Shown: in pieces, positions 1 through 64,000 of the stretch | How the letters are laid out: the number at the start of each line of letters is the position of its first letter | Numbering within the stretch: position 1 is the first letter of the stretch | DNA from: Methanofastidiosum sp. | GTDB lineage: Archaea; Methanobacteriota_B; Thermococci; Methanofastidiosales; Methanofastidiosaceae | Assembly (NCBI GenBank): GCA_020854815.1 | Contig: JAHKLW010000029.1 | Location: 21,821 to 85,820 of the forward strand | DNA length: 64,000 bases | Direction: 5' to 3' | Translations under genes and position numbers: made by a program | The notes under the pieces: generated by a model | Databases searched by the model: none | What the model saw: only the letters and a program-made list of their open reading frames with translations | Told to the model about the DNA's origin: nothing

Positions 1-114
1 TGCCTTATAATTTTTAGGGTGTCTTATAATTTTTAGTTGTATTATTATATTTTAAAATATTAAACTAAAAAAACTGAGAGTTTTATTAAAAAATAAAGCT
101 AAAAACATATATAC

Positions 115-648
115 TTATTTTAATAATTTTACTTTTCTCATACCTGTTTCAAAAGCGTTTATATTTAAATCAAGCATTTTGGGCACGCTGTCTTTGATTG
201 ACTCCATCATGGCATCTTTTGAGATAAGATTACAGATCTCATTGAAAGCGCCGAGCATGACGATGTTTGCAACAATTTTAGTTCCAAGCTCGGATGCTAT
301 TCTTGTTGCATTTACTTCTGCAAGTTTGAAATCGCCTTCGATATTATGATCTGGTATAAGCTCTGGGTCATAAATAATAATGCCTTCTCTTTTTGTTCTT
401 GATGCATACTTAAAGAATGCTTCTTGGCTCATTATTATAGAAACTGATGCCGATTCAACTTTTGGGTAGTCAATCTCTTCATCAGAGACAACTACTTCAG
501 AACGTGTTGACCCACCTCTTGCCTCAGGCCCGTAAGATTGAGTCTGAACTGCATTAAAACCTTCAAAAACTGCTGCTTTGCCAACAATAACGCCAGATAG
601 AATTATCCCTTGACCGCCAAACCCGCTTATCCTTATACCTGCCTTCAT
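115..648 (-). CDS. 2-oxoacid:ferredoxin oxidoreductase, gamma subunit (POR/KOR/VOR family)
   Basis: 177-aa ORF with a glycine-rich 'ISGFGGQG' N-terminus typical of gamma subunits. It is the last gene of a delta-alpha-beta-gamma run on the minus strand and overlaps the beta subunit by 4 nt. Confidence 0.75.
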   Translation of the reverse strand: MKAGIRISGFGGQGIILSGVIVGKAAVFEGFNAVQTQSYGPEARGGSTRSEVVVSDEEIDYPKVESASVSIIMSQEAFFKYASRTKREGIIIYDPELIPDHNIEGDFKLAEVNATRIASELGTKIVANIVMLGAFNEICNLISKDAMMESIKDSVPKMLDLNINAFETGMRKVKLLK

Positions 649-1490
649 TTTAATTCTCCGCAGAATTTATTATACTTGGTGTTAAAGTCCTCTTTTTCAA
701 TATCTACAAGTTCTCCAATTACCATTTTATCGGTAGTTTTTCCCTCAGCCAACATTTTTTCATAAATCTTAATATTGATAGTTGACTCCTTGAAATGTTT
801 TGTCATATCAAGAGTCGTCCCCATCTTGTTTAGTCTTCCATATGAAGTCGGGCATGGGGATAAAACTTCAACGAAAGAGAATCCAGTTTTTTGAAGGGCT
901 TTTTTGATTGAACTGATGCATTGAACGGGGTGCGCTGTGGTCCATCTGGCAACATAGGGGGCTCCTATGACCTTTGCCATCATTGAAAGATCTATTGGGT
1001 ATTCTATGTTTCCATATGGGGTTGTTGTTGTCTTTGATTTCAGAGGCGTTGTGGGTGCGACTTGACCCCCGGTCATGCCGTAGATGAAGTTATTGATGGA
1101 AATCACAGTAATATCGACATTCCTCCTAATTGCATGGAGAAAATGATTCCCCCCTATGGCGCCGCAATCCCCATCGCCAGTGAATACTATGACTTTTAGT
1201 TCTGGGTTTGCAAGCTTTACACCTGTAGCGTAAGGTATTGCCCTTCCGTGCAAAGAGTGAAGGCCGTCAGAATAGATGTACCCAGGCACACGGGATGAGC
1301 ATCCTATGCCGGATACAAAAACAGTCTTATTCATATCAATATTCAGGTCATGAATCGCACGAAGGGAAAAGTTCATTACACTTCCAATTCCGCAACCGGT
1401 GCAGAATATTGTAGGAAGCATGTCCTTCCTGAGGTACTTCTCTATGACTATATCATTTGAAATAAATGCCAATTTATTCCTCCTCCTCAA
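645..1490 (-). CDS. 2-oxoacid:ferredoxin oxidoreductase, beta subunit (TPP-binding)
   Basis: 281 aa. Contains the TPP-binding 'GDGD...IGGNH' motif and the N-terminal Cys cluster 'CTGCGIGS'. Overlaps the alpha-subunit ORF. Confidence 0.85.
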   Translation of the reverse strand: MRRRNKLAFISNDIVIEKYLRKDMLPTIFCTGCGIGSVMNFSLRAIHDLNIDMNKTVFVSGIGCSSRVPGYIYSDGLHSLHGRAIPYATGVKLANPELKVIVFTGDGDCGAIGGNHFLHAIRRNVDITVISINNFIYGMTGGQVAPTTPLKSKTTTTPYGNIEYPIDLSMMAKVIGAPYVARWTTAHPVQCISSIKKALQKTGFSFVEVLSPCPTSYGRLNKMGTTLDMTKHFKESTINIKIYEKMLAEGKTTDKMVIGELVDIEKEDFNTKYNKFCGELK

Positions 1491-2667
1491 TGAATTTCAG
1501 TATCTCGTATGGAGTATGAATTGCACCACCAATCTTTGGTGCAGATATAACTCTAATATCCTTTCCAACAGCTTCTCTGATTGGATGGATCATCTGTCCA
1601 AGATTCATCTCAGGCACAATTATCGTGTGGGCATTTCTCAAAAGCTCTTTCATCTTTTGATAATGGAAGGGCCATATTGTTATAAGCCTGATATGCCCAA
1701 CTTTTATTCCGTTCTTTCTAGCCTTCTTGACAGCACTGGCCGCGGGTCTCGAAGTTGTGCCGTAAGAAATTACTATGATTTCGGCATCTTCAAGAAAATG
1801 GTCTTCATGATACCAGATAATATCCATATCGTCCTCTACCTTTTCAATCAGTCTTCTGACAAGCTCTTCGTGTACATCGGCCGATGTGGTAACAGGAAAA
1901 CCTCTCTTATCGTGCGTTAGCCCTGTGACATATGTTCTATAACCAGAGCCAAATGGCGCAAATTCAGGGACTTTTGATGATCTAGTAAATCCTGTCCTGT
2001 ACGGCCTATATTTATCAGGCCCTATTGTGGCAGGGACTCTCTCATCAACCTTAACTTTTGTGATTTCAGGCAACACAACTTTTTCCCTCATGTGTCCGAT
2101 TTCTGCATCCAATAGCAGAATTACTGGAACCCTATAGTCCTCAGAGAGATTGAATGCTTCAATTGTCAGATCAAGAGTTTCTTGGACAGATTTTGGTGCA
2201 AGTGCAATTAACTGGTGGTCACCGTGTGTACCCCACATTGCCTGCATCACATCACCCTGGGCAGCTTCTGTAGGTTGTCCTGTACTTGGGCCTCCTCTCT
2301 GTACATTTACAATGACACACGGTATCTCTGCCATGCATGCATACCCTATGCACTCCTGCATCAGTGAAAATCCAGGTCCGCTTGTTGCAGTCATGGATTT
2401 CACACCTGTGCAAGACGCCCCGATCACGGCAGCAATACTTGCTATCTCATCTTCCATCTGGACATAAACTCCACCAAGTCTTGGCATCCATAGTGCCATG
2501 CCTTCGGCAACTTCAGTGGCCGGTGTGATAGGGTAGCCTGCAAAGAATCTACAGTCAGCTATTAATGCGCCGTAGACAGCTGCTTCGTCACCCTGTATGA
2601 AAAGATTTTTTTTACCTAAAAGCCTAATAACATCATTTGTCATTTTTATCCTCCACAATAATTGCAA
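1474..2667 (-). CDS. 2-oxoacid:ferredoxin oxidoreductase, alpha subunit
   Basis: 397 aa with typical alpha-subunit length and sequence ('GYPITPATE', 'GGPSTGQPT'). Lies between the delta and beta subunit genes. Confidence 0.85.
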   Translation of the reverse strand: MQLLWRIKMTNDVIRLLGKKNLFIQGDEAAVYGALIADCRFFAGYPITPATEVAEGMALWMPRLGGVYVQMEDEIASIAAVIGASCTGVKSMTATSGPGFSLMQECIGYACMAEIPCVIVNVQRGGPSTGQPTEAAQGDVMQAMWGTHGDHQLIALAPKSVQETLDLTIEAFNLSEDYRVPVILLLDAEIGHMREKVVLPEITKVKVDERVPATIGPDKYRPYRTGFTRSSKVPEFAPFGSGYRTYVTGLTHDKRGFPVTTSADVHEELVRRLIEKVEDDMDIIWYHEDHFLEDAEIIVISYGTTSRPAASAVKKARKNGIKVGHIRLITIWPFHYQKMKELLRNAHTIIVPEMNLGQMIHPIREAVGKDIRVISAPKIGGAIHTPYEILKFIEEEE

Positions 2668-2842
2668 AGTCAGGGCACATCAATTCGCATAAGTGGCATC
2701 TAATACAATTTTCAGGAAACTTCACTTCAGGAGGAAATACTCCCTTTTTGCTCAGTTTTTCAGATTTAACGTAAACTTTTTTTGGACAATATTCCACACA
2801 CAAAAGACACCCTTTGCAGTAGTTTGTGTTGACATGAATCAA
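2633..2842 (-). CDS. 2-oxoacid:ferredoxin oxidoreductase, delta subunit (2x[4Fe-4S] ferredoxin)
   Basis: 69 aa with two CxxCxxCxxxCP motifs ('CKGCLLCVEYCP', 'CIRCHLCELMCP'). It is the first gene of the four-gene oxidoreductase operon. Confidence 0.8.
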   Translation of the reverse strand: MIHVNTNYCKGCLLCVEYCPKKVYVKSEKLSKKGVFPPEVKFPENCIRCHLCELMCPDFAIIVEDKNDK

Positions 2843-2960
2843 GAAATCACCATAATAATGTAGAAAAGAAATTTAAATCTTTTATAAACTTTATCATTAA
2901 AATGATTATTTCAACTTAAGCAAGAAAAATAATAGAGCATTTGTCCAATAAATGCTACTT

Positions 2961-4181
2961 TTATCGGCCATATTCAATATGCGCCTTTGCCAAATGTCTT
3001 GCTGAAAGTGCCCCTAGGAGGGATATCTCACCAGCTAAAACTGTTGCAGCACATATCTCTGAGAATGCTTTTGAGTTATCACCGCTATTTTTTCCGCCAC
3101 CCGAAATCCCAAGTATATTGAGTGCTTCTTTTTGTGTTTCAATTTTAGTCCCGCCGCCGACAGTTGCAACTTCAAGCGATGGTAGTGTGACTGCAAAGTA
3201 GACACCTTTTTTATCCTCTTCAACTGTTGTAAATCCCTGGCTCCCTTCAACTACCTGGGCAATGTCTTGGCCTGTGGCCAAAAAGATTGCAGCGATCATA
3301 TTTGCAAAATGGGAATTGAATCCGTATGACCCCGCCTGGGCCGAACCAAGCAGATTCTTTCTATAGTTTACATCAATTAGAGTGCTTGCGTCGGTCTTTA
3401 GTTTATCCTGGACTATCTCTAGGGGTATCACGACTTCAGCGGTAATGCTTTTGCCCCTACCTTCAATAAGATTAATTGCAGAAGATTTTTTATCTGTGCA
3501 GAGATTGCCTGAGAGTGAAACGCATTTGACCTCTGGAAACTTATCCTCAATCATTTTTAATGCGGCGTCAGTTCCTATCGTTACCCCGTTCATGCCCATG
3601 GAGTCGCCTGTATCATAGACAAATCGCAAGAAGAGGTTTCTACCCACAAGATATGGGATTATCTTCTGAAGCTTTCTAAATCGTGAGTCTTTTTCAGCTT
3701 CCTTTTTAATTTTATCAAAATTGTTATCAATGAATTCAGTTATTTTGTAATAATCCCTTGAAGATGCGAGTCTTATAACTGGCGCCCTTGTCATTCCATT
3801 TCTAAATATTGTTGTTATCGCTCCACCTGATGCAGTAATAACTGAGGCCCCTCTATTTGTACTTGCAAGAAGTGCCCCTTCTGATGTTGCCATGGGAACA
3901 TAAAAATCACCTTTTGCATAATTTCCATTGACTCTTAGAGGCCCTATGACACCCATTGGAACCTGCACCGCACCAATCATATTCTCTATGTTCTTACCAA
4001 ATAGATTATCTGGATCAAGAGAGTATCTGCCTATGTAATCCAGAGTAACGTTCTTTATTTTCTGGATTGCCTCTCTTCTTATCTCAACTGCTTCCTTGGG
4101 AGTTTTGGTAAACTTTTCAATTTGGTATATTTTTATCTCGCCACTGAGTACCTTATTCAAAATCTCTTCTTTTTCCATCAT
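2961..4181 (-). CDS. hmgA: 3-hydroxy-3-methylglutaryl-CoA reductase (class I, archaeal type)
   Basis: 406 aa. Carries the hallmark 'DTGDSMGMNG' motif and 'ATVLAGEISLLGAL', with the length expected for archaeal HMGR. Confidence 0.9.
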   Translation of the reverse strand: MMEKEEILNKVLSGEIKIYQIEKFTKTPKEAVEIRREAIQKIKNVTLDYIGRYSLDPDNLFGKNIENMIGAVQVPMGVIGPLRVNGNYAKGDFYVPMATSEGALLASTNRGASVITASGGAITTIFRNGMTRAPVIRLASSRDYYKITEFIDNNFDKIKKEAEKDSRFRKLQKIIPYLVGRNLFLRFVYDTGDSMGMNGVTIGTDAALKMIEDKFPEVKCVSLSGNLCTDKKSSAINLIEGRGKSITAEVVIPLEIVQDKLKTDASTLIDVNYRKNLLGSAQAGSYGFNSHFANMIAAIFLATGQDIAQVVEGSQGFTTVEEDKKGVYFAVTLPSLEVATVGGGTKIETQKEALNILGISGGGKNSGDNSKAFSEICAATVLAGEISLLGALSARHLAKAHIEYGR

Positions 4182-4187
4182 ATCCTC

Positions 4188-4613
4188 TCATGGGTGGGCG
4201 TACTCAACTATTGGCCTAAACTTGTAGCCATAACATATTATCCCGTTATCGTTATATTCCATTATCTTCCTTGTTACCATTTCAACTTCCATGCCAATCT
4301 CAAGCTCTTCTGCCCTGGCATCAGTTATCTGGGCAGTAATGATAGGCCCTTCCATGAGCTCTATTAGTGCCACCGCAAATGGAAGATTATACTTGTGTTC
4401 CTTTGGGGGACTGTTTATATTTGTGAAAGAGACAATCTTACCTCTCCCAATGAACTGATAATTTTCAGAGTTTCTGCTTCTGCACTTAGGACAAACAACC
4501 CTGTAAGGAAACGATAGTATTTTGCAATCCTTACATTTTGAGCCTACGAGCCTATACCGTCTAACTTGTTCTCTCCAGTGCCTTGGAACGTCCATCTTAA
4601 TCACCCCTCTCAA
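4188..4613 (-). CDS. DUF35 OB-fold/Zn-ribbon protein (scaffold of the archaeal thiolase/HMG-CoA synthase complex)
   Basis: 141 aa. Has a CxxC...CxxC rubredoxin-like Zn ribbon ('CKDCKILSFPYRVVCPKC') followed by an OB-fold-like region. Sits immediately downstream of the thiolase gene in the conserved trio arrangement; the real start is probably the internal 'MDVPRHW'. Confidence 0.7.
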   Translation of the reverse strand: MRGVIKMDVPRHWREQVRRYRLVGSKCKDCKILSFPYRVVCPKCRSRNSENYQFIGRGKIVSFTNINSPPKEHKYNLPFAVALIELMEGPIITAQITDARAEELEIGMEVEMVTRKIMEYNDNGIICYGYKFRPIVEYAHP

Positions 4614-5745
4614 GTACGCATACAGATATTGTGGCTCCGCTGCCGCCTATGTTTTCAGCCAATCCTCTTTCGGCGTCAACTCGACCATCACCTCTAAGGC
4701 TATAAACAAGCTCCCCTATCTGGTATACGCCTGTTGCACCGACAGGATGCCCTCTTGCCTTAAGACCGCCGTAGAGATTTATAGGAAGCTCTCCTCCAAT
4801 ATAATTCTGGCCTTCTAACGCCATTTTTGTACCCTGCCCTTTCTTTGCAAATCCCATATCTTCTAATGATAGGGCGCTCATAATAGAAAACGCGTCATGA
4901 ATCTCAGCTATATCGATATCCTTGGGTGTAACGCCCGCCATTTTGTAGGCCTTCTTACTAGCATTGACCGCTGCTGAAAGGGTGGTCATATATTTTCTGT
5001 CGTGAACTCCTAGTGTGTCAGTGGCAAGTCCAAGCCCTGAAACAATGATTGGAGTATCTGTAAATTCTCTGGCCTTTTTCTCAGAGCAAAGAATCACTGA
5101 AGCTGCACCATCACAAATCGGGGCGCAGTCCATAAGTGTAAGGGGATCCGCTATTGTAGGAGAATTAATAACTGCCTCAAGGGATATTTCCTTTCTGTAC
5201 ATGGCATGCTTGCTGAAAGGTGCGTTCTTGTGAGATATTACAGGAAATATTGAAAGCTCTTCTCTTTTCACATTGAACTCGTGCATGTAGCGCCTCATAA
5301 CTAGAGCGTTTAGTGCTACAAAAGAAACACCGTGAAACGCCTCGTAGTCTCTGTCTGATGCATTGGCAAGAATTGAAGTAGTTTTTGATGGAAGAACATC
5401 TGTCATCTTTTCAACGCCAGTCACAAGAACATAATCATACATTCCTGACTTTACACCCATGTAGCCTTCAATGAAAGCGGCTCCTCCTGACCCACATGCA
5501 GCTTCAACTTTTACAGCAGGTATTGGGCCAAGCCCAGCGAAATCTGCTATCAATGCGCCAAGGTGCTCCTGTTCTATGAAAGGTCCAGATGACATGTTTC
5601 CAACATAAAGTGCATCTACTTTGTCTATACCACTGTCTTCAAATGCCATCCATATAGACTCTATTGCAAGATCCCTCAAGGATTTTTCCCAGTGCTCTCC
5701 AACTTTTCCAAGCCCAACTCCAATTACGGCAACATTATCGTCCAT
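4597..5745 (-). CDS. acetyl-CoA C-acetyltransferase (archaeal thiolase)
   Basis: 382 aa thiolase-fold protein ('VKVEAACGSGGAAF', 'GHPVGATG'). Located between the HMG-CoA synthase and DUF35 genes. Confidence 0.8.
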   Translation of the reverse strand: MDDNVAVIGVGLGKVGEHWEKSLRDLAIESIWMAFEDSGIDKVDALYVGNMSSGPFIEQEHLGALIADFAGLGPIPAVKVEAACGSGGAAFIEGYMGVKSGMYDYVLVTGVEKMTDVLPSKTTSILANASDRDYEAFHGVSFVALNALVMRRYMHEFNVKREELSIFPVISHKNAPFSKHAMYRKEISLEAVINSPTIADPLTLMDCAPICDGAASVILCSEKKAREFTDTPIIVSGLGLATDTLGVHDRKYMTTLSAAVNASKKAYKMAGVTPKDIDIAEIHDAFSIMSALSLEDMGFAKKGQGTKMALEGQNYIGGELPINLYGGLKARGHPVGATGVYQIGELVYSLRGDGRVDAERGLAENIGGSGATISVCVLERGD

Positions 5746-5749
5746 TTGC

Positions 5750-6793
5750 TCACATCCTTATCTTCTTTCTATACCTTGCATAATGTGCATAGTCGATCTC
5801 TTCCCTTCTTTCAATATAGGATTTAACTGAAGGGGCCTTAACTTTCCTATCGGCAAGTTTATCTGTGACTTCAAGAGAAAATGAATCGCTTCCAGCCCCA
5901 GACCCATAAGATGTGCAAAAAATCTTATCGCCTGCTTTGGCTGTATCAAGAACAGCAGCCAGTCCCAAAAGCGCAGAGCCGGCATAGGTGTTACCTATAT
6001 AGGGTGAAATCAGACCGTCAAGGACCTTTTCCTTTGGGAATCCAAGTATCTTTGCAGCTTGCAGCGGAAACTTCCTGTTTGGCTGATGGAATATTGCATA
6101 ATCATAATCGTCTGGTTTTGTCCCAAGTTCCTCCATAAGCGCCTTTGAGCAACTTATAACATGTTTAAAGTATGAAGGTTCCCCTGTGAACCTGTTTCCA
6201 TGCTTTGGGTAATGCTCATGCTGCCTCCTCCAGAAATCAGGCGTATCTGTAACATAGGATAGCGAACCATCAATGACAGCTAAGCTTTCTTTTGCGCTAC
6301 CTATAATATATCCGGCTCCGCCTGCGGCGGCTGTGTATTCAAGGGCATCACTTGGAGCCCCTTGAGCAGTGTCAACTCCTATACCGAGAGCGTACTTTGC
6401 CATGTCTGAGCCAACATAGGCTATGCATGCCTGGACTGTTTCACTTCCCGCCTTACATGCAAACTCCCAGTCGGCAGCGTTGACAAGTGGCGTTGCTGCA
6501 ATAGCTTCTGCTACTATTGTAGAAGTCGGTTTTACGGCGTATGGTTTAGATTCAGTACCAACCCAAACAGCCTTCAAATCTTGTGGATCAATTTCCGCCC
6601 TCATTAAGGCATTTCTAGCTATTTCGATGGCTATTGTGACAGAATCTTCATCAGCGCCTGGCACTGATTTTTCTCTTATTGGTACAAGATTTGGGTCGTT
6701 TCCCCATACTCTTGCAATTTCCGTGTTCTGTATCCTATATTTTGGAACATAAGCACCATAACCTACAATACCTACAGATTTACTAGGTTTCAT
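5750..6793 (-). CDS. hydroxymethylglutaryl-CoA synthase (archaeal type)
   Basis: 347 aa FabH-like condensing enzyme. Has catalytic Cys in '[13 protein letters not shown]' and a His in 'AIFHQPN'. Forms an operon with the thiolase, DUF35 and HMGR genes. Confidence 0.8.
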
Positions 6794-6923
6794 TAAATTC
6801 CTCCTCCAACAAACACCGAGCTACTACAGATAAAAGAGATATAATTGGTATGATATAATAGATGGAAAATAAAATATATATAAATATTTCGGTATTAGTG
6901 AAATATTCTATCGGCAAGAAACG

Positions 6924-8441
6924 TTATTTTATTATTTCCTTTATGTATATTGACTTTTCCTTGTTTAAATCAATCTTGATCTTGTCGAGGTCGATCTTAC
7001 CGATGAGGTTTGTGCCGTCAAACTCCTCGCCTGTCGGCCCGTAAGCCTTGTCTTCCTTTAATCTGACCCCTATTAGGCCCTTGTGCTGCCTAGACATGTT
7101 TGTGACGCCAACATCCCCCCTATTTGACAGGCCGGTAGGTGTATTTTCAGGAGTGAGCCCGCCAGCTTCAACAGTGCCACCTTCAAATGCGACAAGCGAC
7201 ACAGTTGGATGCGCAAATTGAATGTCTAGTTTACCGATAGGTTTGTTGATAAGGCCTGTTATCTTCCTGAAGTATTTTACCGTGTTTGGAGCCTTGTCTT
7301 CGTATAGCTCAATTTCAATAATGTTATTTTTATTGATACCTAGAGTTTTTGCAGCTTTATTTTTTAAGACTTCAGCGGCATATGGGGGTTCCTGCTCAAC
7401 TATAATTGCCTCATCAGATGTGTCTCCTGTTCTTTCCACTTTGATGCCTTCTGCCTTTAGTCTAGATTCGGCTTCTTTTTGTGTGAGTCCAAGAAGTGAG
7501 AGGCTTTGAGGAGAAGTTTTAACTGCGAGTTTATCTCCTTTTTTTAACATCTCGATTAGCTCAGACCCCGAAGTAATCATGCCACTAACTGAGTGATTAG
7601 GTGTTGTGATTCTTTCCTTTTTGTATATGTATACAGCTCCAGTGTTTTTCCCTTCAGTCCTAACTGATACTGCATTCTTCTTTCTTAGGTTAGAATTCTC
7701 ATTTTCAACGTCAAATCCTTTCAATCCCTCTGAAAGGATATATGATTCAGTTACATCGTCGATGCCTATCTCGCCACTCTTAGTAAGTGAGAATATGTGC
7801 TCCATTGCCATTGGAGCATTTTGATTAAGTTCGATTAAAGCATGGGTAAATATCTTTTCCCCGCCCTTTAGATTATATGAAAGGTCTTTTATAGTTTCGA
7901 AGTCTTTTTCAACTGTAAAGACTTCAACAGGCTCAATTGATATTATCTCATCTCCCTCTTCTATCAATGGCAAAACATACCTGCCCTGAGTAATTTTTCC
8001 AAGGGGATTTTTGGTTCCATAAGATCCCTTCTGTATCTTTTTAGAGAGTACAAGGTATGTTGTATTGTTGTCAAACCCCGCAAGTGTGAAAAAAACGTCC
8101 CAAGGATTATAGGTTTGTTCTTCTTTTACAGGAGTTAGAGTTGTAGGAACTGAGCCTATTGCAATAAGAGTTGAAGTCTTCCATCTGACGTTCTTCTTTT
8201 CAAACTGTTTTGATATTTTCCTGAAGAGCTTTCCTTCGATAGAATCTTTAATCTTGATGACAAATGAGCCTTTGTTTGTTGTAACGAGAAATTCATCAAG
8301 GTAGGAGGACGTCTCAGTCTCCTTCTTGATTATCCCAATTGTAGTCCCTTTTTTGTAAGTAATATTATTATCTGAGAAAATTTCATTTAACGTTGCCCCA
8401 TCTTTTGCCTGAATTTTATTGCCATCGATTTCAACCTGCAT
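6924..8441 (-). CDS. conserved hypothetical protein (505 aa; beta-grasp-like N-terminus; possibly UPF0288/methanogen-marker-3-like)
   Basis: Long clean ORF with no internal stops, directly upstream of and co-oriented with the mevalonate operon. The N-terminus ('MQVEIDGNKIQAKDGATLNEI') resembles ThiS/MoaD-like proteins. The family assignment is from memory only. Confidence 0.4.
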   Translation of the reverse strand: MQVEIDGNKIQAKDGATLNEIFSDNNITYKKGTTIGIIKKETETSSYLDEFLVTTNKGSFVIKIKDSIEGKLFRKISKQFEKKNVRWKTSTLIAIGSVPTTLTPVKEEQTYNPWDVFFTLAGFDNNTTYLVLSKKIQKGSYGTKNPLGKITQGRYVLPLIEEGDEIISIEPVEVFTVEKDFETIKDLSYNLKGGEKIFTHALIELNQNAPMAMEHIFSLTKSGEIGIDDVTESYILSEGLKGFDVENENSNLRKKNAVSVRTEGKNTGAVYIYKKERITTPNHSVSGMITSGSELIEMLKKGDKLAVKTSPQSLSLLGLTQKEAESRLKAEGIKVERTGDTSDEAIIVEQEPPYAAEVLKNKAAKTLGINKNNIIEIELYEDKAPNTVKYFRKITGLINKPIGKLDIQFAHPTVSLVAFEGGTVEAGGLTPENTPTGLSNRGDVGVTNMSRQHKGLIGVRLKEDKAYGPTGEEFDGTNLIGKIDLDKIKIDLNKEKSIYIKEIIK

Positions 8442-8443
8442 GA

Positions 8444-10867
8444 TTATACCCTCATTAAGATGATGTCCCTGATATTCTGATCCTTTTTACCTTTGAACGC
8501 ATCAAAGACTTCTCGCCTCTCCCTTCCTTTTGAGTTTCGGTATACAACTAGCCAGTAAGGAAGGTATACCTCTTCAGTTTTCCAGATTTTGGCATTGCCA
8601 AGAGTTTCCATCCCATTTGAAATGTCATTTTTTGAGATAAGTGATTCAATTACTTTTCCAGATATTTCCTTACTCTTAATGGATATATCCAGTTTTTTAA
8701 GTTTTTTATCCTCAAATCCCTTGACCAATTTAAATTTAATCTTTGGCTTGACACTGATGTTTCCGCCGTCCTGTTTATACGCAAGGAGCCCTCTTGCCTC
8801 AAGACTCGAGATTAAGGAATGTGTTTTTCTGGGGGTGAAACCAATATCTTTTTTTATCTCAGAGATTGTTGGATTTTCTCTGTCAATAAGATAATCCAAA
8901 AACCATTTTTCGTCCTTTTTAAGTTTGTAAATTTCAGAAAATCCTACAGTTCTGGAAATCTTTCCTTCCCAGATGACAAGCTCACCTGTAATGCCGTCAA
9001 AAAAGCATGACATGCTCTTGTAACTGCCCTTCTTTGGCATATAATCAAAAAGCACCATGACAAGTGGATAGTAGATAGGCACTACTTCTTGTATCTCCTC
9101 TGATTTAAGGGCTATCTTTTTCCGATTTTTAACTGCAATCTCTTTCATTGTGACATAGTCAATTTCACTGGATACCACAGGTGCTATTTTTATGCCCTTA
9201 AATGCAGCTTCTCTGCCCGGATCGTATTCAGTTTCGTATTCATCGACGAATTCAATTTCTTCCGAGAGATCTTCTTCCTCATCGATCATTGGTATATCAA
9301 TTACAACGGGCTTTGGTTCAGGCTTCGGTTTTATTTCCTCTTTAACATCAAATTCACCGTCAAGTCTTAGCTCTTCTATGATCTCCTCAAATGAGAACTT
9401 GAACTTGTATTCTTGATTTACTATCTTCACCACTTCCTCCATTTCGGCAAGCGGTCTCTTCTGCCTATACTTCTCAAGGATAAGATTCTTAATATTTGTC
9501 TTCATTAGCTCTGGATCGATATCAAGCATGGGCTGCCTTTCCCTTCCCTCATGCTGACTTATCCTTGGCCTTACTGAGAGCAAAAAAGCCCTGGATGTCG
9601 ACTCTTCCTTGTCTCCAATTATTGCACTCCCTATGGGTAGAGACCTTATGAATCTAAAATCAGAAAGTTTATTTGGGATTTCAGAGGGCATCCTCTGTAG
9701 GACTGCCTTGATATCGTCTTGGTAAACTAGTTTATGGCAGATGAGAAGGTCTACCTGGGACAATATTCTCGAATCGATTGCCGATGGCTGCTGTGTGGCA
9801 AGAACTATGGAGCATCCTGGCTGCCTTCCCTGTCTGACATACTCTATCAAGCTATCTGTTGCTGCTGTGGCCTTTCCTCCTCTCGGCACAAGTATGTGGG
9901 CCTCATCTATCATAAGCCACGTTACGGGCACGTTTCCAATGATATTAATGTCTCCCATAGCTTCCTGTCTTGCGATAACTTTTCTACTGTTCAAGATGTT
10001 CCTTGAAAGGAGCCCCACCACAAGTGCTCGGACATTGTCCTCTAGAAAGCTGACATCAATGACTGAAACTTGCCCCCTTTTTGACAGGTCATTTAGCTTT
10101 GTTCCATTCTTGTCAAATATCCCCCACTGGATAGCACCTGTAAGTCTTGCATTTAACGCCCTTCTTGTGTTCTCCTTGAATCCTCCGCCTCTTGAAGATA
10201 TGCTTTCATCGTTTTCGATAGTCTTTATCAAATCTTCAATGTCATATTCATCGCCAAGTCCGGCTACATGCTTTTCATCAATTGTTGTGTATCCAGACTT
10301 TGTTTTATCTATGACTCGCTCAATTAAGAGGCCCATAGTGTCAAATCGCTCAATATCAAAGGTAAGACACCAATCATCAACTCGGAGTTCTGAAGGTTTG
10401 ATTTTAAAGACATCATCCCACGTCTCTTTTGGCGCCTTGTGGACGTAACCTACTGGAATAAAGACCTTAACATTCTTAATGCCTGTAGGCTTTAATCCCC
10501 AGCGCTCAAGCAGATCAGCCTCGCTTGCAGTTTTGTTTTTTTGCTTCATGCTCCAGAAGATCCCCATCGGATCGATAATCATTATACCAACGGCATCATT
10601 TTTCATGGCCATCTCTTCAACAATGACGCCAAGAGTATAGGACTTACCGCTTCCTCTCATCCCACAGATGAATATTGCATGCGGGCTAATGCTGTCAAGA
10701 AGGACTTTTTTGTTGAAATAGTTCTCCCACTGCCTAGTAGTTTCATTTACCTTTCCGACATAGAGTGCAGCTTTGCTTTTATATTTCTCAAATGTGCTTT
10801 TTTTCCTACCTACATATACCCCTTCTAAATCAGAAAGGAGTTCCAGGTTTTCCTCAATATCAATCAT
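8444..10867 (-). CDS. HerA/FtsK-superfamily (DUF87-like) P-loop ATPase with C-terminal winged-helix domain
   Basis: Walker A is 'GMRGSGKSYTLG' near the N-terminus and Walker B is 'WLMIDEAHILVP' (DEAH-type, as in HerA). An acidic linker is followed by a wHTH-like 'TISEIKKDIGFTPRKTHSLISSLEARGLL'. The likely start is the internal Met 'MIDIEEN' at 10867, because the track start at 10951 would overlap the divergent TGT gene. Confidence 0.65.
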   Translation of the reverse strand: MIDIEENLELLSDLEGVYVGRKKSTFEKYKSKAALYVGKVNETTRQWENYFNKKVLLDSISPHAIFICGMRGSGKSYTLGVIVEEMAMKNDAVGIMIIDPMGIFWSMKQKNKTASEADLLERWGLKPTGIKNVKVFIPVGYVHKAPKETWDDVFKIKPSELRVDDWCLTFDIERFDTMGLLIERVIDKTKSGYTTIDEKHVAGLGDEYDIEDLIKTIENDESISSRGGGFKENTRRALNARLTGAIQWGIFDKNGTKLNDLSKRGQVSVIDVSFLEDNVRALVVGLLSRNILNSRKVIARQEAMGDINIIGNVPVTWLMIDEAHILVPRGGKATAATDSLIEYVRQGRQPGCSIVLATQQPSAIDSRILSQVDLLICHKLVYQDDIKAVLQRMPSEIPNKLSDFRFIRSLPIGSAIIGDKEESTSRAFLLSVRPRISQHEGRERQPMLDIDPELMKTNIKNLILEKYRQKRPLAEMEEVVKIVNQEYKFKFSFEEIIEELRLDGEFDVKEEIKPKPEPKPVVIDIPMIDEEEDLSEEIEFVDEYETEYDPGREAAFKGIKIAPVVSSEIDYVTMKEIAVKNRKKIALKSEEIQEVVPIYYPLVMVLFDYMPKKGSYKSMSCFFDGITGELVIWEGKISRTVGFSEIYKLKKDEKWFLDYLIDRENPTISEIKKDIGFTPRKTHSLISSLEARGLLAYKQDGGNISVKPKIKFKLVKGFEDKKLKKLDISIKSKEISGKVIESLISKNDISNGMETLGNAKIWKTEEVYLPYWLVVYRNSKGRERREVFDAFKGKKDQNIRDIILMRV

Positions 10868-10918
10868 GTTCACTAAAAAGATATAAAAAGTCCTATAATT
10901 AAAACCTTTTCGGATTAA
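10868..10918. promoter_or_regulatory. divergent intergenic promoter region with two TATA-like boxes ('tttttatat' / 'tcctataattaaaa')
   Basis: 51-bp AT-rich spacer between the divergent ATPase and TGT-like genes. TATA-like elements lie about 20-30 nt from each start codon, which suggests leaderless transcripts. Confidence 0.3.
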
Positions 10919-11956
10919 ATGGAAGCAATTTCTAGGATTAAGACAGCTCATGGAGACATCAAAACACCTGCGCTCCTCCCTGTCTGCGCACTTACCTATG
11001 GCGTCTGGGACGTTTTTATTGAAGAGAGAGTCATTCCCCCCTGGAAACTTTCTGAGGCCACACTTTTCTCTTTAGAGTATGTGAGAAACACAAAATATGA
11101 GGAAAAGGTCGTAAACGGGTTTCACAGGCTGTTTAAAGAAAAAAAGCCGATATTTGTTGATTCGGGCGGATTTCAATCAATGAAGAAAGGAATTGAGAGG
11201 GATCCTATTGATGTGCTTAGATTTCAGGAAAAGCTCAAAGCAGATGTTGCTGCAACATTTGATTATCCTGTGCCACTGAATGTTGAAAGGGCAGAGTATA
11301 TGCAGATGCTTCAGAAGAGTATTGACAGTGCGAATCTAACCCTTCAAAATAAAGAGAGAGAAGAGATGCTCCTATATTCATGTGTGCACGGATTTTCTAA
11401 AGAAGAGGTCGACTGGTACTTTTCAAAGCTTCGTGGTGGTTTTGACGGCTATGCGATGGGATCACTTGTCCCAAGAAAAAATGACTATAAGACCCTTATT
11501 GAGATTATCCATAGGGCCAAAATGCACGCTCATGAGCGAGAAAAGCCTCTCCATATTTTTGGGGTCACTGGGTTTCCAATGTTATATGCCTTGAGTTATA
11601 TGGGTGTTGAGACCATGGATTCGTGGACATACCTTGTTGCATCAATTTACAAGGAATACATACATCCAGAAACTTTAAAGAGAGTCAGGATGAGAAAAAC
11701 TGGGAGTATCCCTGAATGCGATTGCTTTATCTGCAAGGAGCTTGGGATGGAAGATTTTTTGGGAGCTACAAGTGTTCCCCAGGCTTATCTTGCAATTCAT
11801 AATTTGAATATCTTCATGCGTGAGATGAAACTGATAAAAGAGCACATGGATGAGAACAGCTTTGAAGAGCTAGTTCAACGTAAAAGTAAACAAAACATTC
11901 GAATAAAAAAAGTTTATGATTATGCTAAAGAACATATGAAAAACAATGTCTTATAG
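10919..11956 (+). CDS. tRNA-guanine transglycosylase family protein, archaeosine-TGT-like catalytic domain only (no C1/C2/PUA domains); DpdA-like candidate
   Basis: 345 aa. Has the substrate-Asp motif 'FVDSGGFQ', a catalytic-Asp region 'HIFGVTGFPMLYALSYMGVETMDSWTY' and Zn site 'CDCFICK...AIHNLN' (CxCxxC...H). Sequence strings resemble the catalytic domain of archaeal ArcTGT (for example 'IKTPALLPV'). Confidence 0.75.
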   Translation: MEAISRIKTAHGDIKTPALLPVCALTYGVWDVFIEERVIPPWKLSEATLFSLEYVRNTKYEEKVVNGFHRLFKEKKPIFVDSGGFQSMKKGIERDPIDVLRFQEKLKADVAATFDYPVPLNVERAEYMQMLQKSIDSANLTLQNKEREEMLLYSCVHGFSKEEVDWYFSKLRGGFDGYAMGSLVPRKNDYKTLIEIIHRAKMHAHEREKPLHIFGVTGFPMLYALSYMGVETMDSWTYLVASIYKEYIHPETLKRVRMRKTGSIPECDCFICKELGMEDFLGATSVPQAYLAIHNLNIFMREMKLIKEHMDENSFEELVQRKSKQNIRIKKVYDYAKEHMKNNVL

Positions 11957-11961
11957 CATAG

Positions 11962-12123
11962 CATAAAATATCTAGAAACAGGTTAGGAATACCTGACGTG
12001 ATAAAAGATAAACTATTTGACGAAGGGGTTAGCTACGCTAAAAATAAAGTGTTGGGCCTAGGTCTTTACATTATTAAAACGACAATTGAGAGATATTGGG
12101 GGCAAAACCACATTTTAGAATAA
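11962..12123 (+). pseudogene. C-terminal remnant of a histidine kinase (HATPase_c G2 box) without start codon
   Basis: A 53-codon open frame starts right after a stop codon. It reads 'KDKLFDEGVSYAKNKVLGLGLYIIKTTIERYWGQN', matching the HK consensus '...RIFE.F......GTGLGLSIVKRIVEAHGG'. There is no start codon or N-terminal portion. Confidence 0.35.
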
Positions 12124-12148
12124 TGCCCCCAAAGGCTCTATTTTTTTG
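12096..12148 (+). terminator. hairpin (9-bp perfect stem 'TTGGGGGCA'/'TGCCCCCAA', 19-nt loop) followed by T7 run
   Basis: The inverted repeat at 12096-12104 / 12124-12132 is followed by 'ggctctatttttttg' and lies downstream of the TGT-like gene. Archaeal terminators are usually oligo-T tracts. Confidence 0.4.
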
Positions 12149-12363
12149 AAATTGAAAAGTTTTTAAAAAATAGTTAGTTCTATATTTATTAACTACTAAA
12201 ATTTAATTAAACCTATACTTATTCTTTTATTGCATAGTTTTACTCAATATAAAATTTATCAAAATAATAGAAAGAAAAATAAATATGTTTATCCTATAAT
12301 TAATGGTAAATTATTAGATAATTTGCCCCAAAGAGGGAATAATGAGAAAGATAAATAAAAGAT

Positions 12364-12651
12364 TTAAGATTTGTGGATCTCGTATTTTATTATATCCTCA
12401 ATCTGAGTTTTTATGGAGTCAATAATTTTCTTTCTTAAGAATAGGCAGTCTGTAGATATCTCTTTTCTAATTTTTGGAAGTATTTCGTCGTTACATTCGT
12501 CTTTATACTGTTCTATCTTGAGAGAGATATAATTCAATTCTTTTTTTAGAGCTGAAACATCAACCCCTTGATCCTCTAGCTTCTTTATTGATAAATTAAA
12601 TTGAGAAAGGGTCTCCAATATCTCATTTAATCCTGAATTTTTTATTTCCAT
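12364..12651 (-). CDS. hypothetical coiled-coil protein
   Basis: 95-aa ORF with heptad-like charged/hydrophobic pattern. No recognisable domain. Confidence 0.35.
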   Translation of the reverse strand: MEIKNSGLNEILETLSQFNLSIKKLEDQGVDVSALKKELNYISLKIEQYKDECNDEILPKIRKEISTDCLFLRKKIIDSIKTQIEDIIKYEIHKS

Positions 12652-12835
12652 ACCTAATCATGCCTTAATACATTAAGTGGTCCGATCTTGGATATATTGC
12701 ACACAGGTATAATTCTATATAGAGATTATGTAATATAATAACACTACAAAGTAATGAAACAATGTTACATTAAAAGCTTATTGATGGTTAAAAATAAAAA
12801 AATGTAAAAAAGAAAACTATTATTTAAGTGAATGA

Positions 12836-13021
12836 TTACTTCTGTTCAATTTCGACGACTTCAGCTATTGGGGCATTCTTTTTGACACTTTCAATGCCGT
12901 TAAGACATGCTCTCTTTGTGGTGTAACCTTCGCCTGTTGCAATTATTTCCCCATTTCCAGCTTTTAATCTAAATCGAAATTGTTTTTTTGCGTCCGTATA
13001 TACCTCAAATTTTGCTGCCAT
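12836..13021 (-). CDS. DUF1508 (YegP-like) domain protein
   Basis: 61 aa, 'KFEVYTDAKKQFRFRLKAGNGEIIATGEGYTTKRACLNGIESVKKNA'. Matches the DUF1508 single-domain pattern. Confidence 0.65.
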   Translation of the reverse strand: MAAKFEVYTDAKKQFRFRLKAGNGEIIATGEGYTTKRACLNGIESVKKNAPIAEVVEIEQK

Positions 13022-13099
13022 GCTATCACCTACTATATAGTCTTCTTACTATTTAACGTTATTGATTTTTAAAATTAAAAAATTGGATTTCATTTAGAT

Positions 13100-13913
13100 T
13101 TAATTTGAGTTCATTTTTAAAATGAAATGAAAAAGAAAAGATTGTTTCCAGAGCCATCCTATTATGCCCTTGTTATTTAATTCTTCATCTGCTAATAGCT
13201 TAAGCCTTGACTGTTCCTGTTCTATGTTTTGAACTTGTTCCTGAAGGATAGCTTTTGTTTGAGTGTCAAAATCACTTTCTTCTATGAGTCTGTTTAGTTC
13301 CCTGATTCTGTTTTCATTTATTACAATCTCCTGCACTATGAGTCCCGCTGCTTCGTTGTCCCCGCCTGCAAAGAATTTGACAAATCCGCTTCTGCTTTGT
13401 ATCCTTTCTTCTGCCCTAGTTGTTATCTCAAAGGAATTTTTGATTTCATTTGATACCTTTGATATGTTTGCTTCTGATTTGCCAAACATAGGGGCTGTTG
13501 ATTCGATTGCCTGGACTGCAACTTGGGCCATCTTTTGGTTCTGTGGTAAGTTTGGCATTGTGGAGTTTACTTCTTGATTTATTTGTTGGATAACTGATCT
13601 GAACTGTTGTTCAGTGTTTGGCGCAATTTGATTTTGATTCTGAATATTCCGGGGGTTACTGCGACATTGCCTTCATTCTGAATAATTTGAGTTTGTTGCT
13701 GAACTTGGATATTGGATGTATTTCCTTTATTTGAAATTTGCTCTTGAACATTCAATTGATTAGCATTCTGAGTCGGAGTTACATTATTATTTGAATTTGA
13801 AAGATTTTTAGGGGATGTGTTTGTTTCTTTGTTTGACTCTTGATTATGTGGTGCTGCGGCATATGCTGAAGTGAAAAGAAATAAAATAATTAAAAGAATA
13901 AAGAGTTTTTCAT
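13100..13913 (-). pseudogene. secreted Q/N-rich coiled-coil protein gene interrupted by two homopolymer frameshifts (A5 at 13906-13910, C5/G5 at 13651-13655)
   Basis: The ATG at 13913 gives 'MKNSLFF*'. Adding one A would give 'MKKLFILLIILFLFTSAYAAAPHNQ...', a canonical signal peptide. The frame then runs about 85 codons ('...IIQNEGNVAVTPG'). After a 1-nt shift at the C5 run it continues in the frame of ORF 13100..13558 ('RNIQNQNQIAPNTEQQ...MPNLPQNQ'). Confidence 0.45.
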
Positions 13914-13928
13914 TTAGTCACCCTTTAT

Positions 13929-14741
13929 TTATTTTTTACCTCCGCCACCGCCATTGCCGCCACTGTTTCCATTGCCATTTCCACCTGCATTGCCTGAGTT
14001 TCCTTTTGAGTTGCCCTTGTCTTCATTGTTTTTGTTAGAGTTGTTGTTTTTCGCCTCATCTTTCTTGTCTTGGATCATCTGTTTGATTCTCTCTCTTTCC
14101 TCTAGTTTTTCCTGGAGCTTTAGTTCATTCTGTTCCTTTAGCTGTGTCCTTGTGGCATCTTTTTCTAAGTATCTTTCAGAAGCATTGAGTCTTGCTTCAA
14201 GTGAAGTTAATAGACCAAATGCTCTGCCTGTTTTTCCTTCTTCAATGGCTAAAGAGATTTTGTCAAGTGTTGAAGAAAACTGGCTTAAGTGAGAGTAAAC
14301 AGATTGAGGTAGATTAAAGCTGTCTATATAATAAGAGTTGCCGTCAATATCGGTAAAGTAATATCCATCTTCCTTTTCTTCAAAGTAGAATTCGAATTCG
14401 CCAAGTGTGTATACGCCTTCTTCTGGAGCTTCTTCAGTTGTTGATTCTTCGCCAGTTTCTTCTCCTAAAGGCTCTTCGGGCGTTGTTTCTTCCTCAGTTT
14501 CAGGTGCGACCCCATAGAGAACAAATATTTCTTCTATGATCTCGTAAAATGCATTTGACTTTTCTGTGAACTTCTCATCAATTACCGATGTTTCAGAAGT
14601 AACTTCTTCGATTTCTACTGCCTCTTCAAAGGCAACGTTAGCTATATCTTCAATAGTGCTTTCGGCCATTGCAGGAGCTATAACGCTTAATAGGAGTCCA
14701 ATGCCTATTAATAATGCCATATGCCTATGTGTGTTTTTCAT
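13929..14741 (-). CDS. secreted acidic protein with Gly/Asn-rich C-terminal tail
   Basis: 270 aa with signal peptide 'MKNTHRHMALLIGIGLLLSVIAPAMA'. Has an E-rich middle, a coiled-coil segment and a 'GNSGNAGGNGNGNSGGNGGGGGKK' C-terminus. Confidence 0.6.
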   Translation of the reverse strand: MKNTHRHMALLIGIGLLLSVIAPAMAESTIEDIANVAFEEAVEIEEVTSETSVIDEKFTEKSNAFYEIIEEIFVLYGVAPETEEETTPEEPLGEETGEESTTEEAPEEGVYTLGEFEFYFEEKEDGYYFTDIDGNSYYIDSFNLPQSVYSHLSQFSSTLDKISLAIEEGKTGRAFGLLTSLEARLNASERYLEKDATRTQLKEQNELKLQEKLEERERIKQMIQDKKDEAKNNNSNKNNEDKGNSKGNSGNAGGNGNGNSGGNGGGGGKK

Positions 14742-14910
14742 ACGAAAAATAATGTTTCTTTAACCTATTTAAAGCTTTCTGTGCCTTTATTTTAAATTTA
14801 GAGTTTAAAAATAGTTCATAATAGTTTTTAATCGTTCATTAAAGTTTATTTTGTTTTTTAATTGTTTATATTAGTTTATTTTAGTTTTTTAAGTTATAAT
14901 AAATCATATT

Positions 14911-15342
14911 TTAGAATATTAAAATTATAAGGGGCATAATACCTAAAAAAAAGTTGAAATAAAGAATATTTATTAAAGAGAATAAAAAAGATTTATTTTT
15001 CTTACCGAAACCGAGTATCTTCATGAATGAAAACATTGGAGTTGGCTTGTCTATTGCAACTTTAATAAGCACAGAAGTATTTTTATTATAAAATTTTACC
15101 GTTCCAGATTTCTCAGCTTTCCAAGTCATGACTAATTTTTGGCCATCCCACTTGTCATCCACATAAGATAGCACCCCATTTGGAGTTTCCAAAGCATCAT
15201 AGCTACCATTACTTGTGACAATGACATCTTCTCCAATAGCATAATATATCTTATTTGGATAAATATATGTTGCATCTGGTAATTCAGTTGCAGTTACAGA
15301 AGCTACTCCAATCATGCTCCCGAATAGTAACAATCCTATCAA
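14911..15342 (-). CDS. small secreted protein carrying the shared C-terminal 'P..MKILGFGKK' motif (followed here by a 25-aa hydrophobic extension)
   Basis: Signal peptide 'MIGLLLFGSMIGVASVTA'. The motif 'PTPMFSFMKILGFGKKNKS' matches the island-wide C-terminal consensus. The extra tail 'FLFSLINILYFNFFLGIMPLIILIF' follows a T5 homopolymer and may be an indel artefact. Confidence 0.55.
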   Translation of the reverse strand: MIGLLLFGSMIGVASVTATELPDATYIYPNKIYYAIGEDVIVTSNGSYDALETPNGVLSYVDDKWDGQKLVMTWKAEKSGTVKFYNKNTSVLIKVAIDKPTPMFSFMKILGFGKKNKSFLFSLINILYFNFFLGIMPLIILIF

Positions 15343-15457
15343 AATTGTGAATATTTTTTTTCATAATTATCACTTTTAATTAACTTGATTTATATCTATG
15401 TGTTTTTAAATATTTGGTATCAATTTAGAAAAGATAGAAAGAAGAAAAAAAATTAAT

Positions 15458-16621
15458 TTATGGAACAACAATCTCAACGACAATCCTGTCAAATGTTCCG
15501 TTCAGTGAAAATGCCGTCATGACAACTGGATATCTACCTGAAGAAACGTTTGGCCCTACTGTGAAAGTTGCATCATAAGACCCTATGTTATGTGCTTTGA
15601 TCTTCTGTAAGCCTGGTTCGATGCCGACAATTATGCCCTCCGGTAATCCGTCAAATCTTACCCTTACATCATTCTGTGTAAAGAACCCTCTGTTTTCAAT
15701 CTGGATCTTCGTCTGTTGAGTTCCGGGCGATATGTTGAAGCTTGATATAGTCTTTCCGTCTTGAATAATTGTATCTCCGCCAACTATCTGGAAGTTCTCT
15801 ATGTCGACGTTTGGATAAAGTATCGCTGCAGGGATAGATTTTTGTCTGCACTCATAGCAACATTGCCTTTCTAAAGTTATCCCAAATTCATTTGGATCAA
15901 AACCCTCATCTGCAGTTATAGTTATGCTTGACGGTATTCCTTTTATAGAATTCATGTATTGTCCGTTTTCTTGGTCGTAGAAGTATATCTCAATATATTT
16001 TCCAAATAATATACCATTAGCTTGAAATGGAACTCCGTTGACATATATTGTTCCTGAACCGGAATAATATACTTTAAGGGAATACTGTTCATGCACAATT
16101 TGGCAATTATAATTGTTTGGGAGTGTGCAATCAAAAGAAATCTTAGGGGTACAATCACCCTCTGCAGGACAATTCCTTACGTCTATGCATCCTACAGGCC
16201 CAGAAAAGATTATTGGTGCAAGGCCATTTGTGCTGCACCTTGGAACGGGAATTGATTGTCCGAGAGTTATCGGTTTAGGTGAAGCTATCATGCATTCTTC
16301 TTGGCAAATATCTTCAGAATTTGATACTATGTGGAGTGAGTTTTCAAGCACACGACATTGAGTGAGGCAGTCTTGGTATCCATTATTCTCATCTCGACAG
16401 TAAGCCTGACAACCCTGTTGTTGTATAAATTGTAATTCTTGGGAGCAATCGGAATAACATTCTTCATCAAAATAGGGTTCATAAATAACATATTCCCATT
16501 TACATCCTTCTAGATGATCGTTATATATCTCTACTATAGACTCTTCTAAGCATCCAGAAAATAATGAAATTAATATAAGGCCAGATAATATCAATACTAT
16601 TTGCTTTTTCATAATGATCAC
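15458..16621 (-). CDS. secreted cysteine-rich protein (no C-terminal KIL motif)
   Basis: 387 aa with N-terminal signal peptide/lipobox-like 'LISLFSGC' and more than 30 Cys. The likely start is 'MKKQIV' at 16612. Confidence 0.55.
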   Translation of the reverse strand: MIIMKKQIVLILSGLILISLFSGCLEESIVEIYNDHLEGCKWEYVIYEPYFDEECYSDCSQELQFIQQQGCQAYCRDENNGYQDCLTQCRVLENSLHIVSNSEDICQEECMIASPKPITLGQSIPVPRCSTNGLAPIIFSGPVGCIDVRNCPAEGDCTPKISFDCTLPNNYNCQIVHEQYSLKVYYSGSGTIYVNGVPFQANGILFGKYIEIYFYDQENGQYMNSIKGIPSSITITADEGFDPNEFGITLERQCCYECRQKSIPAAILYPNVDIENFQIVGGDTIIQDGKTISSFNISPGTQQTKIQIENRGFFTQNDVRVRFDGLPEGIIVGIEPGLQKIKAHNIGSYDATFTVGPNVSSGRYPVVMTAFSLNGTFDRIVVEIVVP

Positions 16622-16727
16622 GGTTATTATTTGTTAATGTTTTTATTCGTTGATATATAAATATTTTGGTAATCATTGTTCGATAAAGATGAAATTTAAA
16701 TTTTAAATAAAAGAAATAAAAAATGAT

Positions 16728-17123
16728 TTATTTTTCCTTGCCAAGTCTTAAGATTTTCATAAACTGTTGCATTGGGTACTCTTTTGGAACTATTGTAACT
16801 GTAGTAGCGTTACCCTTTGTAACACAACACCCGAGCCCACAACAAAAATTTACTTTTCCGGGTTTTAACGCTCTGAAAGTATATTCCCCATTGACATTGC
16901 TTATAAGTTCTAGGTACCCCTCCCCCGATTCACAAAGTATAATTGGTGACTGTATTGTAAAAGTGTCACCTACTTCTACCCTTGTTATCGAAGGTTTGTT
17001 GCATGTAGTTGCCATAACTGATGCAATACTAGATAGAAGGAAAATAATGGAAATTAACAATGCAAATAATTTCTTCATTAAATCACGATTAAAATTAGGA
17101 TTAGTTAATATAAACATTTGCAT
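16728..17123 (-). CDS. small secreted protein with C-terminal 'PMQQFMKILRLGKEK' motif
   Basis: 131 aa with signal peptide 'MKKLFALLISIIFLLSSIASVMA'. The C-terminus matches the shared motif. Confidence 0.6.
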   Translation of the reverse strand: MQMFILTNPNFNRDLMKKLFALLISIIFLLSSIASVMATTCNKPSITRVEVGDTFTIQSPIILCESGEGYLELISNVNGEYTFRALKPGKVNFCCGLGCCVTKGNATTVTIVPKEYPMQQFMKILRLGKEK

Positions 17124-17149
17124 TTAATTTTTACAAAAGAATAAAAAAA

Positions 17150-18136
17150 TTAATTTTTGTTTTTATTTAGGATCTCTAATATCTTCATTATAGGTATTGA
17201 CCCTGTCGGGTCTCTACTAGATGCGTAGTGGAATCCCATATCTACTGTGCCTTTGTCCCATTTCTCATCTGTCCTTGTTGTAAATCCATTGTATAGCCCA
17301 AGGGCAGCTGACTCGTCTGAGCCAGAATCAACAGATGGACTAGCAATTGAAAGGTAATACTCACCAAGTCTTCCTGTAGCAAACTTTGGATCAACTGAAA
17401 TTGAGCCTATGCCAGGCCCCTGCTCATCGTAATCTCCTCCGGTATTGCCCCACGCATTTGAATATGTTATTTCTGATGGGTCGCCATCATCCTCTATGTC
17501 AAATCCTTCATCGCCGTTTCCGACAGCGATGCAGTTTATCACTTTGGTTCCTCCATAGTCATCATAGAATCCATCGCTACTATTATTTGCAGCTGTGCAA
17601 TTTATGTATGTGCAGTGGCTATTATCGTCAAATCCATCTGTATTGTCATATGCTAGACAGTTCTTGAGCGTTCCATAATCGTCTGTAACAAATCCATCAA
17701 AAGCGTTGCTATGGGAGATACAGTTCTCAATATACACATAGTTGCCATCAAGGTAGAATCCGGCACCTGAAGCATTCCTAATAGTTATATTTTTCATTGT
17801 AGTATAGGAGCTAGTGCTAGATATCGCATTGCCGACGCCGGCATTTGTGGCATCAATTATAGTATTGAAAGGACTGTCCCCGATTATTGTAAGATTACTT
17901 GCTGAAAATTCAATTCCGTCTTTAATATAATAAGTCCCTGCATGAACGTAAATTGTTGACCCGGGGGGTGCGCCTTGGATTGTGTCATGAAGGACCTGCC
18001 ATCCATCGCTTTCGTATACATGGTATACGTCTGCTGAAACTGGATTTACCATAATTAAAATAGATATTAATAAAATTCCAGATATTAAAAATGAAGTAAG
18101 TTTTTTCATTATAGTCGCCATTATAAAAAAAATCAT
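17150..18136 (-). CDS. secreted right-handed parallel beta-helix (PbH1/pectate-lyase-fold) protein with C-terminal 'SIPIMKILEILNKNKN' motif
   Basis: Signal peptide (likely start 'MKKLTSFL' at 18109). Has repeated 'N..DGF' beta-helix rungs ('NAFDGFVTDD', 'NTDGFDDN', 'SSDGFYDD', 'GDEGFDIED'). It is a paralogue of 25180..26181. Confidence 0.7.
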   Translation of the reverse strand: MIFFIMATIMKKLTSFLISGILLISILIMVNPVSADVYHVYESDGWQVLHDTIQGAPPGSTIYVHAGTYYIKDGIEFSASNLTIIGDSPFNTIIDATNAGVGNAISSTSSYTTMKNITIRNASGAGFYLDGNYVYIENCISHSNAFDGFVTDDYGTLKNCLAYDNTDGFDDNSHCTYINCTAANNSSDGFYDDYGGTKVINCIAVGNGDEGFDIEDDGDPSEITYSNAWGNTGGDYDEQGPGIGSISVDPKFATGRLGEYYLSIASPSVDSGSDESAALGLYNGFTTRTDEKWDKGTVDMGFHYASSRDPTGSIPIMKILEILNKNKN

Positions 18137-18171
18137 GAGATTATATAACTGTTACGGCTAGTTAGAATAAG

Positions 18172-18197
18172 AAATAATTTAGTTCCTAAAGCTTGTA
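18172..18197. repeat. 26-bp direct repeat 'aaataatttagttcctaaagcttgta' (copy 1 of 2; copy 2 at 19563..19588)
   Basis: Exact 26/26 match with 19563..19588. Copy 2 is the 3' end (codons 'TSFRN*') of the UPF0210 gene. Copy 1 lies downstream of the COG1373 ATPase gene, so the two copies bracket it. Confidence 0.8.
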
Positions 18198-18222
18198 GCT
18201 GATATTATTACCTTTTGATTTT

Positions 18223-19539
18223 TTAGAGGTTTGACATATTACTTTTTTCAATAACCCACCTATAAGCAGGTATAACTCTAATTTTTTTATCTTCTATTTG
18301 AATTTCATCTGTCTGTTCAAAAGTTATGATTAGTCCTTCTCTAATCTTTAAGGCGTCCATAACTTCAATCAATCCATTTATCTCCCGTTCCATATTAGTT
18401 TCATCGAGTGCAAAACTGACCTGTATAGCATCTGTTATTTTGTTGCCCTTTTTGACTAGGAAGTCACATTCGTTCTTGTTTGAGTAGTAATAGATATCTT
18501 TATTTTCCCTCTTTAGCTCGATATACACCAGATTCTCTAAGTTTCTACCTTTGTTTGGCGTAAATGTTAAGCCACATATCTTGTTGAACGCTTGGTCGAC
18601 AAGGTATATCTTCCTTGGAGAGTTAAGCTGCTGTCTCAATGAATGGGAGAATTTTAGCACTTCGAAGAAGATGTAGGAGTTCCCAAGATAGGAAATATAC
18701 TCTTTCACAGTTATGGCATTCCCAAGGTTAAGTGTTTTTTTAAGAGAGTTGTATGTGAACTTACATGTGGCGTTAGTTGCAAGTATATTAACGAGCTCCT
18801 TCAATAGCTTCTCTTTCTTTATAGAATACCTAACTATTATATCCTTATACAGTATGTTCTCATACACTGTTTTTAAGTAATCCGAATCTTGATTTTTTAG
18901 ATACTCTGGAAATCCCCCGGAGTTAAGGTATTCTTCAAAGAGTTTTTGAAGATTAATCCTTTTTTCAGATATGTAAAAATCATCCTTGTTGAAGATTATA
19001 TTTTTGAATGAGAGGAACTCCACAAATGAGAAGGGGTATACCTCAAACACCTTGTATCTCCCTGTAAGCCTTGTACCAAACTCTTTGCTAAGAAGAGACG
19101 CATTTGATCCGGTGATTATTATTTTTTTGCCTTGGTCCTGTAATCTTCTAACAAAAGTTTCAAATTTCTCAACGTTTTGGATCTCGTCGAAGAAGTAGAT
19201 TTTTGAGGGTCCGTATGATTCGATTAGGACTTCGTTTAGAGTTTCGAATTCTTTAGCGTTAAAGTCAAGTAATCTTTCGTCTTCAAAGTTTATATAACAC
19301 CATCCCGATTTATTCTGCATTAATTGTTTTAACAGGGTAGATTTGCCACACCTTCTGACACCCGTTAGGATAATTATCCTTTCATCTTCGAAGAAACCTA
19401 ATATTTTATCTAATATCTCTCTTCTTACTGTTTCTTTCTGGATGTTTAGTTCCTTTTTTTGATTTATCACTACCTGTCTCAATATCTCTTTGGTAGTCAT
19501 ACTCATTAATAATGAGTACTTATATATAAATCTACTCAT
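18223..19539 (-). CDS. AAA+ superfamily ATPase, COG1373/DUF4143-type (archaeal ATPase)
   Basis: Walker A 'GVRRCGKSTLL' and Walker B 'IYFFDEIQ', with an overall COG1373-like architecture and a DUF4143-like C-terminal domain. The probable start is 'MTTKEIL' at 19500. Confidence 0.7.
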   Translation of the reverse strand: MSRFIYKYSLLMSMTTKEILRQVVINQKKELNIQKETVRREILDKILGFFEDERIIILTGVRRCGKSTLLKQLMQNKSGWCYINFEDERLLDFNAKEFETLNEVLIESYGPSKIYFFDEIQNVEKFETFVRRLQDQGKKIIITGSNASLLSKEFGTRLTGRYKVFEVYPFSFVEFLSFKNIIFNKDDFYISEKRINLQKLFEEYLNSGGFPEYLKNQDSDYLKTVYENILYKDIIVRYSIKKEKLLKELVNILATNATCKFTYNSLKKTLNLGNAITVKEYISYLGNSYIFFEVLKFSHSLRQQLNSPRKIYLVDQAFNKICGLTFTPNKGRNLENLVYIELKRENKDIYYYSNKNECDFLVKKGNKITDAIQVSFALDETNMEREINGLIEVMDALKIREGLIITFEQTDEIQIEDKKIRVIPAYRWVIEKSNMSNL

Positions 19540-19551
19540 TGCTAATGAGTA
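19497..19551. promoter_or_regulatory. two palindromic sites 'ACTCATTAATAATGAGT' and 'TACTCATTGCTAATGAGTA' about 32 bp apart at the 5' end of the ATPase gene
   Basis: Perfect 8-bp half-sites ('ACTCATTA'/'TAATGAGT') at 19501-19517 and 19533-19551. They overlap the candidate start codons and look like operators for a dimeric regulator. Confidence 0.35.
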
Positions 19552-19562
19552 TTTTAAATAAA

Positions 19563-19588
19563 AAATAATTTAGTTCCTAAAGCTTGTA
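19563..19588. repeat. 26-bp direct repeat (copy 2 of 2), overlapping the stop region of the UPF0210 gene
   Basis: Identical to 18172..18197. Confidence 0.8.
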
Positions 19589-20931
19589 ACAGATGCCGGA
19601 ATCCTGCCGCCACGTTTTACGAATCTAGAGCAGTCAACCTTCTTTACAGGCATTACTGACCCTTCGCCTAACAGGCCTCCAAAGTGGACATAGTCCCCTT
19701 CCTTCTTTCCTTTGATTGGAACAAGCCTGACACCAACAGTCTTGTTGTTGTATACGCCTATGGCAATCTCATCTGCGATAATCCCTGCAATGATCTCTTC
19801 TGGAGTGTCGCCTGGTATTGGGACCATATCTAGCCCTACAGAGCATACTGATGTCATAGCTTCAAGCTTTTCAATATTGATGTAGCCCTCTTTTGCAACT
19901 TCAATCATGCCTCGGTCTTCTGATACAGGTATGAACGCGCCGCTGTATCCTCCGATTCTAGAGCTTGCCATGATGCCTCCTTTCTTTACAGCGTCAGTTA
20001 GAAGTGCTAATGCGCAAGTGGATCCAGGACCGCCGCAGTGCTCTATGCCCATGTCCTCAATGATCTTTGCAACGCTATCCCCTACCGCAGGAGTTGGTGC
20101 TAGAGACAGATCGATTGAGCCAAAGTCAACCTTCATTCTTTTAGCGACCTCTTCCCCAATCAATTCCCCGGCTCTGACAATTTTGAAAGAGACTCGCTTT
20201 ATGGTGTCGCATAGCTCCATGAAGTTCCCATCGGTCTTTTCTACTGCAGCCCTTACTACCCCTGGCCCGCTGATACCTACATTAATTGATGCGTCAGAGT
20301 TTCCAATGCCGTGATAAGCACCTGGCATGAAAGGTATATCTTCTGGTGCGTTTGCTAGAACTACTAGCCTTGCGCATCCAGTATCAGATACCTCAGAGGT
20401 CTTTTTGATTATCCGGCCCATCCTAAGGATCTCGTCCATGTTTATTCCATCACGAGTTGATGCGACAACTACTGAAGAGCAGAGCCTCTCTGTAGCGTCC
20501 ATTGCCTCTGGTATTGATTCAATAAGGATGTTGTCCCCTAGTGATGCTGCCCTATGAACAAGAGCTGTATAGCCCCCAATAAAATTGATACCTAGGTCTT
20601 CAGCTGCCTCATCAAGAGTTGTGGCTATCTTTACTGCCGCCTTTTTTGAAGGCATTCCAAGAGCATTTATTATTAAAGAAATTGGAGTCACAGCTATCCT
20701 TTTGTTCACTATCGGGATTCCAAAATCTTCCTGAACGCTGTTTACGATCTCGACGAAATCCCCGGCTTTGTCCTCTAGCTTTTCAGCTATCCGCTCGCAT
20801 GTGTGGCCTACATCATTTTTAGCACAATCCAATAAATTGATGCCGAGCGTAACAGTCCTTATGTCAAGCTGCTCAACCTTTACCATCTTTATGGTCTCAA
20901 GAATCTCATCAGATGTTACCATAGGCCTCAA
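19570..20931 (-). CDS. UPF0210 family protein
   Basis: 453 aa. Shows the conserved partnership with a small ACT-domain (UPF0237) gene immediately upstream; the two overlap by 4 nt. Confidence 0.6.
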   Translation of the reverse strand: MRPMVTSDEILETIKMVKVEQLDIRTVTLGINLLDCAKNDVGHTCERIAEKLEDKAGDFVEIVNSVQEDFGIPIVNKRIAVTPISLIINALGMPSKKAAVKIATTLDEAAEDLGINFIGGYTALVHRAASLGDNILIESIPEAMDATERLCSSVVVASTRDGINMDEILRMGRIIKKTSEVSDTGCARLVVLANAPEDIPFMPGAYHGIGNSDASINVGISGPGVVRAAVEKTDGNFMELCDTIKRVSFKIVRAGELIGEEVAKRMKVDFGSIDLSLAPTPAVGDSVAKIIEDMGIEHCGGPGSTCALALLTDAVKKGGIMASSRIGGYSGAFIPVSEDRGMIEVAKEGYINIEKLEAMTSVCSVGLDMVPIPGDTPEEIIAGIIADEIAIGVYNNKTVGVRLVPIKGKKEGDYVHFGGLLGEGSVMPVKKVDCSRFVKRGGRIPASVTSFRN

Positions 20932-21215
20932 ACCCTGTGCATCCTGTCAAATATCTCTTTCCTTTGAATTAGAAGATTAATGTTAAGTTTGGCCCCTTCG
21001 TCCTCTAGGTCCTTCTTTATCTTCTTAAAGTCATAGCCTGATGTGGATATATCGGCTATGGCAATCATTGAGAATACGCCGTCAAGAACGGTCTGGCTGA
21101 GCTCTAGTATATTGACATTTAAGTCAGCTAGCACCCTTGTAACACCTGCCACGATACCGGGCCTATCGGCTGATAATACAGTAATAACAATCTTTTCTCC
21201 AATTTTGTCTGCCAT
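20928..21215 (-). CDS. ACT domain protein (UPF0237 family)
   Basis: 95 aa, 'IVITVLSADRPGIVAGVTRVLADLNVNILELSQT' ACT fold. Precedes the UPF0210 gene. Confidence 0.65.
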   Translation of the reverse strand: MADKIGEKIVITVLSADRPGIVAGVTRVLADLNVNILELSQTVLDGVFSMIAIADISTSGYDFKKIKKDLEDEGAKLNINLLIQRKEIFDRMHRV

Positions 21216-21321
21216 GTCTAAAAAGATGTTTATTGTCTTAAAAAGTTAGTGGAGAAAAGAAGATATTTATTTTATTATACTATACCATAAAATATATAAA
21301 GAAGTAAGATAATCTTACTTT

Positions 21322-21609
21322 ATGGCTACAACTACCGTAAACTCCAAGGAAGAGTTCACACGTGTAAGCTCTAAAGGGCAGATTGTCATCCCAAAAGATA
21401 TCAGGGATAATCTAGATATCAAAGAGGGCGATCTTCTAGCCGCAGTTTCTGAAGAGAACTTCATCATCTTGAAAAAGATTGACCCCAAGATTACTGAAGA
21501 AGAGAAGGTACTCCTAAAAAGAATAAAGGAATCCTGGGACAGTATAGATAGGGGCGATTACACAGAGATGGAAGGAAGCGAACTCCTAAAGGAAATGAAG
21601 AAATGGTAA
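21322..21609 (+). CDS. AbrB/SpoVT-family antitoxin
   Basis: Has the 'SSKGQIVIPKDIRDNLDIKEGDLL' swapped-hairpin motif. Overlaps the downstream RelE-like gene (ATGGTAA). Confidence 0.6.
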   Translation: MATTTVNSKEEFTRVSSKGQIVIPKDIRDNLDIKEGDLLAAVSEENFIILKKIDPKITEEEKVLLKRIKESWDSIDRGDYTEMEGSELLKEMKKW

Positions 21610-21818
21610 GGGTAGTATATTCTAAGGAATTTGAGCAGGATGTCAAAAAGATCCGCGACAAGGCTTTAAAGGAACGACTTATTAAACAAGTTAAGAAAAT
21701 ACTTAAAAATCCCGATATTGAAAAGCCCCTGCGATACAATCTAAAAGGCGAGAGGTCTGTCTACGTCCCTCCATATAGATTAGTATATGCGCTTATTGAT
21801 GACAAGATTTTTTTCTGA
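21603..21818 (+). CDS. relE: RelE/ParE-family toxin
   Basis: 71 aa, '...NLKGERSVYVPPYRLVYALIDDKIFF', a typical RelE/StbE C-terminus. Translationally coupled to the antitoxin. Confidence 0.6.
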   Translation: MVRVVYSKEFEQDVKKIRDKALKERLIKQVKKILKNPDIEKPLRYNLKGERSVYVPPYRLVYALIDDKIFF

Positions 21819-21884
21819 GGTTTAGACACCGGGAAGATGTCTACGATTGAAAGTTGTAATAAGAGAAAATAAATAAAGAAAGAG

Positions 21885-22982
21885 TTACTTTTCTTTTAGA
21901 TTCAATCCAAGTATCTTAAGTATCTGTGCTATTGGAAGTGACTTGCTTCTTGGTGGTGTGCCCTGGTACTTAATTGTAAAGTAGTCATATTGTGAGATGT
22001 TCCATACGTATCCTGTGACGATAATGTTGTTTTGTGAGTCTATAGCGATATCATAGGAGTCGTCATAATCATTTGAGAAGTCATATTTTCTTTCCCAGAC
22101 CTTTTTGCCGTTTGGATCATATTTGACGGTCAAGTACTGGTAGTATCTATAAGAGTCGTATTCCCCTCCAGTTATGAAAATATTGTTGTATGAATCAACT
22201 GCGACTTTATAGCTCCATCTGCCGCCTGTGTTATCAATTATATCCCAAAGCTCTGCACCGCTAGAGCTGTACTTCACTGTGACTGATGAATAACTGTTTA
22301 CATGATCATCTGCATAACCCGATATAATCACATTGTTAAGGGAGTCTATCGCAACACCGGGAGAGTAGTCTGAGTCACCACTGTCAAAGATCTTTTCCCA
22401 GATTATATTGCCACTTGAATCATACTTTACAGTATAGAAGTCACTTGCAGAAACTCCTGTAACGACAATATTGCTATGCGAGTCAACTGCAACGCCATAT
22501 ACTGTTCCAAGATAATCCACCTGGCGGAGAAGATTGCCATTTGAATCATACTTTATTATACCAGAGTTCCCAGCCACTATGACATTGTTTTGTGAGTCTG
22601 TTGTAACTGCATAAGCGGTACCTGAATATGGCTCATCCCAGATATAGGTTCCATTTGGACCATATTTTACAGTCCCACTATCTCCTGTTACTATGATATT
22701 GTTTTGGGAATCTGTTGTAACGTCGCGGGGCTTTCCAGATGGACCTATTACGGCTGTTGGCCACGCTAGATTGCCACTTGAATCGTACTTTATTATCAAA
22801 TAGTTAGCGCCAGAGTATCCAGAGACTATGACATTGTTCTGCGAATCAGTTGCGACACCGTAAGAGTAATAATTACTGGAAGGATAGATTTTAGACCAGA
22901 TAATATCGCCATCTCCAGCAGATGCCAATCCTAGAGAGGCAACAAACATTATCGCTACTAAAATAGAGATTAGTTTTCTCAT
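21885..22982 (-). CDS. secreted SBBP-type beta-propeller repeat protein with C-terminal 'KSLPIAQILKILGLNLKEK' motif
   Basis: Signal peptide 'MRKLISILVAIMFVASLGLASA'. Has about 7 repeats of 'DSQNNVIV(S/T)GYS...(I/V)KYDSSGN'. C-terminal shared motif. Confidence 0.65.
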   Translation of the reverse strand: MRKLISILVAIMFVASLGLASAGDGDIIWSKIYPSSNYYSYGVATDSQNNVIVSGYSGANYLIIKYDSSGNLAWPTAVIGPSGKPRDVTTDSQNNIIVTGDSGTVKYGPNGTYIWDEPYSGTAYAVTTDSQNNVIVAGNSGIIKYDSNGNLLRQVDYLGTVYGVAVDSHSNIVVTGVSASDFYTVKYDSSGNIIWEKIFDSGDSDYSPGVAIDSLNNVIISGYADDHVNSYSSVTVKYSSSGAELWDIIDNTGGRWSYKVAVDSYNNIFITGGEYDSYRYYQYLTVKYDPNGKKVWERKYDFSNDYDDSYDIAIDSQNNIIVTGYVWNISQYDYFTIKYQGTPPRSKSLPIAQILKILGLNLKEK

Positions 22983-23122
22983 ATTGTTTCACCTAGTGCT
23001 ACCATAAAATAGTCAAGCAATGATATATAAAATTATTGGTTATTATTGGTAATCAATGCTAAAAATATAGTTTTTATCTGTAAGGTTGAAAGTTAATAAT
23101 AAGAAAAGAAAAAAATATAGTA

Positions 23123-23902
23123 TTAGTTTTCTTGATTCTCTTTGAGAATCTTTAGTATCTGTGCTATGGGCAAAGACTTTGGATCTGGGTCTGCGCCTGT
23201 AGTAAACCAAAGTGCAAGTCCATTTCTTATTGGCCCATCGTATGAAACGCCTGTGACGTCATCAAGATCAAGCCCGATAACTGGGGGATGTTCATGATCG
23301 TCAATTATATTAGTTATGTTCTTGTACTGCATCTTGATATTACCGTTCTTGTAGAGTATTACCTGTACTGTTTGGGCCCCCTCGTTTGTACCCTCACCGT
23401 AATACATACCCGCTGCATCAAATTCAATAACAAGATAATCTCCAAAGTTCTGGTAGTATGCATTGCCCCTCTCTTTAAAACTCATATCATAAAATAGGAA
23501 GGCAATGAGTGGATTTTCACCCCAATAGTTTGTTCCGATTGAGTAACTTTCAGTAGGTATTTTATAACCATAATAGTTGTAACTTGCATAATTTCCTACT
23601 CCTGAAGAGAAATCTATGTGGCCGTTTGTTGAGAGGTAAAGCTGATTGTAAGTCTCCCCATAGAAGGGAAAATCAAAACCGATGTCAATCTTTACATAAT
23701 CATCGTCTAGTGGATTATCGCCGGCATTCGCCCACACAACTTCTGTTCCCGTATCCTTTATCTCAATCCAATTGTAGTTTGCATCATAGACTCTGTATGG
23801 ATTTGCTCCAAAGCTCGTATACTGCGCCCCAAGAATTGATGCTACCCCAAAAAAACTCCCTACAAAGAGTAAGGATATAACAATTGCATATAGTTTTTTC
23901 AT
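23123..23902 (-). CDS. secreted protein with C-terminal 'KSLPIAQILKILKENQEN' motif
   Basis: Signal peptide 'MKKLYAIVISLLFVGSFFGVASILGA'. Aromatic-rich beta-type sequence with the C-terminal shared motif. Confidence 0.6.
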   Translation of the reverse strand: MKKLYAIVISLLFVGSFFGVASILGAQYTSFGANPYRVYDANYNWIEIKDTGTEVVWANAGDNPLDDDYVKIDIGFDFPFYGETYNQLYLSTNGHIDFSSGVGNYASYNYYGYKIPTESYSIGTNYWGENPLIAFLFYDMSFKERGNAYYQNFGDYLVIEFDAAGMYYGEGTNEGAQTVQVILYKNGNIKMQYKNITNIIDDHEHPPVIGLDLDDVTGVSYDGPIRNGLALWFTTGADPDPKSLPIAQILKILKENQEN

Positions 23903-24005
23903 AATAATAACTCCATTAGATATAAAAAAATATTAATTATTAATATATAAATTTAACTGCAAGAACTAATTTATTATAAAAATAGAAAAAATTATAAAAA
24001 AGATT

Positions 24006-24701
24006 TTATATTGCAAGATCTCCTGGTGCGAGTTCCTCAACTTTTTTCCCTTTTGAGAGAAGGTCTTGCATTATCTCCAATCTCTTTAGAATAGTGCTTC
24101 TGTGGCACATGATGAATGTACATTTGTCGTCCCCTTTTGCTTTGCATGTTATTTCCCTTGCCTCAAGCGGTATGCCAAAGGATTCTTCACACCAGCCTGC
24201 AGAGTACCCGGCATTTATGTGGCAGATATTACGATTTGACTTCTCTCCTCTTTTCAAGAAGGGTTCAGCTTCAAAAGATCCAGGATGGTGATACACTAAC
24301 AGATAATTCTCGTCAGGTGAAGGTGCAGACGCCGGCAGAATGTCCACAAACGCCCAGCCGCTATATGAGAAGTATACTGGTCCCGCAGACAGCTTTTCTA
24401 AAGGATCTTTTATCCCAAATTTCTTGTGAAACTCTTTGGCTTCTTGGAGACCTACGGCCTTGCCAAATTTATACATGATCTGGTCTGCTCCCTTGTCCCC
24501 GTAAACTTCCTCTAAAGTGTGCCTAAAAGAAACTGCAAGCGATGTTGCACGAACCCACATATATCTATCGCCATCAATATCAATTCTCCCCTTTTCAGGC
24601 TGATGAACAACCTTTTTGAAGAATTCGTTAATTGTGTTTTCTGATTTAAGAAATATGGGTACCATCTCTGGGGGAACTTTTGCTGCCTTAAACTCAACCA
24701 T
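24006..24701 (-). CDS. V4R (4-vinyl reductase) domain protein
   Basis: C-terminal 'ICHINAGYSAGWCEESFG' matches the V4R 'C-h-x3-G-x3-G-x2-E' signature. Cytoplasmic, with no signal peptide. Confidence 0.5.
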   Translation of the reverse strand: MVEFKAAKVPPEMVPIFLKSENTINEFFKKVVHQPEKGRIDIDGDRYMWVRATSLAVSFRHTLEEVYGDKGADQIMYKFGKAVGLQEAKEFHKKFGIKDPLEKLSAGPVYFSYSGWAFVDILPASAPSPDENYLLVYHHPGSFEAEPFLKRGEKSNRNICHINAGYSAGWCEESFGIPLEAREITCKAKGDDKCTFIMCHRSTILKRLEIMQDLLSKGKKVEELAPGDLAI

Positions 24702-25073
24702 TTATATCACTCCTGAAATTTTGTCGGCCGTCCTTTTCATATCTAGAAAAACTAGGCCCAGTTTTGCATCCTTTTTTGCAAGTGCTGTGAGAACTGCATC
24801 TTCCCCAGCGCCCATTAAGAGAATGTATCCGTCCTGACCTTTAACAAAGACCTGCTCAAGAGACCCCTTCATGAGCTCTTTTGATGTTCTTTCTCCTAAT
24901 GAGAGCATTGCTGCTGACATTGCAGCTACTCTGTCCTCTTCGACGTCTTGTGGTAATTCACTTGCAATAATTAAACCATCAGTCGATACCACAGCAGATG
25001 CTTGAACATCTGCGGATGTTGATTTAAATTCTTTTAGAAGTTCTTTAAGTACTTCGGTTCTTGATTTGGCCAT
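24702..25073 (-). CDS. Roadblock/LC7 (MglB-like) domain protein
   Basis: 123 aa, 'SAVVSTDGLIIASELPQDVEEDRVAAMSAAMLSLGERTSKEL' Roadblock fold pattern. Abuts the V4R gene with no gap. Confidence 0.55.
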   Translation of the reverse strand: MAKSRTEVLKELLKEFKSTSADVQASAVVSTDGLIIASELPQDVEEDRVAAMSAAMLSLGERTSKELMKGSLEQVFVKGQDGYILLMGAGEDAVLTALAKKDAKLGLVFLDMKRTADKISGVI

Positions 25074-25179
25074 AAAAACTCCTCAATTGGTAATCTATAT
25101 TTACAGATGACAGATTTTTACGGCCTTATAAGGCTAGTGGAGAAAAAAATAATTAAAATAGAGAAAAATTAATAAAAAT

Positions 25180-26181
25180 TTATTCTTGATTTTCTTTTAG
25201 GATCTTAAGAATCTTATCCACTGGTAGGCTTGATGGTGGGCCTCTACTAGATGCGTAGTGGAATCCCATGTCTACTGTGCCTTTGTCCCAGATTCCATCT
25301 GTTCTTGTTGTAAATCCTTGGTACAGCCCAAGTGCCGCTGATGAGGTAGAGCCTTTATCTACGCATGGGCTATTTGGTGAAAGGTAGAAAGTGTCTATTC
25401 CATCGACAAACTTTGGGTCAACTGAAATAGAGCCAGTTCCGGCAGGTGTTTCGTCATAATTGCCCCAAGGATTATTCCATGCGTTACAATATATTACTTC
25501 TGATGGGTCATATTCATCCTCTATGTCAAATCCATTGTCACCATTTCCAACTGCTATGCAGTTTATCACTTTAGTTCCGCCATCGTCACTATAGAATCCA
25601 TCGTACACATTCCCAACAGAGGTGCAGTTGATGAATGTACTGTGGCTATTATCTCCAATCCCATCAGATCCGTTATTATATGAAAGGCAATTTTTAACTG
25701 TGGCATAATCGGTAACAAGAATACCGTTTGCTCCATCTGTAAAACCATTGCTGTGAGTGATACAATTCTCAATAGTTGCATACTCTCCCCCCACCCAATT
25801 TCCACCAACATTTTCTTGATCCATAAGAATTCCATATCCCGGCGCATTTCTTACAGTGATATTTTTTATAGTTATATATTTTTTCAAGGAGCAGAAGCCG
25901 TCCCCACCAGAAGATGTTGCATCAATTATGGTATTAAAAGGGCTATCGCCTATTATTGAAATATTATCTGCATTTACGGTAATTGTGCCATTTGTGGAAT
26001 AAATTCCTGCGTGAACGTAAATCGTGTCCCCTGCAGATGCAGCTTCAATTATTACCTCAATGTCGTCCCCTTGGTAGACATGATACGTTGCCGCAGAGAC
26101 CGGGCTTAATATCATAAAAATACTTGCAAAAAGTATTGACATTATTATTATAGATTTTATTTTATTCATAATAAACACCAT
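25180..26181 (-). CDS. secreted right-handed parallel beta-helix protein (paralogue of 17150..18136) with C-terminal 'LPVDKILKILKENQE' motif
   Basis: Signal peptide (start likely 'MNKIKSII' at 26169), 'N..DGF' rungs, and a C-terminal about 60 aa nearly identical to its paralogue. Confidence 0.7.
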   Translation of the reverse strand: MVFIMNKIKSIIIMSILFASIFMILSPVSAATYHVYQGDDIEVIIEAASAGDTIYVHAGIYSTNGTITVNADNISIIGDSPFNTIIDATSSGGDGFCSLKKYITIKNITVRNAPGYGILMDQENVGGNWVGGEYATIENCITHSNGFTDGANGILVTDYATVKNCLSYNNGSDGIGDNSHSTFINCTSVGNVYDGFYSDDGGTKVINCIAVGNGDNGFDIEDEYDPSEVIYCNAWNNPWGNYDETPAGTGSISVDPKFVDGIDTFYLSPNSPCVDKGSTSSAALGLYQGFTTRTDGIWDKGTVDMGFHYASSRGPPSSLPVDKILKILKENQE

Positions 26182-26278
26182 TATATTGTTAAAAATGGAA
26201 AGAAATTAATATATTTAAAGCTAACTATAAAAAAATCTATTAAAAAATAATGGTAAAATTATTATAAATTAAAAATAT

Positions 26279-27541
26279 CTATTTATTATTTTCGTTCTTT
26301 TCTAGAATCTTCATTATCCTGTCCATTGGAAGAGATTTGGGAACAAAGGGTATTGCTCTATGAGTATTGAAATTGTTCTGTCCGAACTTTGGCCAGTTTG
26401 AGTTTGCATATGCCTTCATTGATTGTTGATAAGACGCATATGTCCAACTTGAACTGCTCTGAATAGCGTAGAGTTTATAGTCGTCTTCGCCTCCAACATA
26501 GATTGTGCCGTCAGGAGCTATTGCAGGAGATGACCTACCACCACCGACATCATACCTCCACTTGTAGTCAGTACGATCTCCACTACCTGTCGGGCTTATC
26601 GCGTAAAGATAATCATCCTGGCTCACAAAATATATTGTGCCGTCTGCACCGATTGCAGCGGATGATGGAACACTGCTACCTGTTTCAAATCTCCACTTTA
26701 GAGAACCGTTTGGATTTATTGCATAGAGGTATTTATCGGAGCTCCCAATATATACTGTGCCATCTGCACCGATTGCTGGTGATGATCGATTAATGCCTCC
26801 ACCGGTCTCATATCTCCACTTTAGAGAACCATTTGGATTTATTGCATAAAGATAATCATCATAACTTCCTATGTATATAGTGCCGTCTGCTGCAACAGCA
26901 GGGGATGAGCGAGCATAATACGTATTGATGTCATAAGTCCATTTCAATGACCCGCTTGGTGTTATTGCGTAAAGGTTGCCGTCTTGGCTTCCAACATAGA
27001 TTGTGCCGTCTGCACCTATTGCTGGTGATGACTGAGCATAGCTAGTGCTACCTATGTCATAATTCCATTTAAATGATCCGCCTGCAGTCAGCGCATAAAG
27101 GTAGCCGTCATGGCTTATAAAATATATTGTGCCATCTGCACCGATTGCGGGAGATGAGCAAACATTTGATCCTGTTTCATATGACCACTTTAGAGATCCG
27201 TCTGGATTTATTGCATAAAGATAATCATCCTGGCTCCCAATGTATATTGTTCCATCAGGAGCTATTGATGGTGAGCCTGTGATATAACTCCCAGTTTCAT
27301 ATGTCCATTTTGGGGCCCCTCCACTTGGGGAGAATGCATAGAGGGAAAAATCATACCCCCCAACATATATTGTGCCATCTGCACCGATTGCTGGGGATGA
27401 ATAAACATAATTTCCTATATAGTAATCCCATTTAAGGTCCCCATCCGCGGCAAAAACTGCTCCAAAAGACGTTAAAAATATAGTAACTAATAAAACAGCT
27501 GTTATTTTTTTCTTCATGAAAATCACCATTATTGTTATCAA
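26279..27541 (-). CDS. secreted PQQ-like beta-propeller repeat protein with C-terminal 'PKSLPMDRIMKILEKNENNK' motif
   Basis: About 8 repeats of 'SSPAIGADGTIY(V/I)GS.D..LYAI.P.GSLKW'. Signal peptide (start likely 'MKKKITAVLL' at 27517). Confidence 0.7.
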   Translation of the reverse strand: MITIMVIFMKKKITAVLLVTIFLTSFGAVFAADGDLKWDYYIGNYVYSSPAIGADGTIYVGGYDFSLYAFSPSGGAPKWTYETGSYITGSPSIAPDGTIYIGSQDDYLYAINPDGSLKWSYETGSNVCSSPAIGADGTIYFISHDGYLYALTAGGSFKWNYDIGSTSYAQSSPAIGADGTIYVGSQDGNLYAITPSGSLKWTYDINTYYARSSPAVAADGTIYIGSYDDYLYAINPNGSLKWRYETGGGINRSSPAIGADGTVYIGSSDKYLYAINPNGSLKWRFETGSSVPSSAAIGADGTIYFVSQDDYLYAISPTGSGDRTDYKWRYDVGGGRSSPAIAPDGTIYVGGEDDYKLYAIQSSSSWTYASYQQSMKAYANSNWPKFGQNNFNTHRAIPFVPKSLPMDRIMKILEKNENNK

Positions 27542-27585
27542 AACAAGATTTTAAGACTATTTAAGTTTTACGGTTTTCTTTATTA

Positions 27586-27915
27586 ATGTCTTATCCCAAA
27601 ATCATTTCCCGTGAGGAAATGTTATTGGGGTATGGCAAAGCTCAAGGAGAGTGCAAGTTTCAGATAGCCCTAAAGGAGCTAGGGATAGAGCATATACTTT
27701 CCGGTGTCAGCCATCCCCAGACAAACGGGAAGATTGAAAGATTCTTGGAACGCTTGAGCAGAAGCTAAAATACTTCAAGTCGATAGAAGAGTTCATGAAC
27801 TTCTACAACAAGAAACGGCCACACATGAGCTTAAATCTTGACGTGCTTGAGACTCCAGAAATGGCATTTTACAGAAAGCTAGAATCTGGCAGTAATTTGC
27901 CAGATACTACCTAAA
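27586..27915 (+). mobile_element. truncated, frameshifted IS transposase (rve integrase-core C-terminal fragment)
   Basis: 'HPQTNGKIERFLERL' is the rve-core signature. After a frameshift the frame continues 'EEFMNFYNKKRPHMSLNLDVLETPEMAF' (the ...YN..RPH..L motif). The N-terminal DDE portion is absent. Confidence 0.6.
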
Positions 27916-28026
27916 ATAGGGGAGATTTTTTAATGAAAGGAAAAGGAAATAATTGCAGGATAAGACAAATAATTTATTATAATGTTTTAATTATTGTGAT
28001 AATAGAAAAAGAGATAAAAAATAAAT

Positions 28027-30063
28027 TTATCTTATCTTTGCACCGGTCTTGATTTCCTTGTCTGCTTCAAGTAATGATACAAGCTTTCCGTCGTCAGCAG
28101 CCAAAAGCATAGCTTCACTCTTTACGCCACGGATTGTTGCTGGTTCAAGATTGCATATTGCCACTATCTTCTTTCCGACTAATTCTTCCTTCTTATAGTA
28201 GCTCTTTATGCCTGCAACTATAGTTCTCTCTTCGCCGACATCAATCTTCATGACATATAGCTTGTCAGCCTTCGGGTGGTCTTCAACTGAGATGATCTTC
28301 CCAGTCCTTATATCAAGTTTTGCAAACTCATCAAATGGTATCATGGGCTTTTCCTCCTTCTTTACTAGGGTCTTTTTCATTGGGGGCGGATTATCAAGCT
28401 TTTCTATCTGCCTCTTTATCTCCTCATCAGGGACCTTGGAGAATATCGGCTCTGGTTTTTCTAAAGGCTTTCCCTGCTCTAAAAGAAGTTTTGCACTATC
28501 GTCCCAGGAAAACTTAGCTATTCCAATCTCACTCAGCATCTTCTCTGTTGAGAACGGCAAAAATGGATTTAGTACCATTGAGAGCGTCTTTGCTAGCTCT
28601 AGAGATATGTAGATTGTGTTTGCTGCCCTTTGCTTATCGGTCTTAACTAGCTTCCATGGCTCCTTCTTATCAAAGTACCTGTTGCAGCTCTTTGCAAATG
28701 AGACGACCTCCTTCAATGCATCCTTCATCTTGAATACCTTTATGAGGTCAGAGACCTTTGTACCGATCTCTTCCATGTTCTTTATGGCTTCCTTATCGTC
28801 ATCATCAAGGAGTGATTTATCAAGAGAAGGAATCTTACCGTCAAAGTTATTGAAAGCAAATGTGATGGACCTGTGGACAAAGTTGCCTATGATGTCATTT
28901 AGCTCGTCATTTATCCTCTTCTGGAAATCCTCCCAGAGGAAGTCTGAGTCCCTTGATTCTGGGGCTACTGTTGTTAGATAATACCTAAGATAGTCAGGCG
29001 GGAAATCCTTCAGGAATTCTCCAAGCCATATCGCCCAGTTCCTTGATGTCGATGTCTTCTTTCCGCCTATGTTGAGGTACTCATTTGCCGGGACGTCGTA
29101 TGGGAGCTTCCATTTTCTCCCTTCATATTCGCCATACCCTAAGAGGAACGCCGGCCACATGATAGCATGGAAAGGTATGTTATCCTTACCTATGAAGTGG
29201 ACGATCTTTCCGTCCAGCCAGTAATCCTTCCATGCGTCTGGTTTTCCCATTCGCTCTGCCCACTCCTTTGTGGATGAGACGTAACCTATGACCGCTTCAA
29301 ACCAGACATACAATACTTTGTCTTTTCCTTCTTCTAGCGGGACCTTGATACCCCACTGCAAATCTCTTGTGATTGCCCTATCTTGTAACCCTTCCTTGAT
29401 CCAGTTCAGGCAGAAGTTTACTACGTTAGGCCTCCAGTGCTTGTTTGACTTCATCCAGACTTCTAATTCATCCTGAAAGTCGCTTAGCCTGATAAACCAC
29501 TGGAATGTTTCCTTTACTTCAGGCGTTGTGCCGCATGTTATGCACTTTGGGTCTACAAGCTCAATTGGCTCTAAGACCTTTCCGCAGACCTCGCACTGAT
29601 TGCCCTTTTGATCCGGGGCGCCGCATGTCGGGCATGTCCCCTCGACGTATCTGTCCGCCAAGAACATGTTGCACTTGGGGCAGAATGCCTGGACGACGGT
29701 CTTCCTCTCAATATGGCCGTTCTTTAAGATCTTCAAGAAAAAGTCTTGAGAGGTCTTGTGGTGAATGGGTAGCGAAGTCCTTGAAAAGTTATCATAGGAT
29801 ATGCCGAGATTTTTAAAATCTGTCTTCATATCCTCATAGTAAAAGTCAACAAGCTCCTTTGGCGTGACGCCATCCTTTAGGGCCTTTATCTCTATTGCCG
29901 TTCCATGTTCGTCTGTCCCACCTACATAAACTATATCCGCGCCAGCTAGCCTATTGTACCTGACATAGGTATCTGCTGGAAGGTAAGCCCCTGCTATATG
30001 GCCTACATGGAGGGGGCCATTTGCATAGGGAAGAGCGGAAGTGACAAGTATTCTTTCTCTCAT
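28027..30063 (-). CDS. metG: methionyl-tRNA synthetase with C-terminal tRNA-binding (EMAP/Trbp111-like) domain
   Basis: HIGH motif 'HVGHIAG', a four-Cys CP knuckle region, and a C-terminal 'GKIISVEDHPKADKLYVMKIDVGEE...' OB-fold. 678 aa. Confidence 0.9.
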   Translation of the reverse strand: MRERILVTSALPYANGPLHVGHIAGAYLPADTYVRYNRLAGADIVYVGGTDEHGTAIEIKALKDGVTPKELVDFYYEDMKTDFKNLGISYDNFSRTSLPIHHKTSQDFFLKILKNGHIERKTVVQAFCPKCNMFLADRYVEGTCPTCGAPDQKGNQCEVCGKVLEPIELVDPKCITCGTTPEVKETFQWFIRLSDFQDELEVWMKSNKHWRPNVVNFCLNWIKEGLQDRAITRDLQWGIKVPLEEGKDKVLYVWFEAVIGYVSSTKEWAERMGKPDAWKDYWLDGKIVHFIGKDNIPFHAIMWPAFLLGYGEYEGRKWKLPYDVPANEYLNIGGKKTSTSRNWAIWLGEFLKDFPPDYLRYYLTTVAPESRDSDFLWEDFQKRINDELNDIIGNFVHRSITFAFNNFDGKIPSLDKSLLDDDDKEAIKNMEEIGTKVSDLIKVFKMKDALKEVVSFAKSCNRYFDKKEPWKLVKTDKQRAANTIYISLELAKTLSMVLNPFLPFSTEKMLSEIGIAKFSWDDSAKLLLEQGKPLEKPEPIFSKVPDEEIKRQIEKLDNPPPMKKTLVKKEEKPMIPFDEFAKLDIRTGKIISVEDHPKADKLYVMKIDVGEERTIVAGIKSYYKKEELVGKKIVAICNLEPATIRGVKSEAMLLAADDGKLVSLLEADKEIKTGAKIR

Positions 30064-30262
30064 GATTATAACTCCTATTTAGTAGTAAATAGTGCTTAAA
30101 AAATGTTTAAAAGGCTTTGTGAGGGTTAAGCTAAGGGAAAAATGATTTAAATCTTTTTATTGAAAATATGAAAAATTAAATATTTTTAATCAAATAAATG
30201 ATTTTAAAGAAATATTGTGAAACATTTTTAAATAAAAGTGACTATCTAAAATTGGTGACTAG

Positions 30263-33200
30263 GTGCCAAAAGAAGTTAATCAAATAACTAGAGAAATTGT
30301 TAAAAATCACCTAGAGAAAATTTCTAATTTTAAAGATGTTTATGACTTATTTAGATTATTAAATTATCCCGATGAGATTATTTATCCTTCTCCCACTAGA
30401 AGAAAAAAAGACTCATTTAATTTCAAGAAAGAAGACCAAGATAGAATTAAAGAAGTATATTCAATAATAAGCATTGGTGAGGGATTATCTAAAGGAGATA
30501 ATCTTCAAGTATTTTTTGTAGAATGCAATTCCATCAGTACAAGATTTACTAGAGAAGTAACTAAAAAGTTAGCAGAATCTTATAGAAGCCTATTAGTAAT
30601 ATTTACCGATAACTATGATAATATTGTATTCATACTACCTGAAAATGTTAAAGAGAGAGATGTTTTCAAACTAAAACTGACACGCCTTCACGCCATTAAA
30701 TCTGATTTATACTATACTGATATAGATATTGTTTCTCGCCTATTGTACGAACAAGAAAATAGTTGGCGTTTTATTTTTAAAAAATGGAAAGATGCTTTTA
30801 GTGTTGAGAGAGTACAAGATTCATTTTTTGAAGATTACAAAAAAGTTTTCTTCAAAGTTAGAGATTATCTTCGTGAGCAAAAAGTTCCTAAAAAAGAATC
30901 GCATGAATTTACATTACAGCTGTTGAATAGAATAATGTTCATCTATTTCATTTCAAAAAAAGGCTGGCTTAAAGAGAAAAAATTCATTTCTTACTTATGG
31001 AAGGAATACAAAAAAAGCAACGAAAAAGATACGTTCTATTCCAAATGGTTAAAGCAAATATTTTTTAAAGCTTTTAACGGCAGGGCGGCAGAGATATCTG
31101 AAATATCTGAATCGATGCGTCAGTTATTACTAGAATATGCACCTCACTTAAATGGTGGACTTTTTAGAGAGAGTAAATTGGACAAACATGAGTCACTGAA
31201 AAATTTAGTTTTGCCAGATTCTCTTTTTTTAGAATTAATCCAAGGTTTTTTTGAAAGATACAACTTTACAATAAAAGAGGATATACCATTAGATCAAGAT
31301 GTTGCTGTTGACCCGCAAATGATTGGATATGTTTACGAATCATTAGCTAATGTTGCAGATGAAATTTACGATAGAAACGATCTTGGGATATTTTACACCC
31401 CTTCAATTGAAGTAGAGTTTATGTGTAAAAGATCTTTAGTTGAATATATATGGAATAATATGCCAGATATTTTACCTAAAGAAAAAATTTATCATCTCCT
31501 TTTTGATTTACCTGACCTTGATGAAGATTTAATTGATTATTTTAATTCAAATAATATATGGCATAGACTTGAAGAAGTGTTAGATAACTTATCAGTTGTA
31601 GACCCTGCATGTGGTTCTGGTGCATTTTTAGTTGGAATGCTAAATATTTTATCAGAAGTTTATTCTTACATTCATATCCAATCGAGCCGTAATATCCCTG
31701 ATTTTGAGAGAAAATACAGAATTATCCAGAGAAATTTATATGGTGTAGATGTAATGCCTTGGGCTTTGCATGCTGCAGAGTTAAGGCTATGGTTACAATT
31801 AATAGTTGAATCCGATTTCAAAACTGAAGAACTAAAGAAAGGGCCACTTCTACCTAATCTGGATATGAATCTTAGAAGAGGTGATTCTTTAGTTCAAGAG
31901 ATTGGAGATATGACTTTTAACCTACGCCAAAATATATTGAATCCAATATTGAAAAAAAGATTAGACAAACTAAAGTTAGAGAAACAGAAGTATTTTGAAA
32001 GTTCAAGAACTGGAAGATTTAGAAGATCAGATGAAATTAGAAATGAGGAAATTTCGATTTTCCAAGAAATAATTGCACAAAGAATAGAGGCTGTTGAAAA
32101 TAAAATCAAAGAAAACAATGATAAATTGCTCAAAAGCAAAAAATCAGAACAAACTTTTTTAGTTGAAAGGCCAAAATCAAAAATTCAACTTGAGATAGAA
32201 GAAGAGAAAAAAGAAGGAATTTTGCAGAAACAAATTACAGATCTAAAGCAAGAGATACATATATTAAACGAATTGAATAAGAAGCTTTTGAATCCTGAAG
32301 AAAAACCTTTCGTTTGGGATATTGATTTTGCCGAGATATTTGGAGATAAAGGGGGATTTGATATAGTTATCGGAAATCCACCATATGTTAGATATCAAAA
32401 AATATCTCCTCCAAATATACCTAAATCTGAAGTATCTTTGGAAGCTAAAAAAGAATATAAAGAGAAACTAATTAATTCAGTTAATAACCAATTCCCATTA
32501 ATTCAAAGTTTGGATAGAAAAAGCGATTATTACATATATTTTTACTTTCACGGTTTAAGCTTATTAAATAAAAAGGGAACATTTTGTTTTATTACTTCAA
32601 ACTCGTGGTTAGATGTAGAATATGGTAGAGACTTGCAAGAATTTTTAGTAAAATATGTTCCTATCTATTCTATTTACGACAATTTAGTAAAAAAGAGCTT
32701 TGCTCATGCAGACGTGAATACAATCATTGCTTTTTTTGGAAGCCCAAAAATAAAAATAGAAAACTTAACTGAATGGTTATTTGAAGAGGAAACAAATAAA
32801 GGAACATGGCCATATATAAATAATATTGCAAAATTTGTAATGTTTAAGAAACCATTTGAAGAATGTTTAATGATTGACAATTTATTAGAGATAGAAAAAT
32901 GCCAAAACACGAAAGTAACTAACGATATGAGAGTAGTATGTATTAGTCAAAAAGAATTATTCCAACAGGGATTGACTAATAAAAATATTTATTATGGAAC
33001 TATGTGGGGCGGGAGATATCTTCGAAGTCCAGACATATTCTTAGATATCCAGAAAAATTCAAGAGAAAAACTTACTAGATTAAGTGACATAATTAATGTA
33101 GAAACATATCTTAATACTCTAGGTTCAGACAAATTCTTTTTTGTCTCTGTTGAACAAACAGTTAATAATTTGTGCAAAATAAAGAGTAGAATAGATGGAA

Positions 33201-33919
33201 GCACTTTTGAGATAGAAAAAGAATTTCTCACTGATTTCATAGAATCACCAAAAGAATTGAAATCGATACTAGTAAAAGAGCCCTTTAAAACAAAATTGTT
33301 TAGAGTTCCAAAAGAAATATCCTTATCAGATTTAAAATCAAGTAAAGCATATCGATACATTTCTTTTGGGGAAAAAAATAAGTATAAGACAGATTTACCA
33401 AAACAAGCATATTATGGTTCTAAAATAATAATGGCTTGTTATCAAGGGGCAAGTCATATAATAAACTATAATCCTAATAGAATAATTTCCCATAGATTTT
33501 TTAGGATAATACCAAGAACTAAAGAAATAGATGAAGAAACATTAATTTTATTATTAAACTCTACTTTTTCATCTTTATCGCTTGAAATATTCAGAAATCC
33601 AAGTTTAGGCGGCGGAGTTTTAGCACATGGAACTTATACCATTAAAGAGTTTATAATACCAAAAATTGAAAAAATTGAGATTAACAAAAAAAAATTTATT
33701 TATAGAGAAATCAAGCCAATTTTTGAAGAAATAGGAATAGATCCAACAAAAACTATTAGGGATCAATTCCCCAAACCCATTCCTGAAAGAGAAGAATTAG
33801 ACGATATTATATTTGATGAATTAGGATTAACAAAAGAAGAAAGAAATGAAGTATATTGGTCTCTATGTGAACTAGTCAAACAAAGATTAGATAAAGCAAA
33901 AAGTTTGAAATGTGAGTAA
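30263..33919 (+). CDS. N6-adenine DNA methyltransferase, Eco57I/type IIG/PglX/DrmMI-like (1218 aa)
   Basis: Motif I 'VVDPACGSGAFLVG', 'LYGVDVMPWALHAAELRLWL', 'LPNLDMNLRRGDSL' and motif IV 'IVIGNPPYVRYQ'. A coiled-coil insertion of about 150 aa sits between the GDSL and NPPY motifs. A long C-terminal region could be a target-recognition domain (TRD). Overlaps the next gene by 8 nt. Confidence 0.8.
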   Translation: MPKEVNQITREIVKNHLEKISNFKDVYDLFRLLNYPDEIIYPSPTRRKKDSFNFKKEDQDRIKEVYSIISIGEGLSKGDNLQVFFVECNSISTRFTREVTKKLAESYRSLLVIFTDNYDNIVFILPENVKERDVFKLKLTRLHAIKSDLYYTDIDIVSRLLYEQENSWRFIFKKWKDAFSVERVQDSFFEDYKKVFFKVRDYLREQKVPKKESHEFTLQLLNRIMFIYFISKKGWLKEKKFISYLWKEYKKSNEKDTFYSKWLKQIFFKAFNGRAAEISEISESMRQLLLEYAPHLNGGLFRESKLDKHESLKNLVLPDSLFLELIQGFFERYNFTIKEDIPLDQDVAVDPQMIGYVYESLANVADEIYDRNDLGIFYTPSIEVEFMCKRSLVEYIWNNMPDILPKEKIYHLLFDLPDLDEDLIDYFNSNNIWHRLEEVLDNLSVVDPACGSGAFLVGMLNILSEVYSYIHIQSSRNIPDFERKYRIIQRNLYGVDVMPWALHAAELRLWLQLIVESDFKTEELKKGPLLPNLDMNLRRGDSLVQEIGDMTFNLRQNILNPILKKRLDKLKLEKQKYFESSRTGRFRRSDEIRNEEISIFQEIIAQRIEAVENKIKENNDKLLKSKKSEQTFLVERPKSKIQLEIEEEKKEGILQKQITDLKQEIHILNELNKKLLNPEEKPFVWDIDFAEIFGDKGGFDIVIGNPPYVRYQKISPPNIPKSEVSLEAKKEYKEKLINSVNNQFPLIQSLDRKSDYYIYFYFHGLSLLNKKGTFCFITSNSWLDVEYGRDLQEFLVKYVPIYSIYDNLVKKSFAHADVNTIIAFFGSPKIKIENLTEWLFEEETNKGTWPYINNIAKFVMFKKPFEECLMIDNLLEIEKCQNTKVTNDMRVVCISQKELFQQGLTNKNIYYGTMWGGRYLRSPDIFLDIQKNSREKLTRLSDIINVETYLNTLGSDKFFFVSVEQTVNNLCKIKSRIDGSTFEIEKEFLTDFIESPKELKSILVKEPFKTKLFRVPKEISLSDLKSSKAYRYISFGEKNKYKTDLPKQAYYGSKIIMACYQGASHIINYNPNRIISHRFFRIIPRTKEIDEETLILLLNSTFSSLSLEIFRNPSLGGGVLAHGTYTIKEFIIPKIEKIEINKKKFIYREIKPIFEEIGIDPTKTIRDQFPKPIPEREELDDIIFDELGLTKEERNEVYWSLCELVKQRLDKAKSLKCE

Positions 33920-36900
33920 TATGCCAATTCCAAATGAAATTATAGATAACAGTGAAGATAACAAATTATTCTCTTTCCTAAATTGGGCTCTTAAAGATTA
34001 TCCTAAAACAAATTTAGATATTGCCACAGCTTTTTTTGATATCAAAGCTTATGCTCTAGTAAAAAACAATCTCAACGGAGTTACTCAATTTAGATTATTA
34101 CTAGGTAAGCCTCCTGAAATAAAATCTGAAAGAACATTAGGCGATGTTCTTTCTGAAGAAATTCGTCAAAATCTTGAAGATCTAGAGTTATCTAAAAGAT
34201 GCAATGACACTGTAAAACAGCTGATTGACTTCTTAAAAAAAGAGAATGTCGAAGTTAAACTATTTGAAGATTTTCTTCATGGTAAGGCATATATCTTCGA
34301 TAATTTGATTGTTATAGGTTCTTCAAACTTTACAGGTGCTGGCCTAACAAGATACGGAGAATTAAATACTTGGAAACAAGAATCTCAAGCAATATATACA
34401 AAAAAAGAATGGTTTGAAAAGTTCTGGGCAGAGTCTATTGATTTTAAAAATGATCTTATTGAGTTACTTGATTCATCAAGATATGGTAGTAAAGAATATA
34501 CGCCATACCAAGTTTATATCAAAGCTCTTTATGAGCTACAAAAAAATGATATTAGAGAAGAACAAGAAGAAATAGACCCATATCTCCCCGCATCTAAAGT
34601 TAATCTTACAGAGTTTCAAGAGGATGCCATATATAGGATTGAATCAAGAATAGAAAAATATGGATTTATAATAATAGCTGACTCAGTAGGTCTTGGAAAA
34701 ACTTGGATTGCAAAAAAGATTATAGAAAAAAGAGGTTACTATAGAAGAGAAAATATCCTTGTAATATGCCCCGCCCAGTTAAAATCAATGTGGTCAAAAG
34801 AATTAAAATCTATAGATGTCAAAGATAATATATTGTCCCAAGAGGAGTTAGCTTCTGAGGAATATCTCAAAAAAATAAAGAATGTGATCAAAGATAATCT
34901 TTCTACTATCAGGTTAGTAGTTATAGACGAAAGCCATAACTTCAGAAATCCCTTGTCAAATAAATGGGAGCATCTATTCAATCTTCTATCAGAACATATT
35001 ACTAAGAAAGGAAAGAAACCTGAAATTCTGATGTTAACTGCTACGCCCATAAACAATAGTATTTGGGATTTGTATTGGCAGATAATGTTACTAACTTTAC
35101 AAAATCAAAGAACTTTTTCTAAAGACAATATTGATAACTTATTCAAATTTTTCAAAGAAGTTGAAAAGGAAGGAGAGCCAACTTTACTTAGTGATCTTCT
35201 AAATGAGATATCTGTAAGAAGGACTAGAGATTACATCGTAAAAAATTATCCAGAAGCTTTTGTTACTATCAATAACGAAGAAAAAAGAATAATATTCCCA
35301 AAAAGAGAATTGGAAAATATTAATTATAGTTTGGAAGAAACATATGCAGGATTGTATAGAGAGATATCAGAAATCATCACCGATAAATTATCAATGGCCT
35401 ACTATAGGCTTCTTGATTATAAGAAAGATGAAGAGTTAACAAAAGAAGAGGAATTCTTACGTGGACGAATGATTGCTATTGAAGGTATATTCAGTACAAT
35501 TTTATTGAAAAGATTAGAGAGTAGTATTGAAGCTTTTAGGATAAGCATAGGAAAACACGTCAATTTTCTCAACACTTTTAAAGAGTACCTTTTTGAAGGA
35601 AAACTTGTCACAAAAGAATTCTTTTCTAAATATTTAATGAATTTAGATGAAGAACTTGAGGATGAAGAAATAATACAATCACTCGAAGATTTTAATTTAG
35701 AGAAGTATAATACAGATAAACTGATTGAGGATATTGATTCAGACATTAAACTCTTAAACATTATCTTAGACAAAGTCAAGACAATCAAACCAAAAAATGA
35801 TGCGAAATTAAATTCTCTTAAAGAAATTCTATTTGATCTTTCTAAAAAAGGCCAAGTAGTAATATTTACTTATTATGCCGATACTCTGAACTATATTTAC
35901 AAAGAGATAAATTCTGATCCACAGTTTTCCAAGATAAAAATCCAAGCAATATCGAGCTCAGGCTTAACTTCAAAGAATCCCAATGAACGAGTGAGAATTC
36001 TTGAAGACTTTGCATCACATAAAGTTGATATTTTAATGAGTACGGATGTTTTATCGGAAGGGCAGAACCTCCAATCTGCACAGTTTTTGATTAATTATGA
36101 TCTTCACTGGAATCCAACTAGAATGATCCAGAGAGCAGGTAGAATAGATAGGATAGGATCCCCATTCTCAAAGATTCATGTATATAACTTCTTTCCTGAA
36201 AAGGAGCTTGAAGCTCTTTTGAGATTATTAGAATATCTTCAAAAAAAGATATTAGATATTGATCACTCTGTTGGATTAGATCAAACCGTATTAGGTGAAC
36301 AAATACATCCAAAAGTATTTGGAATAATGAGAAGGATAAAGAATAAAGATAATACGGTAATTGATGAAATTGAATCTGATGCATTTGGTGGTGGGGAGCA
36401 GTTCTATCAACCCCTTAAAGATTATTTAAAATCAAAGGCGAAAGAAGAAATTGAATCGATACCTAACGGCGTTTATAGTGGATTAAAAACTAAGAAACTA
36501 GCAGGGATTTTTTTCTATTACAAATATGATAATGATTTCCACTTCTGGTATCTTTATGATTTTAAGAATAATAGATTAATAAAAAACAAGACTGAGATAC
36601 TTAATTATATAAAATGTCCTCCCGATGAAAAAAGAGTAGTGCCTGATTTCTTTGAAAAGGTCTACGAAGTAAATCAGGTTATTGTTGAGGATATAAGAAA
36701 AGTATATGAAAACTTATCATCAAGTCAAGAACAGGACTCACAACTAAAAGAATTGGCTAGCTCAAAGAGTACAAAATTTATTAGAGATATAAGAAACGAA
36801 ATAGATAGATATATTGATGAATTCATGGATACTTATCAAGAGGGCAATGAGTTAGTAGAAAAATTAGAACAGATTAACGCTAAATTAGTAAAGATTCCTT

Positions 36901-37085
36901 ATACAAAACAGAGAACTAGAGAGATAAGAAGATTGTGGTCTACTTACAAGAAAAATAATAATTTTGATCTATTGATAAAAGGGTTAGGAGAATTTCTTAA
37001 AGACAAATCAATTTTTGAACGAGTTAGTATATCCCCTTACAATGAAGATAAATTAAAATTGATTGTTGTGGACTTAGTTTCTTAA
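33912..37085 (+). CDS. PLD-family nuclease domain fused to SNF2-family (SF2) helicase (1057 aa)
   Basis: N-terminal HxK PLD motif 'HGKAYIF...GSSNFT'. Helicase motifs: I 'DSVGLGKT', II 'VIDESHNF', III 'LMLTATPINN', V 'MSTDVLSEGQNLQ', VI 'QRAGRIDRIGS'. Translationally coupled to the methyltransferase. Confidence 0.8.
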   Translation: MSNMPIPNEIIDNSEDNKLFSFLNWALKDYPKTNLDIATAFFDIKAYALVKNNLNGVTQFRLLLGKPPEIKSERTLGDVLSEEIRQNLEDLELSKRCNDTVKQLIDFLKKENVEVKLFEDFLHGKAYIFDNLIVIGSSNFTGAGLTRYGELNTWKQESQAIYTKKEWFEKFWAESIDFKNDLIELLDSSRYGSKEYTPYQVYIKALYELQKNDIREEQEEIDPYLPASKVNLTEFQEDAIYRIESRIEKYGFIIIADSVGLGKTWIAKKIIEKRGYYRRENILVICPAQLKSMWSKELKSIDVKDNILSQEELASEEYLKKIKNVIKDNLSTIRLVVIDESHNFRNPLSNKWEHLFNLLSEHITKKGKKPEILMLTATPINNSIWDLYWQIMLLTLQNQRTFSKDNIDNLFKFFKEVEKEGEPTLLSDLLNEISVRRTRDYIVKNYPEAFVTINNEEKRIIFPKRELENINYSLEETYAGLYREISEIITDKLSMAYYRLLDYKKDEELTKEEEFLRGRMIAIEGIFSTILLKRLESSIEAFRISIGKHVNFLNTFKEYLFEGKLVTKEFFSKYLMNLDEELEDEEIIQSLEDFNLEKYNTDKLIEDIDSDIKLLNIILDKVKTIKPKNDAKLNSLKEILFDLSKKGQVVIFTYYADTLNYIYKEINSDPQFSKIKIQAISSSGLTSKNPNERVRILEDFASHKVDILMSTDVLSEGQNLQSAQFLINYDLHWNPTRMIQRAGRIDRIGSPFSKIHVYNFFPEKELEALLRLLEYLQKKILDIDHSVGLDQTVLGEQIHPKVFGIMRRIKNKDNTVIDEIESDAFGGGEQFYQPLKDYLKSKAKEEIESIPNGVYSGLKTKKLAGIFFYYKYDNDFHFWYLYDFKNNRLIKNKTEILNYIKCPPDEKRVVPDFFEKVYEVNQVIVEDIRKVYENLSSSQEQDSQLKELASSKSTKFIRDIRNEIDRYIDEFMDTYQEGNELVEKLEQINAKLVKIPYTKQRTREIRRLWSTYKKNNNFDLLIKGLGEFLKDKSIFERVSISPYNEDKLKLIVVDLVS

Positions 37086-37142
37086 GTCGTATAAAATATT
37101 TAATAATTCATAATGCCTATATCTCAATCAATTATACTCAAA

Positions 37143-37697
37143 TTAGTATCGTTTATTTTTCTTAATTAATCTAAGTTGATTCCTCGTTTTAATTTCTCCT
37201 TTAATTAGCTTGGATTCACATTCTTTTCTGAAAGAATTATCGTTAATATCTAATAATTCTTTATATTTGTCCCAACTGATTTTTTCGTTTATAGATTCTA
37301 ACTTAGGATAAGTTGTTCTAAATTCAATTAAATAATTAATTTGTCTTGTAGATATTTCTAAATCTCTGGATAAAGCCTCTGTAATGTTGGCAAAGATAAA
37401 ATCTTTATTTTCTAAATCTTTTGCAAATCTGTAAATATTGTCCGCTAAATGCCATTTCAAAATTGAATTACCTCTAGATTTATTATTTTGTTGGGTTTTA
37501 TTGATAATATCTAATGATTTTATTATAAATTCTTGATACTTTGATTGAATTATAAAAGATTCTTTCTCTAAACTATTATTAGCAATTGCATGACTTAAGG
37601 ATATTTTAATTTTATAACTATTTTTTTCATCATTCGATTTATGAATCTCTATAGGAATTTTCATGCGGTTTGCCCCCTTAGTCTTATTTGATGCCAT
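37143..37697 (-). CDS. hypothetical protein (184 aa), downstream partner of the GHKL ATPase
   Basis: ORF overlaps the GHKL gene end; the likely start is 'MKIPIEIHK' at 37664. Has a possible HTH-like stretch 'EISTRQINYLIEF'. Confidence 0.35.
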   Translation of the reverse strand: MASNKTKGANRMKIPIEIHKSNDEKNSYKIKISLSHAIANNSLEKESFIIQSKYQEFIIKSLDIINKTQQNNKSRGNSILKWHLADNIYRFAKDLENKDFIFANITEALSRDLEISTRQINYLIEFRTTYPKLESINEKISWDKYKELLDINDNSFRKECESKLIKGEIKTRNQLRLIKKNKRY

Positions 37698-39220
37698 TTA
37701 GTCAATAAATCAGAGGTAAGTCTCTTCGAATTTTGTTCATCTACTTCATTGGCCACTATACCAAAAACAGTAGTTACTAAATGATACACCCTAACATGCT
37801 CTGCCCTAGATTCTTTAGATAGCCCGTCAGCAATTTTCCATGTAGGATGTGCGACATTAATTGTTATACTTTTACTAAGTGGATCTACCCATCCTTCGGA
37901 TAAGTTATCTGGTCTATCGTCATAGCTAATGCTAATTCCACCTTTGACTGTTCTTCTAATTCGTTCTATAGGAGTGTCGCCATCATCTTTATTTTCAACA
38001 ATCCCTTCTTTTTCTTCATCATCACCGATTGTGATGATTCCACCACCATGATGACTTCCTCCAATCGTTCCCCTTGTTGTTTGTCCACCAGTAGCAATAT
38101 TTCCTAATGATCCACCTTCATTTGATTTAATAGAAGTTTGTTTAGATATCAGATTTTGGAATAATTTGTCCGTGATATCATTAAACTCAGGCATTTTTAA
38201 AACATCGTTTATTGTTGATTCAACATCTTTATACAGTTTATCAATATCATCAACAGTAGTTTTTGGTTTTTGTATTGCTCCTACCTCTTGAAGCCATTTA
38301 CCAAAAATACCCCCTACTTTATTATGATAATGTTTCCAGAGCATAGAAGTTTTATCGAAATCTGATTTAGAAGTTCTTAGCACTCCAATCAAATAATCAG
38401 ATTTACATATGCCAGTTATACACTCTCCACATGAAGGATAAAGATTAAACCAAAAATTAGTCAATACTGTTTTCCCATGAACAACGACACTAATCCCTTG
38501 ATATTTTTCAGGTAACTTATCTTTAGTTTTATATACATATAGTATAGGATAATTATTTCCGATTTTAGTAGTAATTTTTTTAGTGGATTCTATATCCTCT
38601 TTTTTAGGCGCCCAACCTTCAATTAGTTTATCATTAACATATACTTTTTTAACATTATAATGTCCTAAAAGGATAGTATTGTAATTATCCAATAACGCAT
38701 TCTCAACAAATTCTTGATTAAAGTTTTTTTTGTCTTCTGGATGTTTTATTTTAACTTCTACATAAGTTCCATTTGATTTTAATTTATTAGAAGTTTCAAT
38801 AATCTTCCATTCAGGTATTTTTTCAATGAATTGCCAAAATGAAGCTCCTTTGAATTTTTCAGATTTCGTTTCAGTTATAATATATTCCGCTCTGTCTAAA
38901 TAAGTTTTTGCACCGACTCCTGCAAATCCAATTCCCTCACCTTTAGTTTTTGTTAATGATGCGATGTTGTGATATTGAGAAAACTGAAATTCATTCATTC
39001 CACAACCATTATCTATTACAATGAATTTATCTTTTTCAATGCATATTCTAATTTCTGTAGCCTTCGCGTCTATTGAATTGGCAAATGTTTCAACAATTAA
39101 GGCAGTGAGTGGATCGTAGGGAAATTGATCTCTAAAATCTATTATTAATTTTTTCCAATCACTTATCATGGACTGACGTATTTCTCCAACTTTCCAATTT
39201 TGACTCATTATAATCCCCAA
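37661..39220 (-). CDS. GHKL-superfamily ATPase (HATPase_c_3, MORC/MutL/Hsp90-like Bergerat fold)
   Basis: N-box 'ETFANSIDAKATEI', G1 box 'VIDNGCGMNE' and G2 box 'GEGIGFAGVGAKTY'. The C-terminal part is Gly-rich. Confidence 0.65.
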   Translation of the reverse strand: MGIIMSQNWKVGEIRQSMISDWKKLIIDFRDQFPYDPLTALIVETFANSIDAKATEIRICIEKDKFIVIDNGCGMNEFQFSQYHNIASLTKTKGEGIGFAGVGAKTYLDRAEYIITETKSEKFKGASFWQFIEKIPEWKIIETSNKLKSNGTYVEVKIKHPEDKKNFNQEFVENALLDNYNTILLGHYNVKKVYVNDKLIEGWAPKKEDIESTKKITTKIGNNYPILYVYKTKDKLPEKYQGISVVVHGKTVLTNFWFNLYPSCGECITGICKSDYLIGVLRTSKSDFDKTSMLWKHYHNKVGGIFGKWLQEVGAIQKPKTTVDDIDKLYKDVESTINDVLKMPEFNDITDKLFQNLISKQTSIKSNEGGSLGNIATGGQTTRGTIGGSHHGGGIITIGDDEEKEGIVENKDDGDTPIERIRRTVKGGISISYDDRPDNLSEGWVDPLSKSITINVAHPTWKIADGLSKESRAEHVRVYHLVTTVFGIVANEVDEQNSKRLTSDLLTKWHQIRLRGQTA

Positions 39221-39341
39221 AATTATTTTAAATTACAATCGATTTATTATCATTTTTCATATATAAGGATATGGAAAAAAATATGGGAAATAGAGAAAAA
39301 AATTTCTTTTCCATTGGAAAATTCACAAGCAATCATATTTA

Positions 39342-39695
39342 TTACTCCTTGGAAACTTCTTCCCATGATTTCATAGAAAGAGCCTCTTCCTCTTCCATTC
39401 TTCGCTCGTGCTGCTTTCTTGATTCCTCTATTTTTCGTCTCCTCTGTTCTTCATTCGCCAGGTATTGTTTGTAGCCATCAGGATCTAGCTCTGTGTAAAT
39501 CTCCTTGAAATCTAGAGGGTATTGATCCTTTTTTGATTCATAACTCATGCCTGCAATATAGTTAAGCTTTTCGCCTGATATCGCCCGCTCAAGAAACATC
39601 AGATCCTGAATATACTTGGCATTCTCATCATTATACTCCAATCCTTTCAGTTTGTTTCTAACATATCCAGTTTTAATATTCTTAAAATCTGTCAT
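39342..39695 (-). CDS. hypothetical charged protein (117 aa)
   Basis: Lies between the P-loop ATPase and GHKL genes in the same orientation. The C-terminus is very E/R/K-rich. Confidence 0.3.
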   Translation of the reverse strand: MTDFKNIKTGYVRNKLKGLEYNDENAKYIQDLMFLERAISGEKLNYIAGMSYESKKDQYPLDFKEIYTELDPDGYKQYLANEEQRRRKIEESRKQHERRMEEEEALSMKSWEEVSKE

Positions 39696-40634
39696 TCACT
39701 CATCCTCATGCATCCTACTCACAATCTGATTTCTGACTTCATCCAAATTATTTCGATTTTTCTTTATATTAAATTGAATCATCTTAATCTCATCCTCAAT
39801 ACTCATAATCTGCTCCTTGATTGACTTTATTTCTTCTTCTTTTAGACCACCTGCTTCAGATTCCTTTAATCTTTGTTCTTTTAATTCAAATTTGGCCCTT
39901 AGCATTTCTAACTGTTTCTCCCTCTTCATCATTTCATGGATTAGCTGCCTCTCCATTATATGTAGGTCCTCACTGGGGTCATTTTGGATTTCAATCATTT
40001 TGAAATTTTTTATCCACGGTTCGTAGGAGTACCCATCAGAGGAAAGCGATGTTATTATTATTTGCTCTTTTCTATCCAAAAGGTATTTCAAGAAAACAAC
40101 ACTTGCATCGTGATCAAGTCTTTCAAGTCCCTCATCAATCAAGATACACCCCCCATTCAAATTGATTCTTTCCCCGTAGACTTCACAGGTAAGTTTGTCT
40201 ATCTGGTTAAAGGTGATTTTTATCTCCTCAGGCCCACCAAGGTAGTCCTCATAGGAGAAATCCTTTAGGCTATGGCTATTATCAAAGAACAGGAGGATGG
40301 ATCTTACAATTGTAGTTTTCCCAGATGCAGTGCCCCCTACCATCATGTTATTCTGCTCAAAATCGATATCTATTTTTTTTAGAAATCTGTGATTGTCTAT
40401 TTTTATTTTACTTATCTTGAAAGGTATCCTGTATGCAAGCCCCTTCTTTCTAAGATTCTCAAGGTATTTTGACGGATCAAACCTCTTGTTGTATCCGTTT
40501 ATATTCAATTTTGTCTTGATGGCCTCCTCTGCAAGCTCTGATATATTGAAATTCATCTCTTTTGCCAGCTCCACTAGATTCTCATCAAGGTAGAGCAGGG
40601 TATTTTTCTTAGTTGATTTAGATTTCTTATCCAT
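39696..40634 (-). CDS. P-loop NTPase with N-terminal RHH/HTH-like segment and C-terminal coiled coil
   Basis: Walker A 'GGTASGKTT' and Walker B 'CILIDEGLERLD', with a C-terminal heptad-rich coiled coil of about 110 aa. Confidence 0.5.
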   Translation of the reverse strand: MDKKSKSTKKNTLLYLDENLVELAKEMNFNISELAEEAIKTKLNINGYNKRFDPSKYLENLRKKGLAYRIPFKISKIKIDNHRFLKKIDIDFEQNNMMVGGTASGKTTIVRSILLFFDNSHSLKDFSYEDYLGGPEEIKITFNQIDKLTCEVYGERINLNGGCILIDEGLERLDHDASVVFLKYLLDRKEQIIITSLSSDGYSYEPWIKNFKMIEIQNDPSEDLHIMERQLIHEMMKREKQLEMLRAKFELKEQRLKESEAGGLKEEEIKSIKEQIMSIEDEIKMIQFNIKKNRNNLDEVRNQIVSRMHEDE

Positions 40635-40758
40635 ACTTTACATATGGACATATGGATATTTAAGGTTATCTGTTTATAAAAATTAAATTCAGGCATAGAG
40701 CTAAAAATTAGTAACATAGCATCAATCCAATATATCAGAAATTGGCTTATGCCCTTAA

Positions 40759-41151
40759 CTACTTTTGATTTATCTCCTGAAGAACTGAAATCTCAAACTT
40801 GAGGCGATTTATCTCTGCATTCAAGGAGTCAATCCTTATATTCTGATCCAATATCGTTCCGTTTTTTGAAATGACTAAATCGTTTAGTCTTAGATTATCC
40901 TCTGAAAGCCTTCTATACGAATCCTTTAGAGCCTCAGCCTCTGAATCTGTCAGGCTGCATCCACCTATCTTGACAGTAGGCTTTTGGGCAGGCTGTTCTG
41001 AACTGCTCTGGGTAGTTGTGGTAGGTGTATAGCTATTTTGAGAGGGGTTTGCTATCGCGCTACCGACAAAAAGCCCTATTATAAATCCAATTAACATTAG
41101 AATCACAGCTATTTTAGTTATGTCATTAGTTGCCTCCATAATCACGCCCAT
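40759..41151 (-). CDS. membrane-anchored coiled-coil protein
   Basis: N-terminal TM helix 'IAVILMLIGFIIGLFVGSAIA', a Thr/Ser/Gln-rich linker and a coiled coil. Confidence 0.4.
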   Translation of the reverse strand: MGVIMEATNDITKIAVILMLIGFIIGLFVGSAIANPSQNSYTPTTTTQSSSEQPAQKPTVKIGGCSLTDSEAEALKDSYRRLSEDNLRLNDLVISKNGTILDQNIRIDSLNAEINRLKFEISVLQEINQK

Positions 41152-41243
41152 TGAAAAGACCTCCCTACAATATCTTCACTATTGTTTTGTATTTGTCCTT
41201 TATAAAAATATGGAAAAATATCAAAAGAAAAAAGTAAGGCCAG

Positions 41244-41429
41244 TTATTTCCTGTATTCAACTGCCCCGCCGATTGCCGCACCCATTGCAATACCAATACC
41301 TATGCCAATAGATAATCCAATTGCAATGTCTTTAATTAAAATCCCGACTATAACTCCAAGGACAGCACCCGCTCCAAATCCAATAGAAACGCCCAGCGCC
41401 ATCCTGTTCTTCTTTTCTTCCATAGGCAA
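41244..41429 (-). CDS. small glycine-zipper membrane protein
   Basis: 61 aa with two hydrophobic GxxxG-rich segments. Confidence 0.35.
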   Translation of the reverse strand: MPMEEKKNRMALGVSIGFGAGAVLGVIVGILIKDIAIGLSIGIGIGIAMGAAIGGAVEYRK

Positions 41430-41484
41430 TATTAAAAATAATTATTATTTAAATCTTTCATTTTTCTTTTGGCCCTAAAAATAA

Positions 41485-42294
41485 CTACTTTACCCCGGTA
41501 AAGATGAAATACCCAAATGAATCTCCTTCCAGCGCCTTCTGGAACTTCTTAACAAACTTTAGCATCGGGCCCAACTTCCGCCTAAGCTCTCTGTTTACCG
41601 CCATATGGTAAAGCACTCTAATCGAGATCATTATCTTCTCAGCAAAGGAATATTCCCTTACAAAAATATCTTCATAGTAGTCATTTATCTTGATATCATT
41701 AAATCCAGCTTCTTTGAATATATTCTCCCATTCATTAAGAGTTCTGATATCAGTTTCTGGCCCAATAATATTGGACATGATCATGATATTCTTCATCTCT
41801 TGATAAAATTCAGAGTCTAAAGATTCATTAGTGAAAAGATCAAGTGTGGCAACTTTTCCGCCTTTTTTTAGAACTCTTTTATAATCCTTCAAAACCATTA
41901 CAGGGTCGCTGACTAATGCTGTTATTGCCTCCCCATAGACTATATCAAAGGAATTATCGACAAATGGAAGGCTCTCAGCACTTGCCCTCTCAAAACTAAC
42001 ATTTTTTAGATTTAATTTTTCTGACTCTTCCCTAGCGAGCTCTATAAGTATCTCAGATAGATCCACACCGACAATTTCACAATCGAACTTTTGGGCCACA
42101 TGCCTTGTGATATAACCTGTTGAGCATCCAACTTCCAATATCCTTGGCCTTTCCATATCTTTGATATTAAGTAGCTCCAGTAATCTATCAGTTCCCTTCC
42201 AGCCACCAAATGTTGGCGAGGTCATAGCCCCGATGTAACCCTGAAACTCGTAGAGCCCAATCTTTCCAATTTCCTCGTTAGTTAACTTTCTCAT
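41485..42294 (-). CDS. class I SAM-dependent methyltransferase
   Basis: Motif I 'ILEVGCSTGYITRHVA' and motif II 'EIVGVDLSE', with a Methyltransf_11-like layout. Confidence 0.7.
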   Translation of the reverse strand: MRKLTNEEIGKIGLYEFQGYIGAMTSPTFGGWKGTDRLLELLNIKDMERPRILEVGCSTGYITRHVAQKFDCEIVGVDLSEILIELAREESEKLNLKNVSFERASAESLPFVDNSFDIVYGEAITALVSDPVMVLKDYKRVLKKGGKVATLDLFTNESLDSEFYQEMKNIMIMSNIIGPETDIRTLNEWENIFKEAGFNDIKINDYYEDIFVREYSFAEKIMISIRVLYHMAVNRELRRKLGPMLKFVKKFQKALEGDSFGYFIFTGVK

Positions 42295-42342
42295 TCCAAC
42301 ATAATAATGGAATTTATCATATAAATAGGTAATCTAAATTTT

Positions 42343-42448
42343 GCACTAAAAATAAATCCTATTAAAAAAATACCCGATTTTGTTTAATAAGAAGTGATCA
42401 TATTAAAGGATCCTTTTGCATTCCCAACTTCTGTTAAAAGAAAAGGCC
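42343..42448 (+). repeat. intergenic repeat element, copy A (upstream of hicB)
   Basis: Its core, 'taaaaataaatcctattaaaaaaatacc[cgat|gtg]ttttgtttaataagaag', is shared with copies C and D (copy C matches 44598..44712). In this copy the first motif reads 'gcactaaaaata' rather than 'ggccctaaaaata'. Contains the palindromes 'tgatca' and 'ggatcc'. Confidence 0.75.
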
Positions 42449-42512
42449 AGATCTAAAGATGAACTCTTAATATACGTCAATTTTATATATTCTTTATTAG
42501 TAATTAGAATGT

Positions 42513-42713
42513 ATGAAGCTAACAGTTATTTTGGAACCTCAGGAAGAAGGAGGATTCACTGTTTATGTTCCGTCTCTTCCCGGGTGCATCTCTCAAGGAG
42601 AAACAAAAACTGAAGCGTTAGATAATATCAAAGAGGCCATAGAACTATACTTGGAGCCGGATGTAAATGAGCTTGTGGAATATTCCGGAGAAAGGCTCGA
42701 AGTGGCTATATGA
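42513..42713 (+). CDS. hicB: HicB-family antitoxin (UPF0150-like)
   Basis: 'MKLTVILEPQEEGGFTVYVPSLPGCISQGETKTEALDNIKEAIELYLE' HicB N-domain fold pattern. Overlaps hicA by 4 nt. Confidence 0.65.
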   Translation: MKLTVILEPQEEGGFTVYVPSLPGCISQGETKTEALDNIKEAIELYLEPDVNELVEYSGERLEVAI

Positions 42714-42934
42714 ACTCTGCTGTCCTTTCAGGCTTAGAAGTTATCAAAATTCTAAAAAAGGCAGGATTTATTGCAGTAAGGCAAAAAGGCTCCCATGTTA
42801 GACTTGAGAAACTAGGCGAAAATGGGCTTATCAAAGTCACGGTCCCACTTCACAAGGAACTTAAAAAAGGGACATTGTTAAAAATCATCAAAGATTCTGG
42901 ATTAACACAGGAAGAGTTTGAACAGTATAGATAG
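42710..42934 (+). CDS. hicA: HicA-family toxin
   Basis: 'LKKAGFIAVRQKGSHVRLEK' (the 'GSH' motif in a YcfA-like fold). 74 aa. Confidence 0.7.
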   Translation: MNSAVLSGLEVIKILKKAGFIAVRQKGSHVRLEKLGENGLIKVTVPLHKELKKGTLLKIIKDSGLTQEEFEQYR

Positions 42935-42939
42935 TTTTT

Positions 42940-43024
42940 CTTATTAAAGGATCCTTTAAGATTCCCAACTTCTATTAAAAGACAGGGTCATTTTCTTTAA
43001 TATGATCTGGCCTTAAAAATAGAG
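42940..43024 (+). repeat. intergenic repeat element, partial copy B (3' half) upstream of secreted-protein gene
   Basis: 'cttattaaaggatcctttaagattcccaacttctattaaaagacagggtc' followed by 'attttctttaata' and 'ggccttaaaaata'. Confidence 0.65.
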
Positions 43025-43050
43025 CAAAGATTTAAATGAGATAAGAATTA

Positions 43051-43656
43051 TTGATAAATAGTATAATGGTGAAAACTATGAGAAAAATAATATCTTTATT
43101 GGTTAGCTTGTTATTTGTTGGAAGCACCTTTGGGGTGGCATCAATAACTGCCAGCGCCGTTGATCCAGACATTGAATGCTCTTCATGTGATGGTTCAGCT
43201 CCATGCCTATGTGAAGGGTCCTCTTATGGGATTAGTATGGGGACAGTTAAGGTTGGGGAAACATTTACCATTACTCATAACAAACGAGAGTCATATTGGC
43301 AATGGATAAAAGTCGATGATTCTACACGTACGGATATTTGGTATAATGAAATCGTTCCGAATGGACTTCCAGTTCGTTTGGGCCTTGTAGAACTAATAGA
43401 CTTTAGAGCATATTATACTGATGGGTCATCATATAATTACAAAGAAGCGCCCAAAAAAGGAATCGGCGTTCTTGATCACACAGTATACACATTTAGGACA
43501 GTTCGCCCCGGTACAGTGTATTTCACATTCAAATGCAATCCCCGAGAAGAGCCATGTAGTTGCTGTGATAGGGTAGTCCCAGTCGAAATAACTCCAAAAT
43601 CACATCCAATCGACTGGATACTGAGGAAGTTCGGGCTTGGCAAATTCAAAGAATAA
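43051..43656 (+). CDS. secreted Cys-containing protein with C-terminal 'PKSHPIDWILRKFGLGKFKE' motif
   Basis: Signal peptide from 'MRKIISLLVSLLFVGSTFGVASITASA' (start likely 43078). The C-terminus matches the shared motif of the 15-27 kb island. Confidence 0.55.
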   Translation: MINSIMVKTMRKIISLLVSLLFVGSTFGVASITASAVDPDIECSSCDGSAPCLCEGSSYGISMGTVKVGETFTITHNKRESYWQWIKVDDSTRTDIWYNEIVPNGLPVRLGLVELIDFRAYYTDGSSYNYKEAPKKGIGVLDHTVYTFRTVRPGTVYFTFKCNPREEPCSCCDRVVPVEITPKSHPIDWILRKFGLGKFKE

Positions 43657-43738
43657 ATTTATTTTTTATATTACAATCTTTTCTAATCAATTATTTTTTT
43701 TTACCGGTAAATTTAGAAGATAAATCTTCATTAGGAAA

Positions 43739-43936
43739 GTGATTATAATGGATTGCGTATTGTGTAAGAAACCAATTGAGAAGTATAATGCAAAATTAAA
43801 TCAGTTAAAGATTGATGAATCTAATAGGGTAGAGATATGTTCAGATTGCATTGATAAATTTCTCAACTGGCAAAAGACCATATTTGCAACTCTTTTCCCC
43901 ACAAAGGCAGCCAAGAAGTGGGCCAGTAAGAAATGA
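43739..43936 (+). CDS. small zinc-ribbon protein
   Basis: CxxC ('CVLCKK') and CxxC ('CSDCID') about 30 aa apart, with a basic C-terminus. Confidence 0.35.
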   Translation: MIIMDCVLCKKPIEKYNAKLNQLKIDESNRVEICSDCIDKFLNWQKTIFATLFPTKAAKKWASKK

Positions 43937-43960
43937 ACTTATGAAAAATTCTATAGTGCC

Positions 43961-44521
43961 CTATTTTGACTTTGAATCTCTCTTCTTCCCTTCACGATTG
44001 CACCCATAATGGTCATATCCGTCCCTATCATAGCCATCCTTGTCAAAGCCGCTGTACGCATATTTTGTCCCGTTTCTGTGAAGGCCGTTCCTATCAAATC
44101 CATTTTTGTCATAACCCTCTTTGTCAAAGCCTTCTTTGTCCCGGCCGAATCTGTCATATCCGCTTCTGTTATACCCTGCCCCATCAAATCCCTTGTCATC
44201 ATATCCGTCTTTGTCAATATTCTGAAAGTTAAATTTCCTGCCTGTGTATCTATGGATCCCCTGTTTGTTGAAGTCACTTTTATCAAAGCCCGCTTTGGAA
44301 TATCCAGATCTGTTGTAGCCCTCTCTGTCATAGCCAAGCTTATCATAGCCTTCCAAGTCATAGCCATGCTTGTCAAAGCCGTCTTTAGAATAGCCGCCGC
44401 TATCAAAAACTTCTGTATCAGAAATAGTCTCTAGATAAACATTGCATATAGGGCATTTTTCTATTTCCTTGACAAATTTAATCCCGCAGCTTGGGCATTT
44501 TTTGCCTAAAATATCGGACAT
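43961..44521 (-). CDS. N-terminal zinc-ribbon protein with about 20 tandem 'G(Y/F)D(K/R)xG' pentapeptide-like repeats
   Basis: 'CPSCGIKFVKEIEKCPICN' is followed by 'GYSKDGFDKHGYDLEGYDKLGYDREGYNRSGYSKAGFDK...GYDRDGYDHYG'. The three overlapping ORFs in other frames are repeat artefacts. Confidence 0.5.
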   Translation of the reverse strand: MSDILGKKCPSCGIKFVKEIEKCPICNVYLETISDTEVFDSGGYSKDGFDKHGYDLEGYDKLGYDREGYNRSGYSKAGFDKSDFNKQGIHRYTGRKFNFQNIDKDGYDDKGFDGAGYNRSGYDRFGRDKEGFDKEGYDKNGFDRNGLHRNGTKYAYSGFDKDGYDRDGYDHYGCNREGKKRDSKSK

Positions 44522-44592
44522 GTTAGATCATTCTCTTAATAATTGCAATGGCAATTTGATATAAATTTCTTGTTATAGAGCACGAAAAAGTT

Positions 44593-44712
44593 GGCCCTAA
44601 AAATAAATCCTATTAAAAAAATACCGTGTTTTGTTTAATAAGAAGGATTCTTATTAAAGGATCCGTTAATATCTCCAACTTCTATTAAAAGAAAAGGCCT
44701 TTTTCTTTAATA
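44593..44712 (+). repeat. intergenic repeat element, copy C (upstream of fic)
   Basis: 'ggccctaaaaataaatcctattaaaaaaataccgtgttttgtttaataagaaggattcttattaaaggatccgttaatatctccaacttctattaaaagaaaaggcc'. Confidence 0.8.
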
Positions 44713-44775
44713 GAAACTACTCCTATTAAAGAAATAATAGAAAATTTTAAATAGAATGGCCGCCTATATTAATAT

Positions 44776-45930
44776 GTGGAAGAAGAATACTATAAAGATG
44801 CATTTGGTAAAATAGAGGCGGCAAAGGGTGAGGCCGGTAAAGAATACAACGTATTTATACCAAATCCCTTGCCCCCTAAGATTGAGTTTGACCAGGAGCT
44901 CGTCTTGATACTGTCAAAGGCTGAAGAGAAGCTAGGAAAGCTATCTGGTGTTGGTTTATCTCTTCCAAGCCCTAATCTACTGATCATTCCCTACCTTAGA
45001 AAAGAAGCTATAATGAGTACAAGAATAGAAGGTACAAGAATCTCTCTGCAGGAAGTATTGCTTTCAGAGACTAAAGAGGGGGAAGAAAAGACGCCTGATG
45101 CGAAAGAGGTAATAAATTACATCAACACGGTAAACTATGCTTTAAAACATGTTGAAGATAATCAGATTGATTTAAGCCTTATAAAAAAGATGCACAAAAT
45201 ACTGATGGGGGGCGTAAGAGGGGATGAGAAGTCTCCTGGAAAATTTAGAGATGTGCAGAACTGGATTGGATCAGAATTTTCTAACGTATCAGACGCCATC
45301 TTTGTTCCGCCAAATCCCGAAGCCGTTCCAAAATTGATGGATGACCTAATAGATTACCTAAATACGGAGCACAATATTCCAGTTCTAGTAAGATGCGCAT
45401 TGATGCATTACCAGTTTGAGACCATCCACCCATTCTGTGATGGCAATGGCAGGATAGGGCGAAGCCTGATATCAGTTTATTTGTGCAAAAAGAAGAAGAT
45501 AATAAAACCATTACTATATATCAGTGAATTTTTTGAAAAGTATAGGCTTAATTACAATGAACTCTTGCTTAAAACTGGGCAGACGGGAAAATTTGAAGAG
45601 TGGATCAAATTCTTCTTAAAGGCCATTGAAGTTCAATCTGAAGATGCCCTGTTAAGGGCGCATAAACTCCTTCTGCTAAGAGAATCTTATAGGAAGCGGA
45701 TACAAAATGAAACACAGACCTCTGAGATTCTAAACATAATAGACTACTTGTTTTCTAATCCATTTGTTACAGTTGCTAAGGCTGGAAAGGTATCGGCCGT
45801 TACCTATCCCACAGCAAAGAGGTATATCGATAAATTAATCAAATATGGAATATTAAAGGAAACAAAACATCTGCAGAGAGAAAGAACTTATGTTGCCCAT
45901 GAGATCTACGAGATAATAAAAGAGATTTAA
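44776..45930 (+). CDS. Fic/DOC family protein (Fic domain + C-terminal winged helix)
   Basis: Canonical Fic motif 'HPFCDGNGRIGRSL'. GTG start in the ORF track; 384 aa. Confidence 0.8.
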   Translation: MEEEYYKDAFGKIEAAKGEAGKEYNVFIPNPLPPKIEFDQELVLILSKAEEKLGKLSGVGLSLPSPNLLIIPYLRKEAIMSTRIEGTRISLQEVLLSETKEGEEKTPDAKEVINYINTVNYALKHVEDNQIDLSLIKKMHKILMGGVRGDEKSPGKFRDVQNWIGSEFSNVSDAIFVPPNPEAVPKLMDDLIDYLNTEHNIPVLVRCALMHYQFETIHPFCDGNGRIGRSLISVYLCKKKKIIKPLLYISEFFEKYRLNYNELLLKTGQTGKFEEWIKFFLKAIEVQSEDALLRAHKLLLLRESYRKRIQNETQTSEILNIIDYLFSNPFVTVAKAGKVSAVTYPTAKRYIDKLIKYGILKETKHLQRERTYVAHEIYEIIKEI

Positions 45931-45963
45931 AACTATAAAGTTGTTCTAATTTTAAAGTAACTT

Positions 45964-46112
45964 GGCCCTAAAAATATATCCTATTAAAAAAATACCGTGT
46001 TTTGTTTAATAATAAGTGATCATATTAAAGGGCCCGTTAATCTCCTCAACTTCTATTAAAAGATAGGGCCAATTCGTTTTAATGGAATCTGGCCCTAAAA
46101 ATAAGGTCTGAT
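45964..46112 (+). repeat. intergenic repeat element, copy D plus an extra 'ggccctaaaaata' box
   Basis: 'ggccctaaaaatatatcctattaaaaaaataccgtgttttgtttaataataagtgatcatattaaagggcccgttaatctcctcaacttctattaaaagatagggcc' is followed by 'aattcgttttaatggaatctggccctaaaaataagg'. The minus-strand ORF 46006..46197 inside it is probably spurious. Confidence 0.8.
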
Positions 46113-46258
46113 TGCTTTCTGGTAATCGATTTGGAAACTCCAAATGAAAGAAAGGGGTATAAAAATAAGGCCAAAAAGAAAGCGTGGCCCATATCAAAAG
46201 AAATAAAAGTCAATTACGTCTTTAATAATAGAACATAAACTTTACAGGAGATAAAAAT

Positions 46259-46699
46259 ATGTCAGTTACTGATGAGCTAAAGAATATAGTTTCAGGAATA
46301 CCTGCAAAAATCAGCGAGAAAAAGGGAATTTATGGATTTGAAGTGCAGTTAGCTGAAAGGAAGGCATTTCTAGCTAAACAAAAGTTAATTTATTCAGCAA
46401 AGTTTAGAGTCGATGAGCAGAATAAGGAAGTTAGATTCACTGAAATGCTAAAAGAATCAGGGGCAGGGATGTCGTCTGGTGGCATTGACAGTGGAATGAG
46501 CCCTGGATTTGGTTTCAAGAAAGAATCTTACAACACAATGTCTGGTGCAAGAGAGGGAACAATAGAAGAACAGTCTAATCTTTTTGGAAAAAAATATGAA
46601 TATAAATTTGACTATGGGGCTATCAGAAAAAAATTTGAATCGAAGGCAACAGAACACGGATATAAATTTACCTACAAAGTTACAAGCGTCGGATTGTAG
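46259..46699 (+). CDS. hypothetical protein (146 aa)
   Basis: Clean ORF downstream of repeat copy D. No recognisable domain. Confidence 0.35.
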   Translation: MSVTDELKNIVSGIPAKISEKKGIYGFEVQLAERKAFLAKQKLIYSAKFRVDEQNKEVRFTEMLKESGAGMSSGGIDSGMSPGFGFKKESYNTMSGAREGTIEEQSNLFGKKYEYKFDYGAIRKKFESKATEHGYKFTYKVTSVGL

Positions 46700-46825
46700 C
46701 AAGAGAAGATTAATTTATTTTTTATATTTCAACTTAGAATAACTGGCGCTAAAAATAAGGCCAATTCCTTTTCTATATATTTAAATATGAGAATAACAAA
46801 TCTTTAGTAATTGATGGTGTTTTAA

Positions 46826-49800
46826 TTGAAATCTGATTTACTTACTGAATTAAACTCCCAACAGAGGAAGGCCGTTGAATCAACAGAAGGGCCAATACTA
46901 ATCATTGCCGGTGCTGGTAGCGGAAAAACTGGCGTTATAACAAAAAAGATTGCCTACCTCGTAGAGTCAGGGATACCTCAGGAGAATATTCTGGCTCTGA
47001 CATTTACAGACAAAGCTGCAGCTGAGATGCTTGACAGGGTGAACAAGCTTGTTGGCTCGACAGAGGATATAATCATAACAACATTCCACTCATTTTGCAA
47101 AGAGTTAATTGAAGATAATATCTTAGAACTCAAAATGAACTCCCCACTAAAGGTCATAGAGGATACGGCGCAACTAGTGTGGTTTATCAAAAACATAGAT
47201 TCGTTCAATCTTGAATTCATCAAAGTCGGGTTTAAGCCCGTCACTTTAGTTGAAGAGCTAAGAAAGATTATCTCAAAGTTTAAGGATGAGTTTGTTACAA
47301 TTGAAAAGCTTGAAAATTATATCGAAAACAAATCAGAAGAAAAACTAGACCTTGAAAACTACGAGCGACTTGAAACTCTAAAGGATATCCTAAAGGCCTA
47401 CAAATTCTATGAGGATTACAAGGCGAAAAATAATCTCGTGGATTTCGGGGACATGCTTACAAAAATCTATGAGCTTTTTAAAACTAGACCAACTATCCTA
47501 AAAAAGTACCAGGAGAGGTTTAAGTACATACTCATAGATGAGTTCCAGGATACAAACTTCATCCAGCTTCAAATTGTAAATCTTATAGCAGGAAAACACC
47601 AGAATCTCACAGTCGTTGGTGACGATGACCAGAGCATATACCGGTTTAGGGGTGCATACCTCACAAACATCTCTGAGTTTAGGCAAACTTACCCCTCCCA
47701 TCAAGAAATCGTCCTGGAGCAGAACTACCGAAGCACCAAGAAAATCTTGAGCGTTTCAAACAAATTAATATCGAACAAGCCTGATAGATTTGTGAAGAAG
47801 CTTTTCACAGAAAATGAGGAGGGTGAAAAGGTAACGGTGGCCCGGCTTGAAAATGAAGAGGAGCAGTCGCACTTCACATTAAATCAAGTTGAAACTCTTT
47901 TGAAGGACCATGACTATAAGGACATTGCCATCCTAGTTAGAAGGAAAAAGGATGCGCAGCCAATAATAGACACATTTGACAAGCACAAGATGCCCTACGA
48001 GTTTGTCGGGAACTCTGATTTCTTCAGAGAGCCGCTGATAAAGGATGTCGTCTCATTTATCAAAATCGCATCAAAACCTATTGAGTCAAACATTGAGATA
48101 GCAAGGGTCCTGCAAAGAAAGCAGAGCTCGATAAGACCAGTTGAAGTAACTAGATTCACAAGGTATGCCTACAAGAACAAGTTAAGCCTATATGAAGCGT
48201 TTGATAAGATTAAAGAAATAGATATAGAACAGGAAAAGTTTAATCACATAAAAGAAAAGCTAAACTTGATAGTATCACAAAAAAAGGTCCTTAATCTTCC
48301 TGAGTTAATTTACAAGATCCTCTTTGATATTGATTTTTACAGGTATGAGTTAAGCCTTAATAACAAGAGGAACATATCGCTTCTAAATCAGTTCTATAAG
48401 TTCACAGTTGACTACTATAATCTTTACAGGGATAGCGAGCTAGAAGATTTTATTGATTTTATTAATTACGCATCAAACTTTGAGATAAAGACCGAGACTG
48501 GAGAGGAAAATAACGTCATCCAGATCATGACTATACACACTGCAAAGGGCAAGGAATTCCCGGTCGTCATTGTCCCAGACCTTGTGAGCGGCAAGCTTCC
48601 AACAAGATATAGGAGTGACAAGTTTGAAATTCCAAGAGAGCTACTAAACGGAGCAGAGAGCGAGTTTGATGAGAGGGAGCTGCACCTGCAAGAAGAGCGG
48701 CGCCTGTTCTATGTTTCTATGACCCGTGCTATGAAAAAGCTTTTTATAACATATGCCAATAGGTACGGCGATAACAAACGTGATTCAAAAGCAAGCCAGT
48801 TTCTTGAGGAAATAGAATATACAAAAAATCCCGATATAAATTTCCTGACTCCAAAGACAGATCCCATCTCAATAAAGGAAGATTCGGTCAAGGGGTTAAT
48901 AAGGCAGAACTATATCGGTGAGATAATATCGGATCTCCATAGAAAGGATTACAGAGGGATTATACCAAAGCTCATGCTCCTAGAAAAGCTAGAGGGGAAT
49001 GATCACAAATCAATTGTCCAAAATCTAAAGGAGCTTGACTACGATGCGATACTAAAGCAGATAGAGGATGGCGAGATAAAAAAGGAAAAGATTATAGAAG
49101 AGGAGCTGACATTTTCAGCCTCACAGTTTAACACCTATAAGAGGTGCCCAAGGATTTACAAGTATAACTATGTATACAGGATCCCTACACTCCCAAAGCC
49201 TTACTTTGATTTAGGTGGCACTGTCCACAGCGTCATTGAGGAGCTCTCTAAAAAAATAATGGAAGGGGAATCCATAGATCTAGAGCTTGCAATAAAATAC
49301 CTTGATGCCTTCTGGAAGAGCAGCGGGTATTCAACAGAGCTAGAGGAAAAGCAGGCAAAGAAAGATGCGATTGATATTTTAGAGATATTTCTTAGAGAGC
49401 AGGAAAAGATGGATACAAAGATAGTTGAAACAGAAAAAAGATTTACAATAAAGCTTGATGAATACAGCATAAACGGGGTTATTGATAGAGTTGATAAGGA
49501 TGGAAATGAGTACATAATCTGGGACTATAAGACCTCTAAGACCCCTATTTCAGAAAGCGATCTAAGACGAGACATTCAGCTTTTAACTTACGACATGGCA
49601 GTAAAAGAGCTTTTTGGGAAGAGGCCAAAACAGGTGGGGCTATGGTATTTACGGCAAAACAAGAAGGTCGCTATTCAACCAAAGGATGAGGATATTGAAA
49701 AGATAAAACAAGAACTCCTTGAGACAATAAACAGGATAATGAATGAGGAATTTGATCCAAAGGCAGGCTGGGAGTGCTACAACTGTGACTATGCTCTACT

Positions 49801-49828
49801 GTGCGATCTTAAGGAGAAGAGTGTATGA
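46826..49828 (+). CDS. UvrD/PcrA-type SF1 helicase fused to C-terminal Cas4/RecB-like PD-(D/E)xK Fe-S nuclease (AddA-like architecture)
   Basis: Helicase motifs: I 'AGAGSGKTGV', II 'DEFQDTN', III 'VVGDDDQSIYRFRGA', IV 'LEQNYRST'. C-terminal nuclease 'IIWDYKTSK' with four Cys ('CPRIY', 'CYNCDYALLC'). Confidence 0.8.
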   Translation: MKSDLLTELNSQQRKAVESTEGPILIIAGAGSGKTGVITKKIAYLVESGIPQENILALTFTDKAAAEMLDRVNKLVGSTEDIIITTFHSFCKELIEDNILELKMNSPLKVIEDTAQLVWFIKNIDSFNLEFIKVGFKPVTLVEELRKIISKFKDEFVTIEKLENYIENKSEEKLDLENYERLETLKDILKAYKFYEDYKAKNNLVDFGDMLTKIYELFKTRPTILKKYQERFKYILIDEFQDTNFIQLQIVNLIAGKHQNLTVVGDDDQSIYRFRGAYLTNISEFRQTYPSHQEIVLEQNYRSTKKILSVSNKLISNKPDRFVKKLFTENEEGEKVTVARLENEEEQSHFTLNQVETLLKDHDYKDIAILVRRKKDAQPIIDTFDKHKMPYEFVGNSDFFREPLIKDVVSFIKIASKPIESNIEIARVLQRKQSSIRPVEVTRFTRYAYKNKLSLYEAFDKIKEIDIEQEKFNHIKEKLNLIVSQKKVLNLPELIYKILFDIDFYRYELSLNNKRNISLLNQFYKFTVDYYNLYRDSELEDFIDFINYASNFEIKTETGEENNVIQIMTIHTAKGKEFPVVIVPDLVSGKLPTRYRSDKFEIPRELLNGAESEFDERELHLQEERRLFYVSMTRAMKKLFITYANRYGDNKRDSKASQFLEEIEYTKNPDINFLTPKTDPISIKEDSVKGLIRQNYIGEIISDLHRKDYRGIIPKLMLLEKLEGNDHKSIVQNLKELDYDAILKQIEDGEIKKEKIIEEELTFSASQFNTYKRCPRIYKYNYVYRIPTLPKPYFDLGGTVHSVIEELSKKIMEGESIDLELAIKYLDAFWKSSGYSTELEEKQAKKDAIDILEIFLREQEKMDTKIVETEKRFTIKLDEYSINGVIDRVDKDGNEYIIWDYKTSKTPISESDLRRDIQLLTYDMAVKELFGKRPKQVGLWYLRQNKKVAIQPKDEDIEKIKQELLETINRIMNEEFDPKAGWECYNCDYALLCDLKEKSV

Positions 49829-50400
49829 CGTATCTTTTCATTGACACAGAGACTACCGGCCTTCCAAGGAAAAGGTATGCCCCTTATACCGATACGAATA
49901 ACTGGCCAAGGCTCGTCCAGATTGCCTGGCTCTACTGTGACCAGAACGGAGAAATATTGTCCTCAGAAGAGTACATAATTAAACCGGAAGGTTTTGTCAT
50001 CCCATTTGATTCTCAGAATATACACGGAATATCAAATGAGCGAGCCCATATGGAAGGAAAAGAACTGATATATGTCTTGAACAGATTCTCTGAATTTTTG
50101 AACAGATCAAATTACCTAGTTGCCCATAACATCGATTTTGATTTCAATGTGATAGGGGCAGAGCTTGTTAGAAAAGGCATTAACACTAGATTAAACTCCA
50201 TCAATAGATTCTGCACGATGGTTGGCACAACGGAATATTGCCAGATCCCAGGTGGCCAGTATGAGTTTAAGTGGCCAAGTCTTTTTGAACTTTATTACAC
50301 CTTATTTAATCAAACTTTTGAAGAAAAGCATGATGCCCTTTATGATGTAAAAATTTGCAGAGAGTGCTTCTTTGAGTTAAAGAAAAGAGGAATTATATAA
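49825..50400 (+). CDS. DEDDh 3'-5' exonuclease (DnaQ/epsilon-like)
   Basis: Exo I 'LFIDTETTGL', Exo II 'HNIDFDFNVI', Exo III 'HDALYDVKICRE'. Overlaps the helicase-nuclease gene by 4 nt. Confidence 0.7.
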   Translation: MTYLFIDTETTGLPRKRYAPYTDTNNWPRLVQIAWLYCDQNGEILSSEEYIIKPEGFVIPFDSQNIHGISNERAHMEGKELIYVLNRFSEFLNRSNYLVAHNIDFDFNVIGAELVRKGINTRLNSINRFCTMVGTTEYCQIPGGQYEFKWPSLFELYYTLFNQTFEEKHDALYDVKICRECFFELKKRGII

Positions 50401-50434
50401 AGTTACTATTTTGAAAAAGAAAAAATATTTGAGT

Positions 50435-50953
50435 TTAAGGAACAACAGTTACTCTGACGCTTGCGTATTTGGCCACATCTTCTGCAACGTGGCCCATTGT
50501 AAGTCTCTTAATTCCAGTTAATCCTGTTTTCCCAATGATTATATGATTGCAACATTTTTCATCTTCGGCTGTTTGTATTATGGTGTCGACAACCTTTCCA
50601 AGTTTCATGTCTGTCTTGACTTTCACGCCTTGTTTTTCTGCATACTTTGACATCTCTTTTAGAATATTGCTGCCTCTTTTGCATAGTGGGTCGTCCATCA
50701 TGCAACTCAGCTGCTCTTCAAAGAATGGGGAGTACCTCTTTATGTCGTCTGTTCCTTTTATTTTATCTTCCCATTCAGGAAGAAATCTGTCCATAGCTTC
50801 ATAGGATAGCTTTAATTTATCTACATCTACTACATGGAGCAGCATTACACATGCTCCAGTTTTGCCTGCTACCCATGCTGCATACTCTACAGCTTTTTCT
50901 GAAGCTTTAGATCCATCTACTGGGACCAATATTCTTCTTATCAATTCAGTCAT
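50435..50953 (-). CDS. universal stress protein (UspA family)
   Basis: 'ILVPVDGSKASEKAVEYAAWVA' and C-terminal 'HIIIGKTGLTGIKRLTMGHVAEDVAKYASVRVTVV'. Confidence 0.75.
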   Translation of the reverse strand: MTELIRRILVPVDGSKASEKAVEYAAWVAGKTGACVMLLHVVDVDKLKLSYEAMDRFLPEWEDKIKGTDDIKRYSPFFEEQLSCMMDDPLCKRGSNILKEMSKYAEKQGVKVKTDMKLGKVVDTIIQTAEDEKCCNHIIIGKTGLTGIKRLTMGHVAEDVAKYASVRVTVVP

Positions 50954-51198
50954 TTTCTCACCGGATATTATAGAATATTTATCTATTTAAATGTATCGAT
51001 TTTTAATAATTATTTGAATTTAAAATATTTCTTATATACTGGATATAAATAATAACATTTTTTTATCTAGAAATTATGGTAAGATAAGTAAAGCTTGAAA
51101 AGAACAAAAACGAATAATATTAGAGACTTTATCTCGATGACCTTAAAGGTCCTTTAAATTTAAATACCCTAAAATTCTCTCTAAAACTGGAAGATAAA

Positions 51199-51894
51199 AT
51201 GGAAGATGAACAATTAGAGATGTACAGGAACCCAACAAAAAAAGAAATTGAAAAACTTGAAAATGCAAAGCCTGGTGACACAATCTCTTTTGGGGATGAA
51301 GTGGAGCACTATGAGCCCAGATGGCTCAAAGAAGATGAAACACCGTTTGGCGCCGTTCTATTTGACACAAGAGAATATGCAATTAATATGAGGTCTCACA
51401 CAACGAATAAGGATATCTTAGAAAAATATATCGCCATGCAGGCCTCAGACGGGAAAGAATACCTAAAGGATAATTTTGAAAATGGTGTCAAGATAAAGTG
51501 CAATGTTGATTTTCCCTTTCCGGATGCTTCCCTCCCTGATGGAATACTTTTTAGATCAGAGGCTATGGAAGAAAAGTGGAACATCTACAAGTATGACGGC
51601 CACATATTTTTTGTAAGGAGCTGGACTGGTGAACTTAGATACATTGCAGACTACGAAGAAACAGAAGAAGGTTTTCTAGTAAAGGAAATCGCCATGGGCA
51701 AAGATGCATTCCATGAAGATAAAATCGGCTTTTATGTGAATGAAGTCCACTTTCTAATTGTAAGCCATGCACTCGGGTATTTGATCCCGCACCCCCTCCC
51801 ACATGACATTCAGGATAAGCCTGAAGAAATACTAAAGTTTTCATTTGGGGAGTTCGGGAACAGAGGATACTTTGGGTATTTCTCATTAGAATGA
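51199..51894 (+). CDS. hypothetical protein (231 aa)
   Basis: Clean ORF. No recognisable motifs. Confidence 0.35.
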   Translation: MEDEQLEMYRNPTKKEIEKLENAKPGDTISFGDEVEHYEPRWLKEDETPFGAVLFDTREYAINMRSHTTNKDILEKYIAMQASDGKEYLKDNFENGVKIKCNVDFPFPDASLPDGILFRSEAMEEKWNIYKYDGHIFFVRSWTGELRYIADYEETEEGFLVKEIAMGKDAFHEDKIGFYVNEVHFLIVSHALGYLIPHPLPHDIQDKPEEILKFSFGEFGNRGYFGYFSLE

Positions 51895-51958
51895 TTGCCA
51901 TAAAATCTACACCAACAGCAAAAGGCATAACATTAAATACTTTTCTCTCAAATAATTA

Positions 51959-52402
51959 ATGTTTCTTATGCCTCAAGAATCTGTCCTGCCAACGAAGGAA
52001 CAGGTCTATAAGATCCTGGAATATCTCCCCTACTTTGAAGACAAGGAAAACGGCTTCTTTGAATTTTTCCCCAATAGGGAAATAAAGCCTAGCATCATAC
52101 ACCGTCCGTACTATACATACTCCAGCGTTGTCAGTGATTTCATAAAGTGTCTAGAGGATCACAAATTCTTAGTCGCCCCATACGACCACAAATGCGTCAG
52201 AAAGTACTTTAGTCTTCTAAAAGGGGAATTGGATTTTTCTGATCTAAATATGCTTGATATCAGAAACATATTTTCATTTGTATTGAATGCAGAATACTTC
52301 TGCGAAGGTCAGATCGCAAGGGCGATTGACAAAGATATTTTCCGAAAGATGCTCCAGAGGCTAAACGAGATAATTGAGGAAATACAAATTTCCTCTGATT
52401 AA
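51959..52402 (+). CDS. hypothetical protein (147 aa)
   Basis: Clean ORF following the previous hypothetical gene. Confidence 0.35.
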   Translation: MFLMPQESVLPTKEQVYKILEYLPYFEDKENGFFEFFPNREIKPSIIHRPYYTYSSVVSDFIKCLEDHKFLVAPYDHKCVRKYFSLLKGELDFSDLNMLDIRNIFSFVLNAEYFCEGQIARAIDKDIFRKMLQRLNEIIEEIQISSD

Positions 52403-52499
52403 TCATTAAAATGGCCTTGCGTGTTCTGATACAAGACCCAGATTACTATCATCTCGTAAACTCCCCGATTTATATCTGGGCCTTTATATCAAATATTCT

Positions 52500-52997
52500 T
52501 TATGGTTTCCATATTTTAAATAAATCTAAATTTTCAAAATCTTTATCGTTAGTTGCTATATTTGTAATTTTGTATTCCTTGCATGTAGCTGCATGTATTG
52601 CATCTGAAAATAATAGTTTAGAAGAAAAAGACAATGCAATTTGTAATGTTTCAGGAGCGATATTTGCTATTTTCAAATTATTAAAAGCCATTATGTCTTC
52701 AATTGTTTTTCTCGGTGTATTCACTTCTTGTAAGACTTCAGACTTGTTTTTTATGTAACTTGGAACATCTAGCGGGGCAATATTATACTTCTCCGATATT
52801 TCCATTATGAGTATCTTATGATAGATTTCATCCAATACTATCCCGTTAATTATTCCATTTATCTCCATTTTCATAAGTTTAAAAAGAAAATTCTTAGTTT
52901 TTTCCTTTAGCGGATGGGAGTGGGAGTTTGAATAAATAAAAATATTTGAATCAATGAAAATTTCTCCAGAAGTAAAATTTACTAATCTCTGAAACAT
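52500..52997 (-). CDS. PIN-domain protein (VapC-like toxin)
   Basis: 'IFIDSNIFIY' (first acidic residue), 'SDAIHAATC' and 'TNDKDF', a PIN acidic-residue pattern. Overlaps the upstream small gene by 1 nt. Confidence 0.6.
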   Translation of the reverse strand: MFQRLVNFTSGEIFIDSNIFIYSNSHSHPLKEKTKNFLFKLMKMEINGIINGIVLDEIYHKILIMEISEKYNIAPLDVPSYIKNKSEVLQEVNTPRKTIEDIMAFNNLKIANIAPETLQIALSFSSKLLFSDAIHAATCKEYKITNIATNDKDFENLDLFKIWKP

Positions 52998-53212
52998 TAA
53001 TCCACCAAAAGATCTATGTCTAGATCTACTACTTCATCAATTATTTTATTAGATGCATTTATAGATTGCCTAAAGAGTTCCTTATTTTTTGTCTTATACT
53101 TGGGGGTTTTAATCTCTAAAATAACTTCCCCATCTTCAATCCCTAGTTTAGAGATATCCTCAAGTGGTTTTAGTACTCCTTTTTCTACTTTTGCATGAAC
53201 AATAATTGACAT
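52997..53212 (-). CDS. DUF104-type putative antitoxin (VapB-like)
   Basis: 71 aa, 'AKVEKGVLKPLEDISKLGIEDGEVILEI', resembling the DUF104 'ENGVLKPLE...LPEG..V.I' pattern. Directly upstream of the PIN gene. Confidence 0.5.
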   Translation of the reverse strand: MSIIVHAKVEKGVLKPLEDISKLGIEDGEVILEIKTPKYKTKNKELFRQSINASNKIIDEVVDLDIDLLVD

Positions 53213-53371
53213 ATGAACTAACTATACAAGTTAATATAAATAGTTTATGTATCTATTTTCAAAATTGATGTTAAAAGTATTGGCTCCTATCTAAATATTT
53301 TCCCCAATATGTAATATATTTTTGACAAAATCGAAACCTTTATAAATAAAATGTAATATATTTTTTACATA

Positions 53372-53800
53372 TTGGAGGTATGTAAAATGACGAGCAAAAA
53401 AGTTGTGACAAAGAAAGGTATGATTTACAGGATCATCTTCATAGCAGTTTTGATGATTTCGGGAATGCTATTAAATTTCTACAATATTGGGGAAAACGAG
53501 TTATTTGGGTATTCCACTGTTGGGAATTACCTCATCTTCATAGGATTTGTTATGATCCTTGCAACTGCAATGATCTACTTCACAAAGCGAGAAAAGATTG
53601 TTGACGAAAGGATAGAGATGTTAAGGTATAAGGCCGGGACAATGACCTTTATGGTCTTTATCTTCGTTGCTTTTGCCATAATAATCCTTGATGGCATACA
53701 GCCGATTACGATGAGATACTCGCTATTCATAAGCTACATGGTATGTGCAATACTTGTCTTCTATGTCATTGCATACAAAGTCTTAGATAGGAAGTATTAA
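53372..53800 (+). CDS. 4-TM membrane protein (DUF2178-like) upstream of an XRE regulator
   Basis: Four hydrophobic helices. The likely start is 'MTSKK' at 53387. Conserved pairing with the small HTH gene. Confidence 0.45.
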   Translation: MEVCKMTSKKVVTKKGMIYRIIFIAVLMISGMLLNFYNIGENELFGYSTVGNYLIFIGFVMILATAMIYFTKREKIVDERIEMLRYKAGTMTFMVFIFVAFAIIILDGIQPITMRYSLFISYMVCAILVFYVIAYKVLDRKY

Positions 53801-53818
53801 AGTTAAAATGAGGACTAT

Positions 53819-54013
53819 ATGAAAACAAAGATCAAGGAATTCCGAAAAGAGCAAAAGATTACCCAAGAAGAGCTTGCGGCGATTGTAGATGTAACAAGGC
53901 AAACCATTAACTCTCTGGAGCAGGGGAGGTATAATCCATCGCTAGAGCTTGCCTATAAGATTACCAAAGCACTTAACAAAGATAAAATAGAAGATGTATT
54001 CATAATGGAATAA
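53819..54013 (+). CDS. XRE-family (Cro/C1-type) HTH transcriptional regulator
   Basis: '[47 protein letters not shown]' is a canonical HTH_XRE. Confidence 0.75.
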
Positions 54014-54026
54014 AGAGTATTAAAGT

Positions 54027-54251
54027 TTATAAAAACTCTAAAAAATCTTCTTTTTCTATTTCTGCTTCCTTTAAAATTTTTCTTAGAAGGCCTTTTCCAA
54101 TCTCTTTGTCATGAATAGGAACGATTACAATTTTTCCTTTGGCATTACCTAATATTAAATGACTCCCTTTTTGTCTTATTTGTCTGAATCCAAACTTTTC
54201 TAAAATTTTAATAATTTTTTCAGGATTTAAAGGTATTAGTTTTTCAGACAT
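54027..54251 (-). CDS. hicA: HicA-family toxin (second copy)
   Basis: 'LEKFGFRQIRQKGSHLILG'. Overlaps hicB by 8 nt. Confidence 0.7.
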   Translation of the reverse strand: MSEKLIPLNPEKIIKILEKFGFRQIRQKGSHLILGNAKGKIVIVPIHDKEIGKGLLRKILKEAEIEKEDFLEFL

Positions 54252-54459
54252 TTACTTCGACTCTCTGAATGCCCAAAAATTTAATATCCTCTTTTTGTTC
54301 TTCCTTGACTTCTAAGTAAAGTTCTATAGCTTCTTTAATCCTAATCAAAAGCTCGTCTATTGATCTGGCTTGAGTATGGCATCCAGGGAGTAGTGGTACA
54401 CTTCCAACATAATACCCATCTTCGTCCATCTCTATTACTACATCATAAGTTTTTCCCAT
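54244..54459 (-). CDS. hicB: HicB-family antitoxin (second copy)
   Basis: 'YDVVIEMDEDGYYVGSVPLLPGCHTQARSIDELLIRIKEAIELYLE'. Confidence 0.65.
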   Translation of the reverse strand: MGKTYDVVIEMDEDGYYVGSVPLLPGCHTQARSIDELLIRIKEAIELYLEVKEEQKEDIKFLGIQRVEVNV

Positions 54460-54524
54460 GATATCATATTTTTATGATGACAACATGTATTTAAGATTAA
54501 TGAACCACTTATTTGGCAAAATAA

Positions 54525-55067
54525 TTACTCCATAAACTGGTCTAGTGTTTTATCTATACCCCTCTCATCGACTATGTGCTCTATTATTATATCATAGCTA
54601 TTTTCCAAGATTATTTTTTCTAGGTCTTCAGAGATAAATCTCCTGTGACAGTTATTATAGTCTCTCTCGCTGCACATTAGCGCAACGGTCTTGTTTGACA
54701 TCAATATTTCTCTCAGAAGCTGATGCAGTGCATCGATGTACTTTTGAGTTCTGCGATAGTTATCAAAGCCTTCAGGATGAAGACCACCAAGTATATCGCC
54801 CCTGTAGAGATATTCTATATCGTTTCCTTTTAGAAATCTGAAGAGATTTTCTTTGTTGTAGTCAGGGACATATTTGCTCGTTGGATAGGTCCTTATATCT
54901 ATCAAGAGCTCAATATTGAATTTTTTCAAGATGAAAATAAAATCAGAGATCTTTCTATTACTATGGCCTATAGTATAGATAACTAATAGGTCTCTAGCTA
55001 CTTTTCCTCCAAATAGTATCTTTGATCCTCCGATTTCACCCTTCTCTTCAAGTATTTTAATATCCAC
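54525..55067 (-). CDS. DUF488 family protein
   Basis: 'LLVIYTIGHSNRKISDFIFILKKFNIELLIDIRTYPTS' matches the DUF488 N-terminal signature 'TIGHS...LVDVR..P.S'. Confidence 0.55.
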   Translation of the reverse strand: MDIKILEEKGEIGGSKILFGGKVARDLLVIYTIGHSNRKISDFIFILKKFNIELLIDIRTYPTSKYVPDYNKENLFRFLKGNDIEYLYRGDILGGLHPEGFDNYRRTQKYIDALHQLLREILMSNKTVALMCSERDYNNCHRRFISEDLEKIILENSYDIIIEHIVDERGIDKTLDQFME

Positions 55068-55165
55068 GTAATACTATTAAGAATGATTGTATATATTTTT
55101 ATGCATTTTGAAAATATTTATCTGAGTTGCATATGCTTATATATTTAGAATGAAAGTACTCTACG

Positions 55166-55678
55166 ATGAAAACTCTTAATAAGGTTCTGATTATATTTGC
55201 AGTTTTCGGGGTATTGATTAGTGCAGGGTGTCTTGGGTCAACTCAAACTGGGACAACAAAAACTGCAGAGTCATATTACACTGCAGGCGAGCTACTTTTC
55301 AATCAGGCGAGATATAAAGAGGCAATAATAATGTTTGATTCTGCTTTGGAGATTAATCCAAATTTTAAAGAAGCTTGGGCCTACAAAGGCGTGTGCCATG
55401 ACCAACTTGGCGAATACCCTGATGCCATTAAATCCTATGACAAGGCGATTACATTGGATCCAAATGACCCTCTTCCCTGGTACAATAAAGGTGTGATACT
55501 TGGAGGCCAGGGCCACTACCTTGATGCAATCACCTGTTTTGACAAAGTTATCTCCATAGATCCAAAGGATGCAGGGGCATGGTATAACAAAGGTGTTGCA
55601 CTTCAACTTCTTGGTAGACCTTCTGAAGCTCAGGTGTGCTTCAATGAAGCCAAAAGACTAGATCCTTCTCTAACATAA
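55166..55678 (+). CDS. secreted/lipoprotein TPR-repeat protein
   Basis: Signal peptide plus lipobox-like 'LISAGC'. Has 4 TPR units ('AWAYKGVCHDQLGEYPDAIKSYDKAITLDPN'). Confidence 0.7.
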   Translation: MKTLNKVLIIFAVFGVLISAGCLGSTQTGTTKTAESYYTAGELLFNQARYKEAIIMFDSALEINPNFKEAWAYKGVCHDQLGEYPDAIKSYDKAITLDPNDPLPWYNKGVILGGQGHYLDAITCFDKVISIDPKDAGAWYNKGVALQLLGRPSEAQVCFNEAKRLDPSLT

Positions 55679-55763
55679 TTTATTTTTCCATGTTTTACCT
55701 GATTCTTTACATATTCCTAAATATAGGTAAAGCTATCGTTAAATTTACCGGAGATTTGATTAA

Positions 55764-55949
55764 ATGATGGAGAAAGAAAATCCCATATGTAGCTATTGCA
55801 GCTCTAATAAAGTAATCCCGATATTTTACGGATACCCAACTTCTAGAGACTACCAGCAGTATGAGAGGGGCAATCTAAAGTTTGGCGAGAGTATCATTTT
55901 AGGGCCAAAACCTGACTGGTACTGCAAAAAATGTGGCAGAAGCTTCTAA
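55764..55949 (+). CDS. small zinc-ribbon protein
   Basis: 'CSYCSS'...'CKKCGRSF', two CxxC pairs. 61 aa. Confidence 0.4.
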   Translation: MMEKENPICSYCSSNKVIPIFYGYPTSRDYQQYERGNLKFGESIILGPKPDWYCKKCGRSF

Positions 55950-56038
55950 ATCTCTTATCTTTTTTGCATAAATTTTTATAGGGGTAAATTAACTTATAAA
56001 TGGACTAATTTGTATTAGTGTAACTGGAGGTAAAGAAA

Positions 56039-56215
56039 ATGAAGGAAGAAACAGAGTATATGTTGTTAAAGCTTATGACGGAGATCTTAAAGGAAATGAA
56101 GGCGATTAATAAAAACCTTGAGACTATGAATGAAACTATTGAAGATGTTGGATTCATTGATTTCTACGACGATGACGATGACGAAGAAGAGCCAGAAGAT
56201 CTGGAAGAAAATTAA
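56039..56215 (+). CDS. small acidic protein (58 aa), not in ORF track
   Basis: Strong SD 'ctGGAGGTaaagaaaATG'. Encodes 'MKEETEYMLLKLMTEILKEMKAINKNLETMNETIEDVGFIDFYDDDDDEEEPEDLEEN'. Confidence 0.3.
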   Translation: MKEETEYMLLKLMTEILKEMKAINKNLETMNETIEDVGFIDFYDDDDDEEEPEDLEEN

Positions 56216-56709
56216 AAGACATCACAATTTTAATAATAATAGACTCTGCAACAATGATTGGGTGAAAAGAAAAGGCCCGGTTAAAGGGGGTAGTTAAATT
56301 AGAGGATGACTCTATTTTCCGGGCCTGTATTCGTTATATGTAAGATATTTTAATTAGTAATCGTGGCGTATTTGTACTTTCACTATTTCTATCCATAAAA
56401 CTTAATAAAATGACTGCCTTTGGTAGAGTATGGACGAAAGAGAGCTCTTCTATGTAAGGGAAAGGAGAGAGCCAAGGCTAGTCCCAAGAAAGACTAAAGA
56501 AAAGATACTCACCGACCCATTTATTTTGACGTGCCTTATAATTCAGCTTATTATGATTGTAATTGTCCTTATTCTTCATCTTACATAGTTTTTACTGGCG
56601 CTAAAGGTAAAATTATAATTGTTCTGACTTTTTCTTGTTCTTTAGAAAAATTTTAAATAGTAAAAACATCTAATAGATACAGCATAATAGCTTCTAAACG
56701 GAGACTCAA

Positions 56710-57489
56710 ATGACAAAAATATCTGATCCTAAAAAAATCAAGAAGAAATACGAGGTTATATTTTCTCTACTTGATGAACTAAAAATAAAAGAAGCTAAAG
56801 AGAAGATTGACAAACTCTTAATCAGGAATAAAAAGGATTCTTTTCTCCATTGGCTAAAGGGTTATGTTCTTTTGTATGAAGGAACAGATAACTTTGAGGA
56901 TGCGATAGTCTCTTTTAATAAGGCGATAGAAATTGACCCAAACAATACCTTTGCCTGGGAGTTTAAGGCTATAGCTTTGAGATCCCTTGGGAGATATGAA
57001 GAGGCCATAGAGTGCTATGACAAATCGATGGAGTTTGACCCTCTTGACTATGCAGCAATCTATAACAGGGCAGTCCTTTTAGAGAGAATCGGGAAGAATG
57101 AAGAAGCCCTTGACTACTACTCTCTTGCAACTAAGATTGATCCAGAAAATATCCTTGCCTGGGAAAGTAAAGCAAATCTTCTGGAAGATCTGGAAAGATT
57201 TGATGAGGCTGAGGAGTCTAGAGGCAAGATAGAGAAGGACTACACAGCAAGGATCGTTGAGAAGGATCCTGCTACGCCTGAAGAATGGATTCACAAGGGT
57301 GAGACGCTTGAAAAACTTGGGAAATACCTCTGGGCAAATCAGTGCTATGATATGGCCCTAAAAATTGACGAGAATCATCAGAAAGCCCGTGACCTAAAAT
57401 ATATGCTCCTTGAAAAGCACAGGATTGACGCAGGCTCAAGGAAAAGCTATCTCAGATCCATAATTGGTTCAGATAGGTTTGCAGTTTAG
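56710..57489 (+). CDS. TPR-repeat protein
   Basis: About 6 TPR units ('AWEFKAIALRSLGRYEEAIECYDKSMEFDP', 'AWESKANLLEDLERFDEA'). Confidence 0.7.
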   Translation: MTKISDPKKIKKKYEVIFSLLDELKIKEAKEKIDKLLIRNKKDSFLHWLKGYVLLYEGTDNFEDAIVSFNKAIEIDPNNTFAWEFKAIALRSLGRYEEAIECYDKSMEFDPLDYAAIYNRAVLLERIGKNEEALDYYSLATKIDPENILAWESKANLLEDLERFDEAEESRGKIEKDYTARIVEKDPATPEEWIHKGETLEKLGKYLWANQCYDMALKIDENHQKARDLKYMLLEKHRIDAGSRKSYLRSIIGSDRFAV

Positions 57490-57545
57490 TACTTTAAAGA
57501 AAGATTAATTATTATTTTAGATTCTTAAATTGAAAATTTTTATTG

Positions 57546-58016
57546 TTAATATCTCGCTTTAACTTCGTTATATTTTGTATCGACGTTATTCTGGATTTTA
57601 TTTAATAGTTCGTATAACTTTTGGATATCTTGATCGCTAAGCCCATAAAACAGCGAGCTTATGAACGCAACATCATCAGTGGATTTTGACTCCCAGTACT
57701 CTGTATTTTTTTCAGTTAATCTTATCCTCAAGACTCTCTTGTCTTTTTCATCCTTATCAATTGAAATAAATCCCTTCTTTTGAAGTTTCAGTGCTATCTG
57801 CTTCACATTTTGATGTGTTGTGCTTAGTACCTCTGCTACTTCACTCACGGAAGGGGGAAGGGTAAAATATTTTCCGGTGACTGCAATCAGCTGCCACTGC
57901 TTTGTTGTGAGCCCTTCTTTTCGTAGTTCGTTATCACCTAAATATTCTAGCCTATTGCTTAAGAAAAATATTTTACCAAAGATTTCAAATGCTTCAGGTT
58001 TTAGAATTTTTTCCAT
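57546..58016 (-). CDS. MarR-family transcriptional regulator
   Basis: 'LTTKQWQLIAV...PSVSEVAEVLSTTHQNVKQIALKLQKKGFISIDKDEKDKRVLRIRLTEKN' winged HTH. Confidence 0.7.
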   Translation of the reverse strand: MEKILKPEAFEIFGKIFFLSNRLEYLGDNELRKEGLTTKQWQLIAVTGKYFTLPPSVSEVAEVLSTTHQNVKQIALKLQKKGFISIDKDEKDKRVLRIRLTEKNTEYWESKSTDDVAFISSLFYGLSDQDIQKLYELLNKIQNNVDTKYNEVKARY

Positions 58017-58026
58017 TTTAATCTCC

Positions 58027-58473
58027 CTATATCCTGCCTAGAACATATTTAGCAACTACATACGGCCCTACAGTTGTCCAGATAAGCACAAGTGACCAAA
58101 GTCTTCCTTCCAAGAAATTATAATCGTGCAATAGTTTTGCCCAGCTGTGGCCCATGATATAATGTCCAAATATGAATTCAAATATAATTGTTGCAATCAG
58201 GAAAGATATACCTATGACTATTAAATTATTTCCGGTATAGGATGAACCTGTGAACTTAAGCCACAATAACATGACCAAGAAAAACAAAGAGATCCCTGTA
58301 AAGCAGCTTATCTGGTGAGCCGTAAGTTCATTTACTCTTGGCAATATTAAGAATTGTCTTATTGTTCCATTTAATATCGCCACAAAAACAAATAATATCC
58401 ATATTCCAATCGCCTGTAAATATATTTTTTCCATGATTTTCCTCCTAAATAGGTAATACATTACCTTTATCAA
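58027..58473 (-). CDS. 4-TM membrane protein, downstream of the MarR gene
   Basis: Four hydrophobic helices. 10-nt spacing to the MarR gene. Confidence 0.45.
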   Translation of the reverse strand: MIKVMYYLFRRKIMEKIYLQAIGIWILFVFVAILNGTIRQFLILPRVNELTAHQISCFTGISLFFLVMLLWLKFTGSSYTGNNLIVIGISFLIATIIFEFIFGHYIMGHSWAKLLHDYNFLEGRLWSLVLIWTTVGPYVVAKYVLGRI

Positions 58474-58566
58474 GCTGATATATGACCTATTTATAAATCT
58501 TTCTATTAGGTAATATGTTACCTATATTTAGAATGAATTTAGCAAATTTTATTAACTAATAATCCT

Positions 58567-58992
58567 ATGCTACTTTGGAATGGATTTATGAGGAAAAAAG
58601 AAGAAGGCACGTCAACGCTAAAAAGTCAAATACCTAAAGATATTGACGAATATATCCAAATCTTTCCCAAAGAAGTTCAAGAAAGATTAAAGAAGATAAG
58701 AGAAATAATTAAAGAACTGGCACCTAGCGCAGAGGAGACGATAAGCTATGGAATACCAACATTTGTTCTTAAAGGCTATAACTTAGTTCACTTTGCAGCT
58801 TATAAGAATCATATAGGATTTTATCCTACGCCCTCAGGAATTGAAAAATATAAAAGTGAGATCTCAGTTTATGAATGGTCAAAAGGCACAGTAAAATTCC
58901 CTCTCGATAAGCCAGTTCCATTTGATTTAATCAGAGAAATTGTAGCCTTTCGAGTAAGGGAAAATTGCGAAATTGCAAAATCAAAAAAATAG
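58567..58992 (+). CDS. DUF1801 (YdhG-like) domain protein
   Basis: 'IDEYIQIFPKEVQERLKKIREIIKELAPSAEETISYGIPTF' matches the DUF1801 pattern. Confidence 0.55.
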   Translation: MLLWNGFMRKKEEGTSTLKSQIPKDIDEYIQIFPKEVQERLKKIREIIKELAPSAEETISYGIPTFVLKGYNLVHFAAYKNHIGFYPTPSGIEKYKSEISVYEWSKGTVKFPLDKPVPFDLIREIVAFRVRENCEIAKSKK

Positions 58993-59051
58993 TGAATCCT
59001 GAATAGTATAAAATCCAAAAAGAATTTTAACAAAAAAAACAATATTTTTTT

Positions 59052-59681
59052 ATGAAAGATAATGTCTTTGATAGGGCTAGAAACGATCTTTATCTTTTAC
59101 TGAATAGAAACTATCCGAAAACCTATGCCTTAAGGTTTGTAGGTGATCACTATGGCCTTAAAAATGAGGAAAGATATGCTCTGTCTAGAATTGTTTTCTC
59201 CAAGTCTTACATTAAGAAAACCAAAGAGAAAAAGAGGAGTTTAAAGGACATCAAAGGGAAATCTCTATTCATTGACGGCTATAATGTCATAATTACAACT
59301 GAGTCTGTTCTTATGGGCAAGGCCTTTGTTTCTATGGATGGTCTTTTAAGAGACACACGGAATGTTTCTAAAAAACATAAGATAACAAAAGAGACTTTGG
59401 AGTCAATTGATCTTATATTGGGCCTTTTGAAGAAATATCCACCAGAAAATACTCAAGTTTACCTAGACAAGATGATGAGCAAGAGTGGGAAGATTTCTGA
59501 AACTATAAGAGATGGGTTAGAAGAAAGAAATCTAAGAGGAGATTCGGAAACTGTTTCAAGCGTTGATCATATCCTAAAGAATAGTCGGGGTATAGTAGCA
59601 ACAAATGACTCGGCCATAATACTGGAGATAAACGAATTTATTGACCTGCCATCAAAAGTTAAAATTTCCAGGGGAACTTAA
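59052..59681 (+). CDS. hypothetical protein with NYN/YacP-like segment
   Basis: 'KSLFIDGYNVIITTE' resembles the NYN/YacP 'L.VDGYNV' core. The assignment is weak. Confidence 0.35.
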   Translation: MKDNVFDRARNDLYLLLNRNYPKTYALRFVGDHYGLKNEERYALSRIVFSKSYIKKTKEKKRSLKDIKGKSLFIDGYNVIITTESVLMGKAFVSMDGLLRDTRNVSKKHKITKETLESIDLILGLLKKYPPENTQVYLDKMMSKSGKISETIRDGLEERNLRGDSETVSSVDHILKNSRGIVATNDSAIILEINEFIDLPSKVKISRGT

Positions 59682-60072
59682 CGCATCCCTTAAACTCTTC
59701 TAGGGAGTAATCGCCCTTGCCAATTAGGACAAGAGATTTTATTTCAGAAGCGCCTTTTTCTATAAGAATCTTTTTTGCAAATTCTATTGTTTCTCCTGTT
59801 CTCGAGAGATCGTCAACAATGAGTATCCTTTTGCCATAGACATCATGATCAAAGGGGCGCATGAGTTTTGGTTTCTCATGAACTTTTTCAGGTGGCATCC
59901 CCTCGCCATAAAGATTCAACCATAACAAGAAAAGCTCTTTTTCGTAAATAAATGATAAAATTGAGGAAGGGATTATCCCGCCTCTTGCTATTCCAACTAT
60001 TATATCAAAATTAAATGGGATTTTAGTTTCCTTTAAAGAATAAAAAATACTATGGAAAGTATATTCTTCCAC
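59659..60072 (-). CDS. small phosphoribosyltransferase-like protein
   Basis: Type I PRTase PRPP motif 'RILIVDDLSRTGETI'. Only 137 aa. Confidence 0.5.
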   Translation of the reverse strand: MEEYTFHSIFYSLKETKIPFNFDIIVGIARGGIIPSSILSFIYEKELFLLWLNLYGEGMPPEKVHEKPKLMRPFDHDVYGKRILIVDDLSRTGETIEFAKKILIEKGASEIKSLVLIGKGDYSLEEFKGCVKFPWKF

Positions 60073-60075
60073 AGT

Positions 60076-60675
60076 TTATGCAGCCTCTTTTGCTTTTGGC
60101 TGGTCAATGAGCTTTATCTTTGTGACCTCTACCCTCTTTAGTGGGAAGACCTTCCTTGCTTTCTTGTAAATTTCGCTTGACATCTTGCCGCTTGTGACTT
60201 CGTCCAAGAACTGTGCGAAATCGTTGTTTGTGCTAATTGTTGTTAGCTCTTGATTGATTATTTCTCTTATAGCCTTCTTCTGTGAAGTAAGTATCCTTGT
60301 TGTAAGTATTGCTGAAGTGGATGCCCTGAGGGTGTATCCATCCTTTGTCTTTATGTTGAAAATTGAGTCGACTTTTGAGTTTCTTCTTCTTATCTGACTT
60401 CTAAGGTATGATCTTGAAAGTTCCTGTCTAAAGAATTCGGTGTAGGCATTTTCGCCTGTGACCTCTTTAACTCTAAAAATTAGTTTTATGTGACCTTTCT
60501 TCATGTCCCCAGTAATTTCCTTCATATTTGTCTCAATCTTTCTCCCCAAAACCTTCTCGGGTTTATCAGATATCGTCTCACCAATCTCTCTTTTATCAAA
60601 AATATCTGGAGCGTAAATAGTGTACCATGATTTTGCCTTCCATGGATCTTTTCCTGCTACTCTTTTTCTAGCCAA
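60076..60675 (-). CDS. rps3ae: 30S ribosomal protein S3Ae (S1e)
   Basis: 'RKRVAGKDPWKAKSWYTIYAPDIF' is a typical S3Ae N-terminus. 199 aa. Confidence 0.85.
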   Translation of the reverse strand: MARKRVAGKDPWKAKSWYTIYAPDIFDKREIGETISDKPEKVLGRKIETNMKEITGDMKKGHIKLIFRVKEVTGENAYTEFFRQELSRSYLRSQIRRRNSKVDSIFNIKTKDGYTLRASTSAILTTRILTSQKKAIREIINQELTTISTNNDFAQFLDEVTSGKMSSEIYKKARKVFPLKRVEVTKIKLIDQPKAKEAA

Positions 60676-60686
60676 TAAAATTCCTC

Positions 60687-60923
60687 CTATAATACTAATG
60701 TTTTTCTAATTGCCTCAACACATGCGATAACATCATCTACAGTATTTTTAAGAGTCCCTATAGATTCAGACTCAGACTCTACCTCTAAGGTCTCTTTATA
60801 TATTCTAGTAGAGATGGAAGTTCCTTTAAAAGGTTTGTTATCAACGTAAATTCCGTTGTAATAAGCCTGAGCCATCTTTTCGCTGTCTAAAAAAAAAGAA
60901 AGTTTAACTTTAATTCTAGACAC
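60687..60923 (-). CDS. small protein, possibly KEOPS subunit Pcc1-like
   Basis: 78 aa. The pattern 'F.SEK.A.A....I..D...........[29 protein letters not shown]' loosely resembles Pcc1. Confidence 0.35.
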
Positions 60924-62244
60924 CAGCTGCTTCCATTTCTCCGCTCTGGCCCTTAAATGAAAGTACCTTTAGGTTAACTGACTTCTTTGTTATATTCCCA
61001 GTCTTTACGCCTACTAAGAATTTGACACCTTTCTCACCCGCTATATCGACAAGCCTCTGTGTTACGACTCCATCAAAGACTACTGCCTCGTAGTCCTCAG
61101 TGTATCTCATTGCATCAACTAAATCCCTTACTGAAACCTTGTGCTTTACATTGCCATCTGCGTCCAATAGGTATGCGTCTAGTGTTCCTGGCAACTTTTC
61201 AATTATCTCGCCAAATCTGTCTAGGTCGGAGTATGGTTTTTTTGGCTGTACCGGCTCTACTGGCTTTTGTGACTCATGATTTTGATGCTTATGTTGTGGC
61301 TCTTTTTCTTCAGGTTTTGCGTGAGGTTTATGATTCTCTGTTCTTGGTTTATCTAAATTCTCAACAATCCACTGCTCTGCTGGGATCTTATTTCTTAAGG
61401 CCTTAATTATCTCTTTTTTTGTAAGATCTTCTACTTCCTTCCCCATTGGCGCCCTTGCAATGTAGTCTATCTCTGCTATCTGAAAAAGCTCTCTTAGTAT
61501 TAGTTCTCCGCCTCTGTCTCCATCAACAAATGCTGTGACTGTCTTTTCATGAGATATCGCTGATATTGTCTTTGATACGCTTGTCCCTTCAACGGCTAGA
61601 GTGTTCTTAATTCCGTATTTCAATAAATTTAAAACATCAGCCCGTCCTTCGACAACGATGATTGCGTCACTTTCCTCAACGTTAGGCCCTGCTGGGAGCT
61701 GATCTTCTCCATAGGCCTTAATCTCTCCCATCCTCACAGATTCCTTTACCTCGTCTGTAAGCTCAGAGCTTTCAGGTGTTATCTCATCAACCATTGTTGT
61801 TAGTATAATCTTGGCTCTATCAATGACGTAATTTCTTTTTGATTTTCTGACATCTTCTATTGTTGATACATCTATCCTGGCGTTGCACGGACCAACTCTA
61901 TCGATTGTCTCTAAGGAAGCAGCAAGTATTGCAGTCTCAACCTTATCAAGACTTGATGGAACTATTATCTCCCCAGTGCTTTTCCCATTTTTTGAAGTGA
62001 TATTAACTCTAATCCTTCCTATTCTCCCTGTCTTTTGTAACTCCCGTAGATCCAGATCATCGCTTAACAAACCCTCAGTCTGGCCAAATATAGCCCCTAC
62101 AACATCGGGTCTTTCGACGATACCGCTTGCTGTAATTTGTGCTTTGATGATGTATTTAGTTGTACCAACCTCTTCTTTTATATCCTTAAAATAATCCTCA
62201 CTTTTCTTCGATACAATATCCTCAATAAAATCTTTATCACTCAT
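60916..62244 (-). CDS. dnaG: archaeal DnaG-like primase (Toprim domain)
   Basis: N-terminal '[31 protein letters not shown]' is characteristic of archaeal DnaG. Toprim '[11 protein letters not shown]...[11 protein letters not shown]'. Lys/Glu/Pro-rich C-terminal tail. Confidence 0.85.
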
Positions 62245-62269
62245 AATTAAATTCCCTCCCTCAAAAGAA

Positions 62270-63280
62270 TTATAGAATGCCCATAGCCTTGTTTGTCATT
62301 TCGATTGACTCATCTCTCTTCTTAAGGTCAAACATGGCTCTTATGGCATCTACATTTTCTGGGACAATGTCTGATTCCTGATGAATAGCCTGGATATAGT
62401 AAAGTGTTCCGTCTTTAATATTAATTGAATCTTTCCAGACATTAATTTCATACATGTCCCCTCTATTTCTACCCAGATTCTTTGCAAATTCCATTATATC
62501 TGCGGTAGAATCAATTCCATCTTCTTTACTTACTAGAATAACTCTCGATCTGTTATTGAATAAGTCTATTACTTCCTCCCTCTTAATGTCTTTCTTTAAA
62601 TCGACCATTATTGTGTGAAGGTGCATCAGTGTTGTTGGCACCTTTACAGCTATGGTTTCAATATCTATCGGAAGAACAGTCTTTAAATCAGGGCCGTGAT
62701 GGGATGGTACCTTAACTTCAGGTACGATAGCATTTATAGGGCCTCTTTTGTTATCTCCTGGATCTGCTGCCCTTCTTATCATTACAGCCTTCACCTTACT
62801 AATGGCGTCGGCCTCGTTTAGGCAGCTTAAGGTCCTTGCAAGTCCAGTTGTATTGCAAGAAACAACCCTTATGTATTTTTGACCTACATTTTTATCAAAA
62901 TTAGCGTGAGCATTAAAAGAGGTACCAATAGAAGCGTCTTCTCCTCCTTGGAAAATGGCATTTAACCCAAGTGATTTATAGAGCTCCATGTTCTTGGCAC
63001 CCTGTTTTCCAGGGGCGCCGTCTATGACTACGTCTACGGAGTCTTTGATATCCTTTAGGTAACCGCTTGTTTCCAATCCCCTCTTCTTGAAGGCATCAAC
63101 ATCGGCCCCCTCAACACAATAAAGGTCAAAGCCCTTCTTTATTGCCTGTTCTGCATCAAAATCGGGCGTTCTCTTTGAGACGCCAATAATCTTCATATCT
63201 TTCTGGAGGGCGACTGCATCTGCTACCCTCTTCCCAACTGTACCGTATCCATTTATGAATACATTGATCATGAAATTCAC
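62270..63280 (-). CDS. gap: glyceraldehyde-3-phosphate dehydrogenase, archaeal type II
   Basis: '[16 protein letters not shown]' and catalytic '[13 protein letters not shown]'. 336 aa. Confidence 0.85.
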
Positions 63281-63428
63281 CTTTGTTAGAAGTTATTGAT
63301 AAGTAAATTAATTTCACCTTAAAGATATTTGAAAGTGGACGTTTATAAGCGTTTGCTATACAATTTTTGGCAAAAAAGTTCTATATCAATAACAAATTTT
63401 ATATAAACTATACTTCATTGCAAAGTTT

Positions 63429-64000
63429 ATGAAAAGTATAATGGTCTATGGTACAGTTCAGGCTGTAGGTTTTAGGCCGTTCGTTTATAGGATTGCCATT
63501 GAAAACCGAGTCAGTGGCTATGTAAGAAACAGGGGCGAGTATGTGGAGGTTGTAATTGATGGCTCGGTAGAACAGATAAATAATTTTATCAACGACCTTA
63601 ATCAAAAAAAACCTCCTTTGGCTAAAATTGATAGGCTTGACATATCTGACAAATCCTCTGATGAAAACTTTAAACCTAGCCTCTTTTATATTAAGGAGAG
63701 TAAAAGCGGGAGCTCTGGCTCAGCTTCTATGATACCTCCCGATATATGCTTGTGCAAAGACTGTGAGAGGGAGCTTTTCCAGAGGGCAGACAGAAGGTTT
63801 CTTTACCCATTTATTAACTGCACAAACTGCGGCCCAAGATTTACCATAATCAAAAAGACCCCATATGATAGAGAAATGACCACTATGGGTAAATTTAAGC
63901 TATGCCCTGACTGTCTTAGGGAATATAAGGATGTTCTTGATAGGCGTTATCATGCGGAGCCTGTGGCGTGTCCTGCATGCGGCCCCCATTACTCGCTATT
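63429..64000 (+). CDS. hypF: [NiFe]-hydrogenase maturation carbamoyltransferase HypF, N-terminal part (continues beyond window)
   Basis: Not in the ORF track because it has no stop inside the window. Acylphosphatase-like 'VYGTVQAVGFRPFVYRIA' and Zn-finger motifs 'CLCKDCERE', 'NCTNCGPRF', 'CPDCLREY' and 'CPACGPHY'. Confidence 0.85.
   Translation, partial: MKSIMVYGTVQAVGFRPFVYRIAIENRVSGYVRNRGEYVEVVIDGSVEQINNFINDLNQKKPPLAKIDRLDISDKSSDENFKPSLFYIKESKSGSSGSASMIPPDICLCKDCERELFQRADRRFLYPFINCTNCGPRFTIIKKTPYDREMTTMGKFKLCPDCLREYKDVLDRRYHAEPVACPACGPHYSL

Follow-up and report, generated by a model that had tools for sequence, protein, structure and literature searches.

A short transglycosylase of the TGT family, consisting of the catalytic domain only, is encoded by a core gene of the Methanofastidiosales and Theionarchaea that is present once per genome and has been inherited vertically. 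The evidence supports its not being the housekeeping archaeosine enzyme, since a canonical full-length TgtA exists in addition to it. The reading preferred here, tentatively and with a chance put somewhat short of even, is that it is an orphan, DpdA-like preQ0 transglycosylase of the core genome, with DNA as the leading guess for its target. The gene lies in a window of 64,000 nucleotides, the whole stretch of DNA analysed, from an organism of the uncultured genus Methanofastidiosum (Table 1). A preliminary description of this DNA had put forward a DNA-directed transglycosylase acting in a module with a HerA-like ATPase. The first part of that proposal survives in part, in that the enzyme is non-housekeeping and has a DpdA-type pocket histidine though DNA is only the leading guess for its target; the second part, as discussed below, is not supported.

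Table 1. Features in and around the short TGT gene, with positions counted from the first letter of the window
Feature	Position	Strand	Basis
HerA/DUF87-type ATPase, 807 aa, C-terminal wHTH-like segment	8444..10867	-	DUF87 64 bits, HerA_C
Divergent A/T-rich spacer, 51 bp, two back-to-back TATA-like elements	10868..10918	.	sequence
Catalytic-domain-only short TGT, 345 aa	10919..11956	+	Pfam TGT, TgtA HMM, DpdA HMM
VDSGGFQ with Asp81, equivalent of P. horikoshii Asp95	11156..11176	+	aligned to VDSGSFQ of 1iq8
FDYP with Asp115, equivalent of Asp130, base recognition	11258..11269	+	1iq8 alignment
VHG, His157 in the Gln169 column (TIQG in canonical ArcTGT); DpdA-like signature	11384..11392	+	column counts
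GSLVP loop; GGVVP in ArcTGT, M208-V209-P210 in DpdA	11459..11473	+	alignment columns
MDSW with Asp234, equivalent of Asp249, catalytic nucleophile	11615..11626	+	1iq8 alignment
Zinc site C267-D-C269-F-I-C272 ... H294	11717..11806	+	aligned to CSCPVC...H of 1iq8
Histidine-kinase remnant (PAS/HATPase_c), 40 aa	11986..12105	+	tblastn 62.5% identity, E 3e-9

Pfam TGT (PF01702) matches residues 4-325 of the protein with 117 bits, and the alignment to P. horikoshii ArcTGT (1iq8; E 3.5e-24) covers the catalytic domain alone (chain residues 30-352). The short TGT thus stops at the equivalent of residue ~352, and domains C1, C2 and PUA are absent, as had been described at the outset. A Pfam and NCBIfam scan of the protein gave no PUA or C-domain match, and none of the family loci retrieved showed an ORF carrying a split-off PUA or C-domain. 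What is retained, again as first described, is the set of Asp motifs and the CxCxxC...H zinc site: D81, D115, D234, C267, C269, C272 and H294 are invariant in 25 family members, and His157 is invariant in the family as well. An AF2 model (pLDDT 87.9) has 1iq8 as its top fold match (TM 0.78), the likeness to ArcTGT/TgtA (1IQ8/1J2B) extending over the TIM-barrel catalytic domain, the three aspartates and the CCCH zinc subdomain.

The full-length ArcTGT with a PUA domain, for which the preliminary description had suggested a search, is present in the genus. It is a 584-aa TgtA with TGT, TGT_C1, TGT_C2 and PUA domains that scores 571 bits on TIGR00432, where the cutoff is 350, and among the members of its 90%-identity cluster are several that NCBI names TgtA [Methanofastidiosum sp.]. 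In tetranucleotide signature the TgtA-bearing loci match the window (r 0.96), co-occurrence of the two enzymes being established at the level of the genus and not on one contig. For this TgtA the identity is 54.8% with P. horikoshii ArcTGT, within the 54-61% by which canonical ArcTGTs from many orders resemble the Pyrococcus enzyme, and 24.8% with the short TGT. The latter, in contrast to such true orthologues, is only 24-27% identical to ArcTGT and reaches 155.3 bits on TIGR00432, well below the equivalog cutoff.

Trees (neighbor-joining only, 200 bootstraps) recover the short-TGT family as monophyletic in 198/200 replicates, and in 196/200 a split sets canonical plus bacterial-like enzymes against all short TGTs, the 345-aa family among them. 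Grouping with canonical TgtA occurs in 0/200. The phylogenetic placement that had been called for is thus with the other short archaeal TGTs (a haloarchaeal 344-aa group, a Dpd-like group of ~390 aa and a Theionarchaeal protein, P0209), and together with the existence of TgtA it bears out the view that the enzyme is not the housekeeping one. The family fits a short archaeal-type superclade of catalytic-only proteins of ~300-400 aa that stands apart from canonical ArcTGT, its members sharing length class, the histidine corresponding to His157, GSLVP and F-x-DSGG; where the family has F[VI]DSGG, GSLVP and DSW, ArcTGT has TDSGS, GGVVP and DSA. However, by profile and fold the protein is closer to ArcTGT than to Salmonella DpdA, with 149 bits against 31 bits. 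ArcTGT is the top sequence match of the family profile (E 2e-42), and scores against DpdA are low throughout: 36.6 bits on NF041059, below its equivalog cutoff of 200, 37 bits with the PADLOC DpdA model and 31 bits with 7ui4.

One DpdA-like signature is in the base pocket. The column of ArcTGT Gln169 holds His in 11/11 members of the short-TGT family, 7/7 of the haloarchaeal group and 10/10 of the Dpd-like ~390-aa group, and Gln in 41/46 canonical ArcTGTs, the Methanofastidiosum TgtA reading TIQG there. In S. Montevideo DpdA the equivalent position is occupied by His181 (PMC10164549), and elsewhere there is mention of ‘the conserved histidine’ of DpdA (PMC6884629). Since the remaining 5/46 canonical-length ArcTGTs also have His, the residue is not diagnostic. 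The Val-Pro of the GSLVP loop, as in ArcTGT, would fit a preference for preQ0 over preQ1, the rationale for relating this loop (M208-V209-P210 in DpdA) to substrate coming from work on DpdA (PMC10164549).

In the order, 29 species genomes carry the gene, one copy in each, and within the genus it is 81-90% identical, on a par with its neighbors. Across the family the neighbors are of housekeeping type and vary by sub-clade: a metallophosphoesterase in one, genes for PyrK-like, NpdG-type NADPH-dependent F420 reductase-like, UbiB and GuaA proteins in another, and a 375-aa wHTH protein in a third. In the window they are Mmp3, mevalonate genes, the HerA-like ATPase, the kinase remnant and hypotheticals. 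A conserved partner was sought in the 29 genomes and none was found, DNA-related and restriction genes included.

The preferred reading, a DpdA-like enzyme now standing alone, draws on several of these observations: the canonical paralog in the genus, the invariance of the catalytic and zinc residues, the pocket His, the single copy in each of the 29 genomes, and membership of a superclade several of whose members reside in Dpd-like, BrxC/D-ATPase or SIR2-flanked loci. Two related loci (L012 and L014) combine a TGT with a 1700-1860-aa DEAD/MZB/PLD helicase, Vut_1 (of a preQ0-transporter family) and DUF6884; in haloarchaeal plasmid relatives the accompanying genes encode a giant DUF6884 protein, an ATPase of BrxC/D type and either QueD or a restriction enzyme; and P0209 is within a SIR2-flanked island. 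(A haloarchaeal host TGT, EMA11768, was termed ‘host DpdA’ by Hutinet et al. (PMC6884629), which does not imply that it belongs to the 344-aa group.) None of these defense or plasmid neighbors accompanies the vertically inherited 345-aa family: the BrxC/D or AAA_16 ATPases, helicase, preQ0-supply and restriction genes of its relatives are absent beside it. Dpd itself (DpdA 7UI4, DpdB, DpdC; PMC10164549) offers the parallel of a TGT paralog that has no tRNA-binding domains and exists beside a housekeeping TGT, with the pocket His, Asp triad, zinc site and preQ0-compatible loop in common. The differences are that the short TGT, at 345 aa, is without the insertions of DpdA (about 406-436 aa) and is a core gene rather than part of a genomic island, and that neither DpdB (ParB-like) nor DpdC (DUF328) was found among ORFs scanned within ~10 kb, nor the DpdD-K restriction genes nearby. 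Bacterial DpdA requires the DpdB ATPase, and its absence counts against the reading, as do an order-wide core distribution unlike that of defense genes, the profile and fold scores, the occurrence of the pocket His in some canonical-length ArcTGTs, and the genus-level nature of the TgtA co-occurrence.

Mechanistically, conserved motifs predict an active stand-alone exchanger of guanine for a 7-deazaguanine base, from a non-canonical ‘short’ archaeal-type clade. Asp234 would attack C1' of a flipped-out guanosine, Asp81 may act as general acid/base, the GSLVP loop would select preQ0, and the CCCH zinc site probably has a structural role. DNA would be the most likely substrate, and such an ‘orphan’ DpdA-like enzyme may descend from defense-island TGTs and have been retained with no restriction partner, in the manner of orphan methyltransferases. 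The paralogy, the place in the short clade, the conservation of catalytic residues and the lack of conserved partners are observed, the preQ0 substrate and the DNA target predicted. 7-Deazaguanine modification of DNA, as known in phages and bacterial Dpd islands, has a part in restriction or anti-restriction. An extreme in this regard, conceivable though less likely than not, is that the Methanofastidiosales and Theionarchaea constitutively mark their own chromosomal DNA with dPreQ0 or a derivative through a domesticated, partner-less enzyme of DpdA type, its gene having been core to the order since before the families diverged. They would then be the first cellular archaeal lineage with a deazaguanine DNA mark outside a defense island, and the mark an ‘orphan’ analogous to those of Dam and CcrM. 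An order-wide stand-alone gene of this kind, present beside the usual tRNA enzyme, would point either to housekeeping or epigenetic deazaguanine in cellular DNA or to an RNA not previously known as a target of the TGT fold, and either outcome would widen the known roles of the family.

The RNA alternative, in which the protein is a second RNA-directed transglycosylase that places a 7-deazaguanine, preQ0 or another, at a tRNA site not used by TgtA or in another RNA, or else is a partner subunit of TgtA, is rather unlikely but is the strongest competitor. The top profile and fold matches are to ArcTGT, the gene belongs to the core genome, occurs once per genome and lies among housekeeping genes, and some canonical-length ArcTGTs share the pocket His. 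Lack of a PUA domain is compatible with an RNA substrate given that ArcTGT does not depend on its C-terminal domains for specificity toward G15 in vitro and that split and PUA-less ArcTGTs are active (PMC4770233). T. acidophilum ArcTGT, which differs around Gln169, modifies two positions (PMC4770233). However, the family is robustly separated from the canonical clade, its closest relatives are in defense or Dpd-like loci, it has no tRNA-binding domain, and no RNA-modification gene is among its conserved neighbors.

Far less probable is a DNA-modification module of two genes, similar to Dpd or BRC, in which the divergent HerA-like ATPase takes the role of DpdB. The ATPase was correctly described as of HerA/FtsK type, about 800 aa and separated from the TGT gene by 51 bp. 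Its ORF extends to 835 aa from the first ATG, but orthologs are 805-809 aa and a 100% identical protein (P0070) has 807, which places the start at 10867 and so defines the spacer. PF01935 scores 64 bits and PF05872 22 bits; Walker A is GMRGSGKS (residues 69-76) and Walker B LMIDEAH (318-324); HerA structures are the top PDB matches, 4d2i being the closest. The winged helix claimed for its end is suggested by faint precomputed TrmB matches in orthologs, at residues ~667-697, and so not at the very end. Adjacency to the TGT gene holds in 11/11 Methanofastidiosum species with a nearly identical spacer of 51-54 bp, probably a compact bidirectional promoter common to the two genes in this genus only, and both belong to the core genome of the order. 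But the adjacency is confined to the genus, being found in 0/18 of the other genomes carrying the short-TGT family, which is in essence the outcome that the preliminary description had named as refuting. Within the genus it falls in a larger housekeeping block of synteny, thiolase-HMGS-Mmp3-ATPase-TGT, whose inclusion of unrelated mevalonate and Mmp3 genes marks it as ordinary synteny.

The ATPase belongs, moreover, to a separate family spread over many archaeal lineages and far more widespread than the short TGT. There are 1058 homologs, and the best 120 of these, 37-100% identical and nearly all full length, include proteins from Theionarchaea, Hodarchaeaceae, Hadarchaeales and Diapherotrites. 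In the three ortholog loci examined (Theionarchaea, other Methanofastidiosia and Hodarchaeaceae) the neighbors are of housekeeping type, with no TGT and no defense context. The sole described system that pairs a HerA/FtsK ATPase with a TGT is BREX-Related Capture (BRC), reported in some archaea and comprising PglZ, DUF6079 (BrxC-like), a STAND NTPase, DUF4007 and HerA/FtsK, to which some loci add GNAT and TGT (PMC12839542). Of these, PglZ, DUF6079, DUF4007, GNAT and the STAND NTPase were sought among ORFs scanned within ~10 kb and not seen, and the TGT-linked ATPases of the relatives are of BrxC/D or AAA_16 type, not HerA. The ATPase is a neighbor, not a demonstrated functional partner, and genus-level synteny should not go forward as a ‘module’. 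Least credible of all is a minimal housekeeping ArcTGT that has lost C1, C2 and PUA: two family members are labeled 7-cyano-7-deazaguanine tRNA-ribosyltransferase by JGI, TgtA is the top-scoring curated model and truncated ArcTGTs can be active, but the full-length TgtA contradicts this at genus level, as do the 25% identity to it and the bootstrap result.

Downstream, the kinase remnant reported earlier corresponds to residues 283-321 of an intact 341-aa PAS/HATPase_c kinase that follows the TGT gene in relatives. Collinearity with the relatives ends at the 3' end of the TGT gene and restarts near 18244, GC falling to 0.32-0.34 in between; to this extent the DNA is ‘mobile-looking’, as had been claimed, though no integrase or transposase was found in that interval. 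An AAA_14/DUF4143 ATPase, of a type outside the BRC component families, is encoded at 18223-19539, ~6 kb from the short TGT.

The short TGT, the catalytic-domain-only transglycosylase encoded divergently from a HerA-like ATPase, has an intact active site and is a conserved single-copy gene whose evolutionary rate roughly matches that of the housekeeping genes around it. Residues 30-352 of P. horikoshii ArcTGT, i.e. the catalytic domain only, are the sole part that aligns to it; Asp81, Asp115 and Asp234 are present with the zinc ligands Cys267, Cys269, Cys272 and His294, and the catalytic Asp and zinc ligands are invariant in 25 members of the family (the short TGT and its orthologues). An AlphaFold model based on the alignment of the family has high confidence (pLDDT 87.9, pTM 0.90), with ArcTGT as its top match among solved structures (TM 0.78) and bacterial TGTs next. 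The preliminary description had the local arrangement right, i.e. a catalytic-only TGT, a 51-bp spacer, the ATPase and a kinase remnant, and the pair is flanked by the methanogenesis marker Mmp3 and mevalonate-pathway genes.

Location of features in the window and in the loci retrieved for comparison (L-numbers)
Feature	Location	Strand	Description
Short TGT	window 10919-11956	+	345 aa; Pfam TGT match end to end
HerA/DUF87 ATPase	window 8444-10867	-	807 aa; Walker A GMRGSGKS, Walker B LMIDEAH
PAS/HATPase_c kinase remnant	window 11986-12105		40 aa
Variable low-GC (0.32-0.34) segment	window 12000-18200		starts at exact TGT 3' end
Low-GC (0.28-0.32) island	window 30263-39220		resembles defence cassette
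Fic/DOC and UvrD genes	window 44776-49828		384-aa and 1000-aa proteins
Canonical Methanofastidiosum tgtA	L052 5001-6755 (and L053-L059)		between pyruvate:ferredoxin oxidoreductase operon and T2SSE/T2SSF genes
Theionarchaeal conserved protein	L003 6880-8007, L037, L038, L041		375-384 aa; N-terminal wHTH; overlaps short-TGT start
Dpd-like clusters, ~390-aa TGT	L012 4182-13076; L014 3192-12800		overlapping 1689-1861-aa DEAD/Helicase_C/MZB(/PLD) protein
Conserved haloarchaeal plasmid cassette	L010 3966-12049; L011 6009-12067		giant protein, 344-aa TGT, ~295-aa protein, BrxC/D-type ATPase
Defence island, probably Theionarchaeal MAG	L047 2278-12308		354-aa TGT, near relative of family

Among 1.8 billion cluster representatives searched, one was close to the short TGT (331 bits), the next reaching 158 bits at most. 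Neighbor-joining trees (Kimura distances, not maximum likelihood; 200 bootstraps; bona fide phage DpdA1-4 and BRC TGT sequences left out) give canonical ArcTGTs (470-714 aa) a clade of their own and nest the family, itself monophyletic in 198/200 replicates, in a radiation of 300-400-aa TGTs. The split of canonical and bacterial-like enzymes from all short TGTs, the family included, recurs in 196/200, and a grouping of the family with canonical ArcTGT in 0/200. Signature columns agree: canonical enzymes, including Methanofastidiosum TgtA (the full-length tRNA archaeosine enzyme), carry TDSGSFQ, LDIPT, TIQG, GGVVP and FDSA, and the family and other short groups carry F[VI]DSGGFQ, TFDYP, VHG and GSLVP, the family itself having DSW where canonical enzymes show DSA. 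The His of VHG aligns with Gln169, which binds the base in tRNA TGTs; S. Montevideo DpdA has His181 at the equivalent position (PMC10164549), and Hutinet et al. speak of ‘the conserved histidine’ of DpdA (PMC6884629). Since 5 of 46 canonical-length ArcTGTs also have His there, it serves as a DpdA-like pointer, not proof. As judged from sequence, the short TGT is affiliated with Dpd-like short TGTs. A viral origin of the family was rejected, with 0 IMG/VR contigs carrying it and weak matches in a phage collection (21-27% identity).

Several members of the short-TGT radiation are clearly in conflict-related loci. The ~390-aa group lies beside 1700-1860-aa DEAD/MZB/PLD helicases and Vut_1 (preQ0-transporter family), DUF6884 and PD-(D/E)XK or GIY-YIG genes; besides Vut_1, DUF6884 and such nucleases, the two tabulated clusters also hold DUF6364 and a 532-aa PUA protein, and an integrase is present in L012. 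On haloarchaeal plasmids, TGTs of a 344-aa group neighbour a giant DUF6884 protein and an ATPase of BrxC/D type, and QueD or a restriction endonuclease is close by; this conserved cassette probably represents a Dpd/BREX-like system for DNA modification in archaea. The giant protein (964-1159 aa, ‘queuine tRNA-ribosyltransferase’) has its DUF6884 match in the L010 copy. P0209, among the nearest relatives of the family, probably comes from a Theionarchaeal MAG, where its island has SIR2 flanks and its gene points away from those of AAA_16 ATPases. In L047 three genes run divergently from the TGT, encoding a 413-aa AAA_16 ATPase, a 256-aa product and a 1181-aa protein that is weakly BrxC/D-like and has a wHTH at its C-terminus, and the flanks hold a nucleoside deoxyribosyltransferase-like gene along with SIR2_2 proteins; one-to-one homology of this cassette with the haloarchaeal one was rejected, the weak BrxC/D-like similarity alone being found. 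The TGT-linked ATPases of these relatives are of BrxC/D or AAA_16 type, not HerA, and the short-TGT family is without any of the relatives’ partner genes. Four proteins of 598-655 aa (P0200, P0211, P0212 and P0218) have a TGT domain that shares 34-40% identity with the short TGT but contains insertions, and after it comes a region matching the ArcS model, as tested for P0200 and P0212; the P0200 cluster includes a poribacterial protein. Such TGT-ArcS-like proteins could make dG+ directly on nucleic acid.

The reading tentatively favored, at somewhat under even odds, is that the short TGT acts as an orphan DpdA-like enzyme: guanine would be exchanged for preQ0 via the double-displacement chemistry of the superfamily, with DNA as the putative substrate. 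The functional analogue is bacterial Dpd (DpdA, DpdB and DpdC with a restriction module), from which it differs in scoring only 37 bits on the DpdA model and in the absence of both DpdB and DpdC at its locus. Its main rival, a second RNA-directed activity, is somewhat less likely; the missing C-terminal domains do not by themselves decide the substrate, because split-type and PUA-less ArcTGTs stay active on tRNA (PMC4770233).

Improbable, by comparison, is a two-gene module of the TGT with the HerA-like ATPase, which had been proposed as a DNA-modifying, Dpd-like unit. An NCBI MAG protein from ‘Candidatus Methanofastidiosum sp.’ matches the ATPase at 100% identity, and the spacer, 51-54 bp and almost invariant throughout the genus, fits a compact bidirectional promoter while being silent on shared function. 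With one genome scanned per species, the short-TGT family appears in 29 genomes, single copy in each, whose labels are Methanofastidiosum, Methanofastidiosia, Theionarchaea or wider archaeal names, the exceptions being a contig titled ‘Halobacteria archaeon’ and another titled ‘bacterium’. The near-complete 1.44-Mb Methanofastidiosum contig JAXGZJ010000001.1 has its short TGT at about 946-947 kb. The ATPase adjoins the TGT in the 11 genus genomes (TGT at least 81% identical), where Mmp3, HMG-CoA synthase and thiolase are also alongside as one conserved syntenic block, and is near it in none of the 18 whose TGT is 42-50% identical; the adjacency is thus genus-level synteny. Those 18 show three other clade-specific neighbourhoods, all housekeeping: a 220-aa metallophosphoesterase downstream; PyrK-like, NADPH-dependent F420 reductase-like (NpdG-type), UbiB and GuaA genes (assigned by eye from translations, with no domain scan); and, in Theionarchaea, a 375-aa wHTH protein upstream, whose overlap with the TGT start suggests translational coupling. 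Homology of this last protein to the ATPase C-terminus was rejected, there being no similarity to the ATPase, as was a match of the clade-A metallophosphoesterase to that of the haloarchaeal cassette. The ATPase has 1058 detected homologues, the best 120 of which (37-100% identity, nearly all full length) include Theionarchaea, Hodarchaeaceae, Hadarchaeales and Diapherotrites, and no TGT was found beside its orthologues in loci of Theionarchaea, another Methanofastidiosia lineage and one Hodarchaeaceae genome. This HerA/DUF87 + wHTH protein is thus one of a large archaeal family, and its neighbours are not conserved in three orthologue loci (L007-L009). The sole published HerA+TGT system is BRC, in which HerA/FtsK is accompanied by PglZ, DUF6079, STAND NTPase and DUF4007, with GNAT and TGT in some loci (2026; PMC12839542); none of the other BRC components turned up in the ORFs scanned up to about 10 kb from the short TGT.

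That the short TGT is a minimal housekeeping ArcTGT is contradicted at genus level and very improbable. Its score on TIGR00432, the TgtA equivalog model, is 155 bits (cutoff 350), and it shares 24-27% identity with Pyrococcus ArcTGT, against 54-61% for the catalytic domains of canonical ArcTGTs (Methanoperedens, Halobacteria, Archaeoglobus, Methanopyrus, Methanocella). TgtA was sought with the catalytic domain of the P. horikoshii enzyme as protein query, a K/I-rich filter and cluster-name look-up. The top 120 matches are mostly from Methanoperedens, Halobacteria and Methanocella; the K/I-rich match P0422 belongs to a 90%-identity cluster whose members, from several MAGs, are named ‘tRNA guanosine(15) transglycosylase TgtA [Methanofastidiosum sp.]’ by NCBI. 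Its full-length members (584 aa; TGT, TGT_C1, TGT_C2 and PUA; 571 bits on TIGR00432) answer at genus level the suggestion of a second, PUA-bearing ArcTGT. This TgtA is 54.8% identical to Pyrococcus ArcTGT versus 24.8% to the short TGT, which is its paralogue and not the housekeeping enzyme. Tetranucleotide signatures of the TgtA contigs and the window correlate at r 0.96 (unrelated low-GC archaeal loci, 0.92 or less). Co-occurrence of the two TGTs, judged from MAG-protein taxonomic labels and composition, not a single closed contig, is very likely because all Methanofastidiosum species representatives recovered by the one-per-species scan carry the short TGT; a metagenome scan yielded no contig with both. 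No arcS adjoins tgtA in L052-L059, and the neighbouring T2SSE/T2SSF genes are of archaeal pilus or archaellum type. The K/I-rich P0403 was dropped as a candidate, being in a tgtA-arcS operon of a low-GC archaeon, and POR-like genes of the window (645-2667) were rejected as the tgtA-linked operon with tgtA just outside, their 26-31% identity making them paralogues. Canonical ArcTGT and ArcS-like queries, run by tblastn on 580 kb of retrieved loci, found the short TGT only, which is uninformative on TgtA; two name look-ups of canonical representatives gave Methanocaldococcus, Thermoplasmata, Syntropharchaeia and others, with none from Methanofastidiosum, and a literature search for archaeosine in Methanofastidiosa yielded nothing.

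Downstream of the TGT, the variable segment stands in place of a histidine kinase seen in relatives. Its products are a beta-helix protein and hypothetical proteins without Pfam matches that look secreted or of low complexity, and collinearity with one relative restarts at ~18244. The low-GC island, ~18 kb from the TGT and unlinked to it, encodes a 1218-aa Eco57I/MmeI-type methylase-containing protein, an overlapping 1057-aa PLD + SNF2/ResIII helicase and, on the opposite strand, a 519-aa HATPase_c_3 (MORC-like) protein. Farther on, the Fic/DOC protein is accompanied by a UvrD helicase fused to a PD-(D/E)XK nuclease (AddA-like).

Follow-up and report, generated by a model that had tools for sequence, protein, structure and literature searches.

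A short C-terminal tail on unrelated secreted proteins of Methanofastidiosales is a candidate surface-retention tag

INTRODUCTION

Archaea are established to hold proteins at their surface in only three ways: by transmembrane segments, by lipidation of an N-terminal lipobox, and by tripartite signals processed by archaeosortases. In E. coli, a C-terminal amphipathic helix attaches the exported PBP5 (DacA) and PBP6 (DacC) non-covalently to the cytoplasmic membrane at its outer face; such anchors measure about 16 to 20 residues, are family specific, and are not portable across unrelated folds, and we know of no PBP-type amphipathic anchor described in archaea. The membrane-targeting sequences of MinD and FtsA are C-terminal amphipathic helices as well (8 to 15 residues, rich in F, L, K, and G); they act on proteins that lack signal peptides, at the cytoplasmic side of the membrane. 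Other terminal modules bind proteins: the dockerin is a duplicated Ca-binding domain of 60 to 70 residues (Pfam PF00404), and the peptides that target unrelated cargo to encapsulins and microcompartments consist of a flexible linker and a short terminal helix or peptide, which is bound by the shell in the cytoplasm.

In CTERM-type signals, a motif is followed by a transmembrane helix and then by a basic cluster, and a dedicated enzyme cleaves the signal (PMC6098224). The association of a motif with a hydrophobic element was the genomic hallmark behind the discovery of PEP-CTERM and PGF-CTERM, and the word "amphipathic" is absent from the same 2018 review of archaeal cell-surface biogenesis (PMC6098224).

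Here we analyze a 64-kb stretch of DNA, hereafter the window, from a Candidatus Methanofastidiosum MAG. Methanofastidiosales are uncultured, methyl-reducing methanogens common in digesters and sediments.

RESULTS

Eight ORFs carry the same C-terminal motif

A preliminary description had reported that eight unrelated secreted proteins of the window end at a shared tail, and all eight ORFs were found where it had placed them, with the tails that it had quoted (Table 1). Their consensus is x-K-S-L-P-[MI]-x-x-[IF]-[LM]-K-I-L-x-x-[NG]-x-x-x. An 18-column HMM trained on the eight window tails scored them between 25.8 and 33.2 bits, the next-best ORF of the window reaching 6 bits, and the match is far above chance. 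In seven of the eight, the stop codon lies 0 to 2 residues past the tail; the HMM match extends to the C terminus in 17150-18136 and stops 1 residue short of it in 16728-17123, whose true start is likely the internal MKKLFALL. The exception is 14911-15342, which, as assembled, continues for 28 residues beyond the HMM match into an AT-rich 3' region. The DNA at the end of its tail reads AAG AAA AAT AAA TCT, while one additional A would give AAG AAA AAA TAA, that is, GFGKKK followed by a stop, and its orthologues (L018 15418-15792, P0028, and L014 8892-9269) end in GFGKKK, GFGQKD, or GFGKKD. We thus attribute the read-through to a one-base difference in the A-run.

Table 1. Tagged genes of the window and positions of their tails
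Positions	Strand	Product	Tag	Tag positions	HMM score (bits)	Other support
14911..15342	-	Small secreted protein	KPTPMFSFMKILGFGKK	14995-15048	29.8	
16728..17123	-	Small Cys-rich secreted protein	KEYPMQQFMKILRLGKEK	16731-16784	33.2	
17150..18136	-	Secreted right-handed beta-helix protein	GSIPIMKILEILNKNKN	17153-17203	25.8	Pfam Beta_helix 1e-9
21885..22982	-	Secreted SBBP-type beta-propeller	KSLPIAQILKILGLNLKEK	21888-21944	28.1	Pfam SBBP 2.8e-8
23123..23902	-	259-aa secreted protein, unknown fold	KSLPIAQILKILKENQEN	23126-23179	32.1	
25180..26181	-	Secreted beta-helix, polysaccharide-lyase-like fold	SSLPVDKILKILKENQE	25183-25233		AlphaFold, Foldseek
26279..27541	-	Secreted PQQ/BamB-like beta-propeller	KSLPMDRIMKILEKNENNK	26282-26338	31.1	Pfam PF13570 9e-57, PQQ_2 2.5e-31
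43051..43656	+	201-aa Cys-rich secreted protein	KSHPIDWILRKFGLGKFKE	43597-43653	31.4	

Signal peptides, which had been ascribed to all eight, were recognized by a heuristic test in seven; the ORF at 14911, read from a TTG start, lacks a basic n-region, while its orthologues P0028 and L018 have a full one. The assignment of two beta-helix proteins, an SBBP propeller, and a PQQ-like propeller was confirmed by Pfam for 17150, 21885, and 26279, and is supported for 25180-26181 by a precomputed Pel9A-like family match together with an AlphaFold model, for which Foldseek returned PL6, Pel9A, and AlgE4; no Pfam family matched 23123-23902. Some of the eight proteins are related to each other, however. 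The two beta-helix proteins are paralogues and the products of 16728 and 43051 are homologous at the profile level (hhalign 98.9%), leaving 5 to 6 independent fold families in the window, or about 9 when related genomes are added. The tag of 43051-43656 sits outside the main island, and P0032, a relative of this protein, ends in ...PMDWILKKFGLGKFKE.

The tail is predicted to form a proline-initiated amphipathic helix detached from the folded domain

From N to C terminus, tagged proteins comprise a Sec signal peptide, an extracellular domain whose fold can be of any kind, a short Pro-rich linker of 5 to 12 residues, and the helix. Across 59 non-redundant tails, the Pro is invariant, lies 13 to 16 residues from the C terminus in 56, and opens a predicted 11-residue amphipathic helix that is capped at +11 by Asn or Gly in 57. 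The hydrophobic face is formed by M/I at +1, I/F at +4, L/M at +5, I at +7, and L at +8, with Lys at +6. After the cap, 2 to 5 polar Lys, Glu, Asn, or Gln residues precede the free C terminus; the extreme end is K rich in some subtypes (GFGKKK and KKNKNK) and mixed or acidic in others (KENQEN and KGNQEE). The "KENQE" subtype has a net charge of about 0, as counted by hand from the tail sequences. Helix and cap are more strongly conserved than the upstream K-S-L, and subtypes recur across families; for instance, SBBP and PQQ proteins share ...KILGLxLKE, and ...KILEKNKNK(E) occurs both in small proteins and in PQQ proteins.

The helix is moderately amphipathic (mean hydrophobic moment of 0.52 and mean hydrophobicity of 0.14; z = 1.35 for the moment against shuffles). 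In the AlphaFold model of 25180-26181, the beta-helix (pLDDT >90) is followed by a low-confidence linker at residues 311 to 320 (pLDDT about 63) and a helix at residues 321 to 331, which places the tail helix apart from the folded domain. The tail contains no transmembrane segment, as only 13 to 16 residues separate the Pro from the C terminus and Lys at +6, like the polar residues at +2 and +3, breaks up the hydrophobic run.

The tail peptide is under selection

Recent duplication or gene conversion had been named as a possible trivial origin of the motif. Tail DNA is only 36 to 76% identical among the window copies, and the 3' flanks of the tagged genes are not uniformly alike. The 97-bp shared block mentioned in the preliminary description was not found to involve the tails, for which the longest repeat in the window is 51 nt at 65 to 75% identity. 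Identity of the tails by codon position was 0.62, 0.80, and 0.41, and tails were not homogenized across families within a genome (permutation p ~0.6). The low DNA identity and the diverged third codon positions thus indicate selection on the peptide rather than recent gene conversion, and the combination of synonymous divergence with conserved amino acids shows, at the sequence level, purifying selection on the tail.

The tag is restricted to exported proteins of one archaeal order

In 264 kb of DNA from related genomes, the tail was carried by 39 ORFs, of which 36 have a signal peptide, compared to 31 of 207 untagged ORFs (Fisher p = 3e-21); the three others are truncated, masked, or frameshifted. 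A lipobox Cys was present in only 1 of the 36 tagged signal-peptide proteins but in 8 of the 31 untagged ones (p = 0.009). All 55 close beta-helix homologues (those of 25180-26181) have the tail, while distant bacterial ones end straight after the DMGYHY domain end. Orthologues of 17150-18136 (P0048, P0061, P0062, P0065, and P0066) keep it as well, and so do the orthologues that were recovered from related MAGs for each of the other families, including those of 21885-22982 (L004 and L016) and 23123-23902 (L004, L005, L012, and P0035), and relatives of 26279-27541 (P0011, P0016, L004, and L009). When 1.84 billion proteins were searched exhaustively with the profile, about 24 real clusters emerged, all with a C-terminal match and all of Methanofastidiosales type. 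Besides the eight tagged proteins of the window, a single M. methylothiophilum MAG encodes 10 on two contigs. The tag is strictly C-terminal, limited to signal-peptide proteins of about nine unrelated families, and confined to one archaeal order, Methanofastidiosales.

The tails have no match in NCBIfam, Pfam, PDB, or the literature. No CTERM family of NCBIfam release 20, which holds PGF-, PEF-, VPXXXP-, PEP-, GlyGly-, and MYXO-CTERM models among others, was detected by hmmscan with full proteins (E <= 1) or isolated tails of 29 to 62 aa (E <= 10), nor did any Pfam model match the tails at E <= 10. An archaeosortase/exosortase-type CTERM is not supported, in line with the preliminary description, given the lack of a curated model match and of a transmembrane helix of about 15 to 20 residues. 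Three findings named in advance as contradicting a new sorting or anchoring signal, namely, recent duplication, absence of the tail from homologues, and identity with a known CTERM-type signal, were looked for and none was made, which supports the original proposal.

Neighboring genes

An S-layer-like gene (972 to 985 aa; PF05124) adjoins tagged genes in L012 and L014. An Ig-like lipoprotein family (15458-16621 in the window; 110 clusters), confined to the same lineage as the tag, is found beside tagged genes in four loci with differing arrangements; it gave no cohesin-like match, and Foldseek returned generic Ig/Fn3 folds only. No sortase-like or other cognate enzyme candidate was found in the 264 kb of flanking DNA, nor did the analysis identify a receptor or a gene co-distributed with the tag. 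One neighboring secreted protein is anchored differently, by a classical transmembrane segment with an RRRKKI tail, and further secreted proteins encoded in these genomes have short hydrophobic or aromatic tails, e.g., KGILGWIWK, or EPIRQLTYLLDLIF in the S-layer-like protein.

DISCUSSION

We tentatively propose, on the basis of sequence features, that the tail is a lineage-specific, non-covalent C-terminal surface-retention tag of Methanofastidiosales. Export and cleavage of the signal peptide would leave the protein otherwise free, and the tethered helix would then hold it at the cell surface. We infer both the retention and the type of contact, which most likely would be made by the helix lying at the interface of the membrane's outer leaflet, in a PBP5/PBP6-like manner, or alternatively by its docking in a groove of a surface protein. 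Retention is supported by the constant position of the Pro and of the cap, the association with signal peptides, the amphipathicity of the tail, its predicted detached helix, the near-exclusivity with the lipobox, the use of a transmembrane anchor by an untagged neighbor, its absence from distant bacterial homologues, the similar tails nearby, and selection at the peptide level. Against it stand the small size of the helix, about 11 residues, and its only moderate amphipathicity, and the near-zero charge makes the "KENQE" subtype weak for binding anionic lipids. The invariant Pro, the I at +7, the N at +11, and the fixed C-terminal distance exceed the needs of generic lipid binding and fit protein recognition better.

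A docking peptide, i.e., a minimal dockerin-like element whose helix and fixed polar end bind an envelope receptor and display many proteins on one scaffold, nevertheless seems unlikely to us. It would account for the conservation of residue identity, beyond the hydrophobic pattern, across unrelated families and for the fixed length to the C terminus, and genes for the candidate receptors, either the S-layer-like protein or one of the Ig-like proteins specific to the lineage, lie beside tagged genes. However, the Ig-like family lacks a cohesin-like match, tails do not co-vary in a genome-specific way, and gene adjacency may just mirror an island of surface proteins. A cleaved sorting signal, in which a protease or transpeptidase would read K-S-L-P, remove the helix, and attach the protein covalently or release it, like a sortase signal without a transmembrane anchor, is improbable. 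Although many paralogous signal-peptide proteins have [PK]-K-S-L-P directly before a hydrophobic element, and the helix could keep a substrate transiently at the membrane, the tripartite architecture is missing, since there is no transmembrane-length stretch and K is mixed with E, N, and Q at the end of some subtypes; CTERM models are unmatched, no candidate enzyme was found in the 264 kb of flanks, and the helix and cap, not K-S-L, are the better conserved part. Still more improbable is the absence of any targeting role, the tail being a structural or oligomerization helix, or else a module that 3'-end recombination has distributed among the genes of surface proteins and that descent has preserved. 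The sharing of subtypes by different families suggests past exchange of modules, but the tail occurs on at least nine unrelated folds from which it is predicted to be detached, it is under purifying selection without within-genome homogenization, and its strict terminal position on secreted proteins only argues for a function.

It is possible, with more doubt than for surface retention, that the tail serves a new archaeal surface-display system as its recognition element, either as a minimal 15-residue "dockerin" that would insert diverse proteins into the S-layer or a dedicated receptor, or as the signal by which a new sorting enzyme, working without a transmembrane anchor, would recognize its substrates. 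The tail lacks the defining features of the three established mechanisms, yet its genomic behavior is like that which led to their discovery; docking or a new enzyme, if true, would give archaea a fourth means of protein attachment, beside these three. In Methanofastidiosales, the tag offers a simple sequence marker of the surface proteome, to which small Cys-rich proteins, propellers, and polysaccharide-lyase-like beta-helices belong, and if functional in other hosts it might serve as a very small archaeal surface-display tag.

Comparison with known systems

Two types of module could be set aside: the dockerin, since the tails are 17 to 19 residues long and without Pfam match, neither dockerin nor cohesin being detected in tagged proteins or the neighboring Ig-like family, and encapsulin or microcompartment targeting, since tagged proteins bear Sec-type signal peptides and are not cytoplasmic cargo. 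The latter peptides do share with the tail a linker and a short terminal helix on unrelated cargo, and cellulosome-type dockerin-cohesin pairs would share with it, if the tail docks, the use of one C-terminal module to dock varied secreted proteins on a common scaffold. The subtypes FMKILGFGKK and DWILRKFGLGKFKE are similar in composition to the helices of MinD and FtsA, but tagged proteins are exported. The hydrophobic moment and the hydrophobicity of the tail resemble those of the MinD and PBP5 helices. PGF-CTERM, PEP-CTERM, and LPXTG signals are, like the tail, short, conserved, lineage-specific C-terminal tags found on many unrelated Sec-exported proteins per genome, and many paralogous signal-peptide proteins within one genome are a CTERM-like trait of the tail; unlike in these signals, its hydrophobic element is a Lys-containing amphipathic stretch of 8 to 9 residues, and its end is mixed polar in some subtypes. 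With PBP5 and PBP6 the tagged proteins have in common a removable Sec signal peptide and a predicted C-terminal amphipathic helix, which in the tagged proteins is shorter (about 11 residues) and shared by unrelated folds.

Results

An 18-column hidden Markov model (HMM) built from the eight window tails scored these at 25.8 to 33.2 bits and the next window ORF at 6 bits, and an ORF listing together with a regular-expression scan found all eight ORFs and their tails where the preliminary description had placed them. Its statement that the tails lie close to the C terminus held for seven proteins, in which they end 0 to 2 residues before the stop, but not for the 14911 ORF, which extends a further 28 residues beyond the HMM match. 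There, the DNA reads GGT AAG AAA AAT AAA TCT TTT, and insertion of a single A into this run would produce AAG AAA AAA TAA, corresponding to GFGKKK-stop. Because the endings of its orthologs (two in the first table, and GFGQKD in the homologous protein P0028) match this one-nucleotide correction and the post-motif sequence is similar to the 3' flank of gene 16728 in the DNA repeat comparison, this read-through reflects either a homopolymer error in the assembly or a frameshift of very recent origin. Another window ORF (13100-13558) is a 5'-truncated, 3'-extended version of a secreted coiled-coil protein of 232 to 259 aa whose orthologs carry a second kind of short hydrophobic/aromatic C-terminal tail; it continues 14 residues beyond GWLWK, much like the 14911 ORF. 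Together, the two read-throughs suggest homopolymer errors in this assembly.

Coordinates of tagged genes and other features in the window and in loci from related genomes or contigs (L handles)
Locus	Coordinates	Strand	Feature
Window	14911-15342		Tagged ORF, read-through
Window	16728-17123		Tagged ORF
Window	17150-18136		Tagged ORF, Pfam Beta_helix
Window	21885-22982		Tagged ORF, Pfam SBBP
Window	23123-23902		Tagged ORF
Window	25180-26181		Tagged ORF, beta-helix
Window	26279-27541		Tagged ORF, Pfam PQQ/BamB-like propeller
Window	43051-43656		Tagged ORF
L018	15418-15792		14911 ortholog, ends GFGKKK
L014	8892-9269		14911 ortholog, ends GFGKKD
Window	13100-13558	-	Coiled-coil protein, altered
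L005	8208-8906		Coiled-coil ortholog, ends NKGILGWIWK-stop
L018	17459-18238		Coiled-coil ortholog, ends NKGILGWIWK-stop
L014	12798-13316	-	Two-Cys tag variant, degenerate helix PMDQITNILEKN
L006	13328-14377	+	Two-Cys tag variant, degenerate helix PMNKFLSILRNN
Window	15458-16621	-	Ig-like lipobox/signal-peptide family
L005	5614-6645		Ig-like lipobox/signal-peptide family
L006	4517-5836		Ig-like lipobox/signal-peptide family
L014	7606-8808		Ig-like lipobox/signal-peptide family
L014	13405-16323	-	S-layer-like protein, borderline Pfam S_layer_C (PF05124)
L012	430-3387	+	S-layer-like protein, borderline Pfam S_layer_C (PF05124)
L016	8258-9961	+	FG-GAP/TPR secreted protein
Window	21322-21818	+	MazE-like antitoxin/ParE-like toxin pair
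Window	30263-40634		Low-GC island: Eco57I/MmeI-type methyltransferase (1218 aa); PLD + SNF2/ResIII helicase (1057 aa); HATPase_c_3 protein; AAA_15 ATPase
Window	42336-42461		Intergenic repeat copy
Window	42938-43002		Intergenic repeat copy
Window	44587-44712		Intergenic repeat copy

The anatomy of the tag was derived from 59 non-redundant tails aligned on their invariant proline (position 0). The distance from this proline to the C terminus was 13 to 16 residues in 56 tails, and the hydrophobic positions +1, +4, +5, +7, and +8 fall on one face of the helix. Proline at the start and asparagine or glycine at the end of a helix are classic capping residues. In the AlphaFold model of the 25180 protein, residues 321 to 331 (VDKILKILKEN) form a helix that follows a linker with a pLDDT of about 63. 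The tail helices had a mean hydrophobic moment of 0.52 and a mean hydrophobicity of 0.14, comparable to those of the membrane-targeting helices of MinD and PBP5. Two subtypes could be distinguished, one ending in ILKILKENQE and found mostly on larger proteins, the other, more basic and aromatic, ending in FMKILGFGKK or DWILRKFGLGKFKE and found on small Cys-rich proteins; tail peptides include KSLPIAQILKILKENQEN and the Trp-containing KSHPIDWILRKFGLGKFKE. A rare variant carries a two-Cys extension, N-R-C-K-N-H-P-D-x-E-G-C, in which the degenerate helix is followed by a conserved R-C-K-N-H-P-D-[AL]-E-G-C-[EN]-V-N.

Residue counts by position in 59 non-redundant tails
Position	Residues
-4	P 30/59
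-3	K 32/59
-2	S 38/59
-1	L 43/59
0	P 59/59
+1	M 29/59, I 28/59
+2, +3	Variable
+4	I 47/59, F 12/59
+5	L 40/59, M 17/59
+6	K 45/59
+7	I 54/59
+8	L 49/59
+9, +10	Variable polar or G/L/F
+11	N 46/59, G 11/59
After +11	2-5 residues from K, E, N, Q, D

Pfam recognized three of the tagged window proteins, gave only a sub-threshold Pectinesterase match for the 25180 protein, and matched none of the four smaller ones. The 25180 protein was nevertheless a beta-helix according to a precomputed Pel9A-like_beta_helix match and a confident AlphaFold model (mean pLDDT, 91.9) resembling polysaccharide lyases, epimerases, and esterases (PL6, Pel9A, and AlgE4), so that the folds first proposed (two beta-helices, an SBBP propeller, and a PQQ-like propeller) were supported. 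Once tails and signal peptides had been removed, comparisons by BLAST and hhalign showed that the two beta-helix proteins are paralogs and that the 16728 protein is homologous to the 43051 protein (98.9% probability, hhalign), the 14911 protein being at best marginally related. The eight proteins, described as unrelated, thus do belong to several unrelated families, but these number five to six independent ones in the window, not eight. Related genomes added two more, one of about 300 aa and one seen as 188- and 307-aa ORFs, and BLAST clustering at 1e-3 over window and related genomes gave nine tagged families.

We then surveyed 264 kb, comprising the window and 12 loci, with 246 greedy ORF calls and a threshold of at least 15 bits for the tag. 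Thirty-nine ORFs were tagged, and in 36 of them the match ended 0 to 3 residues from the C terminus, the exceptions being two read-through ORFs and one two-Cys variant. A heuristic signal peptide was found in 36/39 tagged versus 31/207 other ORFs (Fisher P = 3e-21), bearing out the restriction of the tag to signal-peptide proteins. The three tagged ORFs lacking one were an N-masked ORF, a 5'-truncated ORF, and the 14911 ORF, which, as called from a TTG start, departs from the statement that all eight window proteins have N-terminal signal peptides. Among signal-peptide proteins, a lipobox-like cysteine was present in 1/36 tagged versus 8/31 untagged ones (P = 0.009). The tail of the neighboring L016 FG-GAP/TPR protein, of a classical kind, consists of TLPFSPT, a transmembrane helix, and RRRKKI and matched no NCBIfam CTERM model (archaeosortase/exosortase-type sorting signal); C-terminal anchoring of the transmembrane type thus also occurs in this lineage. 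Given this tail and the rarity of lipobox cysteines in tagged proteins, the tag appears to be one option among several types of anchor.

The tail was not absent from homologs, since 55 of 55 close beta-helix homologs (E < 1e-35; 90%-identity clusters) kept it, all with source names Methanofastidiosum or Methanofastidiosa, while distant bacterial homologs end right after the conserved DMGYHY or have unrelated ends, indicating that the tail is a lineage-specific addition to a domain that is itself widespread. The 25180 protein itself is 100% identical to KO464_03635, a hypothetical protein of Candidatus Methanofastidiosum sp. in NCBI. In three of the bacterial homologs (P0100, P0101, and P0103), DMGYHY is directly followed by (V/I)YLPLVL[RK](N/EF)-stop; no NCBIfam or Pfam model matched this tail (VYLPLVLRN), which may be a separate uncharacterized C-terminal tag of another lineage. 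A positional analogy to dockerins was dropped, as no Pfam dockerin occurred in the distant beta-helix homolog candidates.

An exhaustive HMMER search of 1.84 billion cluster representatives with the tail profile returned 32 proteins at E <= 1e-3. Eight were false positives in large repetitive proteins; the other 24 matched at the very C terminus and had signal peptides in the style of this lineage. Aligning the tails against a word-indexed set of 5.8 billion proteins gave only five short fragments, and a metagenome scan added only four loci. Among GTDB species genomes, the pattern ILKILK[EG]N[QK] occurred at seven loci, two from Ca. Methanofastidiosum methylothiophilum, four from three "uncultured Thermococci archaeon" MAGs, and one (L007) on a 685-kb contig, CAWDRB010000027.1, titled "uncultured delta proteobacterium." L007 has six tagged genes whose signal peptides are of the Methanofastidiosales type, and it shares synteny with L006 ("uncultured Thermococci archaeon"); its genes clearly belong to the same archaeal type, and the record is probably mislabeled or mis-binned. 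The gene context of the proteins P0004, P0013, and P0027 consisted of loci too short or too poor in information to help.

The tails do not constitute a repeat at the DNA level, and recent duplication or gene conversion, a possible source of the shared tails, was not supported. Pairwise nucleotide identity over 15 codons was 36 to 76%, the AT-rich 3' flanks were not uniformly similar, and the longest DNA repeat over tails spanned 51 nt at 65 to 75% identity. Identity by codon position over P0 to L8 was 0.62, 0.80, and 0.41, and the adjacent genes 21885 and 23123 both encode KSLPIAQILKIL with six synonymous codon differences. Genome-specific likeness of tails would have indicated gene conversion or coevolution with a receptor. 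Comparing across families 43 tails drawn from 12 groups (genomes or contigs), we rejected genome-specific concerted evolution: identity within and between genomes was equal for the helix (0.49 versus 0.49) and the polar end (0.24 versus 0.24; P about 0.6). Since cross-family tails are no closer within than between genomes, there is no ongoing homogenization but a stable variant per family. The pattern is that expected of old, peptide-level purifying selection on the tails.

Three copies of an intergenic repeat (65 to 113 nt; 72 to 88% identity; core TTATTAAAGGATCC...TTCCCAACTTCTATTAAAAGA), one just upstream of the 43051 gene, may be the shared block of the preliminary description; an Rfam search of the window, these copies included, gave no matches.

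The syntenic region (MetRS ... TGT) of another Methanofastidiosum genome holds a different subset of tagged genes; the tagged-gene island is a variable surface-protein region. The low-GC (28 to 32%) island adjoining MetRS is probably a restriction or defense island, and the syntenic site in L018 carries another set (N6_N4_Mtase, ResIII, and GmrSD). The MazE/ParE-like pair amid the tagged genes occupies a conserved position in L001, L004, and L018, and the window and related loci contain additional, dispersed toxin-antitoxin genes (PIN, HicB-like).

Discussion

These data strongly support a real and apparently undescribed C-terminal tag. Its linker, capped amphipathic helix, and polar end, its exclusivity with other anchors, and its occurrence on exported proteins only point to noncovalent surface retention, and it seems very improbable that the tag has no targeting role. 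Retention could tentatively be ascribed, at somewhat less than an even chance, to an interfacial membrane anchor resembling that of PBP5. We lean slightly toward such an anchor over docking because the basic/aromatic subtype closely resembles known membrane-targeting helices and because other secreted proteins of these genomes end in short hydrophobic/aromatic tails, such as KGILGWIWK and the EPIRQLTYLLDLIF of the S-layer-like protein. Cleavage of the tag as a sorting signal is improbable, and we observed no processing enzyme in the DNA flanking the tagged genes.

Docking to a protein receptor, which we consider rather unlikely, is favored by the identity-level conservation of the tails and their fixed length to the C terminus. 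One candidate partner is the secreted S-layer-like protein (972 to 985 aa; PF05124 just at threshold), which adjoins tagged genes in L012 and L014 and could represent the S-layer protein of this lineage. It has its own terminal proline and amphipathic helix, NEPI[RK]QL[TS]YLLD[LM]I[FL]-stop. The other is an expanded Ig-like family that is restricted to the lineage (its 110 clusters at 90% identity all come from Methanofastidiosales) and adjoins tagged genes at four loci. Its members, which match no Pfam family, have variable Cys-rich N-terminal parts and a highly conserved Ig-like C-terminal domain of about 130 aa always ending in NVPSGTYxVTMxAYSPNGxFDxIxxxxVVP-stop. Although the AlphaFold model was confident (pLDDT, 88.7), Foldseek returned only generic Ig/Fn3-like sandwiches, and with adjacency as its sole support the family was rejected as a cohesin-like receptor.

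No NCBIfam CTERM or Pfam model matched the tails, a search of PDB sequences with the tail profile gave nothing meaningful, the tail peptide strings were not found in the full-text papers searched, and these papers likewise yielded nothing relevant on Methanofastidiosa with signal peptide or S-layer. A comprehensive review of archaeal surface biogenesis, in which the word "amphipathic" is absent, names transmembrane anchors, ArtA-processed tripartite signals, and lipobox lipidation (PMC6098224). The signals of sortases, exosortases, and archaeosortases are defined by a tripartite architecture, which the tag lacks because it has no transmembrane-length hydrophobic segment; the view that it is not CTERM-like was thus upheld. 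The tag is best regarded as a putative short C-terminal sorting or anchoring signal, differing from known ones in having an amphipathic helix instead of a transmembrane segment and in being restricted to Methanofastidiosales.

Follow-up and report, generated by a model that had tools for sequence, protein, structure and literature searches.

Two unrelated gene pairs, one of them a GHKL ATPase with a predicted DNA-binding partner, lie side by side in an archaeal defence island

Many different defence systems are preceded by regulators, which in bacteria include the WYL-type BrxR/CapW proteins and the controller proteins of restriction-modification (R-M) systems. GHKL ATPases are likewise found among defence genes: MORC/paraMORC proteins occur in R-M operons, with SF2 helicase neighbours for about 70% of MORCs (Iyer, Abhiman and Aravind 2008, PMC2292703), and in VcSduA, a Shedu type I-D (paraMORC3) anti-phage protein, a GHKL ATPase forms the N-terminal module and a clamp-like middle domain has been proposed to gate activity (PMC12137116). 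An earlier note on a 64-kb stretch of a Candidatus Methanofastidiosum MAG contig (hereafter the window) described four minus-strand genes, including a MORC-like GHKL ATPase, as one operon converging on, and perhaps forming a single larger system with, a methyltransferase and a PLD-SNF2 helicase gene. We find that the four genes are not one operon but fall into two unrelated pairs, both of them within an archaeal defence island.

All four open reading frames are present as described (Table 1), and since each has conserved homologues in homology searches they are not chance ORFs. Two starts were corrected. The GHKL start was placed at an ATG (39208; database copy P0001), since this is the Met at which alignments with homologues begin. 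The small partner gene starts at an ATG (37664; database copy P0121) that overlaps the GHKL stop as ATGA; the 37-nt overlap of the earlier description is an artefact of the longest ORF. The tail-to-tail arrangement with the PLD-SNF2 gene was confirmed, with a 57-nt spacer, and between the GHKL pair (pair A) and the 312/117 pair (pair B) lies a spacer of 133 nt that contains T-runs and a TATA box.

Table 1 Features of the window discussed in the text
Feature	Position	Strand	Basis or remark
Eco57I/MmeI-type N6-adenine DNA methyltransferase, 1218 aa	30263..33919	+	neighbour, outside both pairs
PLD(HKD)-SNF2 helicase, 1057 aa	33912..37085	+	neighbour, outside both pairs
Pair A, GHKL ATPase + small basic protein	37143-39208	-	ATGA-joined
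Partner, 173 aa	37143..37664	-	ATGA overlap, homologues, AF2 fold
Small-protein longest ORF, 184 aa	37697..37143	-	window ORFs
GHKL ATPase, 515 aa	37661..39208	-	Pfam HATPase_c_3, motifs, AF2 fold
GHKL longest ORF, 519 aa	39220..37661	-	window ORFs; TTG start at 39220
GGGG Shine-Dalgarno-like run	39217-39214	-	ahead of GHKL ATG
Junction element after 117-aa gene	39259..39316	-	AATGGAAAA, phased T-tract repeats, TTTTTCCATATCC, TATA box TTATATAT (39266-39259)
Pair B, RHH-ABC-like ATPase + 117-aa protein	39342-40634	-	abutting genes
Charged protein, 117 aa	39342..39695	-	window ORF 39695..39342; abuts 312-aa gene; conserved copies
RHH/P-loop protein, 312 aa	39696..40634	-	window ORF 40634..39696; Pfam, PADLOC, homologues
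Candidate operator CATATGTCCATATG	40641..40654	-	two CATATG palindromes, 2 nt apart
TATA-like box of 312-aa gene	about 40655-40664	-	
Membrane/coiled-coil gene, 130 aa	40759-41151		
Second T-tract/CCATAT/TATA copy	41201..41218	-	81% identity over 31 nt

The 312-aa protein of pair B matches its earlier description as a P-loop NTPase with an RHH-like N-terminus and a coiled-coil C-terminus. Profile searches placed a CcdA-type RHH at residues 9-44 (Pfam CcdA, 22.4 bits, exactly at the cut-off), a minimal ABC/SMC-like P-loop head (AAA_15, 28.7 bits, and AAA_23, 26.2 bits, both under Pfam cut-offs) with Walker A GGTASGKTT, Walker B CILIDE and no clear signature motif, and a coiled-coil tail at about residues 215-312. 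Matches to the PADLOC models GajA, AriA and mad3 fall chiefly in the N-terminal P-loop region, and PtuA joins GajA and AriA among the proteins that the ABC ATPase head resembles. The 117-aa protein is charged (pI 5.3), with no match in Pfam, PADLOC, NCBIfam, PHROGs or PDB, and the profile libraries revealed no toxin or nuclease domain in either protein. Only 21 homologues of the 312-aa protein were found, and all those named Methanofastidiosum fall within the 11 closest, which are 50-100% identical and about 300-320 aa long. Copies of the 117-aa protein, 73-74% identical, lie directly after every 312-aa homologue in loci L090-L096, and in L100 the 117-aa gene again directly follows the 312-aa gene. 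The pair is confined to Methanofastidiosum, its seven contexts all belonging to one genus-level lineage.

Conservation upstream of the 312-aa gene starts about 45 nt before its ATG, and between this ATG and a TATA-like box sits the candidate operator, CATATG-N2-CATATG. This site occurs once in the window, counting both strands (0.05 expected), at the matching promoter position in L090-L096, and nowhere else in the 1.5 Mb of DNA fetched. The junction element on the other side of the pair is kept in all five 312/117 contexts aligned, and similarity ends right after its TATA box, which faces the downstream cassette. The element is also found upstream of the GHKL gene in L008, a locus without the 312/117 pair, and at other genes of the island, the second copy lying 50-67 nt upstream of the 130-aa gene; instead of being targeted by the 312-aa protein, it may be a promoter typical of the lineage.

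Six different cargoes follow the 312/117 pair on the same strand, namely pair A and five cassettes recognisable as restriction or defence genes: an Eco57I methyltransferase-DUF365-PLD-SNF2 set (L090), UvrD-PDDEXK with an N6_N4 methyltransferase and ResIII (L092), DISARM-like genes (L094/95), a DEAD-MZB helicase set (L096), two methyltransferases with a 222-aa gene (L100) and, in the window, the GHKL gene and its partner. GC3 is 0.40-0.43 in the 312/117 pair and 0.18-0.24 in the GHKL, partner, methyltransferase (0.21) and PLD-SNF2 genes; the step from about 0.4 to about 0.2 falls exactly at the 312/117-to-GHKL junction and recurs at every junction measured (L090, L092, L094, L096). Low GC3 could be a gene-class bias rather than a mark of recent transfer. 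Since the PLD-SNF2 proteins of the window and L090 are 93% identical and their 312-aa proteins 57% identical, cargo moves faster than the leading pair diverges.

In lying upstream of, and co-oriented with, six cargoes, and in combining a DNA-binding domain with a palindrome in the promoter that drives it, the 312/117 pair resembles BrxR/CapW and R-M controller proteins, its binding and regulation being putative; it differs from BrxR/CapW in being archaeal, in its restriction to one lineage and in its make-up (RHH, ABC-type ATPase and coiled coil, not wHTH-WYL). The pair could instead be a stand-alone defence or toxin-antitoxin-like module, an ABC-type ATPase with an RHH autorepressor and a small partner, that shares its location with other systems but neither controls nor anchors them. 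A palindromic promoter site ahead of a CcdA-type RHH gene is what autoregulated toxin-antitoxin modules typically show, the ATPase head is GajA-, AriA- and PtuA-like, ABC ATPase pairs are reported to be a common defence theme (Payne et al. 2024, 10.1101/2024.01.29.577857), and defence genes lie on both sides of the pair in L092, L096 and L102. We consider this reading rather unlikely, given that the pair lies upstream of a co-oriented large cassette in 6/6 informative contexts, that the conserved sequence extends through the cassette-facing TATA box and then stops, and that neither protein carries a toxin or nuclease domain recognised by the profile libraries.

Turning to pair A, the GHKL protein scores above the cut-off for Pfam HATPase_c_3 (37.1 versus 25 bits), and the three Bergerat motifs quoted in the earlier note are intact, all falling in columns invariant across 30 aligned sequences (E40, N44, D47; D66, G68, G70; G94-K101), as do K246 and K281. 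In the AF2 model (pLDDT 75.7), residues 1-353 form the GHKL domain and an Hsp90-like middle domain, residues 354-423 a disordered Gly-rich linker of ~70 residues (pLDDT below 50), and residues 424-515 a small C-terminal domain of three strands and three helices. The top 50 Foldseek matches are Hsp90/TRAP1/GRP94 throughout (E about 1e-13, TM 0.37-0.45) and cover the N and M domains, while sequence matches to solved structures are confined to the motif I-II region (MutL/PMS2, E 4e-4). There was no match to Pfam HSP90, to the Pfam MORC S5 model or to PADLOC Shedu, and no nuclease or effector domain was recognised in the protein or its partner.

Like MORC/paraMORC proteins, this ATPase keeps every ATP-binding motif of its GHKL domain, behind which come a transducer-type domain and a C-terminal extension particular to the family; it is sporadic and laterally transferred in bacteria and archaea, and DNA methyltransferases are sometimes adjacent. 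To that extent the label MORC-like holds, loosely. It fails in that the S5 motif GhXhhpXXRhl is broken, with an invariant Lys in place of Arg, that the nearest solved folds are Hsp90-family, and that SF2 helicases, named in the earlier note among the genes of MORC-like loci, are not regular neighbours (1/83 GHKL loci, against about 70% for MORCs). Further differences are the lack of a fused or adjacent nuclease and a constant small HTH partner, not described in PMC2292703. MutL shares the GHKL and transducer N-terminal domain, long disordered linker and C-terminal domain; here, however, the last spans about 90 residues without the DQHA(X)2E(X)4E endonuclease motif, there is no MutS partner, and 22.7 bits against the MutL equivalog cut-off of 180 rules out a housekeeping MutL. 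The Hsp90 family (HtpG, TRAP1, GRP94) provides the best structural match, in the N and M domains, but at 10-15% sequence identity and with another C-terminal domain, and the GHKL protein has a basic HTH partner and a rare, accessory spread. Shedu type I-D shares the GHKL module, whereas VcSduA carries a DUF4263 PD-(D/E)xK nuclease and no nuclease is recognisable here.

Scoring 8,000 candidates gave 282 GHKL homologues, the best 120 of which are mostly 500-530 aa; 176 clusters were found at E<=1e-30 among 1.84 billion representatives, and a scan of one genome per species (185,579 species) gave 125 relatives in many phyla. Identities of 45-50% between Methanofastidiosum, Bathyarchaeia and Acidobacteriota imply transfer, and the distribution is accessory, sporadic and patchy across domains. 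Of 83 non-redundant GHKL loci, 53 have the partner gene, always co-oriented and immediately behind the ATPase gene, a pairing that persists down to 24-30% GHKL identity and ranges from Bathyarchaeia to Dehalococcoidia and Nitrosopumilus. The GHKL and 173-aa genes are shown to form a conserved unit, a rare pair of archaea and bacteria in which an ATPase is joined to a predicted DNA-binding protein.

The partner is basic (pI 9.5) and all-helical with an N-terminal beta-hairpin (AF2 pLDDT 92.3). Its match to the N-terminal helical domain of DUF1016/YhcG nucleases is weak (PADLOC PDC-S02, 3e-6; Pfam DUF1016_N, 21.4 bits, under the cut-off; the L001 homologue reaches 29.2 bits), and it lacks their PD-(D/E)xK nuclease half. 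Two independent structure libraries both put ParB/Noc-type proteins first, a weak likeness at E 0.05-0.8: ParB/Noc/Spo0J folds in one (E 0.16-0.8; 6y93_B, TM 0.60) and a phage 'chromosome partitioning protein' in the other (E 0.05). We therefore predict an HTH DNA-binding protein.

The flanks of some GHKL loci hold type IIG and type II R-M, AbiE, LmuB, MADS and PDC candidates; many other flanking genes are housekeeping ones (such as Fer4 proteins, GcpE and tRNA synthetases), which tells against a defence role. An Eco57I-type methyltransferase lies directly upstream of GHKL, on the same strand, in three bacterial loci, a link that is real and facultative. We infer a putative role in defence for the pair. 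The partner's ParB-like folds could alternatively point to nucleoid or mobile-element maintenance, with a ParB-like binder and an ATPase that partition or silence an integrated element instead of providing immunity, as might the low GC3 of the pair, its lack of a recognised effector domain and the tyrosine recombinases that adjoin it on the upstream side in L071 and lie 2.5 kb upstream of it in L008. This we judge improbable: a recombinase is nearby in just 2 distinct loci of 83, 2.9 million viral contigs contain no GHKL relatives, no plasmid match covers >45% of the protein, the ATPase is GHKL-type and not ParA-type, and the partner alignment shows no GERRxRA motif of the kind with which ParB binds CTP.

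The convergent methyltransferase (Pfam Eco57I, 100 bits; PADLOC REase_MTase_IIG, 1e-53) and its L090 counterpart are 64% identical and have upstream sequence in common; this includes a TATA-like run, which we read as a putative promoter of the methyltransferase's own. The PLD-SNF2 protein (Pfam PLDc_2, SNF2-rel_dom and Helicase_C; PADLOC 'HKD+Snf2', 5e-46, and DrmD, 4e-43) is likely its restriction subunit. Together they are a separate R-M-like system that converges on the GHKL pair by happenstance. That the four genes are instead one operon, possibly one MORC-type restriction system with these convergent genes, draws on their shared strand and close spacing, on the same methyltransferase/PLD-SNF2 type following the 312/117 pair in L090, on L071 (Nitrosopumilus), where GHKL and partner again adjoin PLD-SNF2 and a methyltransferase, on the three bacterial loci above and on the known MORC/paraMORC proteins of R-M operons (PMC2292703). 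It is very unlikely and already contradicted by co-occurrence, the refuting test that the earlier note itself set: a 312-aa or 117-aa homologue is found in 0/83 non-redundant GHKL loci and PLD-SNF2 in 1/83, GHKL is absent from every 312/117 locus except the window, L090 has the 93%-identical PLD-SNF2 system with no GHKL nearby, and L008, whose GHKL is 81% identical to that of the window, has no 312/117 pair. The T-runs and TATA box of the spacer, the sharp GC3 step and the five other cassettes that the 312/117 pair accompanies also argue against one operon. What survives of the earlier proposal is that 30.2-40.7 kb is a composite island of defence-type genes. A housekeeping or stress role for the GHKL protein as a specialised Hsp90-like chaperone with a co-chaperone, suggested by its nearest folds, a sacsin-like ATP-binding domain match (NCBIfam, 30 bits) and the many housekeeping genes around the pair, is scarcely credible given its few, patchily spread relatives, the cross-phylum identities implying transfer, a GC3 far under host level, the basic HTH-type partner and the lack of a Pfam HSP90 match.

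The data show that the gene pairs are conserved, that the modules are independent of one another, which domains they carry, that the cis elements are kept and that base composition steps at the junction; DNA binding, clamp action, a defence role and regulation by the RHH protein go beyond this. To the explanation as a whole we give roughly even odds: a composite defence island of three independent modules, namely the 312/117 genes, the GHKL pair, and the methyltransferase with PLD-SNF2. The 312/117 genes would be a resident Methanofastidiosum 'leader' pair of host-like base composition, whose RHH domain probably acts at the CATATG-N2-CATATG site to repress the pair's promoter; the T-tract/TATA element after it would read into downstream genes, and the position behind it would be an exchange slot for low-GC defence cassettes. 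In the GHKL pair, the basic HTH partner would bind DNA and recruit or activate the ATPase, whose layout appears MutL-like in that a long flexible linker joins an ATP-gated N-terminal domain to a C-terminal one. The ATPase might close around DNA as an ATP-dependent clamp that blocks or compacts invading DNA or passes it to other nucleases; since no effector domain was recognised, the clamp itself as effector is a conjecture. The GHKL ATPase and its partner are an undescribed pair, which would be a self-contained, horizontally mobile two-gene module and which here would have taken the slot after the leader pair.

The four genes that share one orientation on the minus strand, which the earlier note had taken for a single operon, are two separate two-gene modules: a GHKL ATPase with a small basic partner (the GHKL pair) and an RHH-ABC-like ATPase with a 117-aa charged protein (the 312/117, or leader, pair). 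The ORF listing does bear out the four genes themselves, and their convergence on the PLD-SNF2 helicase gene of the neighbouring methyltransferase/helicase system. Exact copies of three proteins of the window, which belongs to a Candidatus Methanofastidiosum MAG, were found under the database handles P0001 (515 aa), P0121 (173 aa) and P0143, and on the basis of the first the GHKL start was therefore placed at ATG 39208. The small gene at the 3' end of the GHKL gene overlaps it, as had been described, in the form of an ATGA, but it encodes 173 aa, starting at ATG 37664, and not 184 aa.

Scanning one genome per species (185,579 species) with a GHKL alignment yielded 125 relatives and 80 retained loci, and locus counts for the family were made over 83 non-redundant loci. 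Homologues of the 312-aa or 117-aa protein were present in 0/83, as were homologues of the 130-aa protein encoded nearby (likewise 0/83), and a homologue of the 173-aa partner stood directly downstream of GHKL, on the same strand, in 53/83. This arrangement extends to loci with only 24-30% GHKL identity, in Dehalococcoidia, Nitrosopumilus and Micrarchaeota; on the contigs of three GHKL homologues, a ~175-aa protein always followed GHKL directly and the 312/117 pair was absent throughout. The 312-aa family is small (21 matches), with 11 close members that are 50-100% identical and include every one named Methanofastidiosum; a 117-aa gene adjoins the 312-aa gene in all close-member contigs, and GHKL is found in none of them. 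The two pairs are set apart in the window by a 133-nt spacer with T-runs, a TATA box and, before the GHKL start codon, a GGGG run, and third-position GC (GC3) is 0.40-0.43 in the 312/117 pair against 0.18-0.24 in GHKL, partner, methyltransferase and PLD-SNF2. Co-occurrence across loci, the spacer and GC3 thus divide the four genes into two modules, a reminder that neighbours of like orientation in a defence island need not form an operon. The idea of a single larger system with the methyltransferase and helicase is not supported either, since PLD-SNF2 was found in only 1/83 GHKL loci (L071, from Nitrosopumilus). The other proposal of the earlier note, a composite defence island, here one of independent modules, is the best reading of the region.

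Coordinates of features in the window and in comparison loci
Feature	Locus	Coordinates	Strand	Remarks
312-aa RHH-ABC-like ATPase	window	40634-39696	-	
117-aa charged protein	window	39695-39342	-	
GHKL ATPase	window	39220-37661	-	519-aa ORF
Partner	window	37697-37143	-	184-aa ORF
PLD-SNF2 helicase	window	33912-37085	+	
CATATG-N2-CATATG	window			conserved promoter site between TATA-like box and 312-aa ATG; putative operator
Junction element	window	39259-39316	-	~60 nt long, following the 117-aa stop; AATGGAAAA, phased T-tracts, TTTTTCCATATCC, TATA box
TATA box TTATATAT	window	39266-39259	-	in spacer between pairs
130-aa membrane + coiled-coil protein	window	40759-41151		
Second T-tract/CCATAT/TATA copy	window	41201-41218		upstream of 130-aa protein gene
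Small ORF	window	~41245-41421	-	precedes second element copy
186-aa protein	window	43961-44521	-	N-terminal zinc-ribbon-like CPxC...CPxC, then many G[YF]D(K/R)xG repeats
Fic-domain protein	window	44776-45930		
UvrD-PDDEXK helicase-nuclease, then RNase T-type exonuclease	window	46826-50400		helicase-nuclease 1000 aa, 82% identical to that of L090
DUF365 gene	L090	12266-12694		between methyltransferase and PLD-SNF2
Sigma-70 region 4 gene	L021	12041-13822		Dehalococcoidia; one of 19 loci; Pfam 68 bits
Eco57I/N6_Mtase-type methyltransferase (~1083 aa)	L050	6712-9963		ends just before GHKL
Eco57I/N6_Mtase-type methyltransferase (~1083 aa)	L063	6702-9959		ends just before GHKL
Eco57I/N6_Mtase-type methyltransferase (~1083 aa)	L067	5390-9963		ends just before GHKL; split into two ORFs
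Recombinase-GHKL-partner region	L071	2554-13679		Nitrosopumilus

The Bergerat motifs quoted for the GHKL protein are genuine. Motifs I (ExxxNxxD), II (DxGxG), III (Gly-rich lid) and IV (GT) place it in the GHKL superfamily, with E40, N44, D47, D66, G68, G70, G94-K101 and G147-T148 invariant across a 30-sequence alignment, and the HATPase_c_3 profile, proposed earlier as a check, scored 37.1 bits (Pfam cut-off 25), with HATPase_c at 27.0 bits (cut-off 26.4). The AF2 model (pLDDT 75.7) comprises GHKL and middle domains (1-353), in which a beta-rich domain (188-269) plus helices align to Hsp90 N+M domains, a disordered, Gly-rich linker (354-423; 21% Gly) and a C-terminal domain (424-515) predicted to consist of three strands and three helices. 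Two lysines that never vary in the same alignment, K246 and K281, are candidate transducer basic residues. Conserved E438, D442, N451, H454, K458, Y475 and H476 of the C-terminal domain suit neither an HNH nor a PD-(D/E)xK nuclease, so no nuclease is claimed for this protein. Among 8,000 candidates scored, 282 were homologues, the 120 best of which were mostly 500-530 aa long and 41-81% identical, none with a specific name; the family layout is fixed at 500-540 aa. It is a rare family: of 1.84 billion representatives searched, 176 clusters matched at E<=1e-30. A viral-contig scan using the GHKL alignment gave zero relatives, and a plasmid tblastn gave only partial matches (coverage <=45%) to unrelated ATPases.

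The description 'MORC-like' holds for the GHKL fold and motifs but not for the MORC S5 signature or the SF2-helicase neighbourhood. The signature reads GhXhhpXXRhl (PMC2292703), whereas the equivalent hairpin of the GHKL family is QGISVVVHGKTV (consensus QGPxIVVxGKTV), in which the invariant K246 takes the place of the MORC Arg and the polar position is occupied by a hydrophobic residue; an SF2 helicase accompanies ~70% of MORC loci (Iyer et al. 2008, PMC2292703), whereas, besides the window, PLD-SNF2 occurred in 1/83 GHKL loci and UvrD_C in 2/125 flanking proteins. By fold the protein resembles the Hsp90 family, the 50 best solved-structure matches all being to N+M domains (E ~1e-13, TM 0.37-0.45), but Pfam HSP90 was absent at E<=0.1. 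It shares with MutL its domain order (an ATP-gated N-terminal domain, a long flexible linker and a C-terminal domain) but is not a MutL: TIGR00585 scored 22.7 bits against an equivalog cut-off of 180 (NCBIfam), the remaining NCBIfam MutL models scored lower, the DQHA motif is absent from its sequence, and only residues 37-77 (motifs I-II) match MutL/PMS2 sequences in the PDB.

The partner is a basic protein (pI 9.5; AF2 model pLDDT 92) with a conserved stretch, LSRDLGISxRQVNYLIEF, that is HTH-like in appearance. The top 13 PDB fold matches were all ParB/Noc/Spo0J, albeit weak (E 0.16-0.8), 6y93_B being the best local match (TM 0.60), and the top BFVD match, a 'chromosome partitioning protein', was again weak (E 0.05, probability 0.91). 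The CTP-binding GERRxRA box of ParB was not found in the 21-sequence partner alignment, and the conserved N-x-K-x-R-G of the partner (60-65) lies in a secondary-structure context other than that of the box. A weak likeness to the N-domain of DUF1016/YhcG was seen, both in PADLOC (PDC-S02) and in Pfam, DUF1016_N scoring 21.4 bits for the partner and 29.2 bits for its homologue in another fetched locus, L001; membership was rejected because both scores lie below the Pfam cut-off of 32.8 and the partner stops at 173 aa without the PD-(D/E)xK nuclease half. Neither protein of the pair has a recognisable effector domain. GHKL ATPases of bacterial restriction and Shedu systems are accompanied by a nuclease or helicase; the present family is set apart by its constant HTH partner and by the lack of any recognisable nuclease or helicase.

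A three-gene variant, in which a ~520-aa gene with a sigma-70 region 4 domain joins the GHKL pair, was seen in 19 bacterial loci. At three loci (Eisenbacteria, Planctomycetota and Brocadiia) an Eco57I-type methyltransferase lies directly upstream of GHKL on the same strand, making a methyltransferase-GHKL-HTH operon possible there; these loci belong to three distant bacterial phyla. A tyrosine recombinase precedes the GHKL pair in L071, with PLD-SNF2 and a methyltransferase alongside. The recombinase, GHKL and partner genes are flanked there by the PLD-SNF2/methyltransferase pair on one side and by a 496-aa Eco57I/TaqI_C fragment on the other, and this element may have entered a methyltransferase gene or rearranged it. 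Linkage of the GHKL pair to recombinases was seen at only 2 distinct loci and was not retained. When 125 flanking proteins were surveyed with Pfam, 186 families were recorded, none of them a recurrent partner; the neighbours include some defence genes (type IIG, type II R-M, AbiE, LmuB, MADS and PDC candidates) as well as many housekeeping genes.

The 312-aa protein has the three parts first ascribed to it, which Pfam resolves into a CcdA-type RHH, an ABC/SMC-like P-loop head and a coiled-coil tail. The RHH (PF07362, residues 9-44) scores 22.4 bits, exactly at the cut-off, and recurs in distant 217-aa homologues; with a palindromic site at the gene's own promoter, this marks the protein as a putative CcdA-type antitoxin/repressor. 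A few Gabija/PARIS/Septu-type ATPase matches extend into the tail, most covering only the head (~50-80 residues of 400-750-position models), and neither the 312-aa nor the 117-aa protein has a Toprim or nuclease domain (Pfam, PADLOC, NCBIfam, PDB), on which grounds membership of those ATPases was rejected. The 117-aa protein had zero matches in Pfam, PADLOC, NCBIfam, PHROGs and PDB; PDB sequence searches with all four proteins gave nothing beyond the generic match of GHKL to MutL motifs I-II.

Across six informative contexts, the 312/117 pair precedes a co-oriented cargo that differs from one context to the next: GHKL and partner in the window, Eco57I methyltransferase-DUF365-PLD-SNF2 in L090, UvrD-PDDEXK, N6_N4 methyltransferase and ResIII in L092, a DISARM-like set in L094/95, a DEAD-MZB helicase set in L096, and two methyltransferases with a 222-aa gene in L100. 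Five of the six are recognisable restriction or defence cassettes. Similarity among contexts stops right after the TATA box of the junction element. At this junction GC3, which is host-like in the 312/117 pair, falls from 0.37-0.49 to 0.18-0.27 in all contexts measured (L090, L092, L094 and L096). Window and L090 PLD-SNF2 proteins are 93% identical and the 312-aa proteins only 57%; cargo therefore moves among diverged copies of the leader pair. CATATG-N2-CATATG occurs once in the window, and only at the promoter position of the 312-aa gene within 1.5 Mb of fetched DNA; this site and the TTTTTCCATAT element may be the targets of the RHH domain. The junction element, which also precedes GHKL in L008 (a locus without the 312/117 pair) and other island genes, may instead be a cassette-associated or lineage-typical promoter. 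Repeats marking island boundaries were sought at 29.9-41.5 kb and dropped, only the duplicated promoter element being found. Near its second copy, the 130-aa protein has a weak, superinfection-exclusion-like PHROG match (3e-4), and the sequence of the small ORF suggests a Gly-rich membrane protein.

Neither Hma nor DISARM accounted for the neighbouring methyltransferase and helicase. PLD-SNF2 matches HmaA at 1.7e-34 (PADLOC), but Hma (PMC8565338) was rejected, the methyltransferase being of Eco57I/N6-adenine type and GHKL lacking an HmaC match. DISARM, defined by the DrmA helicase, DrmB (DUF1998), DrmC and a methyltransferase, was likewise rejected: only partial DrmD-like and DrmMI-like matches, below NCBIfam cut-offs (177 vs 610), were obtained, and no DrmA- or DrmB-type gene appeared in the 28-44 kb ORF list, eight ORFs of which were searched for domains. 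The DUF365 gene of L090 is missing from the window cassette, which is otherwise homologous and whose two genes overlap. Further along the window lie the UvrD-PDDEXK, RNase T-type exonuclease and Fic genes, and defence/conflict genes therefore reach beyond the region first reported; the 186-aa CPxC protein had no Pfam matches.

For the composite island, whose pattern is akin to the 'embedded defence system' of Payne et al. (10.1101/2024.01.29.577857), we envisage a resident leader pair that marks, and perhaps controls, a slot for the exchange of low-GC defence cassettes, with the GHKL pair as its occupant in the window and the methyltransferase/PLD-SNF2 as an independent system converging on it. 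A putative defence role for the GHKL pair is suggested by three indirect lines: the equivalence of its slot with that of the five recognisable cassettes, its patchy, cross-domain transfer, and occasional defence neighbours. MutL-type domain order and the established behaviour of MutL, Hsp90 and MORC ATPases suggest that the pair would act as a clamp. A bolder reading, which we regard as unlikely, has two parts. The 312/117 pair, with its conserved operator and a promoter that faces outwards, may be an archaeal docking/control module for exchangeable defence cassettes, whose RHH-ABC ATPase would detect a signal and then activate the system downstream of it, whichever that is. The GHKL/HTH pair may be a nuclease-free immune or silencing system that would clamp foreign DNA, ATP-gated, on an Hsp90/MutL-like scaffold, doing in prokaryotes what MORC silencing does in eukaryotes.

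GHKL ATPases in restriction-type loci are already known (PMC2292703), as is VcSduA (PMC12137116); what is new is a GHKL family with a constant HTH partner. No specific family for either protein was found in PADLOC 2.0, NCBIfam or PHROGs, nor a description of the pair in the searchable literature on GHKL/HATPase_c_3, DUF1016 and Hsp90-like proteins in defence; if protective, the pair therefore works in a manner outside current catalogues. The leader pair came to light incidentally and may prove more useful as a lead. It could serve exchangeable defence systems of archaea as a regulator or as a docking site, and the data suggest a class of regulator not yet described in archaea. With its promoter facing six cargoes, it offers an easy way into the search for new defence systems in archaea, anything downstream of it in Methanofastidiosum genomes being a candidate.
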